64,000 bases of DNA from a virus (IMGVR_UViG_3300005546_000011:6988-70987), one strand, 5' to 3'. Positions 1 through 64,000 are shown, numbered from the stretch's first letter. Numbers and translations: made by a program. Notes: generated from the letters alone by a model not told the origin.

Positions 1-12
1 AAACACCGCAGC

Positions 13-1026
13 GTGCGGCCCGCTCCGCAAATTGCGGGGCCGCGACCGGCTCAACAGCAAGTGAGCAAAGCCGAAGTGCTACAGGCGCTCGACCTCGGGT
101 TTCTGGACGCGGGCGTTGTCACGACGCGCGACTGGCAGATGTGCCAAATCATCGTGGTGGGGGCGGGCGGTATCGGCGCGTATATGGTCCAGCACGTCGG
201 GCGAATAATGCGCGCGATCTACCAGGCCAATAAAGGCGTCCACCTGACGGTCGTGGACCCGGATACAGTTGAAGAGGTGAACATCGGCCGCCAGTTGTTT
301 TGCGAGGCGGAGATTGGAATGCCCAAGGCTGAAGCGCTCACGCGGCGCTACGGGCACGGGTGGGGCTTGAACTGCTCGTCCTACGTGGGGAAGTTCGAGG
401 AGTCGCTGATTATCGACATGGGCCTGACCATCCTGGTCGGGTGTGTGGATAACGCGGCGGCGCGGCGCACGATGAGCCAAGTCCTCGAACATAATCCGCA
501 AGAAGGCGAGCCGGTGGTGTGGTGGCTGGATTGTGGAAACCTGCAAGACACGGGAGCGGTTAGGCTGGGCTCTGCGTGCGAGGTGGATCAGCTCGCAGGC
601 TCGTTTGCTGACAAGGGGAAGTGTTACGCCTTGCCGAGCCCCGCACTGCAAAGCCCGGGGCTGCTGGAAGACGCGCCAGAGGATACGAGCGGCCACGGTA
701 TGAGTTGCGCGGAGATGGTAGCGGCCAATCTGCAGTCGCTCAACATTAACGCGCGGGTGGCGGCCGAGGCGTCGGACTTTCTGACGAGGCTGCTAGTGAC
801 CAAAGACCTGAAGCGCTTCGCGTGGGAAGTGAACCTTGCGGCGGGTTCGGCGCGGGCGCAGTACACGACGGCCGAAGCGGTAGGCCACGTGATTCACCGG
901 CCGGCGAGGTTTTTGGAGCAGCCAGCGGAGATCGGGACCGAGACGTTTGGCAGCGACCTCTTCGACCGGCTAACTGGCGAGCACGAGGATGAGATCGACC
1001 GGCTTATGCAGGAGGCGGGAATATGA
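13..1026 (+). CDS. ThiF/E1-like adenylyltransferase, PRTRC-system type (start uncertain; frame is open to the window edge)
   Basis: Rossmann motif IIVVGAGGIG, VVDPDTVEEVNIGRQLF, VGCVDNAAARR, WWLDCGN and C-terminal SCAEM..QSLNIN typical of PRTRC ThiF proteins. Confidence 0.85.
   Translation: MRPAPQIAGPRPAQQQVSKAEVLQALDLGFLDAGVVTTRDWQMCQIIVVGAGGIGAYMVQHVGRIMRAIYQANKGVHLTVVDPDTVEEVNIGRQLFCEAEIGMPKAEALTRRYGHGWGLNCSSYVGKFEESLIIDMGLTILVGCVDNAAARRTMSQVLEHNPQEGEPVVWWLDCGNLQDTGAVRLGSACEVDQLAGSFADKGKCYALPSPALQSPGLLEDAPEDTSGHGMSCAEMVAANLQSLNINARVAAEASDFLTRLLVTKDLKRFAWEVNLAAGSARAQYTTAEAVGHVIHRPARFLEQPAEIGTETFGSDLFDRLTGEHEDEIDRLMQEAGI
25..37. promoter_or_regulatory. Dispersed palindrome copy 1 (CCGCAAATTGCGG)
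   Basis: Exact inverted repeat with a single central base; six more copies in the window. Confidence 0.6.
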
Positions 1027-1208
1027 AACCGAAAAGACCGTTAAGCGAAAAGGCGCGGCGCGCGCGACAGGAAAACGGCAGAAGGATGCACGAGCGGCTG
1101 GACAAGTTGCCGGTGTCGGAGCTGAGCCCAGGCGAACGCGCTCTGAGGCAGGAGTTGTTTACCGACGAGGAAACGAAGCGACGGTTCAAAGAGTACCTGA
1201 GGGGGTAG
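1023..1208 (+). CDS. Small hypothetical protein
   Basis: AGGAGG SD upstream; ATGA overlap with the ThiF stop. Confidence 0.7.
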   Translation: MKPKRPLSEKARRARQENGRRMHERLDKLPVSELSPGERALRQELFTDEETKRRFKEYLRG

Positions 1209-1212
1209 AAAA

Positions 1213-1437
1213 GTGAGCGATGATAGACTGGCTGAGGCACAACGCAGGCAGGACGAGTCGCGTTATTGGGGAAATGCGCGGACGCTGATTCTGCATCCGC
1301 GCGGTAAATGCGGGCACGATGCCCCGCGGTTTTCAAAGGTTCCTTTTCATACTCTCGCCAAGGCTGTTCGCTGTGGCTATCGGATCTGTCGGGCGGGACA
1401 GGCTCAGCGGCAGCATGAGAACAGCAAACCCCGTTAG
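1213..1437 (+). CDS. Small protein resembling the Ada metal-binding domain (degenerate)
   Basis: YWGNARTLILH..GKC...FHTLAKAVRCGYRIC matches the Y.GN....FH..C...F.....A...GY..C pattern. Confidence 0.5.
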   Translation: MSDDRLAEAQRRQDESRYWGNARTLILHPRGKCGHDAPRFSKVPFHTLAKAVRCGYRICRAGQAQRQHENSKPR

Positions 1438-1456
1438 AGTTGCCATAACACACTGA

Positions 1457-1846
1457 ATGCCTTTCGGAGGCTCAGGCGCACCGTGGGACACGCGGGCGCA
1501 CAAGGCAAAACGAAACCACGATGCGCGCGCTGAGCGTGCAGAGGCGAAGTCTCTGCGGGCGGAGGTAGCCTTTCGCCTGGCCGCTCCCAAGCAGCGCGGC
1601 TACCGGCCCTTCCTGCTCAGAAACGCTAAAAAGATTTACGGGCACGTGCTGACGCGGGATGAGCGAGCTGTCGTACGGCGAGAGATCGTCGGCTGGTCGT
1701 CGAGCCGAACGCTCGACCCTGCGCTTCTGGAGGACCTGGGCGCGGCGCACATGGACGACAGCCACACGCCGAAACGTGGCTGCGAAGACTGCTTTGCCGA
1801 CCTGATCGACGCGGTACTCAGGAGGAGACGCAATGGCAGCGATTGA
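1457..1846 (+). CDS. Hypothetical protein
   Basis: ATG ORF in a co-oriented gene run; overlaps the next start. Confidence 0.55.
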   Translation: MPFGGSGAPWDTRAHKAKRNHDARAERAEAKSLRAEVAFRLAAPKQRGYRPFLLRNAKKIYGHVLTRDERAVVRREIVGWSSSRTLDPALLEDLGAAHMDDSHTPKRGCEDCFADLIDAVLRRRRNGSD

Positions 1847-2027
1847 CGGTGACCGGGCGTTCCAGGTTTGCCCAAGCTGCTCTGATACGATCGAGGTAAA
1901 CGACCCCGAAGTAGCCCGCTTTATTCAGCGGTGGGGTTGTCTTGATTGCCGGACGTGGCAGTGCGATAGGGAGCACTACTTTCGTCAGATAGAACGCGGG
2001 TCGATCCCCTTCAAAGCGAGCGCGTAG
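1833..2027 (+). CDS. Small Zn-ribbon-like protein
   Basis: CPSC and CLDC pairs; AGGAG SD. Confidence 0.6.
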   Translation: MAAIDGDRAFQVCPSCSDTIEVNDPEVARFIQRWGCLDCRTWQCDREHYFRQIERGSIPFKASA

Positions 2028-2069
2028 CAGTAACAAAGGACGGCCGGCTCTATAACGGGCGCTCAAAAG

Positions 2070-2098
2070 TTGACGCGCCGGGGGTTGCCGCTTACACT
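2070..2098 (+). promoter_or_regulatory. Sigma70-type promoter TTGACG-N17-TACACT
   Basis: -35 at 2070-2075, -10 at 2093-2098; GGAGGT SD before ATG 2132. Confidence 0.7.
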
Positions 2099-2131
2099 CT
2101 CCCGCCCCTAAAGGCTCGGAGGTGGTAATCG

Positions 2132-5100
2132 ATGCGACCGTTACGCGCTCTGTTCCTGACGCTTTTCTTCGTTCTACTCGCAAGCGCCGCCAGCGCAACT
2201 CAAATCACCGTCACTCAGCACACGATCGCGGGCTGGCAGAACACAAACACCGCGCCGCGCCTGCGCATCTTCCTGAACAAGCCGGTGGTGACCAGTGATA
2301 GCCGCGTGTTGCAGTCAGGATCAACTCAGAGCGGTGTGTTCTATCAGTCGATCACCTGCTCGGTGTCCGCGGGTGTGCTTACGATTCCGGAATTCACGAT
2401 CGACTCGTTGCCTGATGCGCTTGTCGGGTCGGACGCGAAGTACTCGGCCTATTTCTACACTGCCACGGGCCAGCAAATTACGGCGTTCGGGGGCTTCACG
2501 GCGTTCTCGGTTCCGGCCAAGCCCGCGTCTACGAGCTGGGCTGCGATCCTGATGTACAACGCGACGACGACGCCGCACATCGACAATCTCACCTACAACC
2601 GCACGCAGATTGACGCAAAGATTGCGGCAGTCAGTGAAGGGAACACGTCGGCCCCGGCCACGGCGCCGTTTGTCCTCAAGACGCCATCCGCTGGCCTCGT
2701 GAACGCACAGGCGCTTTCGGCCCTTGCTACGGGGCTGGTAAAGAACACGACCGGCACTGGGAGCCTGTCGATCGCGACCGCCGGTACGGACTATGAGAGC
2801 CCGATGACCTTCGGTGCCCCGCTTGCCCGCTCGGTCAACGCGGTCTCGATTCCTGCCGCTACCGGGGCACAGAACGGCTACCTGACCTCGGCCGACTGGG
2901 CTACGTTCAACGCGAAGCAGGCGGCGGGAAACTACGTCACCGCACTGACTGGCGACGTGACGGCCAGCGGGCCGGGAAGCGTGGCGGCGACTATAGCCAA
3001 TGACGCAGTGACGTTCGCCAAGCTGCAAAACGTGACGACGCAGTCCCTGTTAGGGCGGTCAACGGCAGGAACGGGAGACGTGGAGGTTCTGACGATAGGC
3101 AGCGGCCTTCAGCTTCTCGCAGGCGTTCTATCGGCAACGGGTGGGGGTGGAAGCGGAACCGTCACTACCTTTTCGGCGGGCGATTTATCCCCTTTGTTTA
3201 CTACGTCAGAGGCAAACCCAACGACTACGCCGGCGCTGACCTTCTCGTTATCGAACGCAGCGGCGCATAGTTTCTTCGGGAATAATAGTGGGGCAACCGC
3301 AGCGCCGGCATTCGTCGCATTAGGAACGGCGGACATCCCAGATCTAAGCGGAACCTACGTCGATAAGACCAGCGGCCAGACCGTCGCCGGCGCAAAGACG
3401 TTCACGGCCCCAGGAGTCTTCTCGACCTCACTCGATGCGATCGTCAAGAACTCGACGGCGGCGAATCTTCCTGCGGTTGGAAACGCTGGACGACTGTACT
3501 TTCAGACAGACGGCACGCGAGGGTTGATAGTCGATCAGGGTTCGGCTTGGTACTTCCCGGATCAGCGAGAGATCAACGTGCAGGAGTTTGGCGCGAAGGT
3601 AGACGGAAGGCTGTTTGCGGATGCGTCGATGTCGAGCACGGTGAACACGACAACGCTAGCCAGCGCATCGGCGGCGTTCACCAGCGCCGACGTAGGCAAG
3701 CTCGCGGCTGTGACCGGCGCCGGAGTGGGCGGGGCCACGCTTCAGGGCTCGATACTGTCGATCACGGATTCGTCTCACGTGGTCCTTGACACGGCGGCGT
3801 CTACCACGGTCCCCGCCGCGGCTGCGTTTGTGGCGACGGATGATACAACAGCCTTCACGAACGCGATCGCCGCGGCCAATCGCTTTGGCCAAGTGATTCG
3901 GATTCCCGCTGGACGTATGGGACTGAGCGGCGCGGGCCTGACCTTTGGCGACGGTACAAACACAACCGCATCGAGCATCAACGGCATCAGGATTCTTGGA
4001 GCGGGCGGCGGCGAGTCGCAGATTGGCTTTCGTAATGCCCCGACTGAAATCTGGTGGTTTGGTAATTCAGGGGCGGCCATCTTCACGTTCAACGGGCCGA
4101 TGGGCGGCGGCTCGCTTGAAGGAATGTTGATTGACTGCAAGGTCGGGGCGAACGCAGCGGCAACGGCCATCCAGTGGAATCACGTTCACCACTCGCGAAT
4201 CCGAGACGTCGTGATTCAAAATCACTCAGGGTTTGCGATCAAGGTCGATACTCGGCCCGTAGGTATCGTCGGAGTCAACGTCGGGTCGGATGACAACGTG
4301 ATTGAGCACGTCTGGTCGGCGGCCCCATCTTCTACTACGGGTGGTGGGTTGCAGTTGGGCGCAGCGGCGACGACGAGCTATGGCACGTCGCGCAACCAGA
4401 TCAGGGATTCGTGGTTCTACGCCGGGTCAGGAGCTACGGCAAAGGCCGTGGAAGAGCGGTACGGTGACGCTAATAACTTCTGGGGCGTGACTACCAGCAA
4501 AGTGGGCGGTTCCGGTGTCGGGATCACCATGACCGCCGCAACCGATAACAGCGCGTATCCGTCTGCCACGACGTTCTACAACGTGGCGGCGATGGGCAAC
4601 ACGGCGGTCGGGGGAACATGGGCACCGTTAGATAAAGTTCACTTCTGGCCCTATTCGGTAGCAGATGGTGAGACGGTGCCGGCCGACGCGGGATTTGCCG
4701 GGGTCACCTCACGCAACCTGTTCTTTGGCGCATTCACCTTCAGGGACGTAACAACTTTTACGCTCGCCCCGGTATTCTCCGCGATGACATCGGGAAGCCT
4801 ATTGTACGCTGGGACAAGCGGAGCGCTGAGTCAGAACAACGCGAATCTGTTCTGGGACAATTCAAATAAGAGACTTGGCATTGGCACGGCCAGCCCGTCT
4901 TTTCCGCTGACACTCGTGACCTCGGGCGGCAACGCCGGGGTCAGAATGGATAATGGGGTTGGGAACTTCCTGACCTATGTTGGATCAGGTACGAGCGGCT
5001 GGGCGGTGTTTGATCTTACCGCTGGATTAGATCGGCTGGTGGTTGATTCCGCTGGCGACGTGAACGCGATTGTGTCGCTGTCTACGCCGTTGATCTACGG

Positions 5101-5776
5101 GGGAGCCGCCGCCGGTTCGGACCTCACGATCAAGGGAACCTCGCACGCTTCACCGTCCGCTGCGCATATTCTGTTGAATCCGCTCGCGGCAAGCGGCGCG
5201 ACTCAGGTCGGCGGGGTGTTGGTGGGAGCGCCGATCGCGTCTTATGTGGGCGCAAACGATGTTCTTCACGTGCAGGCGCCCGACAACTCGGCGACGGACG
5301 TGTACGTCGATTCCTACGGCGTAGGTGTGGCGAGCGAGATATTGTTTCGACGCGCCAGGGGCTCACTGGCCTCGCCTTCAGCCTTACTAAGTGGAGACTT
5401 TATCGCGAGTTTTGGAGCAATGCCCTATCACTCGGGCGGGGCATTTGCGTCCTCGAGCAGTGCTGCGATCGCGTTCATAGCGGCCGAGAATCAGACGAAC
5501 ACCGCGAGGGGCTCGGCGATGGTCTTTGACACCACGCCAACCGGCTCGACCACATTGTTCGAACGCTGGCGGATCGAGCACGGCGGGTGGCTGATCGGGC
5601 AGGAGTTGACGGCGAACCCGACGACGGCAGAGCTTGCGGCCGGCAACCAGGTGGCCATGTACGTCAAGGCCGATAAGCTCGTGTTCGCTTACAACCAGGG
5701 CGGCACGATCAAGTATATCGTGTTCACGCTCGACGGCTCGACTGCGACGTTTACGAATAGCAGCAGCGCGCCGTAA
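2132..5776 (+). CDS. Tailspike/fibre-like protein with pectate-lyase-like beta-helix and N-terminal signal peptide
   Basis: INVQEFGAKVDG...DDTTAFTNAIAAA..VIRIPAG beta-helix entry motif; G/A/T/S-rich fibre segments; MRPLRALFLTLFFVLLASAASA signal-like N-terminus. Confidence 0.75.
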   Translation: MRPLRALFLTLFFVLLASAASATQITVTQHTIAGWQNTNTAPRLRIFLNKPVVTSDSRVLQSGSTQSGVFYQSITCSVSAGVLTIPEFTIDSLPDALVGSDAKYSAYFYTATGQQITAFGGFTAFSVPAKPASTSWAAILMYNATTTPHIDNLTYNRTQIDAKIAAVSEGNTSAPATAPFVLKTPSAGLVNAQALSALATGLVKNTTGTGSLSIATAGTDYESPMTFGAPLARSVNAVSIPAATGAQNGYLTSADWATFNAKQAAGNYVTALTGDVTASGPGSVAATIANDAVTFAKLQNVTTQSLLGRSTAGTGDVEVLTIGSGLQLLAGVLSATGGGGSGTVTTFSAGDLSPLFTTSEANPTTTPALTFSLSNAAAHSFFGNNSGATAAPAFVALGTADIPDLSGTYVDKTSGQTVAGAKTFTAPGVFSTSLDAIVKNSTAANLPAVGNAGRLYFQTDGTRGLIVDQGSAWYFPDQREINVQEFGAKVDGRLFADASMSSTVNTTTLASASAAFTSADVGKLAAVTGAGVGGATLQGSILSITDSSHVVLDTAASTTVPAAAAFVATDDTTAFTNAIAAANRFGQVIRIPAGRMGLSGAGLTFGDGTNTTASSINGIRILGAGGGESQIGFRNAPTEIWWFGNSGAAIFTFNGPMGGGSLEGMLIDCKVGANAAATAIQWNHVHHSRIRDVVIQNHSGFAIKVDTRPVGIVGVNVGSDDNVIEHVWSAAPSSTTGGGLQLGAAATTSYGTSRNQIRDSWFYAGSGATAKAVEERYGDANNFWGVTTSKVGGSGVGITMTAATDNSAYPSATTFYNVAAMGNTAVGGTWAPLDKVHFWPYSVADGETVPADAGFAGVTSRNLFFGAFTFRDVTTFTLAPVFSAMTSGSLLYAGTSGALSQNNANLFWDNSNKRLGIGTASPSFPLTLVTSGGNAGVRMDNGVGNFLTYVGSGTSGWAVFDLTAGLDRLVVDSAGDVNAIVSLSTPLIYGGAAAGSDLTIKGTSHASPSAAHILLNPLAASGATQVGGVLVGAPIASYVGANDVLHVQAPDNSATDVYVDSYGVGVASEILFRRARGSLASPSALLSGDFIASFGAMPYHSGGAFASSSSAAIAFIAAENQTNTARGSAMVFDTTPTGSTTLFERWRIEHGGWLIGQELTANPTTAELAAGNQVAMYVKADKLVFAYNQGGTIKYIVFTLDGSTATFTNSSSAP

Positions 5777-5810
5777 GACGCGCGGTTGCTGGAAAAGGAA
5801 AAGGGAGACT

Positions 5811-6239
5811 ATGAGATCATTGACAAGGCTGGTGATCGCGATACTAATGCTGGTGACCTATGCCAGCGCGCAGGATTCGCAGGCAACGGTTGGGACGCCA
5901 AAGGTTGGGGCGTCGTCCATAGGGGCGCCTACCAAAGCTCCAACTCCGGTGCTGAAGGTTGTCGAACCGACCGCCACACAGCAGGCCGCGCTTAAAGAGG
6001 CGGTCGAAAACCTCGAGCGGCAGAGGCGAGTAATCCAGGACAGCGCGAAAGCCGCTGAAAACCAGGTGCTGAGCGAAGTGTCGGGGTTTGTGAGAGGTAT
6101 CGGCATATCCCTGATCGGGCCGGGGTGGGACAAGAAGTACACGCTGGTCGAGCGCCAGGGCAAATGGGTTTTCGAGGAGATACCCCCGCCGCCGCCCGAG
6201 GCACCGAAACAGGGCGCGACCGTGCCGGCGAAACCGTAG
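5811..6239 (+). CDS. Secreted small protein, possibly a fibre-associated chaperone
   Basis: GGGAG SD; MRSLTRLVIAILMLVTYASAQ signal peptide; central coiled coil. Confidence 0.6.
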   Translation: MRSLTRLVIAILMLVTYASAQDSQATVGTPKVGASSIGAPTKAPTPVLKVVEPTATQQAALKEAVENLERQRRVIQDSAKAAENQVLSEVSGFVRGIGISLIGPGWDKKYTLVERQGKWVFEEIPPPPPEAPKQGATVPAKP

Positions 6240-6285
6240 CTGGAAAAGCCTAAGCCCTGAGCGAAAAGGGTTAGGTTACGAACAG

Positions 6286-6627
6286 ATGGCTGAAGAGCCC
6301 GTTTCACTGCGTCAGTACGTAGACACCAACTTCGAGCTGCGCGACCGTGCGCTTAAGATCCAGCACGACGCCAGCGAGCAGGCGTTGCAGCTCGCGACGA
6401 AAACCCTGGAGGCCCGGCTCGACAAGCTCAACGAGCTAAGGGCGGAGGTGACGAGCGATCGTTCAAACTTCATTACGCGAATGGAATTTGACGCAGAGTC
6501 GAAGCGCATTGACAGTCTTGAGAAGTGGCAGGCAAAGATGATCGGCATCGGCGTTATCACCGCCGCCGTTTTAACGATTGTCGCAGGGCTGATTGGCGCG
6601 GCAGTCGCGAAGCTTTTGAGCAGGTGA
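6286..6627 (+). CDS. Coiled-coil protein with C-terminal transmembrane helix (holin/XhlA-like)
   Basis: Heptad-rich N-terminus followed by MIGIGVITAAVLTIVAGLIGAAV. Confidence 0.55.
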   Translation: MAEEPVSLRQYVDTNFELRDRALKIQHDASEQALQLATKTLEARLDKLNELRAEVTSDRSNFITRMEFDAESKRIDSLEKWQAKMIGIGVITAAVLTIVAGLIGAAVAKLLSR

Positions 6628-6674
6628 GGTGTCTCTTCCTTCTCTTGCCGAGTTGAAAGAGAGGGCACTTGATA

Positions 6675-7223
6675 ATGCGAAAGACGTGCAGGCCGGGCAG
6701 TCCGTGCGCGGTGCTGATGATAGAGGATGACTCCGCGATCGTCGAGTTGGTCGTGTCGAATGCCGCGCGTTTAGAGCCCGGCTGTTTCGCGATCGAGCCC
6801 GCCGGCACGCTCGCGCGCGCTGTTGAACACCTGCAAGGCGTAAGCTACGACGCCGTACTGCTCGATCTGGGACTGCCGGACTCTCAAGGGCTGGCCACCC
6901 TTAGTGCGCTTGCCAGGGTCGTGAACGACCAAAGCCCGTTGATCGTGCTGACCGGAGAGGATGACGCGGAGACCGAGCTGCGATGCTTCGATGAAGGAGT
7001 TGCGGAATTCATCCCGAAGCCCTTTGATCCGCAGCGCCTGTTGATGAAGATACGGCACGCGATCCTGCGTCACCGGAAAGCCATGCGGGACCGGAGCGTG
7101 TTGCTCGAGGAAGTGGAGATGCTGCGACGTGTCGAGACGGTAGCGGACAAAAGTGCGGCAAGCGCGATGATTCAGGAGGTTGCCGGAACGCTCCTGAAGC
7201 TGGCGCATGGGCACCATTATTGA
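6675..7223 (+). CDS. Response-regulator receiver (REC) domain protein
   Basis: VLMIEDD, YDAVLLDLGLPDSQG (phospho-Asp), IVLTG and FIPKPFD motifs. Confidence 0.9.
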   Translation: MRKTCRPGSPCAVLMIEDDSAIVELVVSNAARLEPGCFAIEPAGTLARAVEHLQGVSYDAVLLDLGLPDSQGLATLSALARVVNDQSPLIVLTGEDDAETELRCFDEGVAEFIPKPFDPQRLLMKIRHAILRHRKAMRDRSVLLEEVEMLRRVETVADKSAASAMIQEVAGTLLKLAHGHHY

Positions 7224-7245
7224 ATCAGGATGCTCCTACATCTAA

Positions 7246-7614
7246 TTGAGCAACGAAATCACAATCGCGATAATCGCCGCCTCGGGGTCGCTTGGTGGAG
7301 TTCTGTCCACGCTCGCCTTCCAGTCTATTCAACAGTGGCGCAAGGCCCGCACCGATTCCCGAAAGGAAACAGAGGCGGCGCAGGTTTCGAGTCAGCAGCA
7401 TTTCCAGGAGCTGCTCGTAGCAGCCTGCGAGAAGCTGATGATTGCGGATCGCGAGTGGGCGAAGGAGCGGCTGGAGTTTGCGCGAAAGGCGCTGATCGCG
7501 GAAGAGCGCCTGAGGGCCAAGGAGGCCGACTGCGCGCGAGAGGCGGCCGTGTACGAGCAGCGCATAGCCGCCCTGTTGCGAAACCCGCAAATTGCGGGGC
7601 CGGACAATGACTGA
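7246..7614 (+). CDS. Membrane-anchored coiled-coil protein (holin-like)
   Basis: N-terminal ITIAIIAASGSLGGVLSTLAF helix followed by a coiled coil. Confidence 0.55.
   Translation: MSNEITIAIIAASGSLGGVLSTLAFQSIQQWRKARTDSRKETEAAQVSSQQHFQELLVAACEKLMIADREWAKERLEFARKALIAEERLRAKEADCAREAAVYEQRIAALLRNPQIAGPDND
7584..7598. promoter_or_regulatory. Dispersed palindrome copy 2 (CCCGCAAATTGCGGG)
   Basis: Ends 8 nt upstream of the terS ATG at 7607. Confidence 0.6.
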
Positions 7615-8209
7615 CAAGGCCAAACCGAAGAATGAACCACCCGCGAAACCCCATGCGAAAGCCGGGAACCGGGCACCCCATGCGAAATGCGGAGCTCACG
7701 CGAGACGCACGGGTAAGCCGTGCAAGCAGCCTGCTGGAGCACGCACCGATCACCCGGGCGAGGGGAAGTGTTTCCTTCACGGCGGGGCGACCCCAATAAG
7801 GCACGGCATCTACTCTGAGATCAAGCGCAAGAGCCTCCGCCAGCAGCTTGAGCGCATCGAGAAGGACGGGGCCGGCCTCGACCTCACGCGAGAGGTAAAC
7901 CTGTTGCGTGCGCTGATCGCCGATCAACTGGCCCAAAAACTGGCAACCGACCCGGGGGTCATCGCGATGCTGGCGGACAAGGTCGGTGCCACGGCCGATC
8001 GGATCCAGAAGCATCAGCAAGCGAAGTCTGTCAGCCTGGCTACGCTTAACCGTGTGATGGAGCAGATGGGGGTGGAAGTGGCAGCGGCCGTGCAGGAGGC
8101 AAAACTTGACCCATCTACGGGTACCGCACTTTGCGAAATTATCGAACGCAGGTGGGGGTCTCTCAGACTCGACGCTTATAGCACCAGCGATTCGCGGGCT
8201 CAGGCGTAG
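7607..8209 (+). CDS. terS: Terminase small subunit with C3H (HGGxSTG-like) Zn finger
   Basis: CGAHARRTGKPCKQ...CFLHGGATP...HGIYS motif; lies directly upstream of terL. Confidence 0.7.
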   Translation: MTDKAKPKNEPPAKPHAKAGNRAPHAKCGAHARRTGKPCKQPAGARTDHPGEGKCFLHGGATPIRHGIYSEIKRKSLRQQLERIEKDGAGLDLTREVNLLRALIADQLAQKLATDPGVIAMLADKVGATADRIQKHQQAKSVSLATLNRVMEQMGVEVAAAVQEAKLDPSTGTALCEIIERRWGSLRLDAYSTSDSRAQA

Positions 8210-10256
8210 GCGCGAGGGCCTGTTGACCAGCTATCAAAATATCGCTTCACCTGACGAGCAGCTCGTGACCGACCTTCAGAGCTGCATCAGCGCGCCGTCC
8301 ATCATTGAACGTGAACAAGCGATCATCCGCCAGGCGATCGACGTTGAGACGAACGTCGTCAAGCGGGACCTGCTGTGGTGGGAGCACGACTTCCTTCGCG
8401 ACTATATCGAGCGCGCCGCGCACGTTGCCGGCGTCCGGCTTGAATATCTGGATTCCCTCGACACTGACGAGAAGCGGGAGGTGGAGCTTGAGACGTGCGA
8501 GCGTGACGTTGTCCACTGGTTTCAGTATTGGGCTTGGGGTCTTGACCCGCGCGTGACCGCGCTTCCTGTTGTGCCGTTCTACCCGTTCAAGTTTCAAGAG
8601 GCCGCTATCCGCAAACTCGATGAGTGGATTCTGGTGAAGCGCACGACCGGACTGATCGACAAGTCGCGCGATGAGGGAGCTAGCTGGATCGCGACCGATC
8701 TCTCGGTCCACCATTGGCGATTCATTCCGCAGTTCCAGTGTCTTTTCGGCTCGTACATCGAGGACCTGATCGACTCGAAAAAGAATCCCAAAGCGTTACT
8801 TGAAAAGGTGCGCTTTCAACTCCGACGCCTGCCGTCCTGGATGCTTCCGCGCGGCTTCGTGATGGACAAGCACACGGGCTACATGAAGATCACAAACCCG
8901 GAGACCGAGGCGCTGATCGAAGGCGCGGCGCCCACGATCAACTTCGGGCGCGCGGGGCGATACACCGTCATCTTTTACGATGAGTTTCCCGCTTGGGCTT
9001 TCGGGGGATACCCGCAGTGGACTGCCTCAAGCCAGTCCTCGCGGGCGAAGGTTCTAATCTTTACGCCCAAAGGGAAAGCCAACAAAGCTGCCGATTTGCG
9101 CTTCAGTGGCAAAGTGGAGGTAATGTCGCTTCACTGGAAGAAGCATCCGTTCAAGAACAAAGACAACCGCTGGTACGATGGCCAAGCGCTCTCGATGGAC
9201 GCGGTTGAGATCGCTCAAGAGCTAGATATCGACTACGAGGCCTCGCAGCCTGGACGTATCTTCCCGATGTGGCATGAGGCGTTCCACGTCATCACCTGGT
9301 CGGAGTTCGAAGCGGTCTACGGTGTTGACCACATACCTACAACGTGGAATCTGTGTCGTGCGCAGGATGTAGGTACAAGCGAAGGTCACGAGAACGTGAC
9401 CGCCTGGGCGGCGAGGCCGCGCAAGAACGACAAATACAACGACACGGTGTTCTTCTATCGGGAATTTGCCGCTCCAACGGACTGGACGGTTGGCGAGATC
9501 GCGGAGGGGAGATGGGACAAGCAACGTCTCGTCGCGCCCGGGATCTGGCAACGTGAGAAGCCGCTCAAAGAAAATGAGCGCATGACGTTCTCGCTGATCT
9601 CGTGGGAAGCCGAAAGTGAGCGGCGCACCTACGCGCAGGACTGCAAGCGCTACCCGATTCACTTCACGCGCATTCAGAAACCTGGGCCAAACGAGGGTCT
9701 GGCGGAGATGCGCAACGGAATGCAGCTGCTCGCCGAGCCGCATCCGTTTGCGAGGCACCCAAAGACGGGCGAGTACCTGTTCGGCCGACCGCGCCACGTT
9801 ATCATCGTTCCCGATGCGCAGGGTCTGCTGCAAGTGGACGCGGAAGATAACCTTTTCCGCACGCCGGCAGTCGATGAGGAAGGCATGGTCACCGCGCGGT
9901 TCGAGATCCCGCTCTACCACTATCCGGTGACTGAGAAAGACAAGCCGGTCGGGCTGAGGAAGCCGTTCAAGCGTGCAGACAACTGGATCGACGATGCCCG
10001 TTACATCTGGCGGAAGTGGGGACCGCCGCCCGCCGACGCGACGAAGCGCGAACAAATCGAAGCGGCGCTACCAGAAAGCCTGCAAACCCAGAACCTGCCG
10101 AAGCCTGAAGAGGTGGCCGCAATGACCGAGGGCCAGAAGGAAGAACTGATGGCGCTGTTGATGTCCCGCGACCGTGAGGCCCGAAAGGCGGAGCAGAAGC
10201 TCGAGGTGAAGCAGGCTCGTCACTGGCGCAGGAAAGGGCCGCGCGGTAAGCGTTGA
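8106..10256 (+). CDS. terL: Terminase large subunit
   Basis: PFYPFKFQ, Walker A-like DKSRDEGASW, Walker B VIFYDEF, C-terminal nuclease Asp motif DNWIDDARY; AGGAGG SD before TTG. Confidence 0.88.
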   Translation: MTHLRVPHFAKLSNAGGGLSDSTLIAPAIRGLRRRREGLLTSYQNIASPDEQLVTDLQSCISAPSIIEREQAIIRQAIDVETNVVKRDLLWWEHDFLRDYIERAAHVAGVRLEYLDSLDTDEKREVELETCERDVVHWFQYWAWGLDPRVTALPVVPFYPFKFQEAAIRKLDEWILVKRTTGLIDKSRDEGASWIATDLSVHHWRFIPQFQCLFGSYIEDLIDSKKNPKALLEKVRFQLRRLPSWMLPRGFVMDKHTGYMKITNPETEALIEGAAPTINFGRAGRYTVIFYDEFPAWAFGGYPQWTASSQSSRAKVLIFTPKGKANKAADLRFSGKVEVMSLHWKKHPFKNKDNRWYDGQALSMDAVEIAQELDIDYEASQPGRIFPMWHEAFHVITWSEFEAVYGVDHIPTTWNLCRAQDVGTSEGHENVTAWAARPRKNDKYNDTVFFYREFAAPTDWTVGEIAEGRWDKQRLVAPGIWQREKPLKENERMTFSLISWEAESERRTYAQDCKRYPIHFTRIQKPGPNEGLAEMRNGMQLLAEPHPFARHPKTGEYLFGRPRHVIIVPDAQGLLQVDAEDNLFRTPAVDEEGMVTARFEIPLYHYPVTEKDKPVGLRKPFKRADNWIDDARYIWRKWGPPPADATKREQIEAALPESLQTQNLPKPEEVAAMTEGQKEELMALLMSRDREARKAEQKLEVKQARHWRRKGPRGKR

Positions 10257-10258
10257 AC

Positions 10259-10277
10259 TTGACGCGGCTCTTACACT
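10259..10277 (+). promoter_or_regulatory. N7-spaced promoter-like motif TTGACG-N7-TACACT
   Basis: Intergenic, immediately after the terL stop. Confidence 0.65.
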
Positions 10278-10316
10278 CTTCGCGCCACTTAACCACTAAC
10301 CCGGAGGGCTTTCACA

Positions 10317-10898
10317 ATGCACAAGGTGTTCTATGAATCCGACTTCCAGAATGCGCTCGCTCACAAGGAATGGCTCGACTCGCTGTTCAACGTGTTGAGA
10401 CTCGAAGAAGACACAGCCGAACCAGGTCCGGGCGGGGGCTTTGTTCAGGCAGTGCCGAAACCGCTCGAAGAACCCGAGCAGACCCGCACGCGAGTCGCGG
10501 TTGCACTTGGCCTCGCGCCAGTCAGGTTGCTCGGTGACGCGGCGACATCCCCGGACAGGCTGGCGTTGAGAATCCGTCAACGGTTGTATCCAAAGCTCGA
10601 TCGCGTTGAGGCGGAGCCAGCGGCCGAAGCAAGCGAACCGCCAGCGGCCGAAGAGACAGCCGCCGAAGAGACAGCCGCGCCGCCGAAGGGCGAGCTGCCA
10701 AAGAGTCTAGGCCCGAAAGTGCTTGAGATCCTCGGTGCTCTCGATCCTCCGGTTCACACGTTCCATCAGCTGCGCAAACTGATCGCGACAGGCACGGAAG
10801 AAAGGCCGTGGTATCAGGATATCAAGGGCATCGGACCGGAGACGGCAGCCACTCTGGAAGCGGCAGCCGTTGCCGCGCCACCCGACGAAGAGGAATAG
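10317..10898 (+). CDS. Hypothetical protein with C-terminal helix-hairpin-helix motif
   Basis: IKGIGPETAATL HhH signature; GGAGG SD. Confidence 0.6.
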   Translation: MHKVFYESDFQNALAHKEWLDSLFNVLRLEEDTAEPGPGGGFVQAVPKPLEEPEQTRTRVAVALGLAPVRLLGDAATSPDRLALRIRQRLYPKLDRVEAEPAAEASEPPAAEETAAEETAAPPKGELPKSLGPKVLEILGALDPPVHTFHQLRKLIATGTEERPWYQDIKGIGPETAATLEAAAVAAPPDEEE

Positions 10899-11394
10899 CC
10901 TGGCGATCAACCTTGCAAGACTCTTCGCCTACACACGCGCCGTCGAAGATCGAGCCCTTGGTTTGAAGAAGCAGCTCGAAGACGGCGTGGCGGAGGAGCG
11001 TACCCGTCACGAGGGCGAGATGAAGCGCTTGAAAGCGGCGTTCTCGGAAGAGCGCGAAACGCTGCGCGAGCAGGTCAGGCAGCTTACGTCGCAAGTTGAG
11101 GCCGAGCGGAAGGAACGGGGCTATCTGAACGATCGCCTCTGCCAGAAGCTCGGCCTTGCTCCCATTCACGAAGCGTCACCGGGCGAGGCGGCACTCAAGC
11201 AGGAGCGAGCAAACGATTCCAAGATAGTGAGGGGCGGCCCGCGAGCGACGGCGATTGCGGCAGGGTCCGAGGCGTTCAAGCGACAGAAGGAAGCCGTAGA
11301 CACCGAGGTCGCGCAGTTCGTCAAGGATCAAGGATCTCAGCAGCAGCACCCACCGGCAAACGATGGCTCTTCGGGCAATTCAGACAATCGATGA
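10870..11394 (+). CDS. Coiled-coil hypothetical protein
   Basis: Long heptad run; precedes the portal gene. Confidence 0.55.
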   Translation: MPRHPTKRNSLAINLARLFAYTRAVEDRALGLKKQLEDGVAEERTRHEGEMKRLKAAFSEERETLREQVRQLTSQVEAERKERGYLNDRLCQKLGLAPIHEASPGEAALKQERANDSKIVRGGPRATAIAAGSEAFKRQKEAVDTEVAQFVKDQGSQQQHPPANDGSSGNSDNR

Positions 11395-13975
11395 TGCTCC
11401 GTTTGGCAAGCTGCTCACGGCCGAAGGCAAGCAGCGTGCGAACGAGCGCCTGACCGCGCTTCGTCAGCGGTGGGAGAACGTCCAACCAGACACCTTCATC
11501 AACACCCTGTTCGACCGCGCGGTCGAATACTCCCGCTACAGCGACATCCAACGCATTCGCATCTGGGACCGCAATCTCAAGTACTACAAGGGCAATCATC
11601 TTGGGCACTGGGACAAGGGCTCGCCGTGGTGGGTGATCGACGATCCCTCGACGGCTGAGGGCGTATACCGGATCAACCTCTACAACTTCTTCATTCGCTC
11701 GATCGAGGCGCTCTGGTCGAAGTCGAATACGAAGATTGAGTTCAGGGCTCGCGACGACAGCCCGCAAAGCGTTGGCGCGGCCAAGGTGGCCGGCACGCTG
11801 TGGGCGAGTTGGGCCGGCAGGCGGTGGGGCGCAATGCTTCGACACCTGGAGTCGAAGCACGCGCAGATCACGGGCAACTATCTCAGGCGGCACTATTACT
11901 CAAGTGAGTCCGGCGCAAAGGCGTGGCGGCCAAAGACCGAGGACGTGCCCATCAGCGGTGAGGACGAAGGGTATCTGTGCAGTGAGTGCGGAATGGCGGG
12001 GCCGCTGTCGGCTAATAACGAGCAAGGCACGCTGCAAGGCACTGGGATGATGACGGGGGCCACGATGCCGCCGGCCAGTCCTGACGGGTCGTGTCCGGGT
12101 TGCGGCTCGCGCAACGTTGATCAGTTTGGCCTGCCGCCTATGACGATGACGATTGTCACCGGGCAGGAAGAGTTCGACCCGGGTGATCCGATGGTCGAGG
12201 TCGTTGATCCGATGGAGGGAACGCTGCACCTCCACAGCCAGACCTTTGAGGCGAGCCCGTGGTTTATCCGGCATAGGTTGTTCGCCTCTGAAATCCTCGA
12301 AGCTCACTTTCCGTGGGCCGAGATCCCACGCGCGCAGACAACGGACCTTCGTTTGATCTATCAGCGCATGGCCAATCTGGACCCCGGGAGCGATTACTCG
12401 CCTCTGACGGACGGAAGCCTACAGAACATGGGCGAGCTTGAAGAGGGTTGGATCGAGCCGGTCGAGTACGCCCACTACATCACGCCACGCACGATTTCAG
12501 GCGAGATCAATCTTCCGCCAAACACCGCAATGATCGAGATGTTCCCGGACGGGTTCTACGGCCAGCGGATTGGCCGACGCATCGTTGACGGCCCGTGGCC
12601 GGCGGAAAAGAACTACGAGTGGGTACACGGACGGTTTGACGTTGTAATGCAGTCGATCTGGGGACGCGGGCAGGATGACGCGCTTGGAGCAAACGAGCGC
12701 CTCGAAGAAGAGGGTTCGCTTGCGTTTGAGATCGCGATGCACCAGGCCTCGAGCCCGATGGCGATCAACCCGTTTATGTACAGCCCGGAAGACGTCGACG
12801 GGCATCCGCGGTCGGTGATGGTGATGAAGAACGCGGACGCGGAGGCTGACCCCGGTAAGGGCATCTGGCAGGGGCAGTCGCAGACCGGAGGGATCGGCGC
12901 GCTCGATAGGATGATGGATCGCGACGAGCAGAACATGCAGAAAATGTTCAGCGCGTTTGCGAGCATGATGGGCGACTCGGAGCATAGAGGCGATCCGGCC
13001 GCACGCACCGCGATCTTGCGCGACCAGGCTATCCAGATGCACGCCTCGCCGCTTGAGTTGAAAGAAGAAGCCGACGCCGCTTCGGCAAAACGAGTCGTGC
13101 GGCTGTATCAGGAGCACTGGGAAGGCAGCCGCATTATCTTCACCAAAGGCGACTACGACGACCAGGAAGGGAAGTACTTCGCGCGCTCAGACGTGCAGGG
13201 CGACTTCGAGGTTGTCGCGGTACGGGGTTCCTCGACGCCGCGCGGCGAAGCTGAACGGCGCGCAGCGGTGATCGAGGCGGCTGAATTCGGGGGCGTTCCG
13301 GGCGGGCTGTTCAACGAGCAAGCGTGGAAACCGAAGGTGCGGCGCTTTGCCCTGACTGAGATGGGCTTGCAATACGACCTTGACGACGCGGGGCCGGACT
13401 ATCGCAAGCAGCAGATGGAGATCAGGCGACTGGTTGAGATTACGGACCAGGTGGTCCAGAGCTTCGAAGAGCAAGGCATTCCGGCGCTTGTTCCCGGAGA
13501 GCAAGGCGAACCTGCGCCAAACGAAATGCTGGCGCTGTTTCTGGCGCGCAAGATCCCGGTCGAGATTGCAAGCCCGCCAGGGATGCCGGGCGTGGGCATA
13601 TCGATCGACAACGACGACGTGCACATCTCGTGCGTCAACGAGTGGCTGTTGAAAGACGAAGGCATGCAGGCCCATCCGGTGTTGAGGCGCGCGCTGATGA
13701 TGCACCTGCAGGAGCACATTCGGGCAGCCTTGATGACCGCTCAATACAAGTCGGCGCTGTCGGTTGCGGCGGCAGGACCGGAGCGAGCAGCCGCGCAGGA
13801 AGACGCCGCCGTGAACGCCGATATCGAGGCGCGAGCGAAGGGCGGGCAGCCACCGGCGCCGGCGAAAGAGGCCGGGCCGGATTCCGGGAAGAAAACAGCC
13901 GAGAAGAGCGCGGCCAACAGGCCGTCGAGTGACGAGCTTCAGCGGCGCACGGCCAAGGAGGCGCAACCCGCTTAG
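11363..13975 (+). CDS. Portal protein (large, P22-like size) with Zn-ribbon insertion
   Basis: 870 aa between terL and scaffold/capsid; CSEC...CPGC insertion; low-complexity C-terminal tail. Confidence 0.8.
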   Translation: MALRAIQTIDDAPFGKLLTAEGKQRANERLTALRQRWENVQPDTFINTLFDRAVEYSRYSDIQRIRIWDRNLKYYKGNHLGHWDKGSPWWVIDDPSTAEGVYRINLYNFFIRSIEALWSKSNTKIEFRARDDSPQSVGAAKVAGTLWASWAGRRWGAMLRHLESKHAQITGNYLRRHYYSSESGAKAWRPKTEDVPISGEDEGYLCSECGMAGPLSANNEQGTLQGTGMMTGATMPPASPDGSCPGCGSRNVDQFGLPPMTMTIVTGQEEFDPGDPMVEVVDPMEGTLHLHSQTFEASPWFIRHRLFASEILEAHFPWAEIPRAQTTDLRLIYQRMANLDPGSDYSPLTDGSLQNMGELEEGWIEPVEYAHYITPRTISGEINLPPNTAMIEMFPDGFYGQRIGRRIVDGPWPAEKNYEWVHGRFDVVMQSIWGRGQDDALGANERLEEEGSLAFEIAMHQASSPMAINPFMYSPEDVDGHPRSVMVMKNADAEADPGKGIWQGQSQTGGIGALDRMMDRDEQNMQKMFSAFASMMGDSEHRGDPAARTAILRDQAIQMHASPLELKEEADAASAKRVVRLYQEHWEGSRIIFTKGDYDDQEGKYFARSDVQGDFEVVAVRGSSTPRGEAERRAAVIEAAEFGGVPGGLFNEQAWKPKVRRFALTEMGLQYDLDDAGPDYRKQQMEIRRLVEITDQVVQSFEEQGIPALVPGEQGEPAPNEMLALFLARKIPVEIASPPGMPGVGISIDNDDVHISCVNEWLLKDEGMQAHPVLRRALMMHLQEHIRAALMTAQYKSALSVAAAGPERAAAQEDAAVNADIEARAKGGQPPAPAKEAGPDSGKKTAEKSAANRPSSDELQRRTAKEAQPA

Positions 13976-13979
13976 CGTT

Positions 13980-13998
13980 TTGACGGCGCGCTTACACT
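13980..13998 (+). promoter_or_regulatory. N7-spaced promoter-like motif TTGACG-N7-TACACT
   Basis: Intergenic after the portal stop. Confidence 0.65.
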
Positions 13999-14019
13999 AG
14001 CTGCGCCAGGGAGGGATCA

Positions 14020-14673
14020 ATGGGAACGTTAATCCTAACAAATGCAGACACCAATTATCGGCTAAGCGATCTCATTCGCGATGGGGCCGTGAAGCCGCCT
14101 GCGCCGGTTGGAGCGCTTGCTGGAGCCGGGGCGGGAAATGTCGAGAACGGTGACCACGGCTACGTGGTCACCTGGGTCACCGCCCAGGGCGAAAGCCTGC
14201 CGGGAGCGGCAGTGGTCGTGACGGTCGTGAACAAAGCCGCTGACGGTAAGGTCGCGTTGAGCGGCATCGCAATAGGCCCACCGGGCACGGCCTCGCGAAA
14301 GGTGTATCGCACGGTGGCAGCGGGCGCTGTGTACAAGCTGCTGACCACACTTGCCGATAACGCAACTACGGTTTACGTCGACAACACGGCGGACGCGAAT
14401 CTGGGAGCTGTTGCGCCTGCAAATGATCTGTCTGGCCTTCCCTACCCTTCGCCGTACTGGGACAACGTGGGAATAATCGCCGACGAAGCCAACACGGCTC
14501 CGGTCCTGCTGGGCGACGGCACGCTATCGGCGGCCAACTGGGACGAGTCAGTGGACCCGGGCGCTGGCAGCAATCGATTTATGAGCGGCGACGTGCCGCT
14601 GATGCCGTCTTCCATCTACGTCAGGAGCGCGATGGCGGGCGCGATAATTCACGTTTCGGGGGTGCAACGATGA
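14020..14673 (+). CDS. Putative virion structural protein (beta-sandwich)
   Basis: YVVTWVTAQGES...RKVYRT...TTVYVDN module common in phage tail/head proteins; GGAGG SD. Confidence 0.55.
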   Translation: MGTLILTNADTNYRLSDLIRDGAVKPPAPVGALAGAGAGNVENGDHGYVVTWVTAQGESLPGAAVVVTVVNKAADGKVALSGIAIGPPGTASRKVYRTVAAGAVYKLLTTLADNATTVYVDNTADANLGAVAPANDLSGLPYPSPYWDNVGIIADEANTAPVLLGDGTLSAANWDESVDPGAGSNRFMSGDVPLMPSSIYVRSAMAGAIIHVSGVQR

Positions 14674-17357
14674 AACGATTCCTGTGGTTAGCGATTGTGC
14701 TGCTGGCGTTGGGGGCGACTGCTTCCGCGCAGGTTACCGGCCCGGCGAGGAAGCTGCGATGGGGCGCGACAGACCCGGCAACGTGCTCGCCCAATGGAGA
14801 CGTGTTTATCAACACGACGACGCACGTGCAGAAGATCTGCTCGTCGACTAACACGTGGACCGCCGTGGGCGGAGCTGGTGGCGGGGATGCGTTTGTTGCA
14901 AGCCCCCTCTCCCAGTTTGCGCCAACGACGTCAGCCCAGCTTGCAGGGGTGTTATCGGATGAGACCGGGAGCGGCGGCGGCTTTGTGCGCGCGACGAGCC
15001 CGACGATCAGCGCCCCGACAATCACCGGGCATCCGGTTATAGAGGGCGTGACCTCCACGGGAGCAACCGGGTCGGGGAAGTTCGTGTTTGGCACGTCTCC
15101 GGATTTCACCACGGGCATAACCATTGGCGGCGTTGCGGTCCCTACGATTTCGAACACCGCCACCCTGACGGGCAAGACCTATGACACCGCTGGAAGCGGG
15201 AACGTTTTCAAGATCAACGGCAGTCAATTCACCAGTATTGGTTCAGGGCTGAATTTGGCGGCAGGGGTATTAACCGCGACGGGAGGAGGCGGCGGAAGCC
15301 CTGGCGGTTCTTCGGGAAACGTCCAGGTCAACAGTAGCGGTTCGTTTGCGGGATTGAGCGGGTCGAGTTTCAGCGGCTCGGACTTGAGCCTTGGGGGCAG
15401 ACTCAATGTCGGTGGCTCGTTTGACGGCGTCTTTGTTGCTCCGACGTTCAGGTCCGCAACCAACGCGCTTTTCTTTATCGGCTCGGAAGACGGAATTCAC
15501 TTCGCCCAACTCAACAAGTACGACGAGCCTTGCTACACGCCCACAAGCCCGCAAATCCTGCGCGATCCGTCGATGATGATTCGCGGTGGCAAAAACTGGA
15601 TCGTGCACACGACGGCCTTCGCGGTGATGAAGAACTTTGCGCTGATTTCCAGTCCGCATCTGTGCAGCGACTGGACGCACATTCAGGATGTGGACACCAG
15701 CGGAGATGCTTTCGTTCAGCGGACGTATGCTCCGGAATGGTTCGTCGATCCTCGCGACGACAGCGTGCACGTTTATTTCGCTGGCGGAAACACGGACGCG
15801 ACGGAATTCAGACTGTTTGAGATTCATCCGACAACATCGGACCTGTCGAGCACGTGGTCCTCGCCGGTTCAGATCACCGGGACAAGCCTGCCGAGTATGA
15901 TTGATCCGTTCGTAGTCCCAGATGGCGCGAGCGGTGTGAAGATTTTCTTCAGCGTCCAGCCGGGCGATGGCTATGTGGGATATTTGACCTGCACGACACT
16001 GACTAGCGGTTGCACCGTCACGCACGGCGGCACTGATTGGGCTGGCTGGGGCAGTGCGATGGAGGGAGCGAACCTGGTCCAGATGGACACGAACCGATGG
16101 CGCGTCTACCTGGATCACTATCCGTCGCTGGGAATCTATTACAGCGAGAGCACGGATGGCTTTGCGACCTGGAGCACCAAGGTTGGGGTTCAGGTTTACG
16201 GTGAAGTTGTGCACCCAACGATCATTCGAACGAGGGATGTTGGGATTGCGACTGAGATGGCTGCGATGGGGCTCGCGCAAAAGAATACGTTCCCTGGTAA
16301 CGTCAACGTTGCTGGCGGATTCACCGCCTCAAATGGGCCGATCATCAGCGGCGGACACCTGAATTCGGGGGCCAACATCTACCTGCCCGGGTGGGAAGAG
16401 TTCGTGAGCTCGACTGCGCCGGCCGGAGCAAGCGGGGTCAGTCGGCTTTACGCAAAGGGAGCGGGCACGGCGAGCAGCCTGTATTTCAAGAAGGGAGACG
16501 GGACGGAGATTGATCTAGCCGCTCTGCCGGGCAGTGTCTCGAGCGTCGGCCAAAGTTTTACCGGTGGGTTGATTTCGGTCGCGGGTTCCCCGATTACTAC
16601 GTCGGGCACTTTGGCTCTGACGGTCGCGGGTACTAGCGGCGGCGTTCCTTACTTTTCAAGTTCGAGCGCGTGGGCCTCGTCTGCCGCGCTGACGGCCAAT
16701 ATGCCGATGATCGGCGGCGGCGCAGGCGCAGCGCCTTCAGTCGGCACCGTTCAGGGCAACACCACGAAGTTCGTGAGCTATGCGGGCTCGGCCCCCGCGA
16801 CTGACGACTGTGCCAAGTTCGACGCGAACGGGAATATCACGACGAACGGGTCTGCCTGCGGGGGCGGCGGCGGCGGTTCTGGAACAGTCAACAGCGGATC
16901 GCAGTACCAGGCTGCCTACTACGCCACTGCGGGAACCGCGGTCAGTGGGGCGAGTTCTTTGGTCACCGATTCGAACAACAACTGGTCGGTGGTTAACCGC
17001 CTCGGAGTTGGAGTCGCACCTTCGACCAATCGCGCCATGACCGTGATGGATGTGTCGAACGGGGCCACGTACTTCCAGTTCAAACAGGCTGGCGCCGCCG
17101 AGACCACGATCGGCGTTGAGACCGGCTCGAAGCAGTTCCTGATCTTCAAGGAGAGCGGCGGCTCTTACCTCTGGTACACGGACCCGAGCGGCAACACCGT
17201 ACAGCTCGGATCGCTATCGACGGTCGATTCAACGAGTGGGCAGGGCCCAGCTTGGAAGCTCGGCGCAAAGAAAACCGCGACAGTGTCTTTAGACACCACT
17301 GGGTATATCGAGGTGAACATCGGAGGCACGACCTACAAGCTTGGGCTTGTGAACTAG
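14670..17357 (+). CDS. Fibre/spike-like protein with signal peptide and GH43-like five-bladed propeller
   Basis: MKRFLWLAIVLLALGATASAQ; LRDPS, YAPEWF, IDPF and MEG motifs; G/S/T-rich fibre segments. Confidence 0.7.
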   Translation: MKRFLWLAIVLLALGATASAQVTGPARKLRWGATDPATCSPNGDVFINTTTHVQKICSSTNTWTAVGGAGGGDAFVASPLSQFAPTTSAQLAGVLSDETGSGGGFVRATSPTISAPTITGHPVIEGVTSTGATGSGKFVFGTSPDFTTGITIGGVAVPTISNTATLTGKTYDTAGSGNVFKINGSQFTSIGSGLNLAAGVLTATGGGGGSPGGSSGNVQVNSSGSFAGLSGSSFSGSDLSLGGRLNVGGSFDGVFVAPTFRSATNALFFIGSEDGIHFAQLNKYDEPCYTPTSPQILRDPSMMIRGGKNWIVHTTAFAVMKNFALISSPHLCSDWTHIQDVDTSGDAFVQRTYAPEWFVDPRDDSVHVYFAGGNTDATEFRLFEIHPTTSDLSSTWSSPVQITGTSLPSMIDPFVVPDGASGVKIFFSVQPGDGYVGYLTCTTLTSGCTVTHGGTDWAGWGSAMEGANLVQMDTNRWRVYLDHYPSLGIYYSESTDGFATWSTKVGVQVYGEVVHPTIIRTRDVGIATEMAAMGLAQKNTFPGNVNVAGGFTASNGPIISGGHLNSGANIYLPGWEEFVSSTAPAGASGVSRLYAKGAGTASSLYFKKGDGTEIDLAALPGSVSSVGQSFTGGLISVAGSPITTSGTLALTVAGTSGGVPYFSSSSAWASSAALTANMPMIGGGAGAAPSVGTVQGNTTKFVSYAGSAPATDDCAKFDANGNITTNGSACGGGGGGSGTVNSGSQYQAAYYATAGTAVSGASSLVTDSNNNWSVVNRLGVGVAPSTNRAMTVMDVSNGATYFQFKQAGAAETTIGVETGSKQFLIFKESGGSYLWYTDPSGNTVQLGSLSTVDSTSGQGPAWKLGAKKTATVSLDTTGYIEVNIGGTTYKLGLVN

Positions 17358-17415
17358 CGTCCCCCTCCCTCCCCCAAGGCCCGCCCCTATAGGAACAGAC
17401 AAACCCCGGCTCCTC

Positions 17416-17430
17416 CCCGCAAATTGCGGG
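17416..17430. promoter_or_regulatory. Dispersed palindrome copy 3
   Basis: CCCGCAAATTGCGGG ending 9 nt upstream of the TTGACG at 17440. Confidence 0.6.
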
Positions 17431-17439
17431 AAGCGGAAC

Positions 17440-17458
17440 TTGACGCCGGGTCTAAACT
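17440..17458 (+). promoter_or_regulatory. N7-spaced promoter-like motif TTGACG-N7-TAAACT
   Basis: Upstream of the scaffold/capsid operon; followed by CTTCGCGC like other copies. Confidence 0.65.
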
Positions 17459-17529
17459 CTTCGCGCTCGCTGCGAACTTACGGCCGGACGCAGACCCCCG
17501 GCTAACACTAACCACGCTGAGAGGCCCTT

Positions 17530-18882
17530 ATGAGCTGGAATCCGGACGCGATCGATCAGGCTGTTGACCAGAAGATGGGCGGAGGCGCCGCCGCTGCCGA
17601 CCCTCCTAACCCAGCGGCCCCGGCCCCCGTGACTGCGCAGCCTGTCGCGCCGGTTCCTGCGCCCGCACCCGCTGTTCAATCCGACCCCGCTCAGCCTGCA
17701 CCGGCTCCCGTTGTTGACGCGCCCGCTCCGGCTCCTGCGGCTCCCGAAGCTCAGCCCGACGCGCCGGCACCCCAGCCCGCTCCCGATGCGCCCGCCGAAG
17801 AGGTAGTCGATGAGGCTGCCTACCGCACGGCCATCGAAAGAGTGGGGGGCTTGGAAGAGCTGGATTGGCTCGAGAAGGTAGGCAAGCCGCTAATCGCGCC
17901 GGTGATCGACGCTGACGGCTTCATGAACGCGGTGGAAGAGAATCGCGGGACGGACGGACTGTCGCGTCTCGCGTGGGGCTTCTTCGACCGCCACATCACG
18001 GATTACGTTGACGAGCTGCTGAGCCCGCGATTCGATCCCAATCAGATTGAGGACCCCACGACGCGGGGGCGTGTCGCTCGAATGCGTGAGGCCGCGCTCG
18101 GCGGCGCTCCAAGACCCGCTGCCCCTGCCGCTGCGCCCGTGACCCCGCCGCCCTCGCGAGCGGACTTGGCGGCAGCGAGCGGCTTGCCAGCGCTCAATCC
18201 CGACGATTACGACGAGCTGCCGAAGCCGATTCTCGACTTCATTGCGGCTGCGCAGGCCCGAGACGGCCAGATCAAAACCATCGAGGAGCGGCTGGCGGAA
18301 CTCGATCGCTACCGTGAACAGGAGCGCGAGCGCCTGCGCCTCGAAAGCCAGACGGCGGTCTGGCAACAAGCCGGGCAACGCGCCCATGCGTTGGCCACCG
18401 AAATCAAGGGCGAGATCGATAAGGAAATTACTGTCGTGTCCTTTTCGACCGCCGTAGATCCTGCCGCCGCCAAGGCTGAGAATGACGACATTACGGCCGA
18501 CATTGAAGCGCGGCTAAACGACTACACCGACACCGACCCGGCGTTCACGAGGCTCTACGATGAGGCTCGCGCCAAGTACATAGCCGGGGACAAGCTGGGC
18601 GCGCGCGAGCAGGTCCGAACGCTGAAGACGCTGGCTCGGACGTTCGTCAAGCAACGCATCGCCGCACGCGGGGGAAAGGTCAAGGCTGCAGTTGCAGCCG
18701 GGGCTCCTCCCGTAACTGCCAACCCTTCACAGCGTGTTGTGATCAGCGGACCAGGCTCCGGGGCTGCTTCGACGATTCCCGCTACGCCACCGCCCGGAAG
18801 CGGCGGTAAGGCGTGGGAGAATCTCGATCAACAGATCGATTCCAAGCTGTCGAAGCTCAACCCCGCGGCACCCGTAGGCTAA
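17530..18882 (+). CDS. Capsid scaffolding-like protein
   Basis: P/A-rich N-terminus, helical coiled coil, located directly before the capsid gene. Confidence 0.65.
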   Translation: MSWNPDAIDQAVDQKMGGGAAAADPPNPAAPAPVTAQPVAPVPAPAPAVQSDPAQPAPAPVVDAPAPAPAAPEAQPDAPAPQPAPDAPAEEVVDEAAYRTAIERVGGLEELDWLEKVGKPLIAPVIDADGFMNAVEENRGTDGLSRLAWGFFDRHITDYVDELLSPRFDPNQIEDPTTRGRVARMREAALGGAPRPAAPAAAPVTPPPSRADLAAASGLPALNPDDYDELPKPILDFIAAAQARDGQIKTIEERLAELDRYREQERERLRLESQTAVWQQAGQRAHALATEIKGEIDKEITVVSFSTAVDPAAAKAENDDITADIEARLNDYTDTDPAFTRLYDEARAKYIAGDKLGAREQVRTLKTLARTFVKQRIAARGGKVKAAVAAGAPPVTANPSQRVVISGPGSGAASTIPATPPPGSGGKAWENLDQQIDSKLSKLNPAAPVG

Positions 18883-18935
18883 GGCTTTTCAGGACCATCA
18901 GGCTGACACCTGACTTCTTTTAGGGGGAATAATCT

Positions 18936-20252
18936 ATGCCACAGTACCTCTACGGGTCCGCTGAGTCACAGGTCGTGGCGCGCGAAATCCTCGACGAGAA
19001 CATGTACAAGCAGTACGAAGAGGAAGCGATGTTCTTCAACATGTTCGACGACGGGAGCGATAAGTTCGTCGGCGATGTTGGCGCTCAGTGGGTAAACGTT
19101 GTTCAGGGGAATCCTGGCATGAAGGGCATGAGCACTTCTGACCGGGCTTTCCATCGCGGTTCGACTTCCAAGCGCGTTCGCTCGAAAGTCACCTTCGCTC
19201 AGTTCGCAATCACCCGCGCCTTCTCGGGACAGGTCCTCCATACGGATATGAAGAGCCTGATCAAGGGTTGGGCTCCGATGATCAAAGAGGACATGAGCAC
19301 CTTCATCAAGCTGCTCAACCTGATGTTCCACGGGGACGGGTCGGGCAAGCTTGCCACTGTCACCGCAGCGCCAGCCGTTACGGCGACGATCACCTTCGAC
19401 CAACCGGTCGGAGCGACGCAGCTTTTGTCTCGCGGGCAGTATCAGATCGTCGATCCGGCTGACGGCACGGCGCACAGCCTGACCATCGCCGCCGTTGCGG
19501 TCACCACACCTTATCTCGTAGGCAAAACCGGCGCGAACATCGGTCTGTTTGCCGACGACGAAGAGGACACGGTGGTCGATAACATCTCCGCCACGTCGAT
19601 CGTGGCCGGGGACATCGCCATCTGGAACGGGACGTACAATAACGTTCCCAAGGGCCTCTGGCACCACTTGGCGACGGGCTCGCGGACTTACCAGAACGTC
19701 TCAACGGCAACGTATCCGCAGTTCAACCCGCCGATCTACGACGCGGGCAACGGGCCGCTTTCGGTTATGTTGATGGACAAGCTCGAAGCCGGGCTTGTGT
19801 ATCGCGCGGGCAAAGAAGAAGTGCTCGAAGGGATGTTCTGGGTTATGGCCCCGACTCAGGTCAACGGGTATCGAAAGCTCGGCTACAACACCCCGGAGGT
19901 CGGGGTTGTGAAGCGGTTCGGCGCGGGCGATCGCGTGCTTGATCTGGGCTTTCCCGTCATCCGGCACAACGGGCGAGTGATCTATCAGGACGTCGATGCC
20001 GATCAGACGCGCGCGGCTCTTATCACAAAGAGCACCTTCCAGCGCTTTGCGGCGAAGGCTCCAAGCGTGGTCAACGACACCGGCGAGTTGCTCAATAAGG
20101 TGTACAACTCCTCGGGTCAGCGCCTGTGGCAGTACACGTTCGACATCAACACCCTGCTCGAGCTCGGCAACACCGAGATTTCGCGCAACGGTGGAATCAT
20201 CAACCTGATCTGGCAAGGTCTCCCGATCAAGGGCGACGTCCAGGGCTTCTAG
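18936..20252 (+). CDS. Major capsid protein
   Basis: 438 aa after scaffold; LNLMFHGDGSGKLATV-type segment seen in HK97-fold capsids; GGGGGA SD. Confidence 0.8.
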   Translation: MPQYLYGSAESQVVAREILDENMYKQYEEEAMFFNMFDDGSDKFVGDVGAQWVNVVQGNPGMKGMSTSDRAFHRGSTSKRVRSKVTFAQFAITRAFSGQVLHTDMKSLIKGWAPMIKEDMSTFIKLLNLMFHGDGSGKLATVTAAPAVTATITFDQPVGATQLLSRGQYQIVDPADGTAHSLTIAAVAVTTPYLVGKTGANIGLFADDEEDTVVDNISATSIVAGDIAIWNGTYNNVPKGLWHHLATGSRTYQNVSTATYPQFNPPIYDAGNGPLSVMLMDKLEAGLVYRAGKEEVLEGMFWVMAPTQVNGYRKLGYNTPEVGVVKRFGAGDRVLDLGFPVIRHNGRVIYQDVDADQTRAALITKSTFQRFAAKAPSVVNDTGELLNKVYNSSGQRLWQYTFDINTLLELGNTEISRNGGIINLIWQGLPIKGDVQGF

Positions 20253-20311
20253 TAACCCGAGCAATGGGGAGCCCGGCTCCCCTCGCTTCTAACGCTATGG
20301 AGGAAACGACG

Positions 20312-20854
20312 ATGAAGACACTTTCGAAAACGAAGCTGGCCTTGCTCGGGATTGTGATGGCGCTTGTGGCTTTGCCCTTTGGCGGACCCACGGCGAGCGC
20401 GCAGACGAGCAAGAGATCCGACTATCTCTTTCCGCTGGCAACGAGGACAGCCACCGCCAACAGCAGATCGATCAACCTCAAAGACAGCCCGGCCAACAAG
20501 GTAATTGCCTACCTGAGCTCCGCGGCGGGTTCAGGTGGAACGGTTACGCTGGACGTAAAGCTTCAGGACTCACCGGACGGTGTGATCTGGGCAGACATCG
20601 CGTCCGGCGCGTTCGCGCAAGTGACCACTTCGGCTGTTAGCTTGAGGCTGGCTCCAGCGGCTGCGGTTGGAAGCTTTATACGCGCGGTAGCAACTCTTGG
20701 CGCGGGTACGAGCTTCGCCTTCCAGGTCTGGATAACGACCTACTTTTCGGCAACCGCGTCTCTGATTCCGGGTCTGCCCGACTTGCCCCGGTGCGACCGG
20801 GACTTGGGCGGTTGGCCTCGGTATGCTGATCAAGCGCTCGCCGCTGCCGCTTAA
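20312..20854 (+). CDS. Capsid-decoration-like beta-sandwich protein with signal peptide
   Basis: GGAGG SD at 20299; MKTLSKTKLALLGIVMALVALPFGGPTASAQ; VKLQDSPDGVIWAD motif; follows MCP. Confidence 0.55.
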   Translation: MKTLSKTKLALLGIVMALVALPFGGPTASAQTSKRSDYLFPLATRTATANSRSINLKDSPANKVIAYLSSAAGSGGTVTLDVKLQDSPDGVIWADIASGAFAQVTTSAVSLRLAPAAAVGSFIRAVATLGAGTSFAFQVWITTYFSATASLIPGLPDLPRCDRDLGGWPRYADQALAAAA

Positions 20855-20928
20855 CGATTTGAAACCCCGAAAGGGCAGGTCGGCTATTGAGAGAATCTAC
20901 ACCGATCTGCCCGCTGCCTTAAGCCCCA

Positions 20929-21870
20929 ATGGTTCAAGAACTCGACACCCTTCTCGACGAACCTTTTACACCCCGCGAAGGTCAGAGATACGCCCCGTTC
21001 ACTTACTATCCTGCGCCCTGCAAGGTGCCGAAGTCATTCAAACGCGAACTGGCAAAGATCGGCGGACGCACCCCGGACGGTCGTCCGGTTCTAGTTTGCC
21101 GTTGGGGGATGGACATTCGTTGGAATCGCGCGGTTCGGGAGACCTCGGGCGAAAGCGTGATGCGGCGTGTGCCCCGTTACGTGATGTCTCGAGATATCGT
21201 GACGCGCGAAGAGCAGACGCCAGCCGGGATATGGTATGTGAAAGAGACGAGCCGCTTTTTCGGCGATCCACACTTCTACATCGAACAGTGGAAACCCGCC
21301 GAGCACTTCACCCCACCAGGAATGAACGTAAGCGAGGCAGAGGAGTACTGGGAGACCAGCATTCGCTATCGATCCGAAGAGACCGACTGGGAACAGGCGC
21401 CGTCGCCGTTCAAACAGTCGGGCGAAATGAAGGACCCGGCCACGTATCGGGCCGAGATGAAGGAGTACACCGAAGCGATGCAGCGCCACCGTGTGCTGCT
21501 CGGCGCCGACGGAAAGGGCAACGTTGTTAGCGGACGCGAAGACGTCATGGGGCCGTTCCCGAGGTCGGGCCGCTACGAGTATCTGACGAAACTGCGGCCC
21601 GCCGGCGCACAGCCCAACGCCGCTTGGCTTGAACTGGTCGCTGAGTGTTACTGGCGGCGAAAACATCGTAAGTTCAGCGACGTGGACGACGAGCTCGACG
21701 ACCTAAACAAAGAGATGGCGGCTCGGAAGTCAGCCTACAACGCCAACAGGATCGGCGAGCTGGAGGATAATCTCTACTCGCACTGGCGAAGCGAGGCTGA
21801 AAAGGGCGAGGCCGCTCGCGTATTTGTCAAAGGCTACGAGCCTGACCAACCCAAAGGAGCAACCGTATGA
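20929..21870 (+). CDS. Hypothetical protein
   Basis: 313-aa protein-like ORF with ATGA coupling to the next gene. Confidence 0.65.
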   Translation: MVQELDTLLDEPFTPREGQRYAPFTYYPAPCKVPKSFKRELAKIGGRTPDGRPVLVCRWGMDIRWNRAVRETSGESVMRRVPRYVMSRDIVTREEQTPAGIWYVKETSRFFGDPHFYIEQWKPAEHFTPPGMNVSEAEEYWETSIRYRSEETDWEQAPSPFKQSGEMKDPATYRAEMKEYTEAMQRHRVLLGADGKGNVVSGREDVMGPFPRSGRYEYLTKLRPAGAQPNAAWLELVAECYWRRKHRKFSDVDDELDDLNKEMAARKSAYNANRIGELEDNLYSHWRSEAEKGEAARVFVKGYEPDQPKGATV

Positions 21871-23036
21871 GCGCAAACGCGCAATCACGATCAGAGGAAG
21901 CCTGGGGGCGCTCGCGCCCCGTACAACAGGAAGTCAACAAGTCGCTGATTCACTATCTGTTTTTGCCCGTCGATCTTTCGGCCGGAAACGTCCCGGGCGG
22001 GGGTCTCGATGTCAGCCACACGGTGATGAACACGGGGCTGCGAATCATCCGCCGCGGCGGATTTACGCTCGTTCAGGACAAGGCGTGGATGAACCCGCGC
22101 GCGCCGATCGGGGGCGATGCGGCAGAAGTCGGCGACGACGAGCGCGAGATGGGCCAGCCCTTCACGGTCGGTAAGCGACAGGAGTCGGCCTTTGCCCAGG
22201 ACATCGCCTATGGCCTTGCGACGCGCACCTATCTCGAGAGCGGGCTGATTGTCGTTGCCCGGCTGACGGGTGTCGATGAACCAGTCGCGCGATGGGTCGA
22301 ACAGGTCCTCTTGCCTCCGAAGGTTGGGGGGATCCTTGAGCTGCATCAGCACCTTGAGCGATTCGACATTGCCAACATGCCGCAGTTTCCGGACGGGATA
22401 CGCTGGCAGGGCTGGCGGATGTCAACCGGAACCGTTCCCGAAGAACTTGTGACCTCGGTTCGCAAGGAGCTGCTCTTGTCGTGCGCGAACGGTGAACGCT
22501 TCCTGCGCGCCTACTACGCGGACCAGCGCTCCGAGATGCAACAGGCGATGGTGCCAGGGGGCCGTGGGGGCCTGTCGAAGGTAACAGATAAGCTACGGCT
22601 GTTCGCCAAGGAGCTGGGGCTTGAAGCGCCGGACGGCCTTGCGGCTCAGGCGGAGCGCGTGCGGGCAGGCTACGAGGCCGCGGCGCCCGTTGCCGCGCAG
22701 TTGCAGTTGCCGCCAGAGCTTAGCCAGGTGCTGACAATGTTGCTTTCTCAGGGCTTCAAGGTAACTCCGCCAGATGCGCCGCAGGACCAGGCTCCGATCG
22801 CGGAGAACTGGACGACCGCCAAGACTTCGGCCTTACCGGAAACGCTGGCGGAAGACCAGAAACCGACCGGCACGCTCCAAACCCCTATTCCGGTCGAAGA
22901 CGAGGACGAAACGCCGTTTGCCGCCAAGTGCGGTGCGCCGAAGACCGATGGCTCGGGGAACTGCACGCAGCCGGCCGGGTCAGGAACCGATCATCCGGGA
23001 ACCGGCCGTTGTCGCTTTCATCCTGAGTCTGAGTAG
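21867..23036 (+). CDS. Hypothetical protein with C-terminal C3H Zn finger like that of TerS
   Basis: CGAPKTDGSGNCTQPAGSGTDHPGTGRCRFH; AAGGAG SD. Confidence 0.7.
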   Translation: MSANAQSRSEEAWGRSRPVQQEVNKSLIHYLFLPVDLSAGNVPGGGLDVSHTVMNTGLRIIRRGGFTLVQDKAWMNPRAPIGGDAAEVGDDEREMGQPFTVGKRQESAFAQDIAYGLATRTYLESGLIVVARLTGVDEPVARWVEQVLLPPKVGGILELHQHLERFDIANMPQFPDGIRWQGWRMSTGTVPEELVTSVRKELLLSCANGERFLRAYYADQRSEMQQAMVPGGRGGLSKVTDKLRLFAKELGLEAPDGLAAQAERVRAGYEAAAPVAAQLQLPPELSQVLTMLLSQGFKVTPPDAPQDQAPIAENWTTAKTSALPETLAEDQKPTGTLQTPIPVEDEDETPFAAKCGAPKTDGSGNCTQPAGSGTDHPGTGRCRFHPESE

Positions 23037-23038
23037 TT

Positions 23039-23779
23039 ATGACGGCTGCGATACTCACCACACGGGGCGCGATCAGCGCAGTGTACGACTGGCTGGGGCG
23101 TCCAGACCAGGCCCAACTCCCGCCCACTGTCGTTTGCACGAAGTACTGGGCGCAGCTCGACCTGATTCAGCAGATGGTCGCCATATCCGATCGCACGATC
23201 TACCTGAAGCAAGCCGAGGTCGCGCTTTCGACCGGCGAACAACAGAAGGACATGGGCGAGATTGAGTTGTTTGGCACGCCGCTGGGACTTGAAACCGTAG
23301 ACCGCGCGACCGGCATCGAGCGAACGACGCCCGTTCCACTGATCGCGGATATGCGCCAGCTTAATAGCCTGCCTGAGCTTGCGGCGGTGCTCTATCGTGA
23401 CGGCTCGACCGGCAATCCCGTGATCAGGTTCAATCAACCGCTTGCGGCTGCGGCTACTTTCCGCGTTTGGTATGACCCCGCGGGCTACGGCAGGCCGGGC
23501 CTGGCCGAGAATGCCTTCCTGCCTTCGCAGGCAATCAACTACGTGGTGATCGAAACCGCTGACGCCTGCACTCCGGACATCAGGAAGATCTACACGCGGG
23601 ACGTTGCCCAAGGGTACGAGCAGAACATCGAGAAGCAGCGCCAGAAGTTCGGCAAGGTCTTCATGAACTGGGCGATGAAAGATCCGGGCGCGGGCTCCAA
23701 ACACCGGCGCGCCTTCAACGAAACTCGCCGCGGGGGTTCTATGCGAAGCGGCAACGGTCCGATCATCGGAGAGGTGTAA
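23039..23779 (+). CDS. Head-tail adaptor-like protein
   Basis: Size, position and helical N-terminus/beta core typical of podovirus adaptors. Confidence 0.5.
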   Translation: MTAAILTTRGAISAVYDWLGRPDQAQLPPTVVCTKYWAQLDLIQQMVAISDRTIYLKQAEVALSTGEQQKDMGEIELFGTPLGLETVDRATGIERTTPVPLIADMRQLNSLPELAAVLYRDGSTGNPVIRFNQPLAAAATFRVWYDPAGYGRPGLAENAFLPSQAINYVVIETADACTPDIRKIYTRDVAQGYEQNIEKQRQKFGKVFMNWAMKDPGAGSKHRRAFNETRRGGSMRSGNGPIIGEV

Positions 23780-23781
23780 CG

Positions 23782-23928
23782 ATGGAAACTAACCGGGGTG
23801 GGAAGCTGAAGACGGTGAAGCGCAAGGCGAAGCCGCGCTCCGAGAAGAAGCCCGGGCGTGAGAAGCCGCGCAGGCAGAGTCCGCCTCCGCCCGAGCAGGG
23901 CGGCACGCGTGAAAACCTGAGGCGCTGA
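23782..23928 (+). CDS. Small basic protein (48 aa, not in the ORF track)
   Basis: GAGG SD; METNRGGKLKTVKRKAKPRSEKK...; TGATG coupling to the next gene. Confidence 0.5.
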   Translation: METNRGGKLKTVKRKAKPRSEKKPGREKPRRQSPPPPEQGGTRENLRR

Positions 23929-24596
23929 TGTCAGCAACAGTCGATTATCTAGTGAAGCAGGCTGCCGTGATTTTGAACGCCTCGACGGGCGCGGGGTCGG
24001 GTGACGCTTCGACTATCGGGGCGATAGATGACCCGAAAAAGTTCCCCTACGCTTTTCTTGCGAACTTCGCGCTCGACGCCGACGCGGAAGTCTGCATGAC
24101 GCTTGGCCAGAGCGACGGCAACCCGCTGCTGCAGAGCCTGACTACGATCTCGGGAGCGCTTGCCGACAATGCGATCATAACTCCCGCTTCGGGCGGCGGC
24201 GTCGTTTACCAGGTGCTCAACGTGCAGGTTGACAGCACGGACGCGATCCGCAGACCGGCCACTTACTTCAAGCGTCTTGCGAGCGACCCGCTTTCGCGCA
24301 CGTCGATCGGGAAGTATTACGACATCGAGGGCGGCCGGATCATCCGTCACAATGGGACGTCGGCCGTCTGCAAGATTGTTCGATTTGCCCAAGGCGCGGC
24401 GCCGCAAGCGCCTGACGAGCTGACGAACGCGACAGTCGCGTGCCTGCTTTCGATGTGCACGCCGAAGATGGACACGTGGATCCAAATGGCCAGCTACTTT
24501 GCGCAGCAGTGGGTTATGCGCGCGCAGATGATTCGCGCGGGCGAGGTGCAGATACCGCCAGTCGTTGCCTATCAGCAGATGGAGCGGGTGGCTTAA
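23928..24596 (+). CDS. Second adaptor/connector-like protein
   Basis: Position and composition only. Confidence 0.45.
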   Translation: MSATVDYLVKQAAVILNASTGAGSGDASTIGAIDDPKKFPYAFLANFALDADAEVCMTLGQSDGNPLLQSLTTISGALADNAIITPASGGGVVYQVLNVQVDSTDAIRRPATYFKRLASDPLSRTSIGKYYDIEGGRIIRHNGTSAVCKIVRFAQGAAPQAPDELTNATVACLLSMCTPKMDTWIQMASYFAQQWVMRAQMIRAGEVQIPPVVAYQQMERVA

Positions 24597-24689
24597 TGAA
24601 CCAGCGAGCGAAAGACAGAAGAGTGGCGGCCGTCGCGTTCGGCTTTGCCGCCGTCGCGGGGCTGATCGCGTGGTTCTGTTCGCCGTAGT

Positions 24690-24710
24690 CACCCCGCAAT
24701 TTGCGGGGTG
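24690..24710. promoter_or_regulatory. Dispersed palindrome copy 4 (longest, CACCCCGCAATTTGCGGGGTG)
   Basis: Perfect 10-bp arms; immediately before the GGAGG SD of the gene at 24722. Confidence 0.65.
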
Positions 24711-24721
24711 GGAGGATTGGG

Positions 24722-25006
24722 ATGGCTTACCGAGACGACCTGAAAAAGAAACCCGTTCGGGTTGGCAGCATTGGCACGATGGACGTGAACGCGAGCGACC
24801 AGATTGGCCCGGATGAGACGGGCGAGATGATGCACAAGTCGGATGCCGCTCGGAATCGCCAGTTGCTGACAAGCCTGCGCGTGAAAGAGATGATCCGGCG
24901 CGGCGAAGAACCCGCCACGGACACCGACGTCGAGGAGGCGGAACGGCAAGGATACTACGACAAGCGCAAGAGCCGCTTTACCAAACCGCAGAAAGGGCGG
25001 AACTAG
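24722..25006 (+). CDS. Hypothetical protein
   Basis: GGAGG SD, ATG. Confidence 0.6.
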   Translation: MAYRDDLKKKPVRVGSIGTMDVNASDQIGPDETGEMMHKSDAARNRQLLTSLRVKEMIRRGEEPATDTDVEEAERQGYYDKRKSRFTKPQKGRN

Positions 25007-25008
25007 CA

Positions 25009-25257
25009 ATGCAAGGACTTGGGCTGCGCGACAAGAACGGTATCGAGCTGCATGCTGGCGACGAAGTCCGCATGGTTTCGTGGCAGGGTCTGGTCCTGGT
25101 TGACCGTGTCCACTACGACCAGGCGAACGCTTGCTGGCTGGTCGGGCCGGTGCGCATTTGCGAGATGCGCCGCGACAAGGGCACGACGCTCGAGGTGCTC
25201 GGTGCTATGGAAGGTTCAAAGCCGGTGAAGAGCCGGAGAAAGGGAAAGGTGCGATGA
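25009..25257 (+). CDS. YopX-like small protein
   Basis: GLRDKNGIELHAGDEV resembles the YopX motif GLKDKNGKEIYEGDI. Confidence 0.55.
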   Translation: MQGLGLRDKNGIELHAGDEVRMVSWQGLVLVDRVHYDQANACWLVGPVRICEMRRDKGTTLEVLGAMEGSKPVKSRRKGKVR

Positions 25258-25820
25258 AGATTAACGTACTGTCAGTTGGGATTCTGTTATTTGCGATCGG
25301 AATTCTGGTAACGGGGCTCGCCTTGGGGCAAGCGGCCGCCACGGCGCAAAAGGCTTATTCTGCGGCTAAGGCTACCCCTCCGCCCGCAAGTGATTCGTCG
25401 GTCACCTGTCCGTACTGCGGCTGTGTGTTCACGAACGATCAAGAAGACGCTGATGCTGACGACGAAGACGCAGACTCCGATGCCGCGCGGCAAGTAGCCG
25501 ACGAAGAGAGGATGCGTAAAGCGGGCACGTCCCTGGGCGACGCCCAGAGTCAGGATACCGAGGAGCCCGTCGATGCCGCCGCCGCGCTACGCGATCAGCT
25601 GCAATCTCACCTGATGCGTATCGTGAACTGCAACGGGAACGGATTCTGGATCACCTGCGAGCACGCGCTCGAGGAGGCGGTCTTGACGCGCAGCGCTGTG
25701 AAGGCCGAGTGGGTGCGCTGTTCCGATCCGAAGACGTGCGGTGATGTTCTCGATGACGAGAAGGCTCATCCGGGAGTACGCCACGTCGGAGAGCGATATA
25801 CGGCGGGACTGGACGAATGA
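25254..25820 (+). CDS. Exported/membrane hypothetical protein
   Basis: MKINVLSVGILLFAIGILVTGLALG hydrophobic N-terminus; CPYC; acidic tract. Confidence 0.55.
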   Translation: MKINVLSVGILLFAIGILVTGLALGQAAATAQKAYSAAKATPPPASDSSVTCPYCGCVFTNDQEDADADDEDADSDAARQVADEERMRKAGTSLGDAQSQDTEEPVDAAAALRDQLQSHLMRIVNCNGNGFWITCEHALEEAVLTRSAVKAEWVRCSDPKTCGDVLDDEKAHPGVRHVGERYTAGLDE

Positions 25821-26113
25821 TGAGACGGAACGTTCTCGCTATAGCTTGCCTTCTTCTATTGGCCGGGTGCGCGCGTTATCAGCGCGTTGCTTGGCCGCTG
25901 CCGTTTCACGCGACGAGCGACGAGGTTCAAGGGTACGCCTGCGAGCATTACCAGATGTGCAGCGGGCACGTCGTACTGGCGCAGGTTGGCGATGATGACG
26001 ACCTTACGATCGTAAGCGACGGACGACTGGGCGCAAAGGCCAAGTGGTGTACTTTTGATTCGGCCGGGTTCAAGCAGTATATCCGCAAGCAGAGAGGTGC
26101 CCCATCACAGTAG
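25817..26113 (+). CDS. Lipoprotein
   Basis: Lipobox LAGC after a hydrophobic stretch. Confidence 0.65.
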   Translation: MMRRNVLAIACLLLLAGCARYQRVAWPLPFHATSDEVQGYACEHYQMCSGHVVLAQVGDDDDLTIVSDGRLGAKAKWCTFDSAGFKQYIRKQRGAPSQ

Positions 26114-26169
26114 ATCAAGCAATCGCCTACATAGAATCGCGGATCGGGCCTCGCGAACAGACCGGCATC

Positions 26170-26679
26170 ATGCCGGAAGAAATCGAGGCGATGATCAACT
26201 CGGCGCGTCACCGGGCCGCGCGTGAGGCGTACAAGGCCGGACATCGCTCACTTGCCGAGAACGTTTACAACCTGACGCTGGGCGCGGCTGACGCGCAGGG
26301 TGTGCAAAAGGCGAGCTTCTCGACCGACACCGATCTGCTGCCTGAATCCATCCCTGTTTGCAACGACATTCAGCACGCGACGGTCAACGCGGCCGTTGGG
26401 CTCGGCTTCGATATCTTGCCGTCCGTGTCGGCCCTGCGGTCGGCGAGATCTGACTCGCTGCTGGCATACGCGGCGGTGGGCGATAAGGGCGTTTACACGC
26501 GTTATCCGGCCGGGGCGCTTGCTGCCGGACCGGGGCTTCTGGTGAGGGCTGTTCAGGTGGCAACGCTTGGGGCGTGGCCCGCGCAGATCGAAGACCGATT
26601 GATCGATGCGCTTCAGGAGCTTGCGGCAGAGCGACAGAAGGCGGAGCCGGTCGAAGCGGTAACAGCGGGGGTGCGCTGA
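26170..26679 (+). CDS. Hypothetical protein
   Basis: ATG ORF abutting the next gene. Confidence 0.55.
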   Translation: MPEEIEAMINSARHRAAREAYKAGHRSLAENVYNLTLGAADAQGVQKASFSTDTDLLPESIPVCNDIQHATVNAAVGLGFDILPSVSALRSARSDSLLAYAAVGDKGVYTRYPAGALAAGPGLLVRAVQVATLGAWPAQIEDRLIDALQELAAERQKAEPVEAVTAGVR

Positions 26680-26680
26680 G

Positions 26681-27181
26681 ATGACACTGCCGGACCTGGT
26701 AGGAAGCGTACGCGACGAGGCGGGCGATTCAGGTATCCCGGCTCGCACGATTGAAATTGCCGCACGGGCGGCGCTTCGCCAGATGTCCGAGGAGCAGGCG
26801 CACGGCCCGCACGCCAAAGACTTCGAGCGAGAGCAGGCGTTGACGCTTGACGCGGACGGGGCTGTGGACGTGCCGGCTGACTTTTTGCCGGGCTACATCA
26901 GCAGGGTGACCAAGGCGGACCTGACGCCGACCGAGCTTGTGATGGTAGCGGGCCGCGCGGCATTCACCTATCAGTTCTGCGCAGAGTTTGGGTTGTTCGC
27001 AGTCGAGCAGGGGAAGATTTGGACGAGCCCGCCGGCCGCAGTTCAGGGGCCGCTTGTGGGTGACATCCTTGCGACCGCGATCGCGATCCCGACGCTTGCG
27101 GCGTTGAAGGACAAATACAAACCGGACCTGGTCAACCTGGTTGTGGGCATCGTGCCAGGCCTGATGAAGGCAAAGGGGTGA
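26681..27181 (+). CDS. Third adaptor/tail-tubular-like protein
   Basis: MTLPDLVGSVRDE N-terminal helix typical of connector proteins; position. Confidence 0.45.
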   Translation: MTLPDLVGSVRDEAGDSGIPARTIEIAARAALRQMSEEQAHGPHAKDFEREQALTLDADGAVDVPADFLPGYISRVTKADLTPTELVMVAGRAAFTYQFCAEFGLFAVEQGKIWTSPPAAVQGPLVGDILATAIAIPTLAALKDKYKPDLVNLVVGIVPGLMKAKG

Positions 27182-27186
27182 TCTAT

Positions 27187-27393
27187 ATGGCAAGGAAGGT
27201 GGAGCCGGTTTACGTCGGCAACAAGAGCACGAAGGAGTTCCATTCGGTAAAGCGGCACAAGCCCGAGTGCAACTTCGACGCTATCACTGCCGATAACCGC
27301 GTTGAATTCAAGCGCGGAAGGGATGCGATCGGCGCAGGGTTCGATGCGTGCGCGCACTGCGCGAAGCACTGGAAGAGTCGTGATAACCGTTGA
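27187..27393 (+). CDS. Ada metal-binding-domain-like protein
   Basis: YVGNKSTKEFH...PEC...VEF...DAIGAGFDACAHC. Confidence 0.7.
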   Translation: MARKVEPVYVGNKSTKEFHSVKRHKPECNFDAITADNRVEFKRGRDAIGAGFDACAHCAKHWKSRDNR

Positions 27394-28064
27394 CGAAGAC
27401 CAAGTCACAGCCTGCCGCGTTTGCGTTCCCGCCTGAAGTGGAGGGGCTGCCTCCGGAGCTGGCGAAGGGCGGACCCCTCACCCTCAAACAACGAAAGAAA
27501 GACCTTGCCCATCGCGACAGGCTGATGTCGCTTCACGGGACGGCCGCGCGGCTCAGCGACGAAGAGGCTGGCTTGAATCACGCGCGCATCGGAAGCGAGT
27601 TGTACTCCACGGAGCTTGACCGGCTGAAGGCGCTGCGCCCCGTTCCCGCGCGTAAGCGGGGTTTCACGAAGCCCGAGCTTGAGCGGCGCATCCGGGCGAC
27701 GGCAAACAACCTGGCGGACGCGATGATCGGGCAGGGGCTGTTGGGTGACGCCTACAGTGTGCTGGCTGTTTGCGAGCCGCGTTCGAAGCGACTGGCTCAC
27801 ATTACCGAGCTCGGGCGCGCCGTGGCACGAGACGATCACGACCATTGCAAGTGCCCGGCTACCGATAAATCGATCGCCGGGCGAATCTATGTCCCAGCGC
27901 TTTCGAGGTTCGTCGATCTTGTGAAGTGCGCATGCGGGCACTTGAACGCAACGGAGAGGCTGCCTGCTGATGTTGTGGCGCTGCGCGAGGCGCGCGGGCA
28001 GGCGGCGGAGGGAGCCGGGGATGCAGCGGTTCTGAGCCACGCCGAGCGGATAGCCAATGGGTAG
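27390..28064 (+). CDS. Hypothetical protein with C-terminal Cys/His cluster
   Basis: HCKCP...CACGH. Confidence 0.55.
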   Translation: MTKTKSQPAAFAFPPEVEGLPPELAKGGPLTLKQRKKDLAHRDRLMSLHGTAARLSDEEAGLNHARIGSELYSTELDRLKALRPVPARKRGFTKPELERRIRATANNLADAMIGQGLLGDAYSVLAVCEPRSKRLAHITELGRAVARDDHDHCKCPATDKSIAGRIYVPALSRFVDLVKCACGHLNATERLPADVVALREARGQAAEGAGDAAVLSHAERIANG

Positions 28065-29757
28065 ACCTTTCGACATTGAAATTTTCTTCGGAGGAAAGTA
28101 CCTCCCAAAGCTGGCGGGCAAGCCCATCCCTATGCCAATCCCGGTCATCGTTTCGGGCCGAAATGTCTGGATTTTTGACGAATACGTCGAGGGCTGGTTG
28201 GGGATGGGCGGGTCGATTGCGAACATGGCGATTGGGCTGATGGTGCCGCTTGGAAGCGACGCCTCGCCGGGCGGGGTCGGGGCCGGAACGGTTCTGCTCT
28301 ACCGCGGAGACTCGACCTGGTTCGTTGGGAGCGGCGCCGTCTATCGCAACGGGTCGTCGATCGCCACGGCTTCAAGCGCCTTGCAGTTCATCCTCAACGC
28401 CGTGCTGTTTCAGGCTGGGCTTGCGGCTCCGGTCGCGCCAACACTCAGGTTGACAAACGAGAGCGGGAAGAAGCCGCTCGGCACTTATTCGATCAAGATC
28501 ACCCAGGTAAGATCCGCGACGGGTGAAGAATCAAACGCCTCGCCGGCGTCGAACGCGGTGACGGCCAATCACAACCGGCTGCTGATCGATATGAACGGTA
28601 TCGCCACGCCCGGAGACGGAAAGCGATGGGCGGTCTACGGTTCGGACGGCGGATCGAGCCAACTCGGACCCTGGTATTTCCGCATCGAGTTCGACTCTTC
28701 GCAGCTTGGCACGGTGACCGACAGCCTGAGCATCAACCGGCAAAACTCGATCGCGATCGAATACTACGACTTTGAGAGTTCCTCGATTCTCGCCCCGTTT
28801 GAGTTTGCGCCTCCGCCCGCCGCGACTCACCTGACGACACTCGGGTCGGTGATGTGTCCGCTCGGAAGCTACGGCGGGGCGGGCGTGAGCCCCTCGCTTC
28901 CGGGCCGTCTTGGTTGGCCCGCAAGCTTTACGCGCTTCCTGAACCCGGCTGAGCCGATAGTTCGAGTAGACGGCCGTCCGGGGAACGGCTGGCAGACAGT
29001 GTTCACCCGGCATTCGGTTCAGGGGATCATCCTGTCGGGTGACGAGACGGGGCCGGTGTTTGTGCGAGCCTTCTGGCCGAACGTCGGAATCCTGAACGAA
29101 AGCGCCGCCTGCATGATCGAGGCGGAAATCTACGCGGATTCAGGCGACGGGTATCTCGTGCGTTCGAACGGAAGCGAGACTCCGGACACGAGCTGGGCGG
29201 ATGACGTGAGGCCGGACGTCAAGGACATCAACCCGGCGACGGCGGTACTGGGTTACTATCCAAAGATGGACGCGGTTGTTGTTTGCGACGGTCCGAACGC
29301 GACCGCTCAGGCTTTCATGCGCGGGCGTGGCGAGTGGGCTCCCAAGTTTGATCTACCGGGCGCGGTGGACACGGCTGCTACGATCGGTGGAAAGCTGTAC
29401 TTGAAATTTTCGGATGGCTCGGTGAAGCCCTTCGATTCGGGGTCGAGTTCGGGGGGCGGTTCGGCCAGGTCGCCGTGGCTGACGCTTGGGAACGCGCGGC
29501 ACAGGAAAGCGGTGTTCGGCTACGAGGGCGTGATGAAGGACACCGGCACAAATAAGCTGTACGGCAATCTGGATGCAGGCACGGCCCTCGATACGCAGGC
29601 TGACGCGACGGGGAGCGAGCATATTGAGCCGCAAGTGAAGTGCAACGTAAAAAGGCTGAAGAACCTCTCGATGGAGCGCTCCGCGATCCCGGCTGGCGGC
29701 AGGGCGTATTCAATCGGGGTTCACGGGAATGTTGATGAGACCTACGTCGATCTGTAG
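28057..29757 (+). CDS. Tail nozzle / DNA-stabilisation (P22 gp10-like) protein
   Basis: 566-aa beta-rich protein in the tail region after the adaptors. Confidence 0.5.
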   Translation: MGRPFDIEIFFGGKYLPKLAGKPIPMPIPVIVSGRNVWIFDEYVEGWLGMGGSIANMAIGLMVPLGSDASPGGVGAGTVLLYRGDSTWFVGSGAVYRNGSSIATASSALQFILNAVLFQAGLAAPVAPTLRLTNESGKKPLGTYSIKITQVRSATGEESNASPASNAVTANHNRLLIDMNGIATPGDGKRWAVYGSDGGSSQLGPWYFRIEFDSSQLGTVTDSLSINRQNSIAIEYYDFESSSILAPFEFAPPPAATHLTTLGSVMCPLGSYGGAGVSPSLPGRLGWPASFTRFLNPAEPIVRVDGRPGNGWQTVFTRHSVQGIILSGDETGPVFVRAFWPNVGILNESAACMIEAEIYADSGDGYLVRSNGSETPDTSWADDVRPDVKDINPATAVLGYYPKMDAVVVCDGPNATAQAFMRGRGEWAPKFDLPGAVDTAATIGGKLYLKFSDGSVKPFDSGSSSGGGSARSPWLTLGNARHRKAVFGYEGVMKDTGTNKLYGNLDAGTALDTQADATGSEHIEPQVKCNVKRLKNLSMERSAIPAGGRAYSIGVHGNVDETYVDL

Positions 29758-29764
29758 GGGGCAT

Positions 29765-30112
29765 GTGGCGATTCGTATTCGGCAAGTTGATGGAGTGACC
29801 ATCGCGCTCTGCGCGGTTGAGAGCAATCCGCAACCCGGCGACCTGTATCTTGACGACGGGGCTCACTATGCGCTCGCCGCAAAATTCATGGAGGACTGGA
29901 AGGGTGAGACTTCAACGGGCGGAGATGTCGAGTATGTACGGCTCATGGAGACGCAGAAGGTTCGCGATGCTTCTGAGGAAATGAACAAGTGGCAAGCCGC
30001 CGCGAATGCCTTCAGAGCCGCACATCCAGAGGTGGGGGAATTCGGATGGAGAGAGGTTAAGCCTTATTGGGAGACGCTTTTTGGGAGTTATGACCGACCA
30101 GACGCTACGTAA
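29765..30112 (+). CDS. Small hypothetical protein
   Basis: AGGGGG SD then GTG; IRIRQVDGVTIALCA...DLYLDDGAHYALAAKF. Confidence 0.6.
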   Translation: MAIRIRQVDGVTIALCAVESNPQPGDLYLDDGAHYALAAKFMEDWKGETSTGGDVEYVRLMETQKVRDASEEMNKWQAAANAFRAAHPEVGEFGWREVKPYWETLFGSYDRPDAT

Positions 30113-30311
30113 GGACACACCCGCCGGGCTGTTGCTACTCTTCCTGTGGCCCGCCTTCGAGCCCGCGCTGCCTGAGCCGAAGAAGTCCGCGCATCCCTGG
30201 CGCACGGGTCCCGCCGTTCAAAAGGGACTCAGCGAGAGCCGCCAGATAGAACAGACCTACCTCAATTCTCAGAGGGGCTGGAATCATCTGGGACGGAAGC
30301 GGCGCGGCTAG
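30090..30311 (+). CDS. Small hypothetical protein
   Basis: GGGAG SD then ATG. Confidence 0.35.
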   Translation: MTDQTLRKDTPAGLLLLFLWPAFEPALPEPKKSAHPWRTGPAVQKGLSESRQIEQTYLNSQRGWNHLGRKRRG

Positions 30312-30618
30312 CTACCCGTCGTATCTTCGGCCTCCCGGCGGGCGTCCTCTCCACCTCAAGGCCGTTGTCGTCGAGGAAAGCAAGAAACCGGGAGCGGTCC
30401 ATCTTCAGGTAGATATTTCCGAAGGGGAGAACGTAGCCAATACCCCTCTTTTGACAGAGGCGGCTTGTGTACGAGGCTTCGGCGAGCTTACTCACCTCCT
30501 CAACGCTCATCTCGAATCGATGCCATGTCTGCTTCTCGCCTCTCCAGTAGGGGCGGAAGGCTACAAACTTCTCGCCGTCCGGCAGTAAGCACAGTGCTTG
30601 GAATGTCGAAACCTGCAT
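30262..30618 (-). CDS. Antisense moron-like hypothetical protein
   Basis: Protein-like 118-aa C-terminal part of the track ORF; extended -10-like TG-n-TAGGAT just upstream on the minus strand. Confidence 0.5.
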   Translation of the reverse strand: MQVSTFQALCLLPDGEKFVAFRPYWRGEKQTWHRFEMSVEEVSKLAEASYTSRLCQKRGIGYVLPFGNIYLKMDRSRFLAFLDDNGLEVERTPAGRPKIRRVASRAASVPDDSSPSEN

Positions 30619-30638
30619 TGGCCCCGATCCTACCACAC

Positions 30639-30657
30639 TTGACCCCCCGCTTACACT
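30639..30657 (+). promoter_or_regulatory. N7-spaced promoter-like motif TTGACC-N7-TACACT
   Basis: ATG 30668 lies 10 nt after the motif, with no SD. Confidence 0.65.
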
Positions 30658-30667
30658 TTTCCCGCTA

Positions 30668-33607
30668 ATGGCGAAAACAGAAGGCAGAACCGGCCTGACG
30701 GGCGGGGCGTCGAGCGACGCCTCGTTTGACGTGATGGCGCAGGCTGACAACGCTCTCGAACGCCGCGTCGTCGCATTGGAGGCCGGCCAGCGCTCCGGAC
30801 GCAGGCGCGCTCTTACCACGATCACGCCGGGCAATCCCTTCATCACAAGCCAGACCCCCGGACCTAAGGGCATCATCACGGGATGTGCGATCGAGCTTCC
30901 ACCGTCCTCGGGAATCGATTGGATAACGGCGATCTACCGGCAGACCGGGGAGCCAGCCAGTAAAAATCGCGAACAGACGTGGCGTGACATCCCCCAATCG
31001 GCAATCGACTCCAATCACTTCGAGGGCACGTTCGACAAGGAACTGACGCCGTCAACCGGCTGGGGGCTCGTTGCCTTAATCGCCAAGGGGGACTTTCCTA
31101 ACAGCCGCAAGACCCGAAACCCCGACCCGCCCGACGACGCAAACTTCCTGACCACTTGGAACTCAATCTCGATGTTCCCGAACGACCCGTCGAAGCCTGA
31201 CACGGGGCTGATCCTCGAGAACAACTTCGACCTGGTCACCAAAGCCTTCGATGCGTTTGTCGTCGTGAGGATCTACGCGCCGATCAACGGGCTCCTGACC
31301 GCATACACGGGCTCGGTCACCCTCAACTCGACGGTGACCGTCGTCGGCACGCAAAGCTTTGTCGGGCAGGTGACCGTTGGGATGTTGATAATCGTAAGCG
31401 GCCAGACGCGCGAGGTGACGAACGTCGCCGGCGCAACGATTACCGTCGATCGCGCGTTCAGAACGGGCGGCGCCGGGCTCGAGCTTTTATTCGGCCAGCC
31501 GCACACCTGGAAGACGGCGCTGGTCACACGGGTCACGCCACGCTTCAGGCTCACGAACGACGCGAGCGCCTATGCCCTCAAACCGCCTCACGACATTTCG
31601 GATGACGAGCAGAATCAAACGCATCTGGACATGCGGATCAACGGATTTGTCGCGGCCCGAAAATACGATTGGGTTCAGAACCTGTTGATCGCCGAGTCGG
31701 GCAGGCGGCACGTCTTCCCCGACACGACGCAGACGTTCACCGCGGGCGGCTTCACAAGCGACACACCCGGACTGCCCCAGCTTACCGGCGTGGCCTATCA
31801 GTACGACGCGACCGAACCCTACGACGACACGCTGAGATACGTCAGCGTCGTCGCCACACAGCCGAACCCGCCCATCGCGCTCGACACGGCCGAGCTGCGG
31901 CGGTATCGAACTGGGACGGGTACCGTGCAGATAAGCGCCGGGGTGATGATCGGGTCGGGCACTACCTTCCTGACAGACCTGCTCGTCTTGGGCGAGGTGA
32001 TCGTAGGCGGGCCGGGTGGGCAGACGGTGACGGTTACGAACATAACCGACAACACGCACGCAAGCGTAAGCGGATCTGTCAACACCGGAGCCGGGCAGGA
32101 GTACGCGATCAGCGGGCGCATTCTGGATGAAAAGAACCTGCGCCGCCATCGGTTTCACCCGGAAACGGGCGGCCAGATTCGCATCGGTTGGGGCGAGTTG
32201 GCCTTGAAGAGGTTGAGGAAGTTTATCTTCCGGACGAAGTTCACATCGCAGGTTGGGAACACGCGAACGGTTGACGACAACTTCACCACCGGCGGGACTG
32301 GGCCGCTCGACGGCGATACGGCTGCGCCCGGGGCTCCGATCGCGCCCGACTGCCAGACCTTCATCGACGGCAACGTGAAGGTCGAGGTGGAGCTGCCGGC
32401 GACCAACGTGCAGACGTTCGTGAAGTTCCAGGTGGTGATGTCCACGCAGGCGACGGCGCCGCTGGGTGATCCGACCGTGGGGCTTGAGGGCGTGAAGAAG
32501 ATCCGGAAGGGACACACGGGATTCTTCGAGTTCCAGCGCCCGCTCACTGATATCTCGACCGTTACATACTACTTCTACGCGCGGGTGCTGAACGCGATCA
32601 ACTGGGGACCGTGGAGCTTGGGGACTTCCGTACTCGGCTCGACCATCGGGCGTCCGATCGAGGATGGGATCGGGAGCGGAGTTCCAATTCTCCCGATCAG
32701 GCTTGAGAGATCGGCCACGAGCGGCTCTGGTCACACCGGGACAACGTTCGTGCTGGACGCCTTCGCCAGTGGGGTCACAGATGCCTACAAAGATATGTTT
32801 CTGCATGTTCCCGGGGAGGCGGCTAACAATCGAGTGCGGCGAATCACCGCTTACAACGGGCTGCTAAAGATCGTTCAAGTGGTAGGGTTTGATTCGGTCC
32901 CGGCCAATAACCAGGCGTATGAGATTCATGCGGGGCTGACCTTTGGAGAAAAAAGCGGGACGGGCCACACGACGACAACATTCAAGCTGGGCGCGGCTCC
33001 GAACACAATCGACGATTACACGGGCTACGCGCTGTACTTTCCGGCGCAGGCCGCGGTTGACCAGATTCGCCGGATCAACAGCTACGTCCCGGCGACGAAG
33101 ACGGCGACGATCGACGCGGTTGCGGTTGCGTCGTCGAACAGCGATTGCTACATGATGAGCCGGGGGACGTTCGGCTACCAGAATCAAAACCCGCTTTCAG
33201 GGATCATCTCAGGCGTGCCCGCGCGCGTTTACCTGGATGACCCGAAAAACGTGATCGAGATCCTTCCCGGCACGGACGAGAACTGGTTCAGCGTTGACGG
33301 GATCGAGCTGAGGAATTACCGGAAGAGCAACGGCGTGTTCAAGAACGAGGTTATGTGGAATCCGAGCATCAAGGCAAACCAGTCGGTTGGCGTGTCGTCG
33401 AGCTTTGTTCCGGTCTGGCAGTTCAGGATTCATAACGGGTACCGCGGGGGCGGCTCGACCGGCTGGTCGCTGCTGAGCGCGTACTTTGAGGGGTTTCAGG
33501 CGGGAACGTCGCCTTCGGTTGTGTATGATCCGGCCGCCTACCCCCAGCCGGAAATCGATTTTGGCGGACCGGGAAGCTATCCAAGCTCCCGATTCCCAAG
33601 CTTCTAG
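30668..33607 (+). CDS. Tail/host-specificity protein with Fn3-like and repeated beta domains
   Basis: T/G/V-rich; YYFYARVLNAINWGPWS Fn3-like end; tandem internal repeats. Confidence 0.65.
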   Translation: MAKTEGRTGLTGGASSDASFDVMAQADNALERRVVALEAGQRSGRRRALTTITPGNPFITSQTPGPKGIITGCAIELPPSSGIDWITAIYRQTGEPASKNREQTWRDIPQSAIDSNHFEGTFDKELTPSTGWGLVALIAKGDFPNSRKTRNPDPPDDANFLTTWNSISMFPNDPSKPDTGLILENNFDLVTKAFDAFVVVRIYAPINGLLTAYTGSVTLNSTVTVVGTQSFVGQVTVGMLIIVSGQTREVTNVAGATITVDRAFRTGGAGLELLFGQPHTWKTALVTRVTPRFRLTNDASAYALKPPHDISDDEQNQTHLDMRINGFVAARKYDWVQNLLIAESGRRHVFPDTTQTFTAGGFTSDTPGLPQLTGVAYQYDATEPYDDTLRYVSVVATQPNPPIALDTAELRRYRTGTGTVQISAGVMIGSGTTFLTDLLVLGEVIVGGPGGQTVTVTNITDNTHASVSGSVNTGAGQEYAISGRILDEKNLRRHRFHPETGGQIRIGWGELALKRLRKFIFRTKFTSQVGNTRTVDDNFTTGGTGPLDGDTAAPGAPIAPDCQTFIDGNVKVEVELPATNVQTFVKFQVVMSTQATAPLGDPTVGLEGVKKIRKGHTGFFEFQRPLTDISTVTYYFYARVLNAINWGPWSLGTSVLGSTIGRPIEDGIGSGVPILPIRLERSATSGSGHTGTTFVLDAFASGVTDAYKDMFLHVPGEAANNRVRRITAYNGLLKIVQVVGFDSVPANNQAYEIHAGLTFGEKSGTGHTTTTFKLGAAPNTIDDYTGYALYFPAQAAVDQIRRINSYVPATKTATIDAVAVASSNSDCYMMSRGTFGYQNQNPLSGIISGVPARVYLDDPKNVIEILPGTDENWFSVDGIELRNYRKSNGVFKNEVMWNPSIKANQSVGVSSSFVPVWQFRIHNGYRGGGSTGWSLLSAYFEGFQAGTSPSVVYDPAAYPQPEIDFGGPGSYPSSRFPSF

Positions 33608-33615
33608 GAGGCAGG

Positions 33616-34089
33616 ATGCCGATCACACTCGAATACAGTCCCGTACCCTGTAAGTGCGGAAAGCCGGCGCGCCGGATCACCGTGCCTGTTCGAAACAAGC
33701 GCGGGATGCGCATGGTCTCGATGGACACGCACGCCGAGTGCGTCACTGACGCGAGGTTCATAGCGGCGGCGAAAAGGCTCGATCGCTTTCATGAGCGGGT
33801 GCATCATCTAGCGGCCGAGCTTCGGGCCCTTCCCGCGGACCAGTGCAGCCTGCGGGCGGGACGCCTGATCGAGTTCGACATTGACACGGTTCATCCTGAC
33901 GCCTGCACCGTGCGAAGCGAGATCATCCCGACCGCGACGGTCGATGCGTACTCGCAACGGGTGCCGATTCACGCCGAGCCGCGCGCGATGAAAGGTCAAA
34001 GCGTGAAGGCGCTGCTCCGTGATTTAGTCGCCGCGGCCGAGCCGGTGCTTGAAAGGCTCGCGCGTGCGAAAGACAGGGGCGATATCTAA
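33616..34089 (+). CDS. Hypothetical protein
   Basis: AGGAGG SD. Confidence 0.6.
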   Translation: MPITLEYSPVPCKCGKPARRITVPVRNKRGMRMVSMDTHAECVTDARFIAAAKRLDRFHERVHHLAAELRALPADQCSLRAGRLIEFDIDTVHPDACTVRSEIIPTATVDAYSQRVPIHAEPRAMKGQSVKALLRDLVAAAEPVLERLARAKDRGDI

Positions 34090-34099
34090 GCCGGGGGAT

Positions 34100-34118
34100 T
34101 TGACGCCGGGCTTACACT
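34100..34118 (+). promoter_or_regulatory. N7-spaced promoter-like motif TTGACG-N7-TACACT
   Basis: ATG 34129 lies 10 nt after the motif, with no SD. Confidence 0.65.
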
Positions 34119-34128
34119 CTTCGCGCTT

Positions 34129-34689
34129 ATGTCGTTCATTTCGGACTTGTTCATGGGCAGCCGCCCCGACTACCGCCAGGTGGGCGGTTCTCAGCCCTAC
34201 ATAGACGCGATCGGTGAAGCCGGCGATGTTGGTCTAGGCAAGGCAGGCAGGTTCGCCAAGCAAGACCTGATAGCCGCGCGAGAGGGAAGGACCGAAGAGA
34301 TGGGCCGCCTGCGGCCTGTTATCTCGGCGATCAACGCCCGGACGGCTTCCGACTATACGACGGGCCGCAGACAGATGTCCAAGGACCTCGCCTTCGGAGT
34401 TGACCCGATGCTTTCGGCCTCTCTCGACTCTGAACTAACTGGCAGGCTCAACGAAAACGCGGGCGTGCAGTATGCGCAGGCAGCCGGGGGTGCGTACAAC
34501 GACGCCGAGCAAACCTTTGAGGGGTCGCGCAGGTTCCGCGACGACCTGAAGTATCGGTCGGCGGTGGATCAGGCTAACGCCTACCAGCGCTCGATGTATG
34601 ACGCTACGCGCAAAGGCGGGCTGTTTTCGGCCGACACAATAGGACGAGGGGTGGCGGCGTTCGCCGGGGGCGCGGGTGCGGCGCTCTAA
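34129..34689 (+). CDS. Ejection/pilot-like protein
   Basis: A/G/Q-rich helical protein ending in a G/A-rich hydrophobic tail, typical of podovirus DNA-transfer proteins. Confidence 0.5.
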   Translation: MSFISDLFMGSRPDYRQVGGSQPYIDAIGEAGDVGLGKAGRFAKQDLIAAREGRTEEMGRLRPVISAINARTASDYTTGRRQMSKDLAFGVDPMLSASLDSELTGRLNENAGVQYAQAAGGAYNDAEQTFEGSRRFRDDLKYRSAVDQANAYQRSMYDATRKGGLFSADTIGRGVAAFAGGAGAAL

Positions 34690-34695
34690 TTCGAA

Positions 34696-34710
34696 CCCGC
34701 AAATTGCGGG
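34696..34710. promoter_or_regulatory. Dispersed palindrome copy 5
   Basis: CCCGCAAATTGCGGG abutting the SD of the holin-like gene. Confidence 0.6.
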
Positions 34711-34719
34711 AAGGTCCTG

Positions 34720-35001
34720 ATGATTGACTTCTCCCACCTTACAGTAACCGATCTCCTGAACTGGGCGACGCGAATCGTAACCGGCGCAACCGCCGTTCGA
34801 ATCGGGCTCCACTGGGCACGGCAGGGCTTGGCGATTTGGATTGAGCCGGGCGCGAGCTTCTGGAGCTTCTACGACAAGGTGGAACTCACAATGGCGTACC
34901 TGGCCGGTTCGCTTGCGGCGCTCGGCAGAAAGAAGATCGAATCGACGATTGAAGAGCCCGTCACGCGAGCCGCGTCGCCGTCGGAAGGAAAGATCAAATG
35001 A
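34720..35001 (+). CDS. Small membrane protein (holin-like)
   Basis: Two hydrophobic segments and a charged C-terminus. Confidence 0.45.
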   Translation: MIDFSHLTVTDLLNWATRIVTGATAVRIGLHWARQGLAIWIEPGASFWSFYDKVELTMAYLAGSLAALGRKKIESTIEEPVTRAASPSEGKIK

Positions 35002-35156
35002 GCGAAAAGCCGGCAAAGCCTGTGAAGAAAACGCGGGTCCGCAAACGGTGGCGGTGGTGGCGCGGGACCGGCGTTGAAAAGAAGGGCAACGTGCTCCGAA
35101 CGTTCAAGTTCTGGCATCGCGGTCCGATCGAGAGGATCACCTTCGATGAGCGATGA
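34998..35156 (+). CDS. Cationic Trp/Arg-rich peptide (52 aa, not in the ORF track)
   Basis: GGAAGGA SD; ATGA coupling; ...RVRKRWRWWRG... Confidence 0.5.
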   Translation: MSEKPAKPVKKTRVRKRWRWWRGTGVEKKGNVLRTFKFWHRGPIERITFDER

Positions 35157-35937
35157 TCTAACTCGCGAACACCTGGAGACCTCGAAGCAGCGCGCGATCG
35201 TGTATCGGGAGTGGGGCTACTTTGCCCTCGTCGCTTTGGTCGCGGCGATGCTCGTGTGGACTCTATGGAGCTTTCGTAACGCTCAGAACATGGTCGGGGC
35301 CACGAACGCGGCCGTGACCGGTGTGATAGGCGATCTAAGACTGACTGTCCAGGAGCTTAACTCGAAGCTCAGTACGGTTAATGCGGGAAAGATAAATCAG
35401 CGACTGGATGACCTCGGAAAGTCGCAGGATAAGCTAACCGTCCTGATTGACCATCTCGACAAGAACACTGGCAGGCTGACCGATGCTTCCATCGCGCGAA
35501 TCAACCAGGTCGGCGACAACCTTGCCAGCCTTAAGGCGGTCACGGACAACGTGGCAACGCTTACGCTCAACACCAACCGGTCTCTGAACGGCGAGGGCGG
35601 TATATTGCCGAACCTGGCTCTGCTGGCGAATACCTTCAACACGAGAACGACGGAACTGGCCGGGGCTATCACGGATGCGATAAACGAGGGAAAGCTGACC
35701 GTCAGGCAGGCGAAGAAGCTCCTCGAAGATCAGAACATTCCGGCGATCCTCGCGGAACTCAAGGGCTCGATGGCGAACTTGAACGCAACGACCGGCAAGG
35801 TAGCCGAGGGCTTCAACGAATACCCGGCAATGATGAAGGCGTGGCGCAAATACTCGGAAGCTGCGGCTACGTGGCAAAAGAGAATCTATCTGGTCCGCCT
35901 GCTTGCGATCATCGCGGGCATACCCGGACTCCTGTAA
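35146..35937 (+). CDS. Inner-membrane-anchored coiled-coil protein (i-spanin/MlaD-like)
   Basis: One N-terminal TM helix then a long heptad region. Confidence 0.55.
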   Translation: MSDDLTREHLETSKQRAIVYREWGYFALVALVAAMLVWTLWSFRNAQNMVGATNAAVTGVIGDLRLTVQELNSKLSTVNAGKINQRLDDLGKSQDKLTVLIDHLDKNTGRLTDASIARINQVGDNLASLKAVTDNVATLTLNTNRSLNGEGGILPNLALLANTFNTRTTELAGAITDAINEGKLTVRQAKKLLEDQNIPAILAELKGSMANLNATTGKVAEGFNEYPAMMKAWRKYSEAAATWQKRIYLVRLLAIIAGIPGLL

Positions 35938-35956
35938 CCCAAAAGGAGAAAGTTTC

Positions 35957-36427
35957 ATGATTCTGAAAAGAGTGAAGTTGAGCTTTGCGGTTGTGATCCT
36001 GGCCCTCCTGCCCGCTTGCACCAAACAACAGCCGGGCGATCCCCCGGGCACGGCGGCGATAAAGAACTTTAAGCAGGGCCTTCTCATCGCCAAGCCTTCA
36101 ATATCAGCCGCGCGAATAGCGTTGCCCCTCGTCAAACAACTCGACGAGGAGGACCGTAAGGCAGCGAACGCGATACTGGACGACGTGTCGCATGCGCGTG
36201 ACACGTTCGACTCGAAGCTCGCCCCTTACGACCACTTCGACTCGTCAAACGCCCAGGAGGTGAAGAAGCTGGCCACGGACGCTATCGATACGTTGGACGA
36301 ACTCAACCGGACGGGGGTGACGCACATTAAGAACGCGGACGCAAGGGCCTTGGCGTCAGCGGCGATCGAGGCGCTCAGGACGGCGGCGGATATGCTTTTG
36401 AAGGCCGAACCGTTCGCGCCAGCCTAA
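35957..36427 (+). CDS. Lipoprotein (o-spanin-like position)
   Basis: AAGGAG SD; lipobox LPAC. Confidence 0.65.
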   Translation: MILKRVKLSFAVVILALLPACTKQQPGDPPGTAAIKNFKQGLLIAKPSISAARIALPLVKQLDEEDRKAANAILDDVSHARDTFDSKLAPYDHFDSSNAQEVKKLATDAIDTLDELNRTGVTHIKNADARALASAAIEALRTAADMLLKAEPFAPA

Positions 36428-36431
36428 GAAT

Positions 36432-36450
36432 TTGACGGGGCTGCTACGCT
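36432..36450 (+). promoter_or_regulatory. N7-spaced promoter-like motif TTGACG-N7-TACGCT
   Basis: Precedes a non-coding structured segment. Confidence 0.55.
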
Positions 36451-36453
36451 AGT

Positions 36454-36543
36454 GGCGGATATCGTTTCCCCGATACCCAATTGTGAGGATACCTCTTCTG
36501 CTTCCTTCGCCCGGGCCGGCCCAAATCGGCCCGGGCGGTTTTA
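36454..36543 (+). ncRNA. Candidate small RNA
   Basis: Bounded by a promoter-like motif and an intrinsic terminator; hairpins ATCG/CGAT and GAGG/CCTC; no ORF. Confidence 0.4.
36508..36543 (+). terminator. Intrinsic terminator
   Basis: CGCCCGGGCCG / CGGCCCGGGCG stem followed by GTTTTA. Confidence 0.75.
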
Positions 36544-36553
36544 TCGTTGACAC

Positions 36554-36572
36554 TTGACCCCGCGCTTACACT
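36554..36572 (+). promoter_or_regulatory. N7-spaced promoter-like motif TTGACC-N7-TACACT
   Basis: Upstream of the ejection-protein operon; GGAGGT SD follows. Confidence 0.65.
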
Positions 36573-36605
36573 CTTCACGCCCCAACTTCAATCCGGAGGT
36601 CGGTA

Positions 36606-38060
36606 ATGGGATACGGTCTGGCAAGCTTGGCTTCGCGGCTCATCCCGCGGCGTCCGCAAGAGGAAGATCAAAGCGCGGGCCTAACCCTTACGCCAAGGCC
36701 CATCCCGGTAGACGCTGAGGAGGCGCCCACCGCGAGCCGACTCATCCCGCGATCGGGTCTGGCGAAAGGTGTCGAGGAGCAGTTCCGGCTCGTGCCCCGA
36801 AGCGAGCTTGCGGCCGCGCCAGCTCCTGAGCCCCTACCCCTTGCCCCTCGCGCGCCGCGCGACATGGAGGAGTATCTCAGCAGTCCGACGTCGCGCTACA
36901 GCCAGCCGGTGCCGCCAACGGTTTCTTCGATTGACCCGTCCGGTCACGGAAGTGAAGCGGCCCCCTCGTTCGAGCCGCGTTACACGGACCCAGGTCGCGC
37001 GCCGACGCCTCCCCTGCGCGCCTACTCCCAATCCTACGGGCGATATCAGGACGAAAGCGCCCGGCTTCCAAGCGAGCGCGACTACATCGAAGCAAACCGT
37101 CCCCACGGATTCAAACAGAGGCTGATGCAGGACCTGAAGCTCGGCGGAAAGTTCCTTGTACAAAGCGGCCTGAACCCGGTCGTGGCAGCGGAGGGCCTTG
37201 CGATCGGCGCGCTGGACCGGGACGCCTACAACAGATATTCGTACCGCACGGACGTTGAGCCCCGCTCAATCCAGCGGCAACAGAGGTATCTGGGCGACGC
37301 CAGCCGCGAACTCGGGATGACGAATATTGTTGACGACAACCGGCGGGCCGACGAGCAGATGAGATTGAACGCGGACTGGCACCAGACGCAGGTTCAGGGT
37401 CACAACCAGGAATGGCAGGAACGGCTTCAGGAGAAGACGCTGAACGACTGGATGGCGAGAAATCCCGGCGTGCCGATACCCCGGCAGATTGCCGAGCAGG
37501 TCGGTCATTCGTATCTGGCCGGCTACACTCCGCCAGCGAAGAGATCGGGCGCGGGTGGCCGGACGCCTCACGTCCTTTTCAACGCGAAGACGGGAGAGGT
37601 CGGCGTTGTGACCTACGATGAGAACGACACTCCGACGCTTACGAAGCCGCAGGGTGGGCAGATGCAGCCGACGCCGGACACCGGCGCGGACACGACGGTC
37701 ACCACTCAAGACGAGTATGGTTACCCGGGCGGTGAAACCCCGGAGCAGTACGCCGAACGCACCCAGACGTACCTAACCCATATCGACAGTCTCGTCGCGC
37801 GCGGTGAGATGCTTCCGAAGGATGGCGAGGACCTCAAGAATCAGTGGAGGCGAGAGAACGCGCCGCGCAAAACCGGAGAGCGGAGGCTGACCAGCAAGAC
37901 TGGCGGCAGGCTGACACCGCGCTCGCAGGTGCAGAGCGGCGCGAGCGGCAAGACAAAGCTCAGCGCCGACCAGGTGAGGCAGTACGCTGACGCAAACGGA
38001 TGGACGCCCGAGCGGGCCGCTTCCTATCTTCGCTCGACAGGTAAGTACATCGTTCCCTAA
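36606..38060 (+). CDS. Ejection-protein-like (DNA transfer) protein
   Basis: P/R/Q-rich low-complexity 484 aa immediately before the giant SLT gene; TAATG coupling. Confidence 0.5.
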   Translation: MGYGLASLASRLIPRRPQEEDQSAGLTLTPRPIPVDAEEAPTASRLIPRSGLAKGVEEQFRLVPRSELAAAPAPEPLPLAPRAPRDMEEYLSSPTSRYSQPVPPTVSSIDPSGHGSEAAPSFEPRYTDPGRAPTPPLRAYSQSYGRYQDESARLPSERDYIEANRPHGFKQRLMQDLKLGGKFLVQSGLNPVVAAEGLAIGALDRDAYNRYSYRTDVEPRSIQRQQRYLGDASRELGMTNIVDDNRRADEQMRLNADWHQTQVQGHNQEWQERLQEKTLNDWMARNPGVPIPRQIAEQVGHSYLAGYTPPAKRSGAGGRTPHVLFNAKTGEVGVVTYDENDTPTLTKPQGGQMQPTPDTGADTTVTTQDEYGYPGGETPEQYAERTQTYLTHIDSLVARGEMLPKDGEDLKNQWRRENAPRKTGERRLTSKTGGRLTPRSQVQSGASGKTKLSADQVRQYADANGWTPERAASYLRSTGKYIVP

Positions 38061-41000
38061 TGGGCACCCCGCAAGAACAACTGCGTCCTCGGGTCGCGCC
38101 TGAGGACTTCTTCAAGAGCACCTCGCCCGACTATCCCTCGATGGCGCGGGAAGCAGCCACGCGCTACGGCGTGGACCCTAACATCTTCGAACGCCAGATG
38201 GCGCACGAGTCGATCAACTACGACCCGGACGTCGTGAGCGGACGTCGCAAGAGTCCCAAGGGCGCGGCCGGCATCGCGCAGTTCATGCCCGACACGGCCG
38301 CGCGCTACGGGCTGCGCGGAGAGGATCTCGCTGATCCGCCGAGAGCGCTCGACGCGGCAGCGCGGCATATGCGCGATCTGCTCGACGAAACCGGCAATGA
38401 TTATGAAGCGGCGCTTGCAGGTTATAACGCTGGGCTCGGCCGTGTTCGAGATGGGAGCTGGTCGCGGATACCTGAGACGCGCAACTACACGAGTAAGATT
38501 CTGGGAGCCGCGCGGCAAGGGCTGAAACCAAAGATCGACCCGGATTCGTTCTTTGCGAACGCGGGGACTCCCGCGCAGGTGACGGCGCCGCCCGCTTCGG
38601 CTCCGGCACAACCGTCGCGGCGCAGCAGATATTCGACGTGGGCACCCCCCGCCCAAGCCCCCGTTGCCGCCACGGCTGCTCCGACGCCCACCGCCCAGCC
38701 TTCCGCGCGAAGCAAGTACTCGACCTGGGCTCCACCTCCGCCGCAGTTCTCAGAGCTGCTCGCACCCAAGGATCGGACCTCGCTTCCGCCTGTCACGCTG
38801 ACCCCGCAGTCTGAAACCAATCGCGCGTATGCAAACGAACAGGCGCGCCGGTCGAAGATGTTGCTACCCAGGCGGTTGTACGAGCAAGCGGCCGACGTGG
38901 TGATGGGCACGCGCGACGACGGCAGCCGGATGGGTGTCGTCGAAGGGTTGAAACGCGGGGTCGAGCCGATCGCAGGAGCAGTCAGCGGAGTGATTGGCGA
39001 CATCGGGGCGCTGGGCGCGATACCGATCGAGGGTTTTGGAAAGTTTATAGCTGAGCAAAGGGCCAAGCGCGGGCTCCCGCCAGACTCGTCGGAGGATCTG
39101 GCTCACGCTGGAGACCTTTCTCGTGAGATGCAACACGCGAGCGACGTCGAGCGCGAGCGCAACCCCGGCATCGTTCCCGGACTCGTGCGAGGGGCCACGG
39201 ACATAGCGCTGACGGTTCCGGCGATCACGGCGGCAAAGGTTCCGGCTCTTGCGATGGGGGCTCTCAGTTCAGGCCGGGCACTCGCGCGCGGAGCCTCACC
39301 GACCGAAGCTTTAGGCGAGGGCCTGATTGCCGCCGGTCCACTCTTCGTCCTTCAGGGCTCTCCGCTGGGCGGCTTCGCGCGGCAGGCTGTAACGCGCGCG
39401 CTTGCTCCGGACGCGGCGGAAGGGTTGGCGTCGGAGGCTTCAGTCGCCACGCGGCTCACTCGACTGCAGAAGCTTCAGGCGCTGGCAAGCGATGCCTCCA
39501 CGACGGACGGCGAGCGTGCGGTTGCTTCGGCTCGTGCTCGCGTTGTCGCCGACAGCCTCAAGGAAAGCTCGCAGGTAGAGATCGACCGTGCTGTCGAGGC
39601 GCTGGGGCAACACCTTCGCGCGAACGTCGCGGGACTGACCGCGCAGGGGGCCGTCAACGCGGCGCAGTTCATCGGCACGTCGGCGGCGCTCGAGTTGGGA
39701 ATCAAGGGCCGGAAGATGACCGCACCCGAGATCTTCCAGCAGGGCTTGTTGCTGCTCGCCCTTGAAGGTGCGCCAGCGATCGGAGCGGCAGGCGAAGTTA
39801 AAGGGAAGCTCTCGGAGTTTCGACAGGCAGAGGCGGGACGGCGCGCGCTTGAATACGATCGTGCCGGCGAGAGCACGGCGCCGCCAGTTGGCCCAGCTCG
39901 TCAGTTGACGGAAGCTGGAGCGGGTGGCCCAATTTCGGCACCCGAGACTCCGGTTGGGCCATTGGCCCCGCAACCCGTTGAATCTGCGAGCGCGCGAGGT
40001 GGCCCAGATTTAGCTTCGGAATCTCGAATCGGGCCATCGTCAATCGTCCACACGCCGCTGATGGAAAGCGTCGATCCCAACCTGGTTAGAGCGGAGGTGC
40101 AGAATGAACTTGCTGGTAGGAGCCGTGTTGTTCCTGGCGCTGTGGAGCCTCCCGCTCGTCCCGCTGATGCTGTGGCACCGCCAAGCGCGGAGCGGCCAGT
40201 GGCCGGCACCCCGCAAATTGCGGGGAGGGCTGCGCCTTTGGGGTCACCTGAGCCACTTCCTGCGCAGCTTGAGGCGTTGCGCGCGGGTGACAGACGCGCG
40301 GTTGTGGTGCCTGCGGGCGAGGAGTTGCCGGAAACTCAGGGCTCGCTAACCGCGCCGGGGTCGGGGCTGGCGGTTACGAAGCTGCCTGACGGCTCTCGTG
40401 TTATCCACTATTCGGGCTCGACGACCGCGAACGATCCGCGCGTCGTCTCAAAACGGGAAGTGAAAGCGCTGGCCGCGGCTGGACGGCTGCACGAGTTGGA
40501 GGGACCGGCCGCAACAGTTTCGCAACAACAAGCCGAGCAGCCCGCTCAGCCCGTAGCGGAAGCAGCGGAGAAAGGGAAGGGGGCGTTACCGCGCGCGGCC
40601 CTCGACGACTTAGAGAGTGTCGGGTTTTACAGGAATCAGGGTTATACTGAGATTGCTGATGACACGCTCGCACGTCTAAGAGCGCAGTATGGGAACCGTC
40701 CTGAGTTTGATCGGGCCTTTCCCGCCAAGCCCCCCGAATCTCCCAAAGTAGAAGCAGCCAAGCCCACAGCGGCCGAACCCGAGCGCAAGTTCTCAAGCAC
40801 GCAGGTCAATCTCCCCGCGCCCGTCGCCAAGCGAGTGACCGGCCTCGCAGCGAAGATCCCAGACAGCGCCCTCGCCGCTGACGGCCGAGAAACCGAGCCT
40901 CACATCACGGTCAATTACGGCCTGCACACGGGCGACGCCGAGAAGGTTCGAAAGGTGCTCGCCGGCGAGGGGCCCATAACCGTGACGCTCGGCAGGACCT

Positions 41001-44000
41001 CGATCTTCCCGGCGAAGGAAGCGGCCGCCCAGCGCGGCGGTGATCAGTACGACGTCGTGAAGATCGACGTGGACTCGCCTGACCTTCACCGGCTCAACAA
41101 GAAGATCGCGGACGCGCTGCCGCACACCGACACGCATCCGGAGTACAAGCCCCACGTCACGCTCGCTTACGTGAAGCCGGGCGAGGGTGAGAAGTACGCC
41201 GGGGACGCGTCGCTTGAGGGCCAGACAGTAAGCCTCAATAGCGTTGCCTTCAGCGGCAAGGATGGCAGCGTTGTTGAGATTCCACTAGGAGGTAAAGCCA
41301 ATGCCAGCACGGAGCAGATTCACCCGGAAACAGGACCGGGCGGCGTCGCATATAGCGGAGGGCTACGAGGCGAAGGGGATGCCGAAGGACGAGGCCGAGC
41401 GGATCGGCTACGCCACGATGCAGAAACAAAAGCAGCGGTTGAGCCCGCGTCCGCCGGGCAGAATGCCGCCGCGAAAGCCGCGCCCGCGAATGTAGGGTCA
41501 CGGGATCTGGCACGCGGTACGCGCACCTTGATTGACTCTATTAAGGCGCGGCTAGCTTCGGGCGAGGGCGTCAAGGATAACCCGACGCTTACGAAACTCG
41601 CCGACGAGGCTTTCGGGGGCACGCGCGCGAAAGGGACCTACGGGCCGAAGGACTCAGCCGACGCGCTGGAGGTGGCCGTCAATCAGCACCTGGCCGGAAG
41701 CGCGGACCGCTTGATGGCGGGTAAGCCCAAGCAGAGTCTTCACGAGATCCGGAAGGTGATGAAGCTTCTTCCTCGGCAAGTCGACCGTACCACCGAGCAG
41801 ATCGAGCTTCAGCAATTCTCGACCCCGCCGACTGAGGCTTTTGTCGCCGCCAAGGCGCTTGCGCCCACGTCGGACGACCTTGTTGTCGAGCCCTCGGCGG
41901 GCACTGGTTCACTTGCCATGTGGCCGCGCGCAGTTGGCGCTCAGGTTCGTACAAACGAGATCGATCCGCGAAGGCGCGCGCTGCTTGAAGCGCAGGGCTA
42001 TTCAACGACTCACGTTGATGCGCAGTTTCTGGATGACCTGCTCCCGGCCGAGATCCAGCCCACCGCTATCCTGATGAATCCTCCGTTTTCGTCGACTGGG
42101 GGACGTGTAACGAAACACGATTCGAAGTACGGTGCCGAACACGTCGAGGACGCGCTGAAGCGGCTCGCTCCAAACGGGAGGCTTGTTGCTATTGTCTCGG
42201 AAGGCATGGCGATGGATCGCGAAAAGATGGGTGGGTGGTGGAGGCGCATTCTGGCGGACTACAACGTCCGAGCGAACATCTCCGTACCCGGCGAGGAGTA
42301 CGGGAAGTACGGGACGACCTATGGCAACCAGATCATTGTCATCGACAAGACCGGGCCGACTCCGGGTGAAAACCTGAGCGCGCGGCTCTCGAATGTGATA
42401 CAATCGGCCCCGAAGGATTTGGAAGGTGTACTCGATGCACTCAAACCCGTCATCGCCGACCGCCCCGCAATCAAGCCCGTCGCCGCACGTCCCGCCACGG
42501 TGGAAAGAGATTCGCGACATGGTGACCGACGCCCTGGACAACCAAAAGCTTCGACCAAAACTGACCGAGGAGATGTCGTACGCGGCACTGGGGAACGACC
42601 CGGACCAACTCCTGACGAAGCTCGACCAACTGGACCCGCAGAAGGGGCTCCGCCTGTTCCGCGAGGCGAATCCGGACCTGGACCTGTCGAAGCTGCGCAA
42701 TCTGAAGCCGAGCGAGCTATTCGCCCGGGTAACGCTGATGTTCGCGCCGTAGCGCCTCCACGTGAAGAAGGCGAAACCTTTGTCGCCTACCGTCCCGCCA
42801 AGTTCAAGGGCGGCCTCCCACATCCCGGCAACATAGTCGAGTCGGCTTCGATGGCGGCCGTTGATCCGCCTGAGATTACCTACAAGCCAAAGCTCGACCC
42901 TGACGTTCTGACCGAAGGCAGACTCTCCGATTTGCAGTATGAGGCGGTGGCCTATGCCGGGCAGCGCCACGAACAGAGGCTCCCGAATGGCAACCGGGCA
43001 GGTTTCTTTGTGGGCGACGGTACGGGCGTTGGCAAGGGTCGAATTCTGGCAGGCGTTGCGCTCGACAACTGGAATCAGGGGCGGCGTCGCATTCTGTGGC
43101 TTTCGGTGAACAACGACCTGGTCCCCTCGACGGATCGCGACCTGAAGGCGTTGGGCGGCGCGGTCCCATTGGCCGAGATTAGCGCCTTTTCGGCGTCGGG
43201 CGACATCGAGTTCAAAGACGGCCTGCTGTTTTCTTCGTACTCGACGCTTATCAGCCGGTCGAAAGGTGGCCGCGAAAGGCTCGACCAGATACGCGACTGG
43301 CTGGGTACGGACGGCGTGATTATGTTTGACGAGGCGCACCTGGCCAAGAACGCGACCGCGAGCGGTCAGAAAGAATCCAGCCAGCGAGGGCAGAAGGTCG
43401 TGGCGCTTCAGGAGGGAGACAAGACGAACGCCGACTATCGGATCGTTTACGCTTCGGCGACCGGGGCAACCGACCCTGAGAACATGGGCTACATGGTGCG
43501 GCTGGGGTTGTGGGGACCGGGCACGAGTTTCCCGGGTGGTTTTCAGGAGTTTCAGAATGCGATCGACACGGGCGGCGTTGGCGCAATGGAAATGGTCTCG
43601 CGCGACTTGAAGGCGATGGGGATGTACACCGCGCGGACGCTGTCTTACAAGGGCGTCGACTATCGCGAGGTTGAACATAAGCTGACGCCTTCGCAGCGCG
43701 AGCTCTACGACACCGCTGCGCGCGGCTGGCAGGTCGTGCTTCAGAACTTCGATAAGGCGATTCAGGTCACGAACGCCGACAGCCGCGCACGCACGCAGGC
43801 AATGAAGCGATTCTGGAATGACGAGCAGCGGTTCTTTCGTCAGTTCCTGACGGCGCTCAAGGTTCCTGCGGCGATCGAGCAGATTGAGGCCGCGCTGAAA
43901 GATGGCCAATCCGTGGTGCTTGGTCTGTACGGCACGGGTGAGGCTCGGACAAAGGACCAGGTAACGAACGCTATGGCGGCGGGGCGTGATTTGGACGATT

Positions 44001-47000
44001 TGGACTTCTCTCCAAAGCAGATCCTCACGCACCTGGTGGACAACGCCCTTCCGACCGCGCGCTACACGGAGGCGACCGATCCTCAGACAAAGAAGATCAT
44101 CAAGGTTCCGGTGTTGGATGCCGATGGCAACCCCGTCGAGAGCGCACAGGCAAAGCGAATGAAGGCTGAATTGCTTGACCAGCTCGAAAGCCTGTCGCTT
44201 CCAGATAACCCGCTCGATCAAATCGTCAACTATTTCGGTGTCGACAAGGTTGCCGAGATCACCGGGCGCAAGAAGCGGCTTGTTCGCGGAGCGGACGGAA
44301 AGACCCGCTATGTCAAACGCGTCGAGGGCGTCTCGATGGAGAAGGCTTCGCAGCACGAGATGCAGGCATTTCAGGACGGGCGGAAACGAATCGCGATCAT
44401 ATCCGCGTCGGCGTCAACAGGGATCAGCCTGCACGCCGACAATACGGGTAAGAACACTCAGCGCCGCGCGCACATTACTCTTGAGACCGGCTGGTCGGCC
44501 GATGTTCAAATGCAGACGTTTGGCCGCACGCATCGCACCAACCAAGCGAGCGCTCCGGAGTATGTGTTGCTGTCCACTGACGTTGGGGGCGAGCGCCGGT
44601 TTCTGTCGACGATTGCCAAGCGGCTTGCGTCGCTCGGCGCGCTGACGAAGGGCGAGCGCAAAGCTACGGGTGTGGGCGGAAGCGAAAAAGAGGGTCTTGA
44701 GAAGTACGATTTCCTGAACCAGTACGGGACGGCCGCCGTGCGCCGGATGATCCAGCAGCCGCGTAAGACCGTGGGTGACGAGACGGCGATGAAGCTCTTC
44801 GAGAAGATCGGCTTGGTCAAGGAGGATCGGAGCGGTACGAAGCAAATAGTAGAGCCGACTGTCGAGCGATTGCTGAACCGGGTGCTGGCACTTGAGCTTG
44901 ACCAGCAGAACGCGATGTTCGCGTGGTTTGGAGACGAGTTTGCGCGTGCCGTTCAAAACGCCAAGGACTCAGGCACCTTCGATGAAGGCGTGAGCGACGT
45001 AAAAGGCGAATCGATTCGCTTGATGAGCGACCCTGCGGTTGTCGGCACGGACAAGACCACCGGCGCCGAGACTCTGCACTATCAGCTTGAGGTAGACGAG
45101 AAAACGCACCCGGTCACATTTGCTGACGCGCAGCGGATCGCGAAGGAGCACGAGGGCGGAGCGTTCTATCGACAGGTCCGTTCCGGCAATTTGATCGTCG
45201 CGAGCAAGGCCGGGACTCGCACGGATGAAGCAAGCGGGCGAGTCACGCAGCGATGGCACGTAACGCGGCCGAGCGGGGCTATGCAGTCAATCATCGACCA
45301 GGACGAACTTATTTCGAAGTACCAACCCGTGCATGCCAATGACGCGAAGGTTGAGTGGGCGGAAGCCTACAAGACCGATCCCGGGATTAGGACGAGGTCG
45401 GTTCATATTGTCGGCGGAGCAATCCTTCCAGTTTGGGAACGGTTGCAATCGCGTGACAGCCACGGTCTGAAAGTAGTGCGGCTGATTACCGACGAGGGCC
45501 AGCGGATCGTCGGAGTGCAGATTCCGAGCAAGGCAGTTGGCGCCGTGCTTAAGGCGATCGGGGTAGAGCGCAGCTTCAAGGGGCCGGACGCAATCTTCGC
45601 AGGCGTGCTCGAAGACAACGAGACGGTGGAGCTTGTTGGCGGCATGCGGCTGGAACAGACCTACTTCCGGGGCGACACGGCGATCGAGTTGAAGGGCGCG
45701 GATGCCTACAAGGAAGCCGAGCTGAAGCAGATGGGGTTGATTCACGAGATCGTCAGCTATCGAGATCGGTTCTTTGTGCCGACCGACGAGACGAAGGGCG
45801 TCGAGGTGTTGCGCAAGCTGTTCGATCGCTACCCTGCGATGTCGGCGACTGGCGACGACGAGGCCGCTACAGGCTCGGCCCGGGGATCGGCTCGTGAGAA
45901 GCTTCGCGGAACAAAGGCGGAGGAGCGCAAGGCGGGTGAGGCTGGATTTGTCACCATCACCGAAGGGCGCGGCGGACAGCCTCCCGCTCGGGCCGGATAC
46001 GGCGGTTTCGAAGACCCCGAAATGGAGGCGCGCTGGAAAGCGGCGAAAGGAATACGTCCGGAGTACGCGTGGCAAAAGGCAAAGGAAGCGATGGCCCACT
46101 TGAAGCGGCTCGCTACGCGCGACCTCGAGCACCTGCCGCGAACTAGTCAGCACGCGGAACTGAACTTCGCCCTGCATCGGCTCGCCCAGGGCAAGGGCAT
46201 TGCCTCTGACGAGTCGGTTCGGATACTCCAAGGGTTGACGGCCGGGCTTAATAAAGAGAAGTACGATCTTTTCACCCGGCGAATCATCCTGTACGACTTG
46301 ATGGAAGAAGTCGAGCGGCAGGCAGCCGGGCGGGGCGAAGAGGCGGACATTAGACTTCCGTTCGGGTTCACTCCTGAAACCGTGATGAGTGAGTTTCGGC
46401 GGCTGAGCGCGGCGCTTAAGGATCATCCGGATGTCGAGCGTGCCGTCGAGCAGCGGCGCGCAGTCACAAAGGAAGTGACCAGCGAGTATTTGAAGGCTGC
46501 AAAGCAAGCGATCGGATTCGAGCCAAAGCTGACACGCGATTATTACTATAGGCATCAGGTACTGGCGCACGCGGAGGCGGCTCGCGTGAAGGGGACGGGC
46601 CCGAAGATTAAGGCACCTACGGGCCGGGGCTTCCTCAAGCAGCGCCACGGGTCGGAACTCGACATCAACACCGACTATCTGCAAGCGGAGCATTCGGTGC
46701 TCGCGCAAATGCTTTTCGATACACAGGTATTCAAGCTGATTCATCTGGTCGATGAAAACTACAACACCAGCGAAGCGCTGAAACGCGAAGCCAAGCGCGC
46801 AAACGACGAGGCCATCCAGACCATCATCGACGCTGAAGGCAGTCTGAACAAGCCGGTGCGCAAGGTGAAGCGTCAGAGTCTGTCGCAGTTTGTGAGGGAG
46901 CGCGGCGGCATACGCGAAGACTCCGACCTCGCCGGCGAGCGGCGCAGGTTGAGCCGAAAGGAAACGGGCACAACCGGGCTGACCTCGGCGGGTCGCGATC

Positions 47001-49831
47001 GCGGGCTGAGTCCGGATCGAATGCGCGAGGCGGCAGTCGAAGCGGGTTCCTTCATGGAGGATGCGCCCGAAGCGCAGAACGCGGGCAACTTCCTGTTTGC
47101 GGTCGAAGCCGACGCAACCGGCGGGCGCAAGATTTACAGCATGCAGGATGACGCCCCGGACCTAGAAGGGCCGATGTTTCTGACGGTCGGCGAGCAAATG
47201 AAACAGTTCAAGTCGAAGATCGGGCGCGGATTTGCCGAGCTGCGCGGCCTGGCAGCGGAAGGGGAACTGTGGACTGGCGATAACAACGAGTGGGAAAGCG
47301 CCGCGCGTCGGCTGACTGGGCATCGAAACTTCGATGAGGATCTGAGCGAACGCAACTCGCTGTTCAAGTACATTGCGGCGCTTGCTGCAAACGAAGAGGC
47401 GGTCGGAAACCTTCAAGCGCGAATCATCCTGAAGGCGATCAGCAATCGACGCGCGTTTATTAAGCAGACGCTCGGCAAGGATTTCAAGGAATGGCACGCG
47501 CTCGTTCCTGACAACGTCACCCTTTGGCAGCCGCGCGAGGGAAACATCTTCTTCCGCAGCTACACGCTTCCCGAAAAGCTGATCGACGCGGCGCTCGATC
47601 AGCGCTACGAGCAGATGGGATTTGAGGCCGACGATCTCAGGCGCGCGATGGTGATGGGCGGGCGGCGCCGGGAGTTTGCGATACCCGACGAAGTGGCGCT
47701 GACGCTCGATGACTTCATGAAGCCGCGAGACAGCAATCCGCTCGACCGAGGCGTCCGGGCGCTTGTGCGCGGGTGGAAGGTCTGGCAGTTGATCTCCCCG
47801 CATCGGCTGTTCAAGTACAACGCGCGCAACCTGTCGGGTGACGGTGAGGCCGCAGCCGTGGGCAATCCTCGCACGTTCCTGAAGGTAGGCAAATCGACGC
47901 ATGACCTGTATGAGTACCTGGGCCGCAAGAGCGCGCCGTCGGCGGAGCTTCAGGAATGGCTCGGGCGCGGCGGTCTCTACAATCTCTTCCAGGTCGCCGA
48001 AGATGTAGGGAGCGTGAACGGGCTCAAGGTGTTTCGCGGGCTCGAGGTGGACAAAGAAGGAAACCTTCAGAACCTGAATCTGTGGAAACGCTACTGGCAG
48101 GCTGCTCGCATCGCGACCGACTTTCGCGAGGCGATCCTGCGCTACGCCGCGTTCCTGGACTATCGCGAGCAGACCACGTCGAACCGAGCTGGTAAGCCAG
48201 GAAACTACGGCGCGTCGATTCCGGAGGAGGTGGACGCGATGCGCGACCCGTCCGACAAGGCTTACAAGCTGTCGAACGATCTGCTCGGCGCGTACGACGA
48301 GGTGACGGTGATGGGACAGTGGCTTCGCGAGCATTTGTTTCCGTTCTGGTCGTGGCAGGAGGTCAACGCCAAGCGCTACTATCGCCTGTTCAAAAACTCG
48401 ATCTATGAGGGAAGGAATGCAAGCGATGCGGGGCGCAGGTTCGCAGGCAAAGCGGCGCGACTGTCGCCACTGATAGCATTCCGCATCGGCAAGTTTCTTC
48501 TCAAGGCGACAGCGATGTGGGCAATGCTTTCCGCTTACAACAATCTCGTGTGGCCTGATGAAGAGAAGGACCTGGACGAAAAGACGCGCTCGCGGCTGCA
48601 CATCATTCTTGGCCGGCGCGCTGACGGGTCGGTGATCTACTTCGACCGGCTGGGCATGCTCGGCGATTTTCTATCGTGGTTTGGTCTTGATGAAGCGCCG
48701 CACTACGTTGGGGACTTTCTGAACAACAAGCGGACCGCCAAAGAGATCGCAGTCGAGATGGCGAAGGCACCGGCGAATAAGTTCTGGCAAGGTACGGGCC
48801 TGCCGAAGACCGCAGCCGAATTTGCGATGGGGCGCAACACCTATCCGGACGTCTTCCGCTCGCGCAATATTCGCGACCGTTGGCAATACTTGTTTCAGTC
48901 GTTCGCGCTGGGCGATGAGTACGCCGCGCTGACGAGCAAGCCGAGCCGTGGCGCAGGGCGCGCGTTCCGGGGACTGTTTGTGTATGAAGTAGATCCGGCC
49001 GAGTCGGCCTACAACCAGGTGATGAGCCTGAAGTCGGACTTCAATCGCAAACGCGGGAAGGCCGCCGACGTGTCGGTCGGGAACGATAAGTCGAACGCGG
49101 CCTACTATCTGAAGCTGGCGCTGCGCTACGGGGATGTCGAGGCGGCCAAGCAGCAGCTCGCCGAATACAAGGCGCTGGGGGGCACAGCCCAAGGATTGCA
49201 GGCATCGATCAAGAGTCTGGCGCCGCTTTCGGGTTTGAACGAAACGGACAAGGCGGAGTTTCTAAAGTCGCTGACGCCGGACGAGCGCGAGAAGCTGGCC
49301 AAGGCACAAGTCTTCTTCGAGACGGCGCTTGATCGGTCGGAAGAGGTGGGGCCGGCTGATTTGCTTGAGCGTCCTATCGCCAAAGAGATTCGCGAGCCCG
49401 TCGACAAGGAACTGCACAGGCTCGGGGTGGGTTTTCCGTTCCCGCAAAACGAGGTAACGATCGGCGGCGCCGCGCAGCAAATGCCAAAGGCGAAGTTCGA
49501 TGAGTTTCAGCAGCGCGTAGCGGAAACGTTCTACGCGCAGCTCGGCGACATGATCTCGAAGCCAATCTATCAGCGGATGAACGACGAGGATCGAAGGGTT
49601 GCGATCGAAGACTTCAAGCAGGCGTGGGTTGGCAACGAACGGCGCAGGCTGCACGGGCAACTGGTCACCGAGGGCACGGGCGCAAGTCCGCGTGAGCGGA
49701 TCGAGGCGCAGCGCGAGGGCATCGAGACACGCATGAAAGAGCGCGAGCTTGGGAACAAGGAAATGTTTCTTCAGCGGCGACAGATCGAGCGGCGGTTGAA
49801 GCCGCGATCGGAGATTCAAATCCCGCAATGA
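38060..49831 (+). CDS. Giant polyvalent virion protein: SLT transglycosylase, 2H phosphoesterase (Acb1-like), N6-adenine methyltransferase, strawberry-notch AAA/helicase, helical C-terminal region
   Basis: HES...GAAGIAQFMPDTA...AALAGYNAG (SLT); PHITV and PHVTL (2H); VVEPSAGTG and NPPF (MTase); GDGTGVGKGR, FDEAH, SATGA, STGISLHA and QTFGRTHRTNQ (SBNO-type SF2 helicase). Confidence 0.9.
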   Translation: MGTPQEQLRPRVAPEDFFKSTSPDYPSMAREAATRYGVDPNIFERQMAHESINYDPDVVSGRRKSPKGAAGIAQFMPDTAARYGLRGEDLADPPRALDAAARHMRDLLDETGNDYEAALAGYNAGLGRVRDGSWSRIPETRNYTSKILGAARQGLKPKIDPDSFFANAGTPAQVTAPPASAPAQPSRRSRYSTWAPPAQAPVAATAAPTPTAQPSARSKYSTWAPPPPQFSELLAPKDRTSLPPVTLTPQSETNRAYANEQARRSKMLLPRRLYEQAADVVMGTRDDGSRMGVVEGLKRGVEPIAGAVSGVIGDIGALGAIPIEGFGKFIAEQRAKRGLPPDSSEDLAHAGDLSREMQHASDVERERNPGIVPGLVRGATDIALTVPAITAAKVPALAMGALSSGRALARGASPTEALGEGLIAAGPLFVLQGSPLGGFARQAVTRALAPDAAEGLASEASVATRLTRLQKLQALASDASTTDGERAVASARARVVADSLKESSQVEIDRAVEALGQHLRANVAGLTAQGAVNAAQFIGTSAALELGIKGRKMTAPEIFQQGLLLLALEGAPAIGAAGEVKGKLSEFRQAEAGRRALEYDRAGESTAPPVGPARQLTEAGAGGPISAPETPVGPLAPQPVESASARGGPDLASESRIGPSSIVHTPLMESVDPNLVRAEVQNELAGRSRVVPGAVEPPARPADAVAPPSAERPVAGTPQIAGRAAPLGSPEPLPAQLEALRAGDRRAVVVPAGEELPETQGSLTAPGSGLAVTKLPDGSRVIHYSGSTTANDPRVVSKREVKALAAAGRLHELEGPAATVSQQQAEQPAQPVAEAAEKGKGALPRAALDDLESVGFYRNQGYTEIADDTLARLRAQYGNRPEFDRAFPAKPPESPKVEAAKPTAAEPERKFSSTQVNLPAPVAKRVTGLAAKIPDSALAADGRETEPHITVNYGLHTGDAEKVRKVLAGEGPITVTLGRTSIFPAKEAAAQRGGDQYDVVKIDVDSPDLHRLNKKIADALPHTDTHPEYKPHVTLAYVKPGEGEKYAGDASLEGQTVSLNSVAFSGKDGSVVEIPLGGKANASTEQIHPETGPGGVAYSGGLRGEGDAEGRGRADRLRHDAETKAAVEPASAGQNAAAKAAPANVGSRDLARGTRTLIDSIKARLASGEGVKDNPTLTKLADEAFGGTRAKGTYGPKDSADALEVAVNQHLAGSADRLMAGKPKQSLHEIRKVMKLLPRQVDRTTEQIELQQFSTPPTEAFVAAKALAPTSDDLVVEPSAGTGSLAMWPRAVGAQVRTNEIDPRRRALLEAQGYSTTHVDAQFLDDLLPAEIQPTAILMNPPFSSTGGRVTKHDSKYGAEHVEDALKRLAPNGRLVAIVSEGMAMDREKMGGWWRRILADYNVRANISVPGEEYGKYGTTYGNQIIVIDKTGPTPGENLSARLSNVIQSAPKDLEGVLDALKPVIADRPAIKPVAARPATVERDSRHGDRRPGQPKASTKTDRGDVVRGTGERPGPTPDEARPTGPAEGAPPVPRGESGPGPVEAAQSEAERAIRPGNADVRAVAPPREEGETFVAYRPAKFKGGLPHPGNIVESASMAAVDPPEITYKPKLDPDVLTEGRLSDLQYEAVAYAGQRHEQRLPNGNRAGFFVGDGTGVGKGRILAGVALDNWNQGRRRILWLSVNNDLVPSTDRDLKALGGAVPLAEISAFSASGDIEFKDGLLFSSYSTLISRSKGGRERLDQIRDWLGTDGVIMFDEAHLAKNATASGQKESSQRGQKVVALQEGDKTNADYRIVYASATGATDPENMGYMVRLGLWGPGTSFPGGFQEFQNAIDTGGVGAMEMVSRDLKAMGMYTARTLSYKGVDYREVEHKLTPSQRELYDTAARGWQVVLQNFDKAIQVTNADSRARTQAMKRFWNDEQRFFRQFLTALKVPAAIEQIEAALKDGQSVVLGLYGTGEARTKDQVTNAMAAGRDLDDLDFSPKQILTHLVDNALPTARYTEATDPQTKKIIKVPVLDADGNPVESAQAKRMKAELLDQLESLSLPDNPLDQIVNYFGVDKVAEITGRKKRLVRGADGKTRYVKRVEGVSMEKASQHEMQAFQDGRKRIAIISASASTGISLHADNTGKNTQRRAHITLETGWSADVQMQTFGRTHRTNQASAPEYVLLSTDVGGERRFLSTIAKRLASLGALTKGERKATGVGGSEKEGLEKYDFLNQYGTAAVRRMIQQPRKTVGDETAMKLFEKIGLVKEDRSGTKQIVEPTVERLLNRVLALELDQQNAMFAWFGDEFARAVQNAKDSGTFDEGVSDVKGESIRLMSDPAVVGTDKTTGAETLHYQLEVDEKTHPVTFADAQRIAKEHEGGAFYRQVRSGNLIVASKAGTRTDEASGRVTQRWHVTRPSGAMQSIIDQDELISKYQPVHANDAKVEWAEAYKTDPGIRTRSVHIVGGAILPVWERLQSRDSHGLKVVRLITDEGQRIVGVQIPSKAVGAVLKAIGVERSFKGPDAIFAGVLEDNETVELVGGMRLEQTYFRGDTAIELKGADAYKEAELKQMGLIHEIVSYRDRFFVPTDETKGVEVLRKLFDRYPAMSATGDDEAATGSARGSAREKLRGTKAEERKAGEAGFVTITEGRGGQPPARAGYGGFEDPEMEARWKAAKGIRPEYAWQKAKEAMAHLKRLATRDLEHLPRTSQHAELNFALHRLAQGKGIASDESVRILQGLTAGLNKEKYDLFTRRIILYDLMEEVERQAAGRGEEADIRLPFGFTPETVMSEFRRLSAALKDHPDVERAVEQRRAVTKEVTSEYLKAAKQAIGFEPKLTRDYYYRHQVLAHAEAARVKGTGPKIKAPTGRGFLKQRHGSELDINTDYLQAEHSVLAQMLFDTQVFKLIHLVDENYNTSEALKREAKRANDEAIQTIIDAEGSLNKPVRKVKRQSLSQFVRERGGIREDSDLAGERRRLSRKETGTTGLTSAGRDRGLSPDRMREAAVEAGSFMEDAPEAQNAGNFLFAVEADATGGRKIYSMQDDAPDLEGPMFLTVGEQMKQFKSKIGRGFAELRGLAAEGELWTGDNNEWESAARRLTGHRNFDEDLSERNSLFKYIAALAANEEAVGNLQARIILKAISNRRAFIKQTLGKDFKEWHALVPDNVTLWQPREGNIFFRSYTLPEKLIDAALDQRYEQMGFEADDLRRAMVMGGRRREFAIPDEVALTLDDFMKPRDSNPLDRGVRALVRGWKVWQLISPHRLFKYNARNLSGDGEAAAVGNPRTFLKVGKSTHDLYEYLGRKSAPSAELQEWLGRGGLYNLFQVAEDVGSVNGLKVFRGLEVDKEGNLQNLNLWKRYWQAARIATDFREAILRYAAFLDYREQTTSNRAGKPGNYGASIPEEVDAMRDPSDKAYKLSNDLLGAYDEVTVMGQWLREHLFPFWSWQEVNAKRYYRLFKNSIYEGRNASDAGRRFAGKAARLSPLIAFRIGKFLLKATAMWAMLSAYNNLVWPDEEKDLDEKTRSRLHIILGRRADGSVIYFDRLGMLGDFLSWFGLDEAPHYVGDFLNNKRTAKEIAVEMAKAPANKFWQGTGLPKTAAEFAMGRNTYPDVFRSRNIRDRWQYLFQSFALGDEYAALTSKPSRGAGRAFRGLFVYEVDPAESAYNQVMSLKSDFNRKRGKAADVSVGNDKSNAAYYLKLALRYGDVEAAKQQLAEYKALGGTAQGLQASIKSLAPLSGLNETDKAEFLKSLTPDEREKLAKAQVFFETALDRSEEVGPADLLERPIAKEIREPVDKELHRLGVGFPFPQNEVTIGGAAQQMPKAKFDEFQQRVAETFYAQLGDMISKPIYQRMNDEDRRVAIEDFKQAWVGNERRRLHGQLVTEGTGASPRERIEAQREGIETRMKERELGNKEMFLQRRQIERRLKPRSEIQIPQ
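40104..40349 (+). CDS. Candidate nested (+1 frame) membrane protein inside the giant gene
   Basis: GGAGGT SD 5 nt before ATG; MNLLVGAVLFLALWSLPLVPLMLW TM helix. Confidence 0.4.
   Translation: MNLLVGAVLFLALWSLPLVPLMLWHRQARSGQWPAPRKLRGGLRLWGHLSHFLRSLRRCARVTDARLWCLRARSCRKLRAR
40209..40225. promoter_or_regulatory. Dispersed palindrome copy 6 (CCCCGCAAATTGCGGGG)
   Basis: Inside the giant gene (encodes PQIAG). Confidence 0.55.
41301..41495 (+). CDS. Nested (+1 frame) small protein resembling the KQKRQAEHIEEGYEKRG..EAERRAWAT family
   Basis: AGGAGG SD at 41287-41292; RKQDRAASHIAEGYEAKGMPKDEAERIGYATMQK. Confidence 0.65.
   Translation: MPARSRFTRKQDRAASHIAEGYEAKGMPKDEAERIGYATMQKQKQRLSPRPPGRMPPRKPRPRM
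42435..42752 (+). CDS. Nested (+1 frame) helical hypothetical protein
   Basis: GGAAGG SD 8 nt before ATG; amphipathic L/D/K-rich translation where the giant frame is G/P/R-rich linker. Confidence 0.55.
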   Translation: MHSNPSSPTAPQSSPSPHVPPRWKEIRDMVTDALDNQKLRPKLTEEMSYAALGNDPDQLLTKLDQLDPQKGLRLFREANPDLDLSKLRNLKPSELFARVTLMFAP

Positions 49832-49834
49832 GTC

Positions 49835-50974
49835 TTAGTTTGGCTTCGCGTCACTCTGTTCCTGCCTCTGCCGGTGCATCTCGTTAAGGATCTCCGCCGC
49901 CCTTCTCACCGCCGAGTCGTCGATGTTTACATACCGGTAGGTCGTCTGTGCCTGAGAGTGACCAAGCACGCGGCCAACCTCCTGCAAGCTCATTCCTCCC
50001 TGTATCAGCCGAGTCGCGGCGGTGTGACGGCAATCGTGGAAATGAAAGCCTTGGACTTTAGCGTCCGCGCACGCGCCGGCGAATGCTCGCTTGAAGTTGT
50101 TTTCAATGCCAAACACTCGCCAGTTGTCTGTCTTCACGGAGAGATCCCACAGCGCGGCCAGCTCCGAGTGCAGGCGGTCGCTCATCGGCACGACTCGCCT
50201 GCGAATGGTTTTTGTGTGAAGCGCTTGAATCGAGATCGTTCGATCGTCGAGGTTCACGTCACCCCAAGTCAGGGTGATGATTTCCCCGCGGCGCATTCCC
50301 GTGTCGAGCGCGCAGATCAGAATCCCGCGCAAGTGCGAGCGCCGCTCGGTGCAGACCGCGAGCAGGCGGTCCTCTTCGTCGTAGCTCAAGATTCGATCGC
50401 GGTGATTTTCGTGAGCAGAGTTGATCAACGTTTCGCCCGCGCCGAACGGATTGCGCGCGATCCAGCCATCGCGAAACGCGACGTTCAAGATGCGCCGAAG
50501 CAGCGCGAGTTCCCGGTTGACGCTCGCCACGGCGCGCGGGCGTTTCGTCTTGCCGTCCTTCGAAGTGATCGGCTCGCGCAGGCGGCTGTTTCGATACGCC
50601 TCAATCCTCGAGTAGCTGATGTCCTGAAGCCGCGTCCTGCCGAAGTGTTCGAGCAGCGGATGCGCGAGCGACTTCACTTTCTTCCAGGAGCGCAAGCCTG
50701 TGACCTTGCTGTCACCGCGATACTCGGGCTCGACCAGATAGGTCTTTTCGAAATGGCTGGCCCACTTCGCAAAGGTCATGGAAGCGTCGAGCGCGCGGCT
50801 TCCGCGATCGTCGAGTTCGCGGAGCATCAGTTTGATTTTCTTTGCGGCGTCGGTCCGGTTGCGGGCGAGTTTTCTCCGTTCCTTGCGGCGGCCGTTTTCG
50901 TCGTGGTAGCGCACGCGCGCCCACATCGAGCCGTCTTTGAGTTCTAGGATTGAGCCTGTGCGTGATCGTGGCAT
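49835..50974 (-). CDS. int: Tyrosine integrase
   Basis: DTGMRRGEI (R), HDCRH (HxxR), LGHS...TTYRY (H, Y); N-terminal arm-binding region. Confidence 0.95.
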   Translation of the reverse strand: MPRSRTGSILELKDGSMWARVRYHDENGRRKERRKLARNRTDAAKKIKLMLRELDDRGSRALDASMTFAKWASHFEKTYLVEPEYRGDSKVTGLRSWKKVKSLAHPLLEHFGRTRLQDISYSRIEAYRNSRLREPITSKDGKTKRPRAVASVNRELALLRRILNVAFRDGWIARNPFGAGETLINSAHENHRDRILSYDEEDRLLAVCTERRSHLRGILICALDTGMRRGEIITLTWGDVNLDDRTISIQALHTKTIRRRVVPMSDRLHSELAALWDLSVKTDNWRVFGIENNFKRAFAGACADAKVQGFHFHDCRHTAATRLIQGGMSLQEVGRVLGHSQAQTTYRYVNIDDSAVRRAAEILNEMHRQRQEQSDAKPN

Positions 50975-50989
50975 TTGGTTATCCGTCCG

Positions 50990-51008
50990 ATTGTACGCCC
51001 GCTGTCAA
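50990..51008 (-). promoter_or_regulatory. N7-spaced promoter-like motif TTGACA-N7-TACAAT upstream of int
   Basis: Minus strand; ends 15 nt before the int ATG. Confidence 0.6.
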
Positions 51009-51020
51009 CGGGCCGGTTTT

Positions 51021-51230
51021 ACTCACCCAGTTTCGTCACCCTTTACTCTGAAGACCCCTGCAATCGGCTGCGAGCACGTGACAGTGCCAGTCGTTTTGAT
51101 GCATACGTTTGATGGCGGGTGCGAGCGGGTGAAAGATGGCCTGTTCCGATTTGTAATCAGAGGGTCGGGGGTTCGAATCCCTTCGCCGGCTCCACTTTTT
51201 CCCGGTCACTCACCCACTTGGTCACCCTTT
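51021..51230. mobile_element. attP: attP region with arm-type repeats
   Basis: ACTCACCCA...GTCACCCTTT at 51021-51044 and 51208-51230 flanking a tRNA 3'-half core. Confidence 0.75.
51148..51194 (+). pseudogene. 3' half of tRNA-Thr(UGU), the att core
   Basis: Anticodon loop TTTGTAA, TCAGA, T-arm GGGGGTTCGAATCCCTT, CGCCGGC-T-CCA; 5' acceptor and D-arm absent. Confidence 0.85.
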
Positions 51231-51306
51231 CGGGAACGAGAATCTTGCCCAAGGCTCCAGGTTCGGACGATTGTATCATAACCAAGGCTCAACCCTTTTC
51301 CACCCG

Positions 51307-51323
51307 CCCCGCAAATTGCGGGG
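51307..51323. promoter_or_regulatory. Dispersed palindrome copy 7 (CCCCGCAAATTGCGGGG)
   Basis: About 110 nt from the att core. Confidence 0.6.
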
Positions 51324-51329
51324 TCGGAT

Positions 51330-51599
51330 TCACCCGAACAGCCATCGCTTAAACCATTCCCACAAGACCACGCCCAAGGTGCATGACCAAGCAAAGACCA
51401 GCATCAGGGGCACTAGAAGCCGCGGTTCGGACTTGGCCTTCTCGTCTTCGGACCCGTAGGCAAGGTGCCAGCAGAAGCCGCTCAAGACTAAGAGCCAGAG
51501 CAATGCCGAGCCGGCGACCCACTTCAGCACGTGACAAGGCGACAGGCCCATAGGCGAGCCGCCGAACTCGTCGCCGCCTTGAATTAAGAGAAGACTCAC
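51330..51599 (-). CDS. Two-TM membrane protein (superinfection-exclusion-like position)
   Basis: Two hydrophobic helices; AAGGGG SD. Confidence 0.55.
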   Translation of the reverse strand: MSLLLIQGGDEFGGSPMGLSPCHVLKWVAGSALLWLLVLSGFCWHLAYGSEDEKAKSEPRLLVPLMLVFAWSCTLGVVLWEWFKRWLFG

Positions 51600-51613
51600 G
51601 CTCGGTTGGCCCC

Positions 51614-52033
51614 TTAGTTTTTCGATTTATCGTCCTTTTCGATCGCCTTCAGTAGTTCCTTGGCTACCTTCTCGTATGCGTCATCGGACCATCTCCAGGC
51701 CCCGGAACGGGTCTCTAAGGTCCAGAGCACGCGGTGGTCGCGGGAGACTGCCTTGATAGCCATGCGGGTGACTCTGCGGCTTGTACCTTGAACGAAACGA
51801 TCGCGCGTCGCGCTGGCGCCGGTCAGGATGATATCGGCCGCCTCCGCCGAATCGACCACCACCAGCCGTTTTGACTTCACAAGTTTGTTGATTAGTTTTT
51901 CCCGTTGCAGATTCGCATCGTCTGACAGGCCGAGAGAGTCAACGTAGATCGTATGCGCGTCCCTAAGCCTGTGTGTCTGCCCGGGCGTTAGGGCCGGAGA
52001 AATCAGCAGAAGGACCATCAGCGCTCTAGTCAT
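51614..52033 (-). CDS. Secreted alpha/beta protein
   Basis: MTRALMVLLLISPA signal-like N-terminus; GAGG SD. Confidence 0.65.
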   Translation of the reverse strand: MTRALMVLLLISPALTPGQTHRLRDAHTIYVDSLGLSDDANLQREKLINKLVKSKRLVVVDSAEAADIILTGASATRDRFVQGTSRRVTRMAIKAVSRDHRVLWTLETRSGAWRWSDDAYEKVAKELLKAIEKDDKSKN

Positions 52034-52048
52034 AGGAATCCGCCTCCT

Positions 52049-52936
52049 CTATGCGGTTGTGGGCTTGGGCGTCCTACTAAGCAAACGCCGGCAAGCCTCG
52101 ACGTGTTGGGAGTCCGCGTTACCGAGCGCCAGAATGGTATCGAGCGTCGGAATGTCTGCCCGCCTGACTACCGCCATCGCGTGAAACTGACGCTCTAGCC
52201 TGCGCTCCTCGGCAGGCTGCCAGCGCTGCGGAAACTGGATTATAGAGGCCGTCTCTTCAGTCACTTCCGGCAAAAGCACTCGGACAGCTCCCGACTCGCG
52301 GCAGAGTCTTTCGTCGCTGGCCGTTTCCCGCCACTCCGGGTAGACTTTCGCGAACGGGGATGCGATCGCCGGAGCCAAGACGCGTCGGGCCTGGTCTGGA
52401 CAGCCGAGCTCGGTCAGCTCAACGGCGATCGAGTTGAAGAAGTCGAGTCTTAACGGATGGGATGGGTGTAGAATGCGGGTCAGCAGGAACCCGCGTTCGA
52501 GATCCGCCAGGGCGCGCCGGTGATCGCCGCGCAGTCCGATGATGATTCCGTGCATCCTGATGGACTGGGCGGCCGTCACGGGATCGAGGGCAATGCGCGC
52601 CGCCTGTTCGTAAGCGATAGAGGCGGCGCCGAGATGTCCCCGCTTGAGGTGGACGCCGCCAAGAGTCAATAGCGCCCTCGCTCCCAATCCGGGACGTGAA
52701 GTTAGCGGCTGTAGCAGGTGCTCGGCCCGGTCGATCTCACCAACGCGATTCAGATACACAGCCCCGTAAAGTTGCGCCGCCGGCGTTGCGCTGGTCTCGC
52801 CGATTTGTTTCAACGCCGCGTCGTTTCGAAAAGCGATCGCCATCTCGCCGGCGAGGAGCTGGCGGCATTCCACTTCGGAAAGGAGTCTGGCTATGAGACG
52901 AAGACTGATCCCGTTGATTGTGGCGGTGATGTTCAT
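52049..52936 (-). CDS. TPR-like helical repeat protein
   Basis: Repeated ALLTLGGVH...AASIAYEQA, MHGIIIGLRGDHRRALADLE and NSIAVELTELG helix pairs. Confidence 0.65.
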   Translation of the reverse strand: MNITATINGISLRLIARLLSEVECRQLLAGEMAIAFRNDAALKQIGETSATPAAQLYGAVYLNRVGEIDRAEHLLQPLTSRPGLGARALLTLGGVHLKRGHLGAASIAYEQAARIALDPVTAAQSIRMHGIIIGLRGDHRRALADLERGFLLTRILHPSHPLRLDFFNSIAVELTELGCPDQARRVLAPAIASPFAKVYPEWRETASDERLCRESGAVRVLLPEVTEETASIIQFPQRWQPAEERRLERQFHAMAVVRRADIPTLDTILALGNADSQHVEACRRLLSRTPKPTTA

Positions 52937-53204
52937 CGTAAGCGCCCCGGCGATCTTAACGCCGGAGCATTCCAGTTCACCCTTTGTGGCTCAAGCGGGC
53001 CACACTATTGCAAACGGGTGGTGTGAGTGCGGATGCAGTGCCTGTATCTGCGACCCGGGCGAACACCCGCAAATATGCTCGAACAGCGTGGCGGCCATAC
53101 CGGACAGTGAGCGTAAACACAAAACGCCGGTTGGCAGTCCTGAGCTATTCGGGCTGGTCGGCATGCTCATCGTTGGTCTGCGACTGTGGCTGCTATCCAG
53201 GTAG
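52893..53204 (+). CDS. Exported Cys-rich small protein with C-terminal TM anchor
   Basis: AAGGAG SD; signal peptide; WCECGCSACICDPGEHPQIC; PELFGLVGMLIVGLRLWLLSR. Confidence 0.7.
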   Translation: MRRRLIPLIVAVMFIVSAPAILTPEHSSSPFVAQAGHTIANGWCECGCSACICDPGEHPQICSNSVAAIPDSERKHKTPVGSPELFGLVGMLIVGLRLWLLSR

Positions 53205-53237
53205 CTCCTGGGGTGTGAGCACCGGGACCGAAATAAA

Positions 53238-53687
53238 CTACTTTACTTTGCGGAGGGCTTCCACTGTGCGGGGGCCTTCCGCTTTTGCCTTCCTGGGTGC
53301 TGGCCTCAACATCTCGATCAGATCGCGAAGGTGATCCTCTACCATCTTTCGGTGGAGAGGCTTTTCGAGATCGTTATAGATTTCGTAAAGTTCCCAGAAT
53401 CTGCTCTCAGTGAATCCTTCGGGTTCTTTAACCCCTCTCGCGGCCTCGAAAACATAGGCTTCGGGTTCGTCAATGCCGCGCGCGAGGCCTTGGAGTATCT
53501 CCACTGTGGGATTCGCGTTCTTGCCTCCAAGGAGATCGGTCACCGTACTGGCGCTGATGCGGCCTCCTGACCGATGAGAGACCTCCCTGTAGCTAAGACC
53601 CTTTTCCTTGATAACCCGTCTGAGATAGTCCGCTAGGATTGTCCGATGAGCCACGCCAAACCGTGTATCATACTGTACGCGCGGCAT
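53238..53687 (-). CDS. CI-like XRE-family repressor
   Basis: LRRVIKEKGLSYREVSHRSGGRISASTVTDLLGGKNANPTVEILQGLARG HTH; divergent from cro. Confidence 0.85.
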   Translation of the reverse strand: MPRVQYDTRFGVAHRTILADYLRRVIKEKGLSYREVSHRSGGRISASTVTDLLGGKNANPTVEILQGLARGIDEPEAYVFEAARGVKEPEGFTESRFWELYEIYNDLEKPLHRKMVEDHLRDLIEMLRPAPRKAKAEGPRTVEALRKVK

Positions 53688-53722
53688 ATCCACTTTTTTG
53701 CACGATATATCAAACATTTTGC

Positions 53723-53751
53723 TTGACACGGTTTTGCTTTGGGTTTAAGAT
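53723..53751 (+). promoter_or_regulatory. pR-like sigma70 promoter TTGACA-N17-TAAGAT
   Basis: AT-rich divergent region between CI and Cro. Confidence 0.8.
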
Positions 53752-53796
53752 GCTGGCCGTGCGACATAGCGAACGATTTGCACGGTAAAACGACCA

Positions 53797-54006
53797 ATGG
53801 AATACAGGGACGATTTGATTAGGGCAGAGAAAGCGGCGCGGAGGCTGACGGACCAAGCCCTCGCCGAACTGGCCGGGGTAAGCCGTAGCACCGTTTCTTT
53901 GGCGTGCAACGGCAAGTCGATCGGCCTCCGGGCGCTCAGCGCGATCGTGTCGGCGCTCGGAATCGAGATGGCCGAAGTGTTCAAAGCGAAGGACAGGGCA
54001 GCATAA
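53797..54006 (+). CDS. Cro-like HTH protein
   Basis: LTDQALAELAGVSRSTVSLACNG. Confidence 0.85.
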   Translation: MEYRDDLIRAEKAARRLTDQALAELAGVSRSTVSLACNGKSIGLRALSAIVSALGIEMAEVFKAKDRAA

Positions 54007-54297
54007 ATGGCAACACCTGTCACAAACCCGACAGACGAGCAAGTCGACGAGGCGCGCGCGCCAGACCCCGGGCCGGGAATCCCGGAGATTCTCGACGAAG
54101 AGGAAGCATGCGGGCTGCTGAGGATTTCGCCTTCGACCGCGTGGCGGCTGCGAAGGGCGAGAAAGCTCGGCTACTGCAAATACGGCGCGCGCGTGCTCTA
54201 CAAACGCGAACACATCCTGGCCTTCCTCGGGGCGCACGAAATCCCCGCGAACAGCGAGCAGCCGGCCAATGTGCTGCGGATGGTCAAGGCCAGCTGA
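54007..54297 (+). CDS. Excisionase-like HTH protein
   Basis: ILDEEEACGLLRISPSTAWRLRRARKLGYCKYGARVLY. Confidence 0.75.
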   Translation: MATPVTNPTDEQVDEARAPDPGPGIPEILDEEEACGLLRISPSTAWRLRRARKLGYCKYGARVLYKREHILAFLGAHEIPANSEQPANVLRMVKAS

Positions 54298-54309
54298 GGG
54301 GAGTAGGCC

Positions 54310-54477
54310 GTGGTTATCGAGGTGAACGAGAAATCGAAATACGAGGCCACGGGCTACAGCAACTACCGCTACGAAGTGGGATCGCTGGTTAAGGGAGCCT
54401 GGAAGATTCTCAGCCGGACGGATAACGGCAAGGTTTCTCGCTTCCAGTACGAATACGAACTGACGCGGGTGAATTAG
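54310..54477 (+). CDS. Small hypothetical protein (55 aa, not in the ORF track)
   Basis: GGGGAG SD then GTG; protein-like translation. Confidence 0.45.
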   Translation: MVIEVNEKSKYEATGYSNYRYEVGSLVKGAWKILSRTDNGKVSRFQYEYELTRVN

Positions 54478-54516
54478 GCCGGGCAGTCGCAGCGAAGCAC
54501 GATGTAAGGGGAAACG

Positions 54517-54780
54517 ATGAAGTACAAGCATCATCCTGAATCTCGCAAACGAGTGGGCCGCGTTCGTATCGGCCAATCCATTATTTCGATGCCCCACGAC
54601 CTGAAGACCCGCCTCGATCAACAAGCCGACCTGAGCCGCACCGACCGGCGCTCCTGTATGTACCTCGCGGTCGATTACGGTCTAACTGTAATCGAGATTC
54701 TACACGGGCAGGCAGGAACAATCGTCAACATGGTGGCGAACAAGCAGTCACAATCCGACACGCAGGGAGAGGCAAGATGA
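54517..54780 (+). CDS. Ribbon-helix-helix/CII-position regulator-like protein
   Basis: ISMPHDLKTRLDQQA pattern; AAGGGG SD. Confidence 0.5.
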   Translation: MKYKHHPESRKRVGRVRIGQSIISMPHDLKTRLDQQADLSRTDRRSCMYLAVDYGLTVIEILHGQAGTIVNMVANKQSQSDTQGEAR

Positions 54781-55118
54781 GACCAGAAACGCGACGAATG
54801 AAGCACGCGATCAGAGACCTTTGTCTCGTGCGAGACAGCCGATCGGACAGTCAGGGTGATGTCCGTACTGGCCGAGGAGGGATGCCCCACACGAGCCGCA
54901 GCGGCAGAGCGGCGACGCGCGCGGACCAGGCATCCGGCTCAAAGCTGGTGGAGATTCGCGGCGTGGCGCGGTGGCTGGGGCTTGACGCGAACGTCGTTTG
55001 CGCGCGCTGGTATTTGTGCCGTCCCGTCGAGTTGAGCCGGGCGGCCGCCGAAGAGTTTCTTTCGAGGTTGAAACAGATGCGACCGGTGACTGCAGGCCGG
55101 AGCCTGGAGGTGGCGTGA
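54777..55118 (+). CDS. Hypothetical protein
   Basis: Coupled ATGA overlaps at both ends. Confidence 0.5.
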   Translation: MRPETRRMKHAIRDLCLVRDSRSDSQGDVRTGRGGMPHTSRSGRAATRADQASGSKLVEIRGVARWLGLDANVVCARWYLCRPVELSRAAAEEFLSRLKQMRPVTAGRSLEVA

Positions 55119-55510
55119 TGCGAATGACCAGATCAAGAGCGGCGGCAATCACAGTCGGCTGGATCGTGGTGCTTTTCTTTATCGCGCTTGCCGTTGCCAG
55201 GTGCGATGCGCAGACGCCGGCCTCGCCTCAGAAAAAGAGCGTGAAGATTGACGCGCTCGACATCGCGTGGGCGGGCACGGTCGTGGGCGACAGGCTGAGC
55301 ACCAACTATGTCTTGGACCATTGCCCGACCTGTTACGAGGCGAGCCCTATCAAGCACAACGGTGTGCGAATGGGCGTGCAGTTTGGGCTGATCGGGGCGA
55401 CGAAGTTTCTGGAATACAAATACCCCGGGCACTCGACCGCGTTTCGGGTCTTCAAGGGGCTGATGGTCGGGATGGGCACGGCGGTAATCATTCACAATCT
55501 TAGGAAGTGA
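55118..55510 (+). CDS. Membrane/secreted hypothetical protein
   Basis: N-terminal TM; CPTCYEASP; hydrophobic C-terminal helices. Confidence 0.6.
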   Translation: MRMTRSRAAAITVGWIVVLFFIALAVARCDAQTPASPQKKSVKIDALDIAWAGTVVGDRLSTNYVLDHCPTCYEASPIKHNGVRMGVQFGLIGATKFLEYKYPGHSTAFRVFKGLMVGMGTAVIIHNLRK

Positions 55511-55520
55511 GGACAGTTTT

Positions 55521-55898
55521 ATGAGCAACGCGGACGATTTCTATATGCAGACACATGCGGAGGGGCTGGAGGCCAAGTGTAGCCGGTGTGGCGATGTGCT
55601 GCACTTCGGGCTCAAGGCCACGGTTGAAGGCGTGCGCGAGGGTAAGCGCGAGCACTTGCTTGTGTGCGCAAAGGTGGCGAGATTTACGCGCGTCGATGAC
55701 AAGCTGGTGGCGATAGACGGGACGACGGTCTACTTCGAGATCCTGGGCGGCGGGAAGCTACAGATCGTGCCGACCGCGCTGAACAGGTTATTAGGCAACG
55801 CTGGCGCGTGGCGGTGGCGGTTCGAGGGAACCGACGAAGACGCCGGGCGGCTGGTGGAAGCAATTAGACGCGTGCTGCGGGAACGAGCGGCGGCGTAA
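55521..55898 (+). CDS. Hypothetical protein
   Basis: GAGGA SD; CSRC motif. Confidence 0.6.
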   Translation: MSNADDFYMQTHAEGLEAKCSRCGDVLHFGLKATVEGVREGKREHLLVCAKVARFTRVDDKLVAIDGTTVYFEILGGGKLQIVPTALNRLLGNAGAWRWRFEGTDEDAGRLVEAIRRVLRERAAA

Positions 55899-56012
55899 GG
55901 GTGTCGCCCGCGCCGACGGAGCGGAGTGTCTCCGACGCGCGGGGTCTGAGTGTCTCTAACGCGCAGAGGCGGGCACTCGGCGGGCACGGCGCGGGCGACG
56001 ATTTGAGGCACG

Positions 56013-56201
56013 GTGATGATGGTCAGGTGTTCAGATTGTCAGGAGGACTACCGGGCAAAGAAGGGCTCGGACTACGCGGCGGGGAGAGTGTGTTTCCGCT
56101 GCCAGTACGAACGCCGCGAAGCTGACCGCGAGTACGCGGCGGCGTCTCGAATGACGATGCTGGTCTTTGGAGCGGACGATCCTGACCTGCTTGAAACGTG
56201 A
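56013..56201 (+). CDS. Small Zn-finger-like protein
   Basis: CSDC...CFRC. Confidence 0.5.
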   Translation: MMMVRCSDCQEDYRAKKGSDYAAGRVCFRCQYERREADREYAAASRMTMLVFGADDPDLLET

Positions 56202-56204
56202 CGG

Positions 56205-56393
56205 GTGCGCGGAATGATTCTCGTCTTTTTAACAAACAAGCTGGTCGTCGAAGCGCAGAATCAGCGCGAGCGCCGGATGCTGCCCAGCCTAAAGAGGTTT
56301 CTCGACGAAACGGACATTGCGCAGTTCCTGAGCGACTACGAGGACGGTGAGAACCGGGAGTTTGAGATTGTTGGTAAACGAGGAGGAGAGTGA
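56205..56393 (+). CDS. Small hypothetical protein
   Basis: Coupled to the next gene. Confidence 0.45.
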   Translation: MRGMILVFLTNKLVVEAQNQRERRMLPSLKRFLDETDIAQFLSDYEDGENREFEIVGKRGGE

Positions 56394-56641
56394 TGCAAAG
56401 AAATGCCATCGGTTCATCTTCGAACATCAAGTCGGCCGGCTACGACGAACAGACCGGGCGGCTCGAGATCGAATTCCACAACGGCTCGCTCTACAGCTAC
56501 GACGAGGTTCCGCAAGAGAAGTTCGACGCCCTGATCGCGGCTGACGGCGACGAAAACCAATCGGTCGGGCGCTACTTCAATCAACAGATCCGCGGCCAGT
56601 TCAAGGGGACGAAGGTCGAAAGAGAGGAAGCCGCCGCGTGA
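56390..56641 (+). CDS. KTSC-domain protein
   Basis: SSNIKSAGYD..TGRLEIEFHNGSLYSYDEVP...SVGRYFN. Confidence 0.9.
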   Translation: MMQRNAIGSSSNIKSAGYDEQTGRLEIEFHNGSLYSYDEVPQEKFDALIAADGDENQSVGRYFNQQIRGQFKGTKVEREEAAA

Positions 56642-57261
56642 GCGCCCAAGCTCCACAACTCGAATTCAACGAGGCTGAGCACGCCTACTATGTCGGCGGC
56701 GAGCGATTGTTGAACGTGACGCAGGTGTTGGCCGAGCTCGGGATGGTTGACACGCGCTTCTTCACCGAGGAGGCGCGGTTGCGCGGGCAGGCGGTTCACC
56801 TGGCGTGCCAGTACGACGACGAGGGCGTGCTGAACGAAGACGATCTCGATCCCGTGCTGGCGCCGTACCTGGAAGCCTGGCGACGGTTTGTAGCCGACTA
56901 CGAGTTCGAGGCGGAGTTGATCGAAAAGCGCCTGTGGAGCGCGGCTTATCGCTACGCGGGGACGGTCGATCGAGTGGGCAAGGCGCGGATCGCGAACAAC
57001 GGGGCTGACAAGCGACGGGTCGCTATCGACCTGAAGACTGGCGCTGCGCTTCCGGCGTATCCGCTGCAACTGGCGGGATACGTGAACCTGTTGGATGAGC
57101 CGACTTCTTACCTGAGATTGAAAGTCGAGTTGAAGCCAACCGGTAAGTACAAGGTCTGGGAGTATCCGATTACCACCTACGCGCGAGATCTGAACGTGTT
57201 TCTGTCGGGCGTCGGTGTGTTGCAGTGGAAAAAGGAGAATAAGTTATGGGCACCGCAATAG
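56638..57261 (+). CDS. PD-(D/E)xK exonuclease (Cas4/RecB-like)
   Basis: YAGTVDRV...IDLKTG...LQLAGY. Confidence 0.8.
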   Translation: MSAQAPQLEFNEAEHAYYVGGERLLNVTQVLAELGMVDTRFFTEEARLRGQAVHLACQYDDEGVLNEDDLDPVLAPYLEAWRRFVADYEFEAELIEKRLWSAAYRYAGTVDRVGKARIANNGADKRRVAIDLKTGAALPAYPLQLAGYVNLLDEPTSYLRLKVELKPTGKYKVWEYPITTYARDLNVFLSGVGVLQWKKENKLWAPQ

Positions 57262-58043
57262 TCGCGCCGCCCGCGTTGCAGTCCCTCGTGCGCGAAGGAT
57301 CGCCGTGGCTGGTTCAGTTGATCAGCGAAATCGAGACAGCCGATCAAGAGTTTGCTCTTCAGGCTCAGACTTGGATCGAGCAGGTGGGCCAGATCGCCGT
57401 AGAGGACCAGGACACCTACGAGGTGATGGCAACTCTCGCGACCGAGCTTGTGCGGATCGACAAGGCTATCGTTGGCTACCACGAGCCCTTTAAGAAGGGG
57501 GCCGACGCCCTGCACAAAATGATGGTGGCTTTCGAGAAGAAGGTTCTCGGGCCAATACAGCAGGGTAGCGCGCTAGCAAAGCGCAAGATCACGAACTGGA
57601 CAATCGAGCAGGAGCGGCTGCGTGCCGAGCAGGAACGCCTCGCGCGCGAGCGGTCCGAGCAACAGTCTCGAGACTTACAACTCGCGGCGGCGGTCGAGAT
57701 GGAGCGGTTGGGGGGCACGCCGGAAGAGGTGGCGGCGGTGCTCGAGGCTCCGGCTCCGCTTCCGGTCCCGGTTGTCCAGCCGGCCTACACGAAGGCTTCA
57801 AACGTCGCGACGACGACGCGCTGGCGCGCCGAGATCACGAGCATCAAGGAGTTGTGCGCGGCGATCGGCAGGGGCGACCAGCCGGAGACGTTCGCGATGG
57901 GGATCGAGAAGTACGAGAAACCGGGAACGATGTGGATCTCGTCGCCGACGCTTAACAAGATGGCGCAGGCCATGACAACGACGATGAACATTCCGGGCGT
58001 GAAGGCGGTGAAGGAGTCGGGCGTGAGCGTCCGAACGAGTTGA
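57246..58043 (+). CDS. Coiled-coil protein (Gam/Gp157-like)
   Basis: Long helical run; next to the exonuclease; C-terminal IPGVKAVKE. Confidence 0.5.
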   Translation: MGTAIVAPPALQSLVREGSPWLVQLISEIETADQEFALQAQTWIEQVGQIAVEDQDTYEVMATLATELVRIDKAIVGYHEPFKKGADALHKMMVAFEKKVLGPIQQGSALAKRKITNWTIEQERLRAEQERLARERSEQQSRDLQLAAAVEMERLGGTPEEVAAVLEAPAPLPVPVVQPAYTKASNVATTTRWRAEITSIKELCAAIGRGDQPETFAMGIEKYEKPGTMWISSPTLNKMAQAMTTTMNIPGVKAVKESGVSVRTS

Positions 58044-58091
58044 AGATCCCCTTCAGCAAGAGAAGAGAGAAGGGAAACAGGAGGTATCGCA

Positions 58092-59603
58092 ATGAGAGTG
58101 CAATATGGGTTGACGCATACGCTTGAGGGCGTGCCGATCGTGCGCGAGGCAAAAACGCTGAAGGTCGGCATCGGCTTACCGAGAGGAAAGGCGGTCCACG
58201 TCTGGATCGACGAGGAGGACCAGTGGTGCATACAGGGCGGGCCGAACGTGCGGCGGGTTGGCACACGGGAAGAAGCCGAGGAAGCCTATCACGCCGCAAG
58301 GTCGGAAGCGCCCGACCGGAAGTTTCCGGGACGCCTGTCTTACTTCACGTTCAGCAACGTGGGTGCGGACGGTTCGTTCGAGCCGGACTTTGAAGCGATC
58401 GAGATGTACGGTTCGATGCCGCGCGTGCTGGATATCATGTTCGTCGAACCGGATCCGTTCGACAATTCCTATCAGATGTGGACGTCGACTGAGTTGAAGT
58501 GTGAGGGTGACGGCAAGGATGCAAAGCGCGTGGTGACGCTTGGCGCGTCGCAAACCGACCAGCGATATCGCGACGTGGCGGCCGAGGCGATGAAGCGCGG
58601 CGACAAACACTTTGAGGTTCTAGACGGGTGTTGGATGTTCGGCTGTCCGTTTGCGAACGGGGACTGCAAGCCACACGGCCGGCTGGTGTTTCAGTTGGCG
58701 CGCACGCCCAGGCTTGGGAGCACGGCTTACTTCGACACGACGGGGTTCAGGAGCGTTGCGGAGTTGTCCTCGTCCCTGCGGAAGCTGCTTACGGTCACGG
58801 GGCGCGGCGAGCCGTCCCAGGGGCGGGTGCACGGCATACCGCTGAAGCTGTGTATGCGCCCGTACAAAGTGACCTACGAGGAGCGCGGCGCCAAAAAGTC
58901 GGGCACGCAGAACGCGGTGTGGATCGAGTTTCGCGCTACGGATGCGATGGGCCTCCAGCGCGAGCTGCTGACTCACGCGGCGGCGTATGAGGGCGGGCCG
59001 AGACTGCTGAACGGCTCCACTGCCGTCCCGGTCGACATAACCGATATGAGCGAGCTGGCTGAGGCGGAGTTGGTAGTAGCGCCGCCTCCCCCGAACGCCG
59101 CCGCTCTTGCTGCTGAGTTCTATCCGGAGAAGGAGCCGGATGAATTCGACAGTGAGGGTGGCGGTGCTACTCAAAGCGTTGGTCCCCGAATGCCGGTGCG
59201 GAAGGCGACGCCGGCGGCTCAGGAGCCGGTCCGGGCGACGGCTCCTGAGAGTACCCCGGAAGCGGCAGGCGACGGCGTGCAGGCAAGCTATCTGGAAGTG
59301 CTTCAAGCGCGGACGTGGAAGTGTCTGCCCGCGCAAAAGGGAATGATGCTGCAGCGGCTCGCTGTCTTCCCGGAGTCGGGAGCGACCGAGGACCAGGTGA
59401 GGAGCCTCATGGTGGAAGAGTTCAACGTGGAGAGTCCGGCGCAGCTCGACTCGAAGCAGATGATCAAGGCGCTGACGCTCGTCCAGCGCGCGATTCCAGT
59501 CTCGCCCGCTGCCGCGGACGGATCGGATCAATCGGCCCCGCAAGCGAATGTTGTTGCGGCGCAGCATCCGTCCCAATCGGTGAGGAGGGTGTTGTTCGAG
59601 TAG
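58092..59603 (+). CDS. Recombination protein, Gp3/RDF-like family
   Basis: LKCEGDG...GCP...CKPHGRLVFQL...DTTGFRS motif; GGAGGT SD. Confidence 0.6.
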   Translation: MRVQYGLTHTLEGVPIVREAKTLKVGIGLPRGKAVHVWIDEEDQWCIQGGPNVRRVGTREEAEEAYHAARSEAPDRKFPGRLSYFTFSNVGADGSFEPDFEAIEMYGSMPRVLDIMFVEPDPFDNSYQMWTSTELKCEGDGKDAKRVVTLGASQTDQRYRDVAAEAMKRGDKHFEVLDGCWMFGCPFANGDCKPHGRLVFQLARTPRLGSTAYFDTTGFRSVAELSSSLRKLLTVTGRGEPSQGRVHGIPLKLCMRPYKVTYEERGAKKSGTQNAVWIEFRATDAMGLQRELLTHAAAYEGGPRLLNGSTAVPVDITDMSELAEAELVVAPPPPNAAALAAEFYPEKEPDEFDSEGGGATQSVGPRMPVRKATPAAQEPVRATAPESTPEAAGDGVQASYLEVLQARTWKCLPAQKGMMLQRLAVFPESGATEDQVRSLMVEEFNVESPAQLDSKQMIKALTLVQRAIPVSPAAADGSDQSAPQANVVAAQHPSQSVRRVLFE

Positions 59604-59622
59604 TTTCTCCTTTTAGCGGCTA

Positions 59623-59694
59623 GAGGGGTGCGGGCCTGGGGAACCAACTTCCCAAGAGGCTTACGCAAGAACCGGGTGCGCACCCCTCCCTTTT
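59623..59694 (+). terminator. Large multi-stem hairpin / terminator-like element
   Basis: GAGGGGTGCG/CGCACCCCTC outer stem, inner GCCT/AGGC and GGGAA/TTCCC stems, then CCTTTT. Confidence 0.45.
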
Positions 59695-59731
59695 CAGTAG
59701 TCAGTAGTCAGTAGTCCGGAGGTCAGAACGG

Positions 59732-59944
59732 ATGAGCGATACAGAGACTCTATCGATCGTGATTGCCACGGAAGACGGCGCGGTTAAGAAGGCGTTCGCC
59801 TCGTATGATGCGGCGGTGATCATTGCCACGCAAAACGCGCTGCGCGTGCGGTTCGCGGCCGAGCAGATTTCGGTGTTCACCTGCGAGGTAATCGACAAGG
59901 CGCCGAACATTCGCAAGAGCCGGGCGAAGGGAGAATCGAGCTAA
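59732..59944 (+). CDS. Small hypothetical protein
   Basis: GGAGGT SD; TAATG coupling. Confidence 0.6.
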   Translation: MSDTETLSIVIATEDGAVKKAFASYDAAVIIATQNALRVRFAAEQISVFTCEVIDKAPNIRKSRAKGESS

Positions 59945-60216
59945 TGCACAGCAGCCGAATGAAGGCACTTCTTGAAGCGATCCCTTCGACTGAACCGGCC
60001 TCGTTTGACGAGTTCTGCCGGGCGCTCGGGCCGGAGAAGCCAGACAGGGACGAGAAGCGCGAGTGGTGGGAGCTGTTTGTAGACATCGAGGCGCTCGAGT
60101 CCGAGGACCTCGTCGAGATCGAGCGGACGAAGCGCGGTAACGGGCGGCTGCAAATCGACACGATGATCCTGACCGAAGCGGGTGTAGCCGTGCTGCGCGA
60201 AATGAGGTCGCAGTGA
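59944..60216 (+). CDS. Small winged-helix-like protein
   Basis: FDEFCRALG...LESEDLVEI...LTEAG. Confidence 0.5.
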   Translation: MHSSRMKALLEAIPSTEPASFDEFCRALGPEKPDRDEKREWWELFVDIEALESEDLVEIERTKRGNGRLQIDTMILTEAGVAVLREMRSQ

Positions 60217-60380
60217 GCATCGTCACTCGACGCTGCAAGTGCTGTGGCGGGGACTGGAACGATTGCCCGTGCCTGATGCTGTGCCAATGCGGACGGTGCC
60301 AGACGCATTGCAAGTGCGCGCTCGGGGTGGCGTGTTTCGAGCCGCTGACGTGGGCTTTGGAGCGGGAGGCCGGGCAGTGA
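60213..60380 (+). CDS. Cys-rich microprotein (55 aa, 11 Cys; not in the ORF track)
   Basis: GTGA coupling at both ends; CKCC..CPC..CQC..C..HCKC. Confidence 0.55.
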   Translation: MSIVTRRCKCCGGDWNDCPCLMLCQCGRCQTHCKCALGVACFEPLTWALEREAGQ

Positions 60381-60532
60381 CCGATAGCGACATACCGGAA
60401 AACGCCAGGGAGCTGACGGGGTACGCGGCGTTCGGGTGCCTGTTCGTGGTGGCTTACGTCGGCTTTCTGGTGTTCCTTGGGTATGTGGTTTCGAATCTGA
60501 TCTGGCTGTTAGCAACGGGCCAGGTGGGTTAG
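60377..60532 (+). CDS. Small single-TM protein
   Basis: GGAGG SD then GTG; long hydrophobic segment. Confidence 0.5.
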   Translation: MTDSDIPENARELTGYAAFGCLFVVAYVGFLVFLGYVVSNLIWLLATGQVG

Positions 60533-60621
60533 GTCCGGGGTGGCAAATACTTCGAAGCGCGCTGAGTTGCGGAGCAGATGAGCGCGCGTGATGGCACTCT
60601 CTGTGTGAGCCGCCCCGGACC

Positions 60622-61080
60622 TTGGTTCTGGATGCTATGAGACGGCAACAGGAACACAATGATCAGAAGGAGTTCTTCAACTGGTGCGACCTGACCGGCT
60701 CGCTCCATCCACGCTGCCGAGACGTGCTCGGCCGCTTCTTTGCCGTACCGAACGGGGGCCATCGTAACAAGGCGACGGCCGGCAAGCTAAAAGCTGAGGG
60801 CGTGAAGCGCGGCATTCTCGACGTGTTCAACCTAACCCGCTCCCCCCAGGCGGACGGCGATTTCTACGCAGGGCTGATACTCGAGTTCAAATCCGACACG
60901 GGGCGGCTGTCGGACGAACAGCGCGATTGGAAGGCGCACTTCGAAGCGCAGGGCTATCGAGTGGAGGTGCCGCGCTCGTGGATCGAAGCGGCGCTGATAA
61001 CGATCGATTATTTTGGCTGGCCCGAGGAGTTGAAGAAGAATCTGCCGCTGCATCGGCTGGAGCGCCCCAAGGCGAAGTGA
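60622..61080 (+). CDS. VRR-NUC domain nuclease
   Basis: FAVPNGG...LKAEGVKRGILD...LEFKS..GRLSDEQ. Confidence 0.85.
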   Translation: MVLDAMRRQQEHNDQKEFFNWCDLTGSLHPRCRDVLGRFFAVPNGGHRNKATAGKLKAEGVKRGILDVFNLTRSPQADGDFYAGLILEFKSDTGRLSDEQRDWKAHFEAQGYRVEVPRSWIEAALITIDYFGWPEELKKNLPLHRLERPKAK

Positions 61081-61445
61081 TGAACGCGGTACTTCAAAAC
61101 GAGAGAAGGGAGTTCTGGATGAGGATAACGTTGCGGGTGCTTCTTCTTACGGTTGTTGCTGTGGGCTTTGCCGTCGTTTTTCGGCCAGCGCCGGGGAGGT
61201 CCGAACAGGGCTTGGAGCCGTGCGGGGCTGTCGTGGTGTCGGCGATCGAGGCTGACGGCACGGCGCTGGTCAAGTGGTCGAGTACGGCCGCCGTCGAGGT
61301 GCGCGTGAATACGCCGACCGGGGACCTGTTTGCCTCCTCGCCTGCCGTCGAGTGGCGAACCGGAACCTGGGTTAAACCGGGCGCGCGGTTTTACCTTTTG
61401 AGCGCGGCGACTCACGAGACGCTGGATGTGGATGTCGCGCGCTGA
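61080..61445 (+). CDS. Membrane-anchored Ig-like hypothetical protein
   Basis: N-terminal TM then a beta-rich domain. Confidence 0.5.
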   Translation: MNAVLQNERREFWMRITLRVLLLTVVAVGFAVVFRPAPGRSEQGLEPCGAVVVSAIEADGTALVKWSSTAAVEVRVNTPTGDLFASSPAVEWRTGTWVKPGARFYLLSAATHETLDVDVAR

Positions 61446-61455
61446 AGAGTCCTTT

Positions 61456-61800
61456 ATGCCAACGCCGGGGGACAGACAAAGCGTGAATTGCCGGGGCTGC
61501 GGCGCCGAGATCCTGATGATCAGATCGACGCGGCTGAAGTGGATTCCCTGCGAGCGGCTGCCGTCGCACGTGGACGGTGAAACGATGATGGTGTTTGCGG
61601 ATGGATACGTCGGCAGGTATCACGGAGATCATGAGATTGGACACGAGTCGCACTTCGCGCACTGCCCGAAGGCGGCCCAGTTCAAACGGGACGACCGGCG
61701 TCAAAAACCTACCTCTGTTTCCGCCGAAACAGGGGATCCTGCAAACCTGGCGCCGGTCGCGATTGGGTGTGGATGTATGAACCTGCGAGGTGCAGCATGA
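61456..61800 (+). CDS. Small phage Zn-binding protein
   Basis: CRGCGAEI...SHFAHCP. Confidence 0.65.
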   Translation: MPTPGDRQSVNCRGCGAEILMIRSTRLKWIPCERLPSHVDGETMMVFADGYVGRYHGDHEIGHESHFAHCPKAAQFKRDDRRQKPTSVSAETGDPANLAPVAIGCGCMNLRGAA

Positions 61801-61961
61801 GCGATATCGTCGGGCTCAGCCTGTCTATAGCGGTGATTCTCTTTGGCGTGTGGCTGGATCGCAGGCAGAAGCGGAACACGCGAGCCCTGAAGATGTCGCC
61901 TGAGTGGATGAAGGGCGATCTGCCCGGACACGAGAAGCAGCAAAGAAAGCGGGCGAGCTAA
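61797..61961 (+). CDS. Small single-TM protein
   Basis: GAGGT SD; IVGLSLSIAVILFGVWL. Confidence 0.5.
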   Translation: MSDIVGLSLSIAVILFGVWLDRRQKRNTRALKMSPEWMKGDLPGHEKQQRKRAS

Positions 61962-61973
61962 GGGGACGCGAAA

Positions 61974-62537
61974 ATGGGCGCAAACCGACACGCTTACAGC
62001 ACGCAAATCCCGAACGCAATTCTTGATTTAGGCCTGTCGGTCTACGCGGTGGTGCTCTACATACACCTCAAGAGTTGCGAGGACGAACGGAAGTACGGGG
62101 AAGGCTTAGGCAATGTCCCCAGTATGCGAGAGCTCGCGATTGCCTGCGGGATGTCGGTTGGTTCGGTCGTGAAGGCGCGCCGCGAACTCGTAGCTGCGGG
62201 AGTTGCCGAGGTGGTCCCGGGAATCTCGCCGCGTCTGGCTGAGCGATACCTTCGCGAAAAGGTGGGTCAGACTTATGCGTACGGGAACGACAAATACAAA
62301 CAGTGCGAGTGGTGTCGCGGGCGCTCGCTGGTCTTGCACTCGCATCACTTTCCTGCGTCTCGAGCGGAGGGCGGCCAACAGACGGTCAGCGTTTGCCCGA
62401 ACTGTCACTACGAGTATCACGAGATGGTTGGCGGTTCGATTTGCTTGGTAGACATCGAGAACGACGAGCCTCGCGCCGATTGCGAGCCGGGGCCATCAGA
62501 ATCCCCCGAAGAAGCGGAGCAGTTGTCGACAGCTTGA
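61974..62537 (+). CDS. HTH plus HNH-domain protein
   Basis: QIPNAILD..LS..AVVLYIHL...PSMRELA (rep-type HTH); CEWC..HSHH..CPNCH (HNH). Confidence 0.7.
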   Translation: MGANRHAYSTQIPNAILDLGLSVYAVVLYIHLKSCEDERKYGEGLGNVPSMRELAIACGMSVGSVVKARRELVAAGVAEVVPGISPRLAERYLREKVGQTYAYGNDKYKQCEWCRGRSLVLHSHHFPASRAEGGQQTVSVCPNCHYEYHEMVGGSICLVDIENDEPRADCEPGPSESPEEAEQLSTA

Positions 62538-62546
62538 TCGGCCCGA

Positions 62547-63350
62547 ATGACAAGGGACGAAGCTCTAAAACTACTGAGAAGGCCCATCGCCTTTCATAGG
62601 ATATTTGCGACTATTTCGGGATCGCTACAAGCCGGGGTGATGCTCTCCCAGGCGTGGTATTGGAAGGACCACACTGATGATGGTTGGTTCTGGAAAACCA
62701 GGGAGCAATGGTGGTCGGAGACGTGCCTCACGCGCTTCGAGCAGGAGACCGCGCGGCGAGCTCTGAGGGACAAGGGTTTTATGGAGGAAGACCTGAGGGG
62801 CATGCCGGCGAAGACCTATTTCAGAATCAACATCGACGCCGTGCTGGACGCGATCAGTCGCGAGGTCTCCAGTCGACCAGACGGCCACCCTGTTGGCGGC
62901 GAAATGACCAACAAGGTGGCGGCGAAACAGCCAGCAGGCAGGCGGCGGCGGAATGACCAGCAAGGTGGCGGCGAAATGGCCAACATGGCGGCGGCGAAAT
63001 CGCCAGCCATCATTCCAGAGACTACTTCAGAGACTACTTCAGAGACTACACGCACCGCGCGCGCGCGGGTATCCCGATTCGACCTTGCGACCTGCGAGCG
63101 GTACGCGCGTACGCTTCGCGGTCTTCGGAGCCCGGACGGTTACGCAAAGACGATTTGGCGCTCGGGTGACGACGACGACAAGATTGCCGCGTGGGTCGCC
63201 AGTGGCGCACAGCGGCTGGCGGCCTCGGGCGAGGAGGGTGCAATCGCACGCACGGCGGCGGCGGAGGGCCGGCCCGTCGAGGAGGTCGCCGAGGAATTCG
63301 CGCAGCTGAGACGGGAGATTGCAGGCTGGCAAGGGAGGGAGAATGGCTGA
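62547..63350 (+). CDS. Phage replication initiator (lambda O-like position)
   Basis: RPIAF...AGVMLSQAWYW...GWFWKTREQWWSETCLTRFEQETARRAL...PAKTYFRIN; internal iterons. Confidence 0.8.
   Translation: MTRDEALKLLRRPIAFHRIFATISGSLQAGVMLSQAWYWKDHTDDGWFWKTREQWWSETCLTRFEQETARRALRDKGFMEEDLRGMPAKTYFRINIDAVLDAISREVSSRPDGHPVGGEMTNKVAAKQPAGRRRRNDQQGGGEMANMAAAKSPAIIPETTSETTSETTRTARARVSRFDLATCERYARTLRGLRSPDGYAKTIWRSGDDDDKIAAWVASGAQRLAASGEEGAIARTAAAEGRPVEEVAEEFAQLRREIAGWQGRENG
62894..63049 (+). repeat. Iteron-like repeats (putative origin)
   Basis: GGCGGCG(A/G)AA at 62895, 62918, 62944, 62967 and 62990; CAGAGACTAC(TT) x3 at 63016-63049. Confidence 0.65.
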
Positions 63351-64000
63351 CGAGAGGATACCAGTTCATCAATGGACGGACGGTAGCGGCGATGTGTTGA
63401 TCCTTCGCTTTGTCGCTCACGACGGCAGTTCGTGGAAGGGCTTTAAGAGTCCGGTAGTGGTTGGAGAGACCCTGACCGCGCCTGACGCCTGGGACACGGC
63501 CTGGGGTGAGCAGCCAGAGGAATGGCGCGGGGGCTGGATTGCCGACAAACGGTGCGGCGGCGGCATTCATGGCTGGCCCTGGGGTATTGGCATCGGCGAC
63601 GGCAAGGAACCCGAGTGGGACGCTTTATGGCAAGTTTACGCTGTCAAACCCGAAGACATCGTGGCGGATGTCGGTGATGGTCCGAAATGTAAGTTCCGCT
63701 CCGGAGTGTTGCGATACTCCGGGGACTGGCACGGCGCGGCGATGTTCATTATGTCCGGGCAGATGGCCTGGACATTCCACAACTCCAGTGGCAGCGCGTC
63801 GAACAGCGGCGACAGGGGCAGCGCGTCGAACAGCGGCTCCAGGGGCAGCGCGTCGAACAGCGGCGACAGGGGCAGCGCGTCGAACAGCGGCTCCAGGGGC
63901 AGCGCGTCGAACAGCGGCTACAGGGGCAGCGCGTCGAACAGCGGCTCCAGGGGCAGCGCGTCGAACAGCGGCTACAGGGGCAGCGCGTCGAACAGCGGCG
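63343..64000 (+). CDS. Truncated protein with GSASNSG[D/S/Y]R solenoid repeats
   Basis: GGGAGG SD; N-terminal CGGGIHGWPWG...KCKFRSG domain, then 9-aa repeats; runs off the window. Confidence 0.75.
   Translation, partial: MADERIPVHQWTDGSGDVLILRFVAHDGSSWKGFKSPVVVGETLTAPDAWDTAWGEQPEEWRGGWIADKRCGGGIHGWPWGIGIGDGKEPEWDALWQVYAVKPEDIVADVGDGPKCKFRSGVLRYSGDWHGAAMFIMSGQMAWTFHNSSGSASNSGDRGSASNSGSRGSASNSGDRGSASNSGSRGSASNSGYRGSASNSGSRGSASNSGYRGSASNSG
63790..64000 (+). repeat. 27-bp coding tandem repeat, about 7.8 units
   Basis: GGCAGCGCGTCGAACAGCGGC-NNN-AGG with NNN = GAC, TCC, GAC, TCC, TAC, TCC, TAC. Confidence 0.95.

Follow-up and report, generated by a model that had tools for sequence, protein, structure and literature searches.

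A family gene nested in the +1 frame of a linker-coding region: probable capture of a small-protein gene by a giant phage polyvalent-protein gene

Bacteria and phages seldom have long overlapping genes on the same strand, and such genes are difficult to prove. A candidate for such an overlap was identified in a stretch of 64,000 nucleotides of phage DNA (the window, whose first nucleotide is position 1 for all coordinates given here), in which a short open reading frame (ORF) at 41301 to 41495 is fully contained in a giant gene that is read from the same strand in another frame. The locus raises the question whether this ORF is a gene in its own right, whether it is translated and how two reading frames came to occupy one piece of DNA. 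The window belongs to a metagenome-derived virus record of 70,987 bases, which is rated complete.

The giant host gene was located at 38060 to 49831 on the plus strand by the ORF list and translation and codes for a protein of 3923 amino acids. Pfam matches were found for an SLT lytic transglycosylase (residues 28-131, E 4.7e-17), for 2_5_RNA_ligase2, a 2H phosphoesterase (residues 942-1042, E 1.3e-08), and for a helicase of the strawberry-notch type (AAA_34, 1.2e-107; Helicase_C_4, 2e-84). In addition, the motifs of an N6-adenine methyltransferase could be identified, with QQFSTPP at 41810 and NPPF at 42077. A total of 188 similar giant proteins was detected, the nearest of which (P0003) shows an identity of 57%. 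With transglycosylase, 2H, methyltransferase and helicase parts in one chain, the product of the host gene is, judged by its domain content, a typical representative of the large polyvalent proteins described from conjugative elements and phages (Iyer et al., 2017; PMC5512222). The host gene fits that description, from which nested genes are absent; the article contains no mention of overlapping, frameshift, linker or alternative frame. A full-text literature search for overlapping genes in phage polyvalent proteins likewise yielded nothing related.

The part of the host gene that is relevant here begins with the 2H domain at 40883 to 41293 on the plus strand, as defined by Pfam and by an alignment with four relatives. 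The two HxT motifs of this domain are found at 40898 and 41150, and its last conserved strand, IPLGG, is encoded by 41279 to 41293; the pattern (I/V)xLxG is conserved at the domain end in the four relatives. The domain is followed by the giant-frame linker between the 2H and the methyltransferase parts (41294 to 41515, plus strand), which is rich in A, G, E and R and stays free of stop codons across the nested ORF. Among the 66 giant-frame residues over the overlap, 15 are Ala, 11 Gly, 6 Glu and 5 Arg.

The nested ORF (41301 to 41495, plus strand) starts with an ATG at 41301, ends with a TAG at 41493 to 41495 and codes for 64 amino acids, with a mass of 7.4 kDa and a pI of 11.4. Since a codon of the giant frame begins at 41300, the ORF lies in the +1 frame. 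Its ATG is preceded by the Shine-Dalgarno sequence AGGAGGT at 41287 to 41293 on the plus strand, which the giant frame reads as CTA-GGA-GGT (Leu-Gly-Gly); the AGGAGG itself occupies 41287 to 41292, with 8 nt between it and the ATG. A TAG of the small frame at 41286 to 41288 overlaps this site, so that the frame opens only four codons ahead of the ATG. Both frames are thus open on one strand, and on either side of the ORF the outer gene shows homology to its relatives in a single frame. A sequence-only reading of the window had described an ORF directly behind the 2H domain in the +1 frame, a perfect AGGAGG eight nucleotides ahead of its ATG and a giant frame that reads as G/R/A-rich filler. 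These statements were confirmed, as the 2H domain ends at 41293 and the giant frame is a low-complexity linker at this place.

The nested product can be divided into two parts. The conserved core comprises residues 4-46 (41310 to 41438, plus strand), according to the range aligned by phmmer, and is predicted to form a helical hairpin. In an AlphaFold2 model based on 149 sequences, helices were found at residues 9-24 and 29-46 with a pLDDT of about 93, and the basic tail behind them is disordered, with a pLDDT of 60-70. This Arg/Pro-rich tail is encoded by 41439 to 41492 on the plus strand, and the tails of the family members described below are variable and basic as well. In the core, the GC content of the three codon positions is 0.605/0.465/0.86 in the small frame and 0.84/0.61/0.47 in the giant frame, compared to about 0.67/0.47/0.72 for the genes of the phage; the core follows the pattern of the phage genes in the small frame and not in the giant frame. 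This skew was downgraded to supportive evidence, since other low-complexity linkers of the same giant gene show it too. In the tail, the GC content of the codon positions is ambiguous between the two frames; older, Ala-rich linker DNA, read in its +1 frame, is the probable source of this segment.

For the identification of homologues, the nested product was compared to 1.84e9 representative proteins using phmmer. In total, 154 matches with E<=1e-3 were obtained (best 1.1e-10), nearly all of them between 45 and 200 amino acids in length. Because a word-index protein search remained empty, this homology surfaced only in the exhaustive phmmer search. The consensus of the family is MPRGDKSKYTDKQ.RKA.HIEEGYE.RGVPE.EAERRAWATVNK, and the shared motif extends from a Met-Pro start through to A(W/Y)ATVNK. 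The nested product aligns from its residue 1, and its Met-Pro start matches the N-termini of the family within two residues. Against a family HMM that was built without the nested product it scored 80.7 bits, the members themselves ranging from 25 to 97 bits with a median of 89. All 13 of the 13 columns conserved to at least 90% are kept; the near-invariant residues are M1, T8, K10, R13, A15, H17, I18, Y22, G26, E31, A32, A38 and T39. By alignment, score and conserved residues, the nested product is a genuine full-length member of this family, far beyond what would be expected by chance for an ORF of 64 codons in an alternative frame. As the inner ORF is recognizable by its homology to free-standing genes, the usual doubt over the coding capacity of an overlapping frame is removed.

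The family is not represented in the curated collections that were searched. Scans of the 64-aa product against Pfam, NCBIfam and PHROGs gave no match, and when 22 family members were scanned against Pfam and NCBIfam, no curated family was assigned and no model for the family was found in either. One of these 22 members matched ChaB (PF06150) with an E-value of 0.013, which is below the cut-off. Sequence searches of the PDB and a Foldseek search with the predicted model resulted in no significant match, the latter being uninformative because a two-helix hairpin is too generic.

In RefSeq, plasmid-borne homologues are named 'plasmid stabilization protein' in 103 plasmid records, most of them from Rhizobium. 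The nested product resembles the family of this name in its full-length alignment, its conserved residues and its helical hairpin. A widespread family with this label had been suggested from the sequence alone and does exist, and the homologue search proposed at the same time as a check showed that the +1 product has homologues. In the two plasmid records that were examined, the neighbors of the family gene are cold-shock, CsbD, ferritin-like and general-stress genes. A toxin of the ParE/RelE type was considered and rejected, as neither the query nor the 22 members gave a ParE match in Pfam or NCBIfam; one JGI record labels a family member 'ParE', and this label is not supported by the same scans. 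Without a relationship of the ParE type, the name 'plasmid stabilization protein' is uninformative. Literature searches on the family motifs and on the name in connection with stress yielded nothing, and no experimental basis for the name was found in them.

The occurrence of the family in phages was analyzed in 36 viral contigs and several long phage contigs, in which it is present as a mobile, free-standing small gene at variable positions. It was found between a lysozyme-domain gene and tail genes (L043-L045), between the terminase and the portal gene of a phage that is distantly syntenic with the present one (L126), directly ahead of a terminase-like gene (L027) and between tail-fibre genes (L021). 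The family domain also occurs at the N-terminus of proteins of 570-1340 amino acids of unknown function, and in some members of the bacterial type the C-terminus is formed by a Rho_N domain. The typical sequence of bacterial members is RRAWATVNK, and the nested product is a phage-type IGYAT variant with an Arg/Pro tail. It is the only copy of the family in the phage record of 70,987 bases. The basic tail and the Rho_N fusions in some members raise the tentative and rather doubtful idea that the nested protein might be a small nucleic-acid-associated protein.

Next, the signals for translation of the nested ORF were evaluated. Its Shine-Dalgarno sequence AGGAGGT equals the strongest ones of the phage, such as those of the genes at 8106, 33616 and 58092. 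The hexamer AGGAGG is not enriched in the window (34 found, 34 expected), and the chance of finding it 5-10 nt from a given ATG was estimated by us from the plus-strand count to be about 0.0025. The giant-frame codons at this site, ATT CCA CTA GGA GGT AAA, are six consecutive minority codons with usages of 0.25, 0.13, 0.04, 0.17, 0.13 and 0.21, respectively, the product of which is about 6e-6; CTA, which lies in the Shine-Dalgarno sequence, accounts for 3.9% of the Leu codons. Two of the amino acids spelled by the site, the Leu and the second Gly, are also conserved in the 2H domain of the relatives. From these codons, it looks as though the codon choice was bent to spell a ribosome binding site, or as though foreign DNA was swapped in with the residues kept, and the site looks maintained. 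The nested start shows no unusual RNA structure (z −0.44), an Rfam search at the nested gene gave no family, a promoter of its own was not found and terminator-like sites are at chance level. Taken together, these results imply that expression would come from the mRNA of the giant gene. Based on start site and homology, a separate translation of the 64-aa product is probable.

The same region could also be a silent relic, in which recently captured DNA serves as additional linker only and the +1 ORF is intact for lack of time to decay, with no translation at a level of any use. This would agree with the finding that the nesting arrangement is seen in one genome only. Linkers tolerate nearly any sequence, and in 118 family genes the corresponding relative frame was found to be stop-free over 65 codons in 19%. 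As the read-through frame is open in about one fifth of the family genes, it is not surprising that the giant frame is open after a capture. Even without selection, moreover, the ORF would appear intact if the capture were very recent. These points are opposed by the start site itself, with a perfect Shine-Dalgarno sequence, an ideal spacing and six minority codons over conserved 2H residues, and by the intact state of all 13 near-invariant residues, the start codon and the frame. On an mRNA unwound by translation, initiation of ribosomes at such a site would also be expected. We consider a silent relic unlikely, although its probability is by no means negligible.

To trace the origin of the arrangement, the locus was compared to related giant genes. 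The family profile was run against all six frames of the giant-gene loci of five relatives (L002-L006), and the ORF is absent from them, that is, it is missing rather than broken. An in-frame family domain was found in none of 120 related giant proteins, by which a normal in-frame polyvalent module that was shifted by indels was rejected as the source. Searches with blastn against phages and plasmids revealed no close relative, only short matches to methyltransferase motifs, and in the viral contigs and genome contigs searched no close relative was found either. Among 116 family loci with 120 domain matches, a second nested case was not found. Some open span in another frame across the domain is present for 60 of the 120 domain matches, and the long spans of this kind belong to downstream genes with chance upstream extensions or have no Pfam family.

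In four relatives with 39-58% identity, 2H domain, linker and methyltransferase are encoded in one frame with homologous flanks; the aligned flanks of the linker read IPLxG at the left end and GTRxLIDxIK at the right end. Compared to P0003, the present giant protein has about 36 additional linker residues, and these fall exactly on the core of the nested ORF. The alignment to the nearest relative at the DNA level was too diverged to place the boundaries of an insertion, and neither flanking direct repeats nor any other insertion scar were found. Since the four relatives already have the 2H and methyltransferase parts fused, with a shorter linker and no ORF, an insertion into an existing linker is likelier than an absorption by fusion. 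The initial assumption had been that a free-standing gene was absorbed as an inter-domain linker: the part stating that an intact family gene lies within the linker holds, while the fusion route is made less likely by these four relatives. From the comparison of related giants we infer a lineage-specific capture into an existing linker and not an ancient overlap.

An ancestral arrangement was considered as well. According to this explanation, the small gene once stood between a gene ending with the 2H domain and a methyltransferase-helicase gene, all three were fused when the upstream stop codon was lost, and the small gene disappeared from the relatives afterwards. Polyvalent genes do grow by fusion (PMC5512222), and family genes often adjoin or overlap their neighbors; for example, in L021/L023 a tail-fibre ORF enters the family gene by 100 nt in another frame. 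The four single-chain relatives, by comparison, have homologous flanks without any trace of the ORF, so that several independent clean losses would be required. This is less parsimonious than a capture, and we regard an ancestral arrangement as improbable.

The internal AGGAGG might also act on the ribosomes of the giant frame and promote a +1 slip, resulting in a truncated protein with the transglycosylase and 2H domains that ends in the family domain. The order AGGAGG-T-AAA-G puts the Shine-Dalgarno sequence near a codon whose tRNA could re-pair in the +1 frame, and the layout of prfB resembles this arrangement. There is no slow codon or stop codon after the AAA, the 8-nt spacing is ideal for initiation, and the Met-Pro start that matches the family would be unnecessary in a fusion protein; a frameshift product is accordingly very improbable. 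Finally, that assembly or sequencing errors joined the giant frame over a free-standing gene, or that the ORF is a chance open frame, is hardly credible: the record is derived from a metagenome and GC-rich DNA yields many alternative-frame ORFs (33 of at least 60 amino acids in the giant gene alone), but a homology with E 1e-10 and 80.7 bits rules out chance, and several compensating errors would be needed because the flanks are in the same frame and homologous to single-chain relatives.

The best explanation overall, which we hold to be likely, is that a family gene was captured in the linker and that the giant mRNA is read in two frames. A segment of about 110-140 nt with a complete phage-type family gene would have entered a giant polyvalent gene of the virion type, in the disordered linker that joins its 2H part to its methyltransferase part. 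The captured protein would consist of the helical hairpin and the basic tail, and the giant frame would have stayed open. Ribosomes in the giant frame would then pass through the nested gene and produce the A/G/E/R-rich linker, and ribosomes initiating at the internal AGGAGGT-N7-ATG would produce the 64-aa protein with a pI of 11.4 from the +1 frame.

A second nested ORF was detected further downstream, in the linker between methyltransferase and helicase. It is located at 42435 to 42752 on the plus strand, likewise in the +1 frame, with an ATG at 42435, a stop codon at 42750 to 42752 and a length of 105 amino acids. In the region 42395 to 42850, the giant-frame GC content of the three codon positions is 0.9/0.74/0.30, which is more extreme than in the core of the first nested ORF. 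Homologous open stretches in the +1 frame were found at the same place in three relatives (L002, 1e-9; L003, 1e-5; L006, 4e-4). Between relatives, the +1 translations of this region reached 47.8 and 34.7 bits, compared to at most 26.6 bits for the giant frame; as similarity in an alternative frame also arises, as a side effect of conserved DNA, in the conserved helicase domain, which served as a control, only the excess over the giant frame counts. An AlphaFold2 prediction with an alignment of four sequences resulted in a six-helix fold (pLDDT 82.7, pTM 0.68), and searches against Pfam, Atlas and PDB revealed no relative. This second ORF suggests that the linkers of the giant gene host more than one passenger.

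Fully nested genes on the same strand, out of frame and with a ribosome binding site of their own are known from phages, namely Rz1 in Rz of lambda as well as B in A and E in D of phiX174. The present locus shares these features: the small gene is contained entirely within the larger one, is read from the same strand in another frame and has its own ribosome binding site. To our knowledge, no free-standing relatives exist for Rz1 and the nested genes of phiX174, and each pair is conserved within its lineage. The nested gene described here, in contrast, derives from a widespread independent family, lies in a disordered linker and is found in one genome only. In Bacillus subtilis, comS is a short, lineage-specific peptide gene that lies out of frame inside the enzyme-coding sequence of srfAB. 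Common to both cases is a short out-of-frame gene embedded in a very large multidomain gene; the present case differs as a captured family member within a linker. The nested gene can further be compared to phage morons, which are independently expressed genes inserted between phage genes. Like these, it is a small cargo gene with a variable position among phages and with its own expression signal, whereas it lies inside another gene, shares its DNA with a second frame and was found to have neither promoter nor terminator of its own.

For the biology of polyvalent genes, the overlap appears to have arisen through a capture and not through overprinting de novo, and the case suggests that the linkers of giant multidomain genes tolerate capture events. 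Since nested ORFs are passed over by gene callers, the annotation of phages and plasmids does not show such cargo genes. It is conceivable, though less likely than not, that the disordered linkers of polyvalent genes are landing sites for second-frame genes in phages and conjugative elements, with the ORF at 41301 as a recent passenger and the ORF at 42435 as an older one. If this is the case, such elements would gain extra genes without cost in genome length or operon structure, and standard gene callers would miss a whole class of genes.

A second nested ORF, encoding 105 aa, was found at positions 42435-42752 of the window, in the +1 frame of the giant gene and within the linker between its methyltransferase and helicase parts. 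Over this stretch, the GC3 of the giant frame is only 0.30. Homologous +1 ORFs occupy the equivalent position in three relatives (L002, 6773-7084; L003, 7094-7438; L006, 6409-6771), and among the window ORF and these homologues the +1 frame is more conserved than the giant frame. The AF2 model of the 105-aa product consists of six helices (pLDDT 82.7; pTM 0.68), and no match of the product to a known family or fold was found.

In the N-terminal third of the giant gene (38288-40660), several Ala/Pro/Gly-rich stretches show a higher GC1 than GC3 in the giant frame. This region also contains long open +1 or +2 frames, such as that at 40104-40349, whose translation is junk-like. None of these long frames had an alternative-frame match in any of the relatives.

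The closest free-standing homologue of the first nested gene (41301-41495) is located on L126, a 57-kb phage contig, between terminase and portal, with an identity of 61%. The terminase-, portal- and capsid-sized ORFs at positions 8106-20252 of the window share 23-29% identity and a common gene order with this contig.

In the viral contigs L021 and L023 (4683-6174), about the first 100 nt of a free-standing family gene are shared with a tail-fibre-like ORF in a different frame, a partial version of the overlap in the window. The family domain was also identified at the N-terminus of phage proteins of 570-1340 aa in six viral contigs (L031, 5986-7935; L036, 6001-8460; L034, L040, L041 and L042). 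The middle of these proteins is long and of low complexity, whereas their C-terminal region is conserved and contains a CPHC motif. Neither Pfam nor PHROG gave an informative family for them.

Bacterial homologues named 'plasmid stabilization protein' are present on a Pseudochrobactrum plasmid (L127) and an Ensifer plasmid (L128). Since their neighbours are stress-type genes (cold-shock, CsbD, ferritin-like, PRC-barrel and general-stress genes), the gene context hints at a role of the bacterial homologues in stress response rather than in plasmid maintenance.
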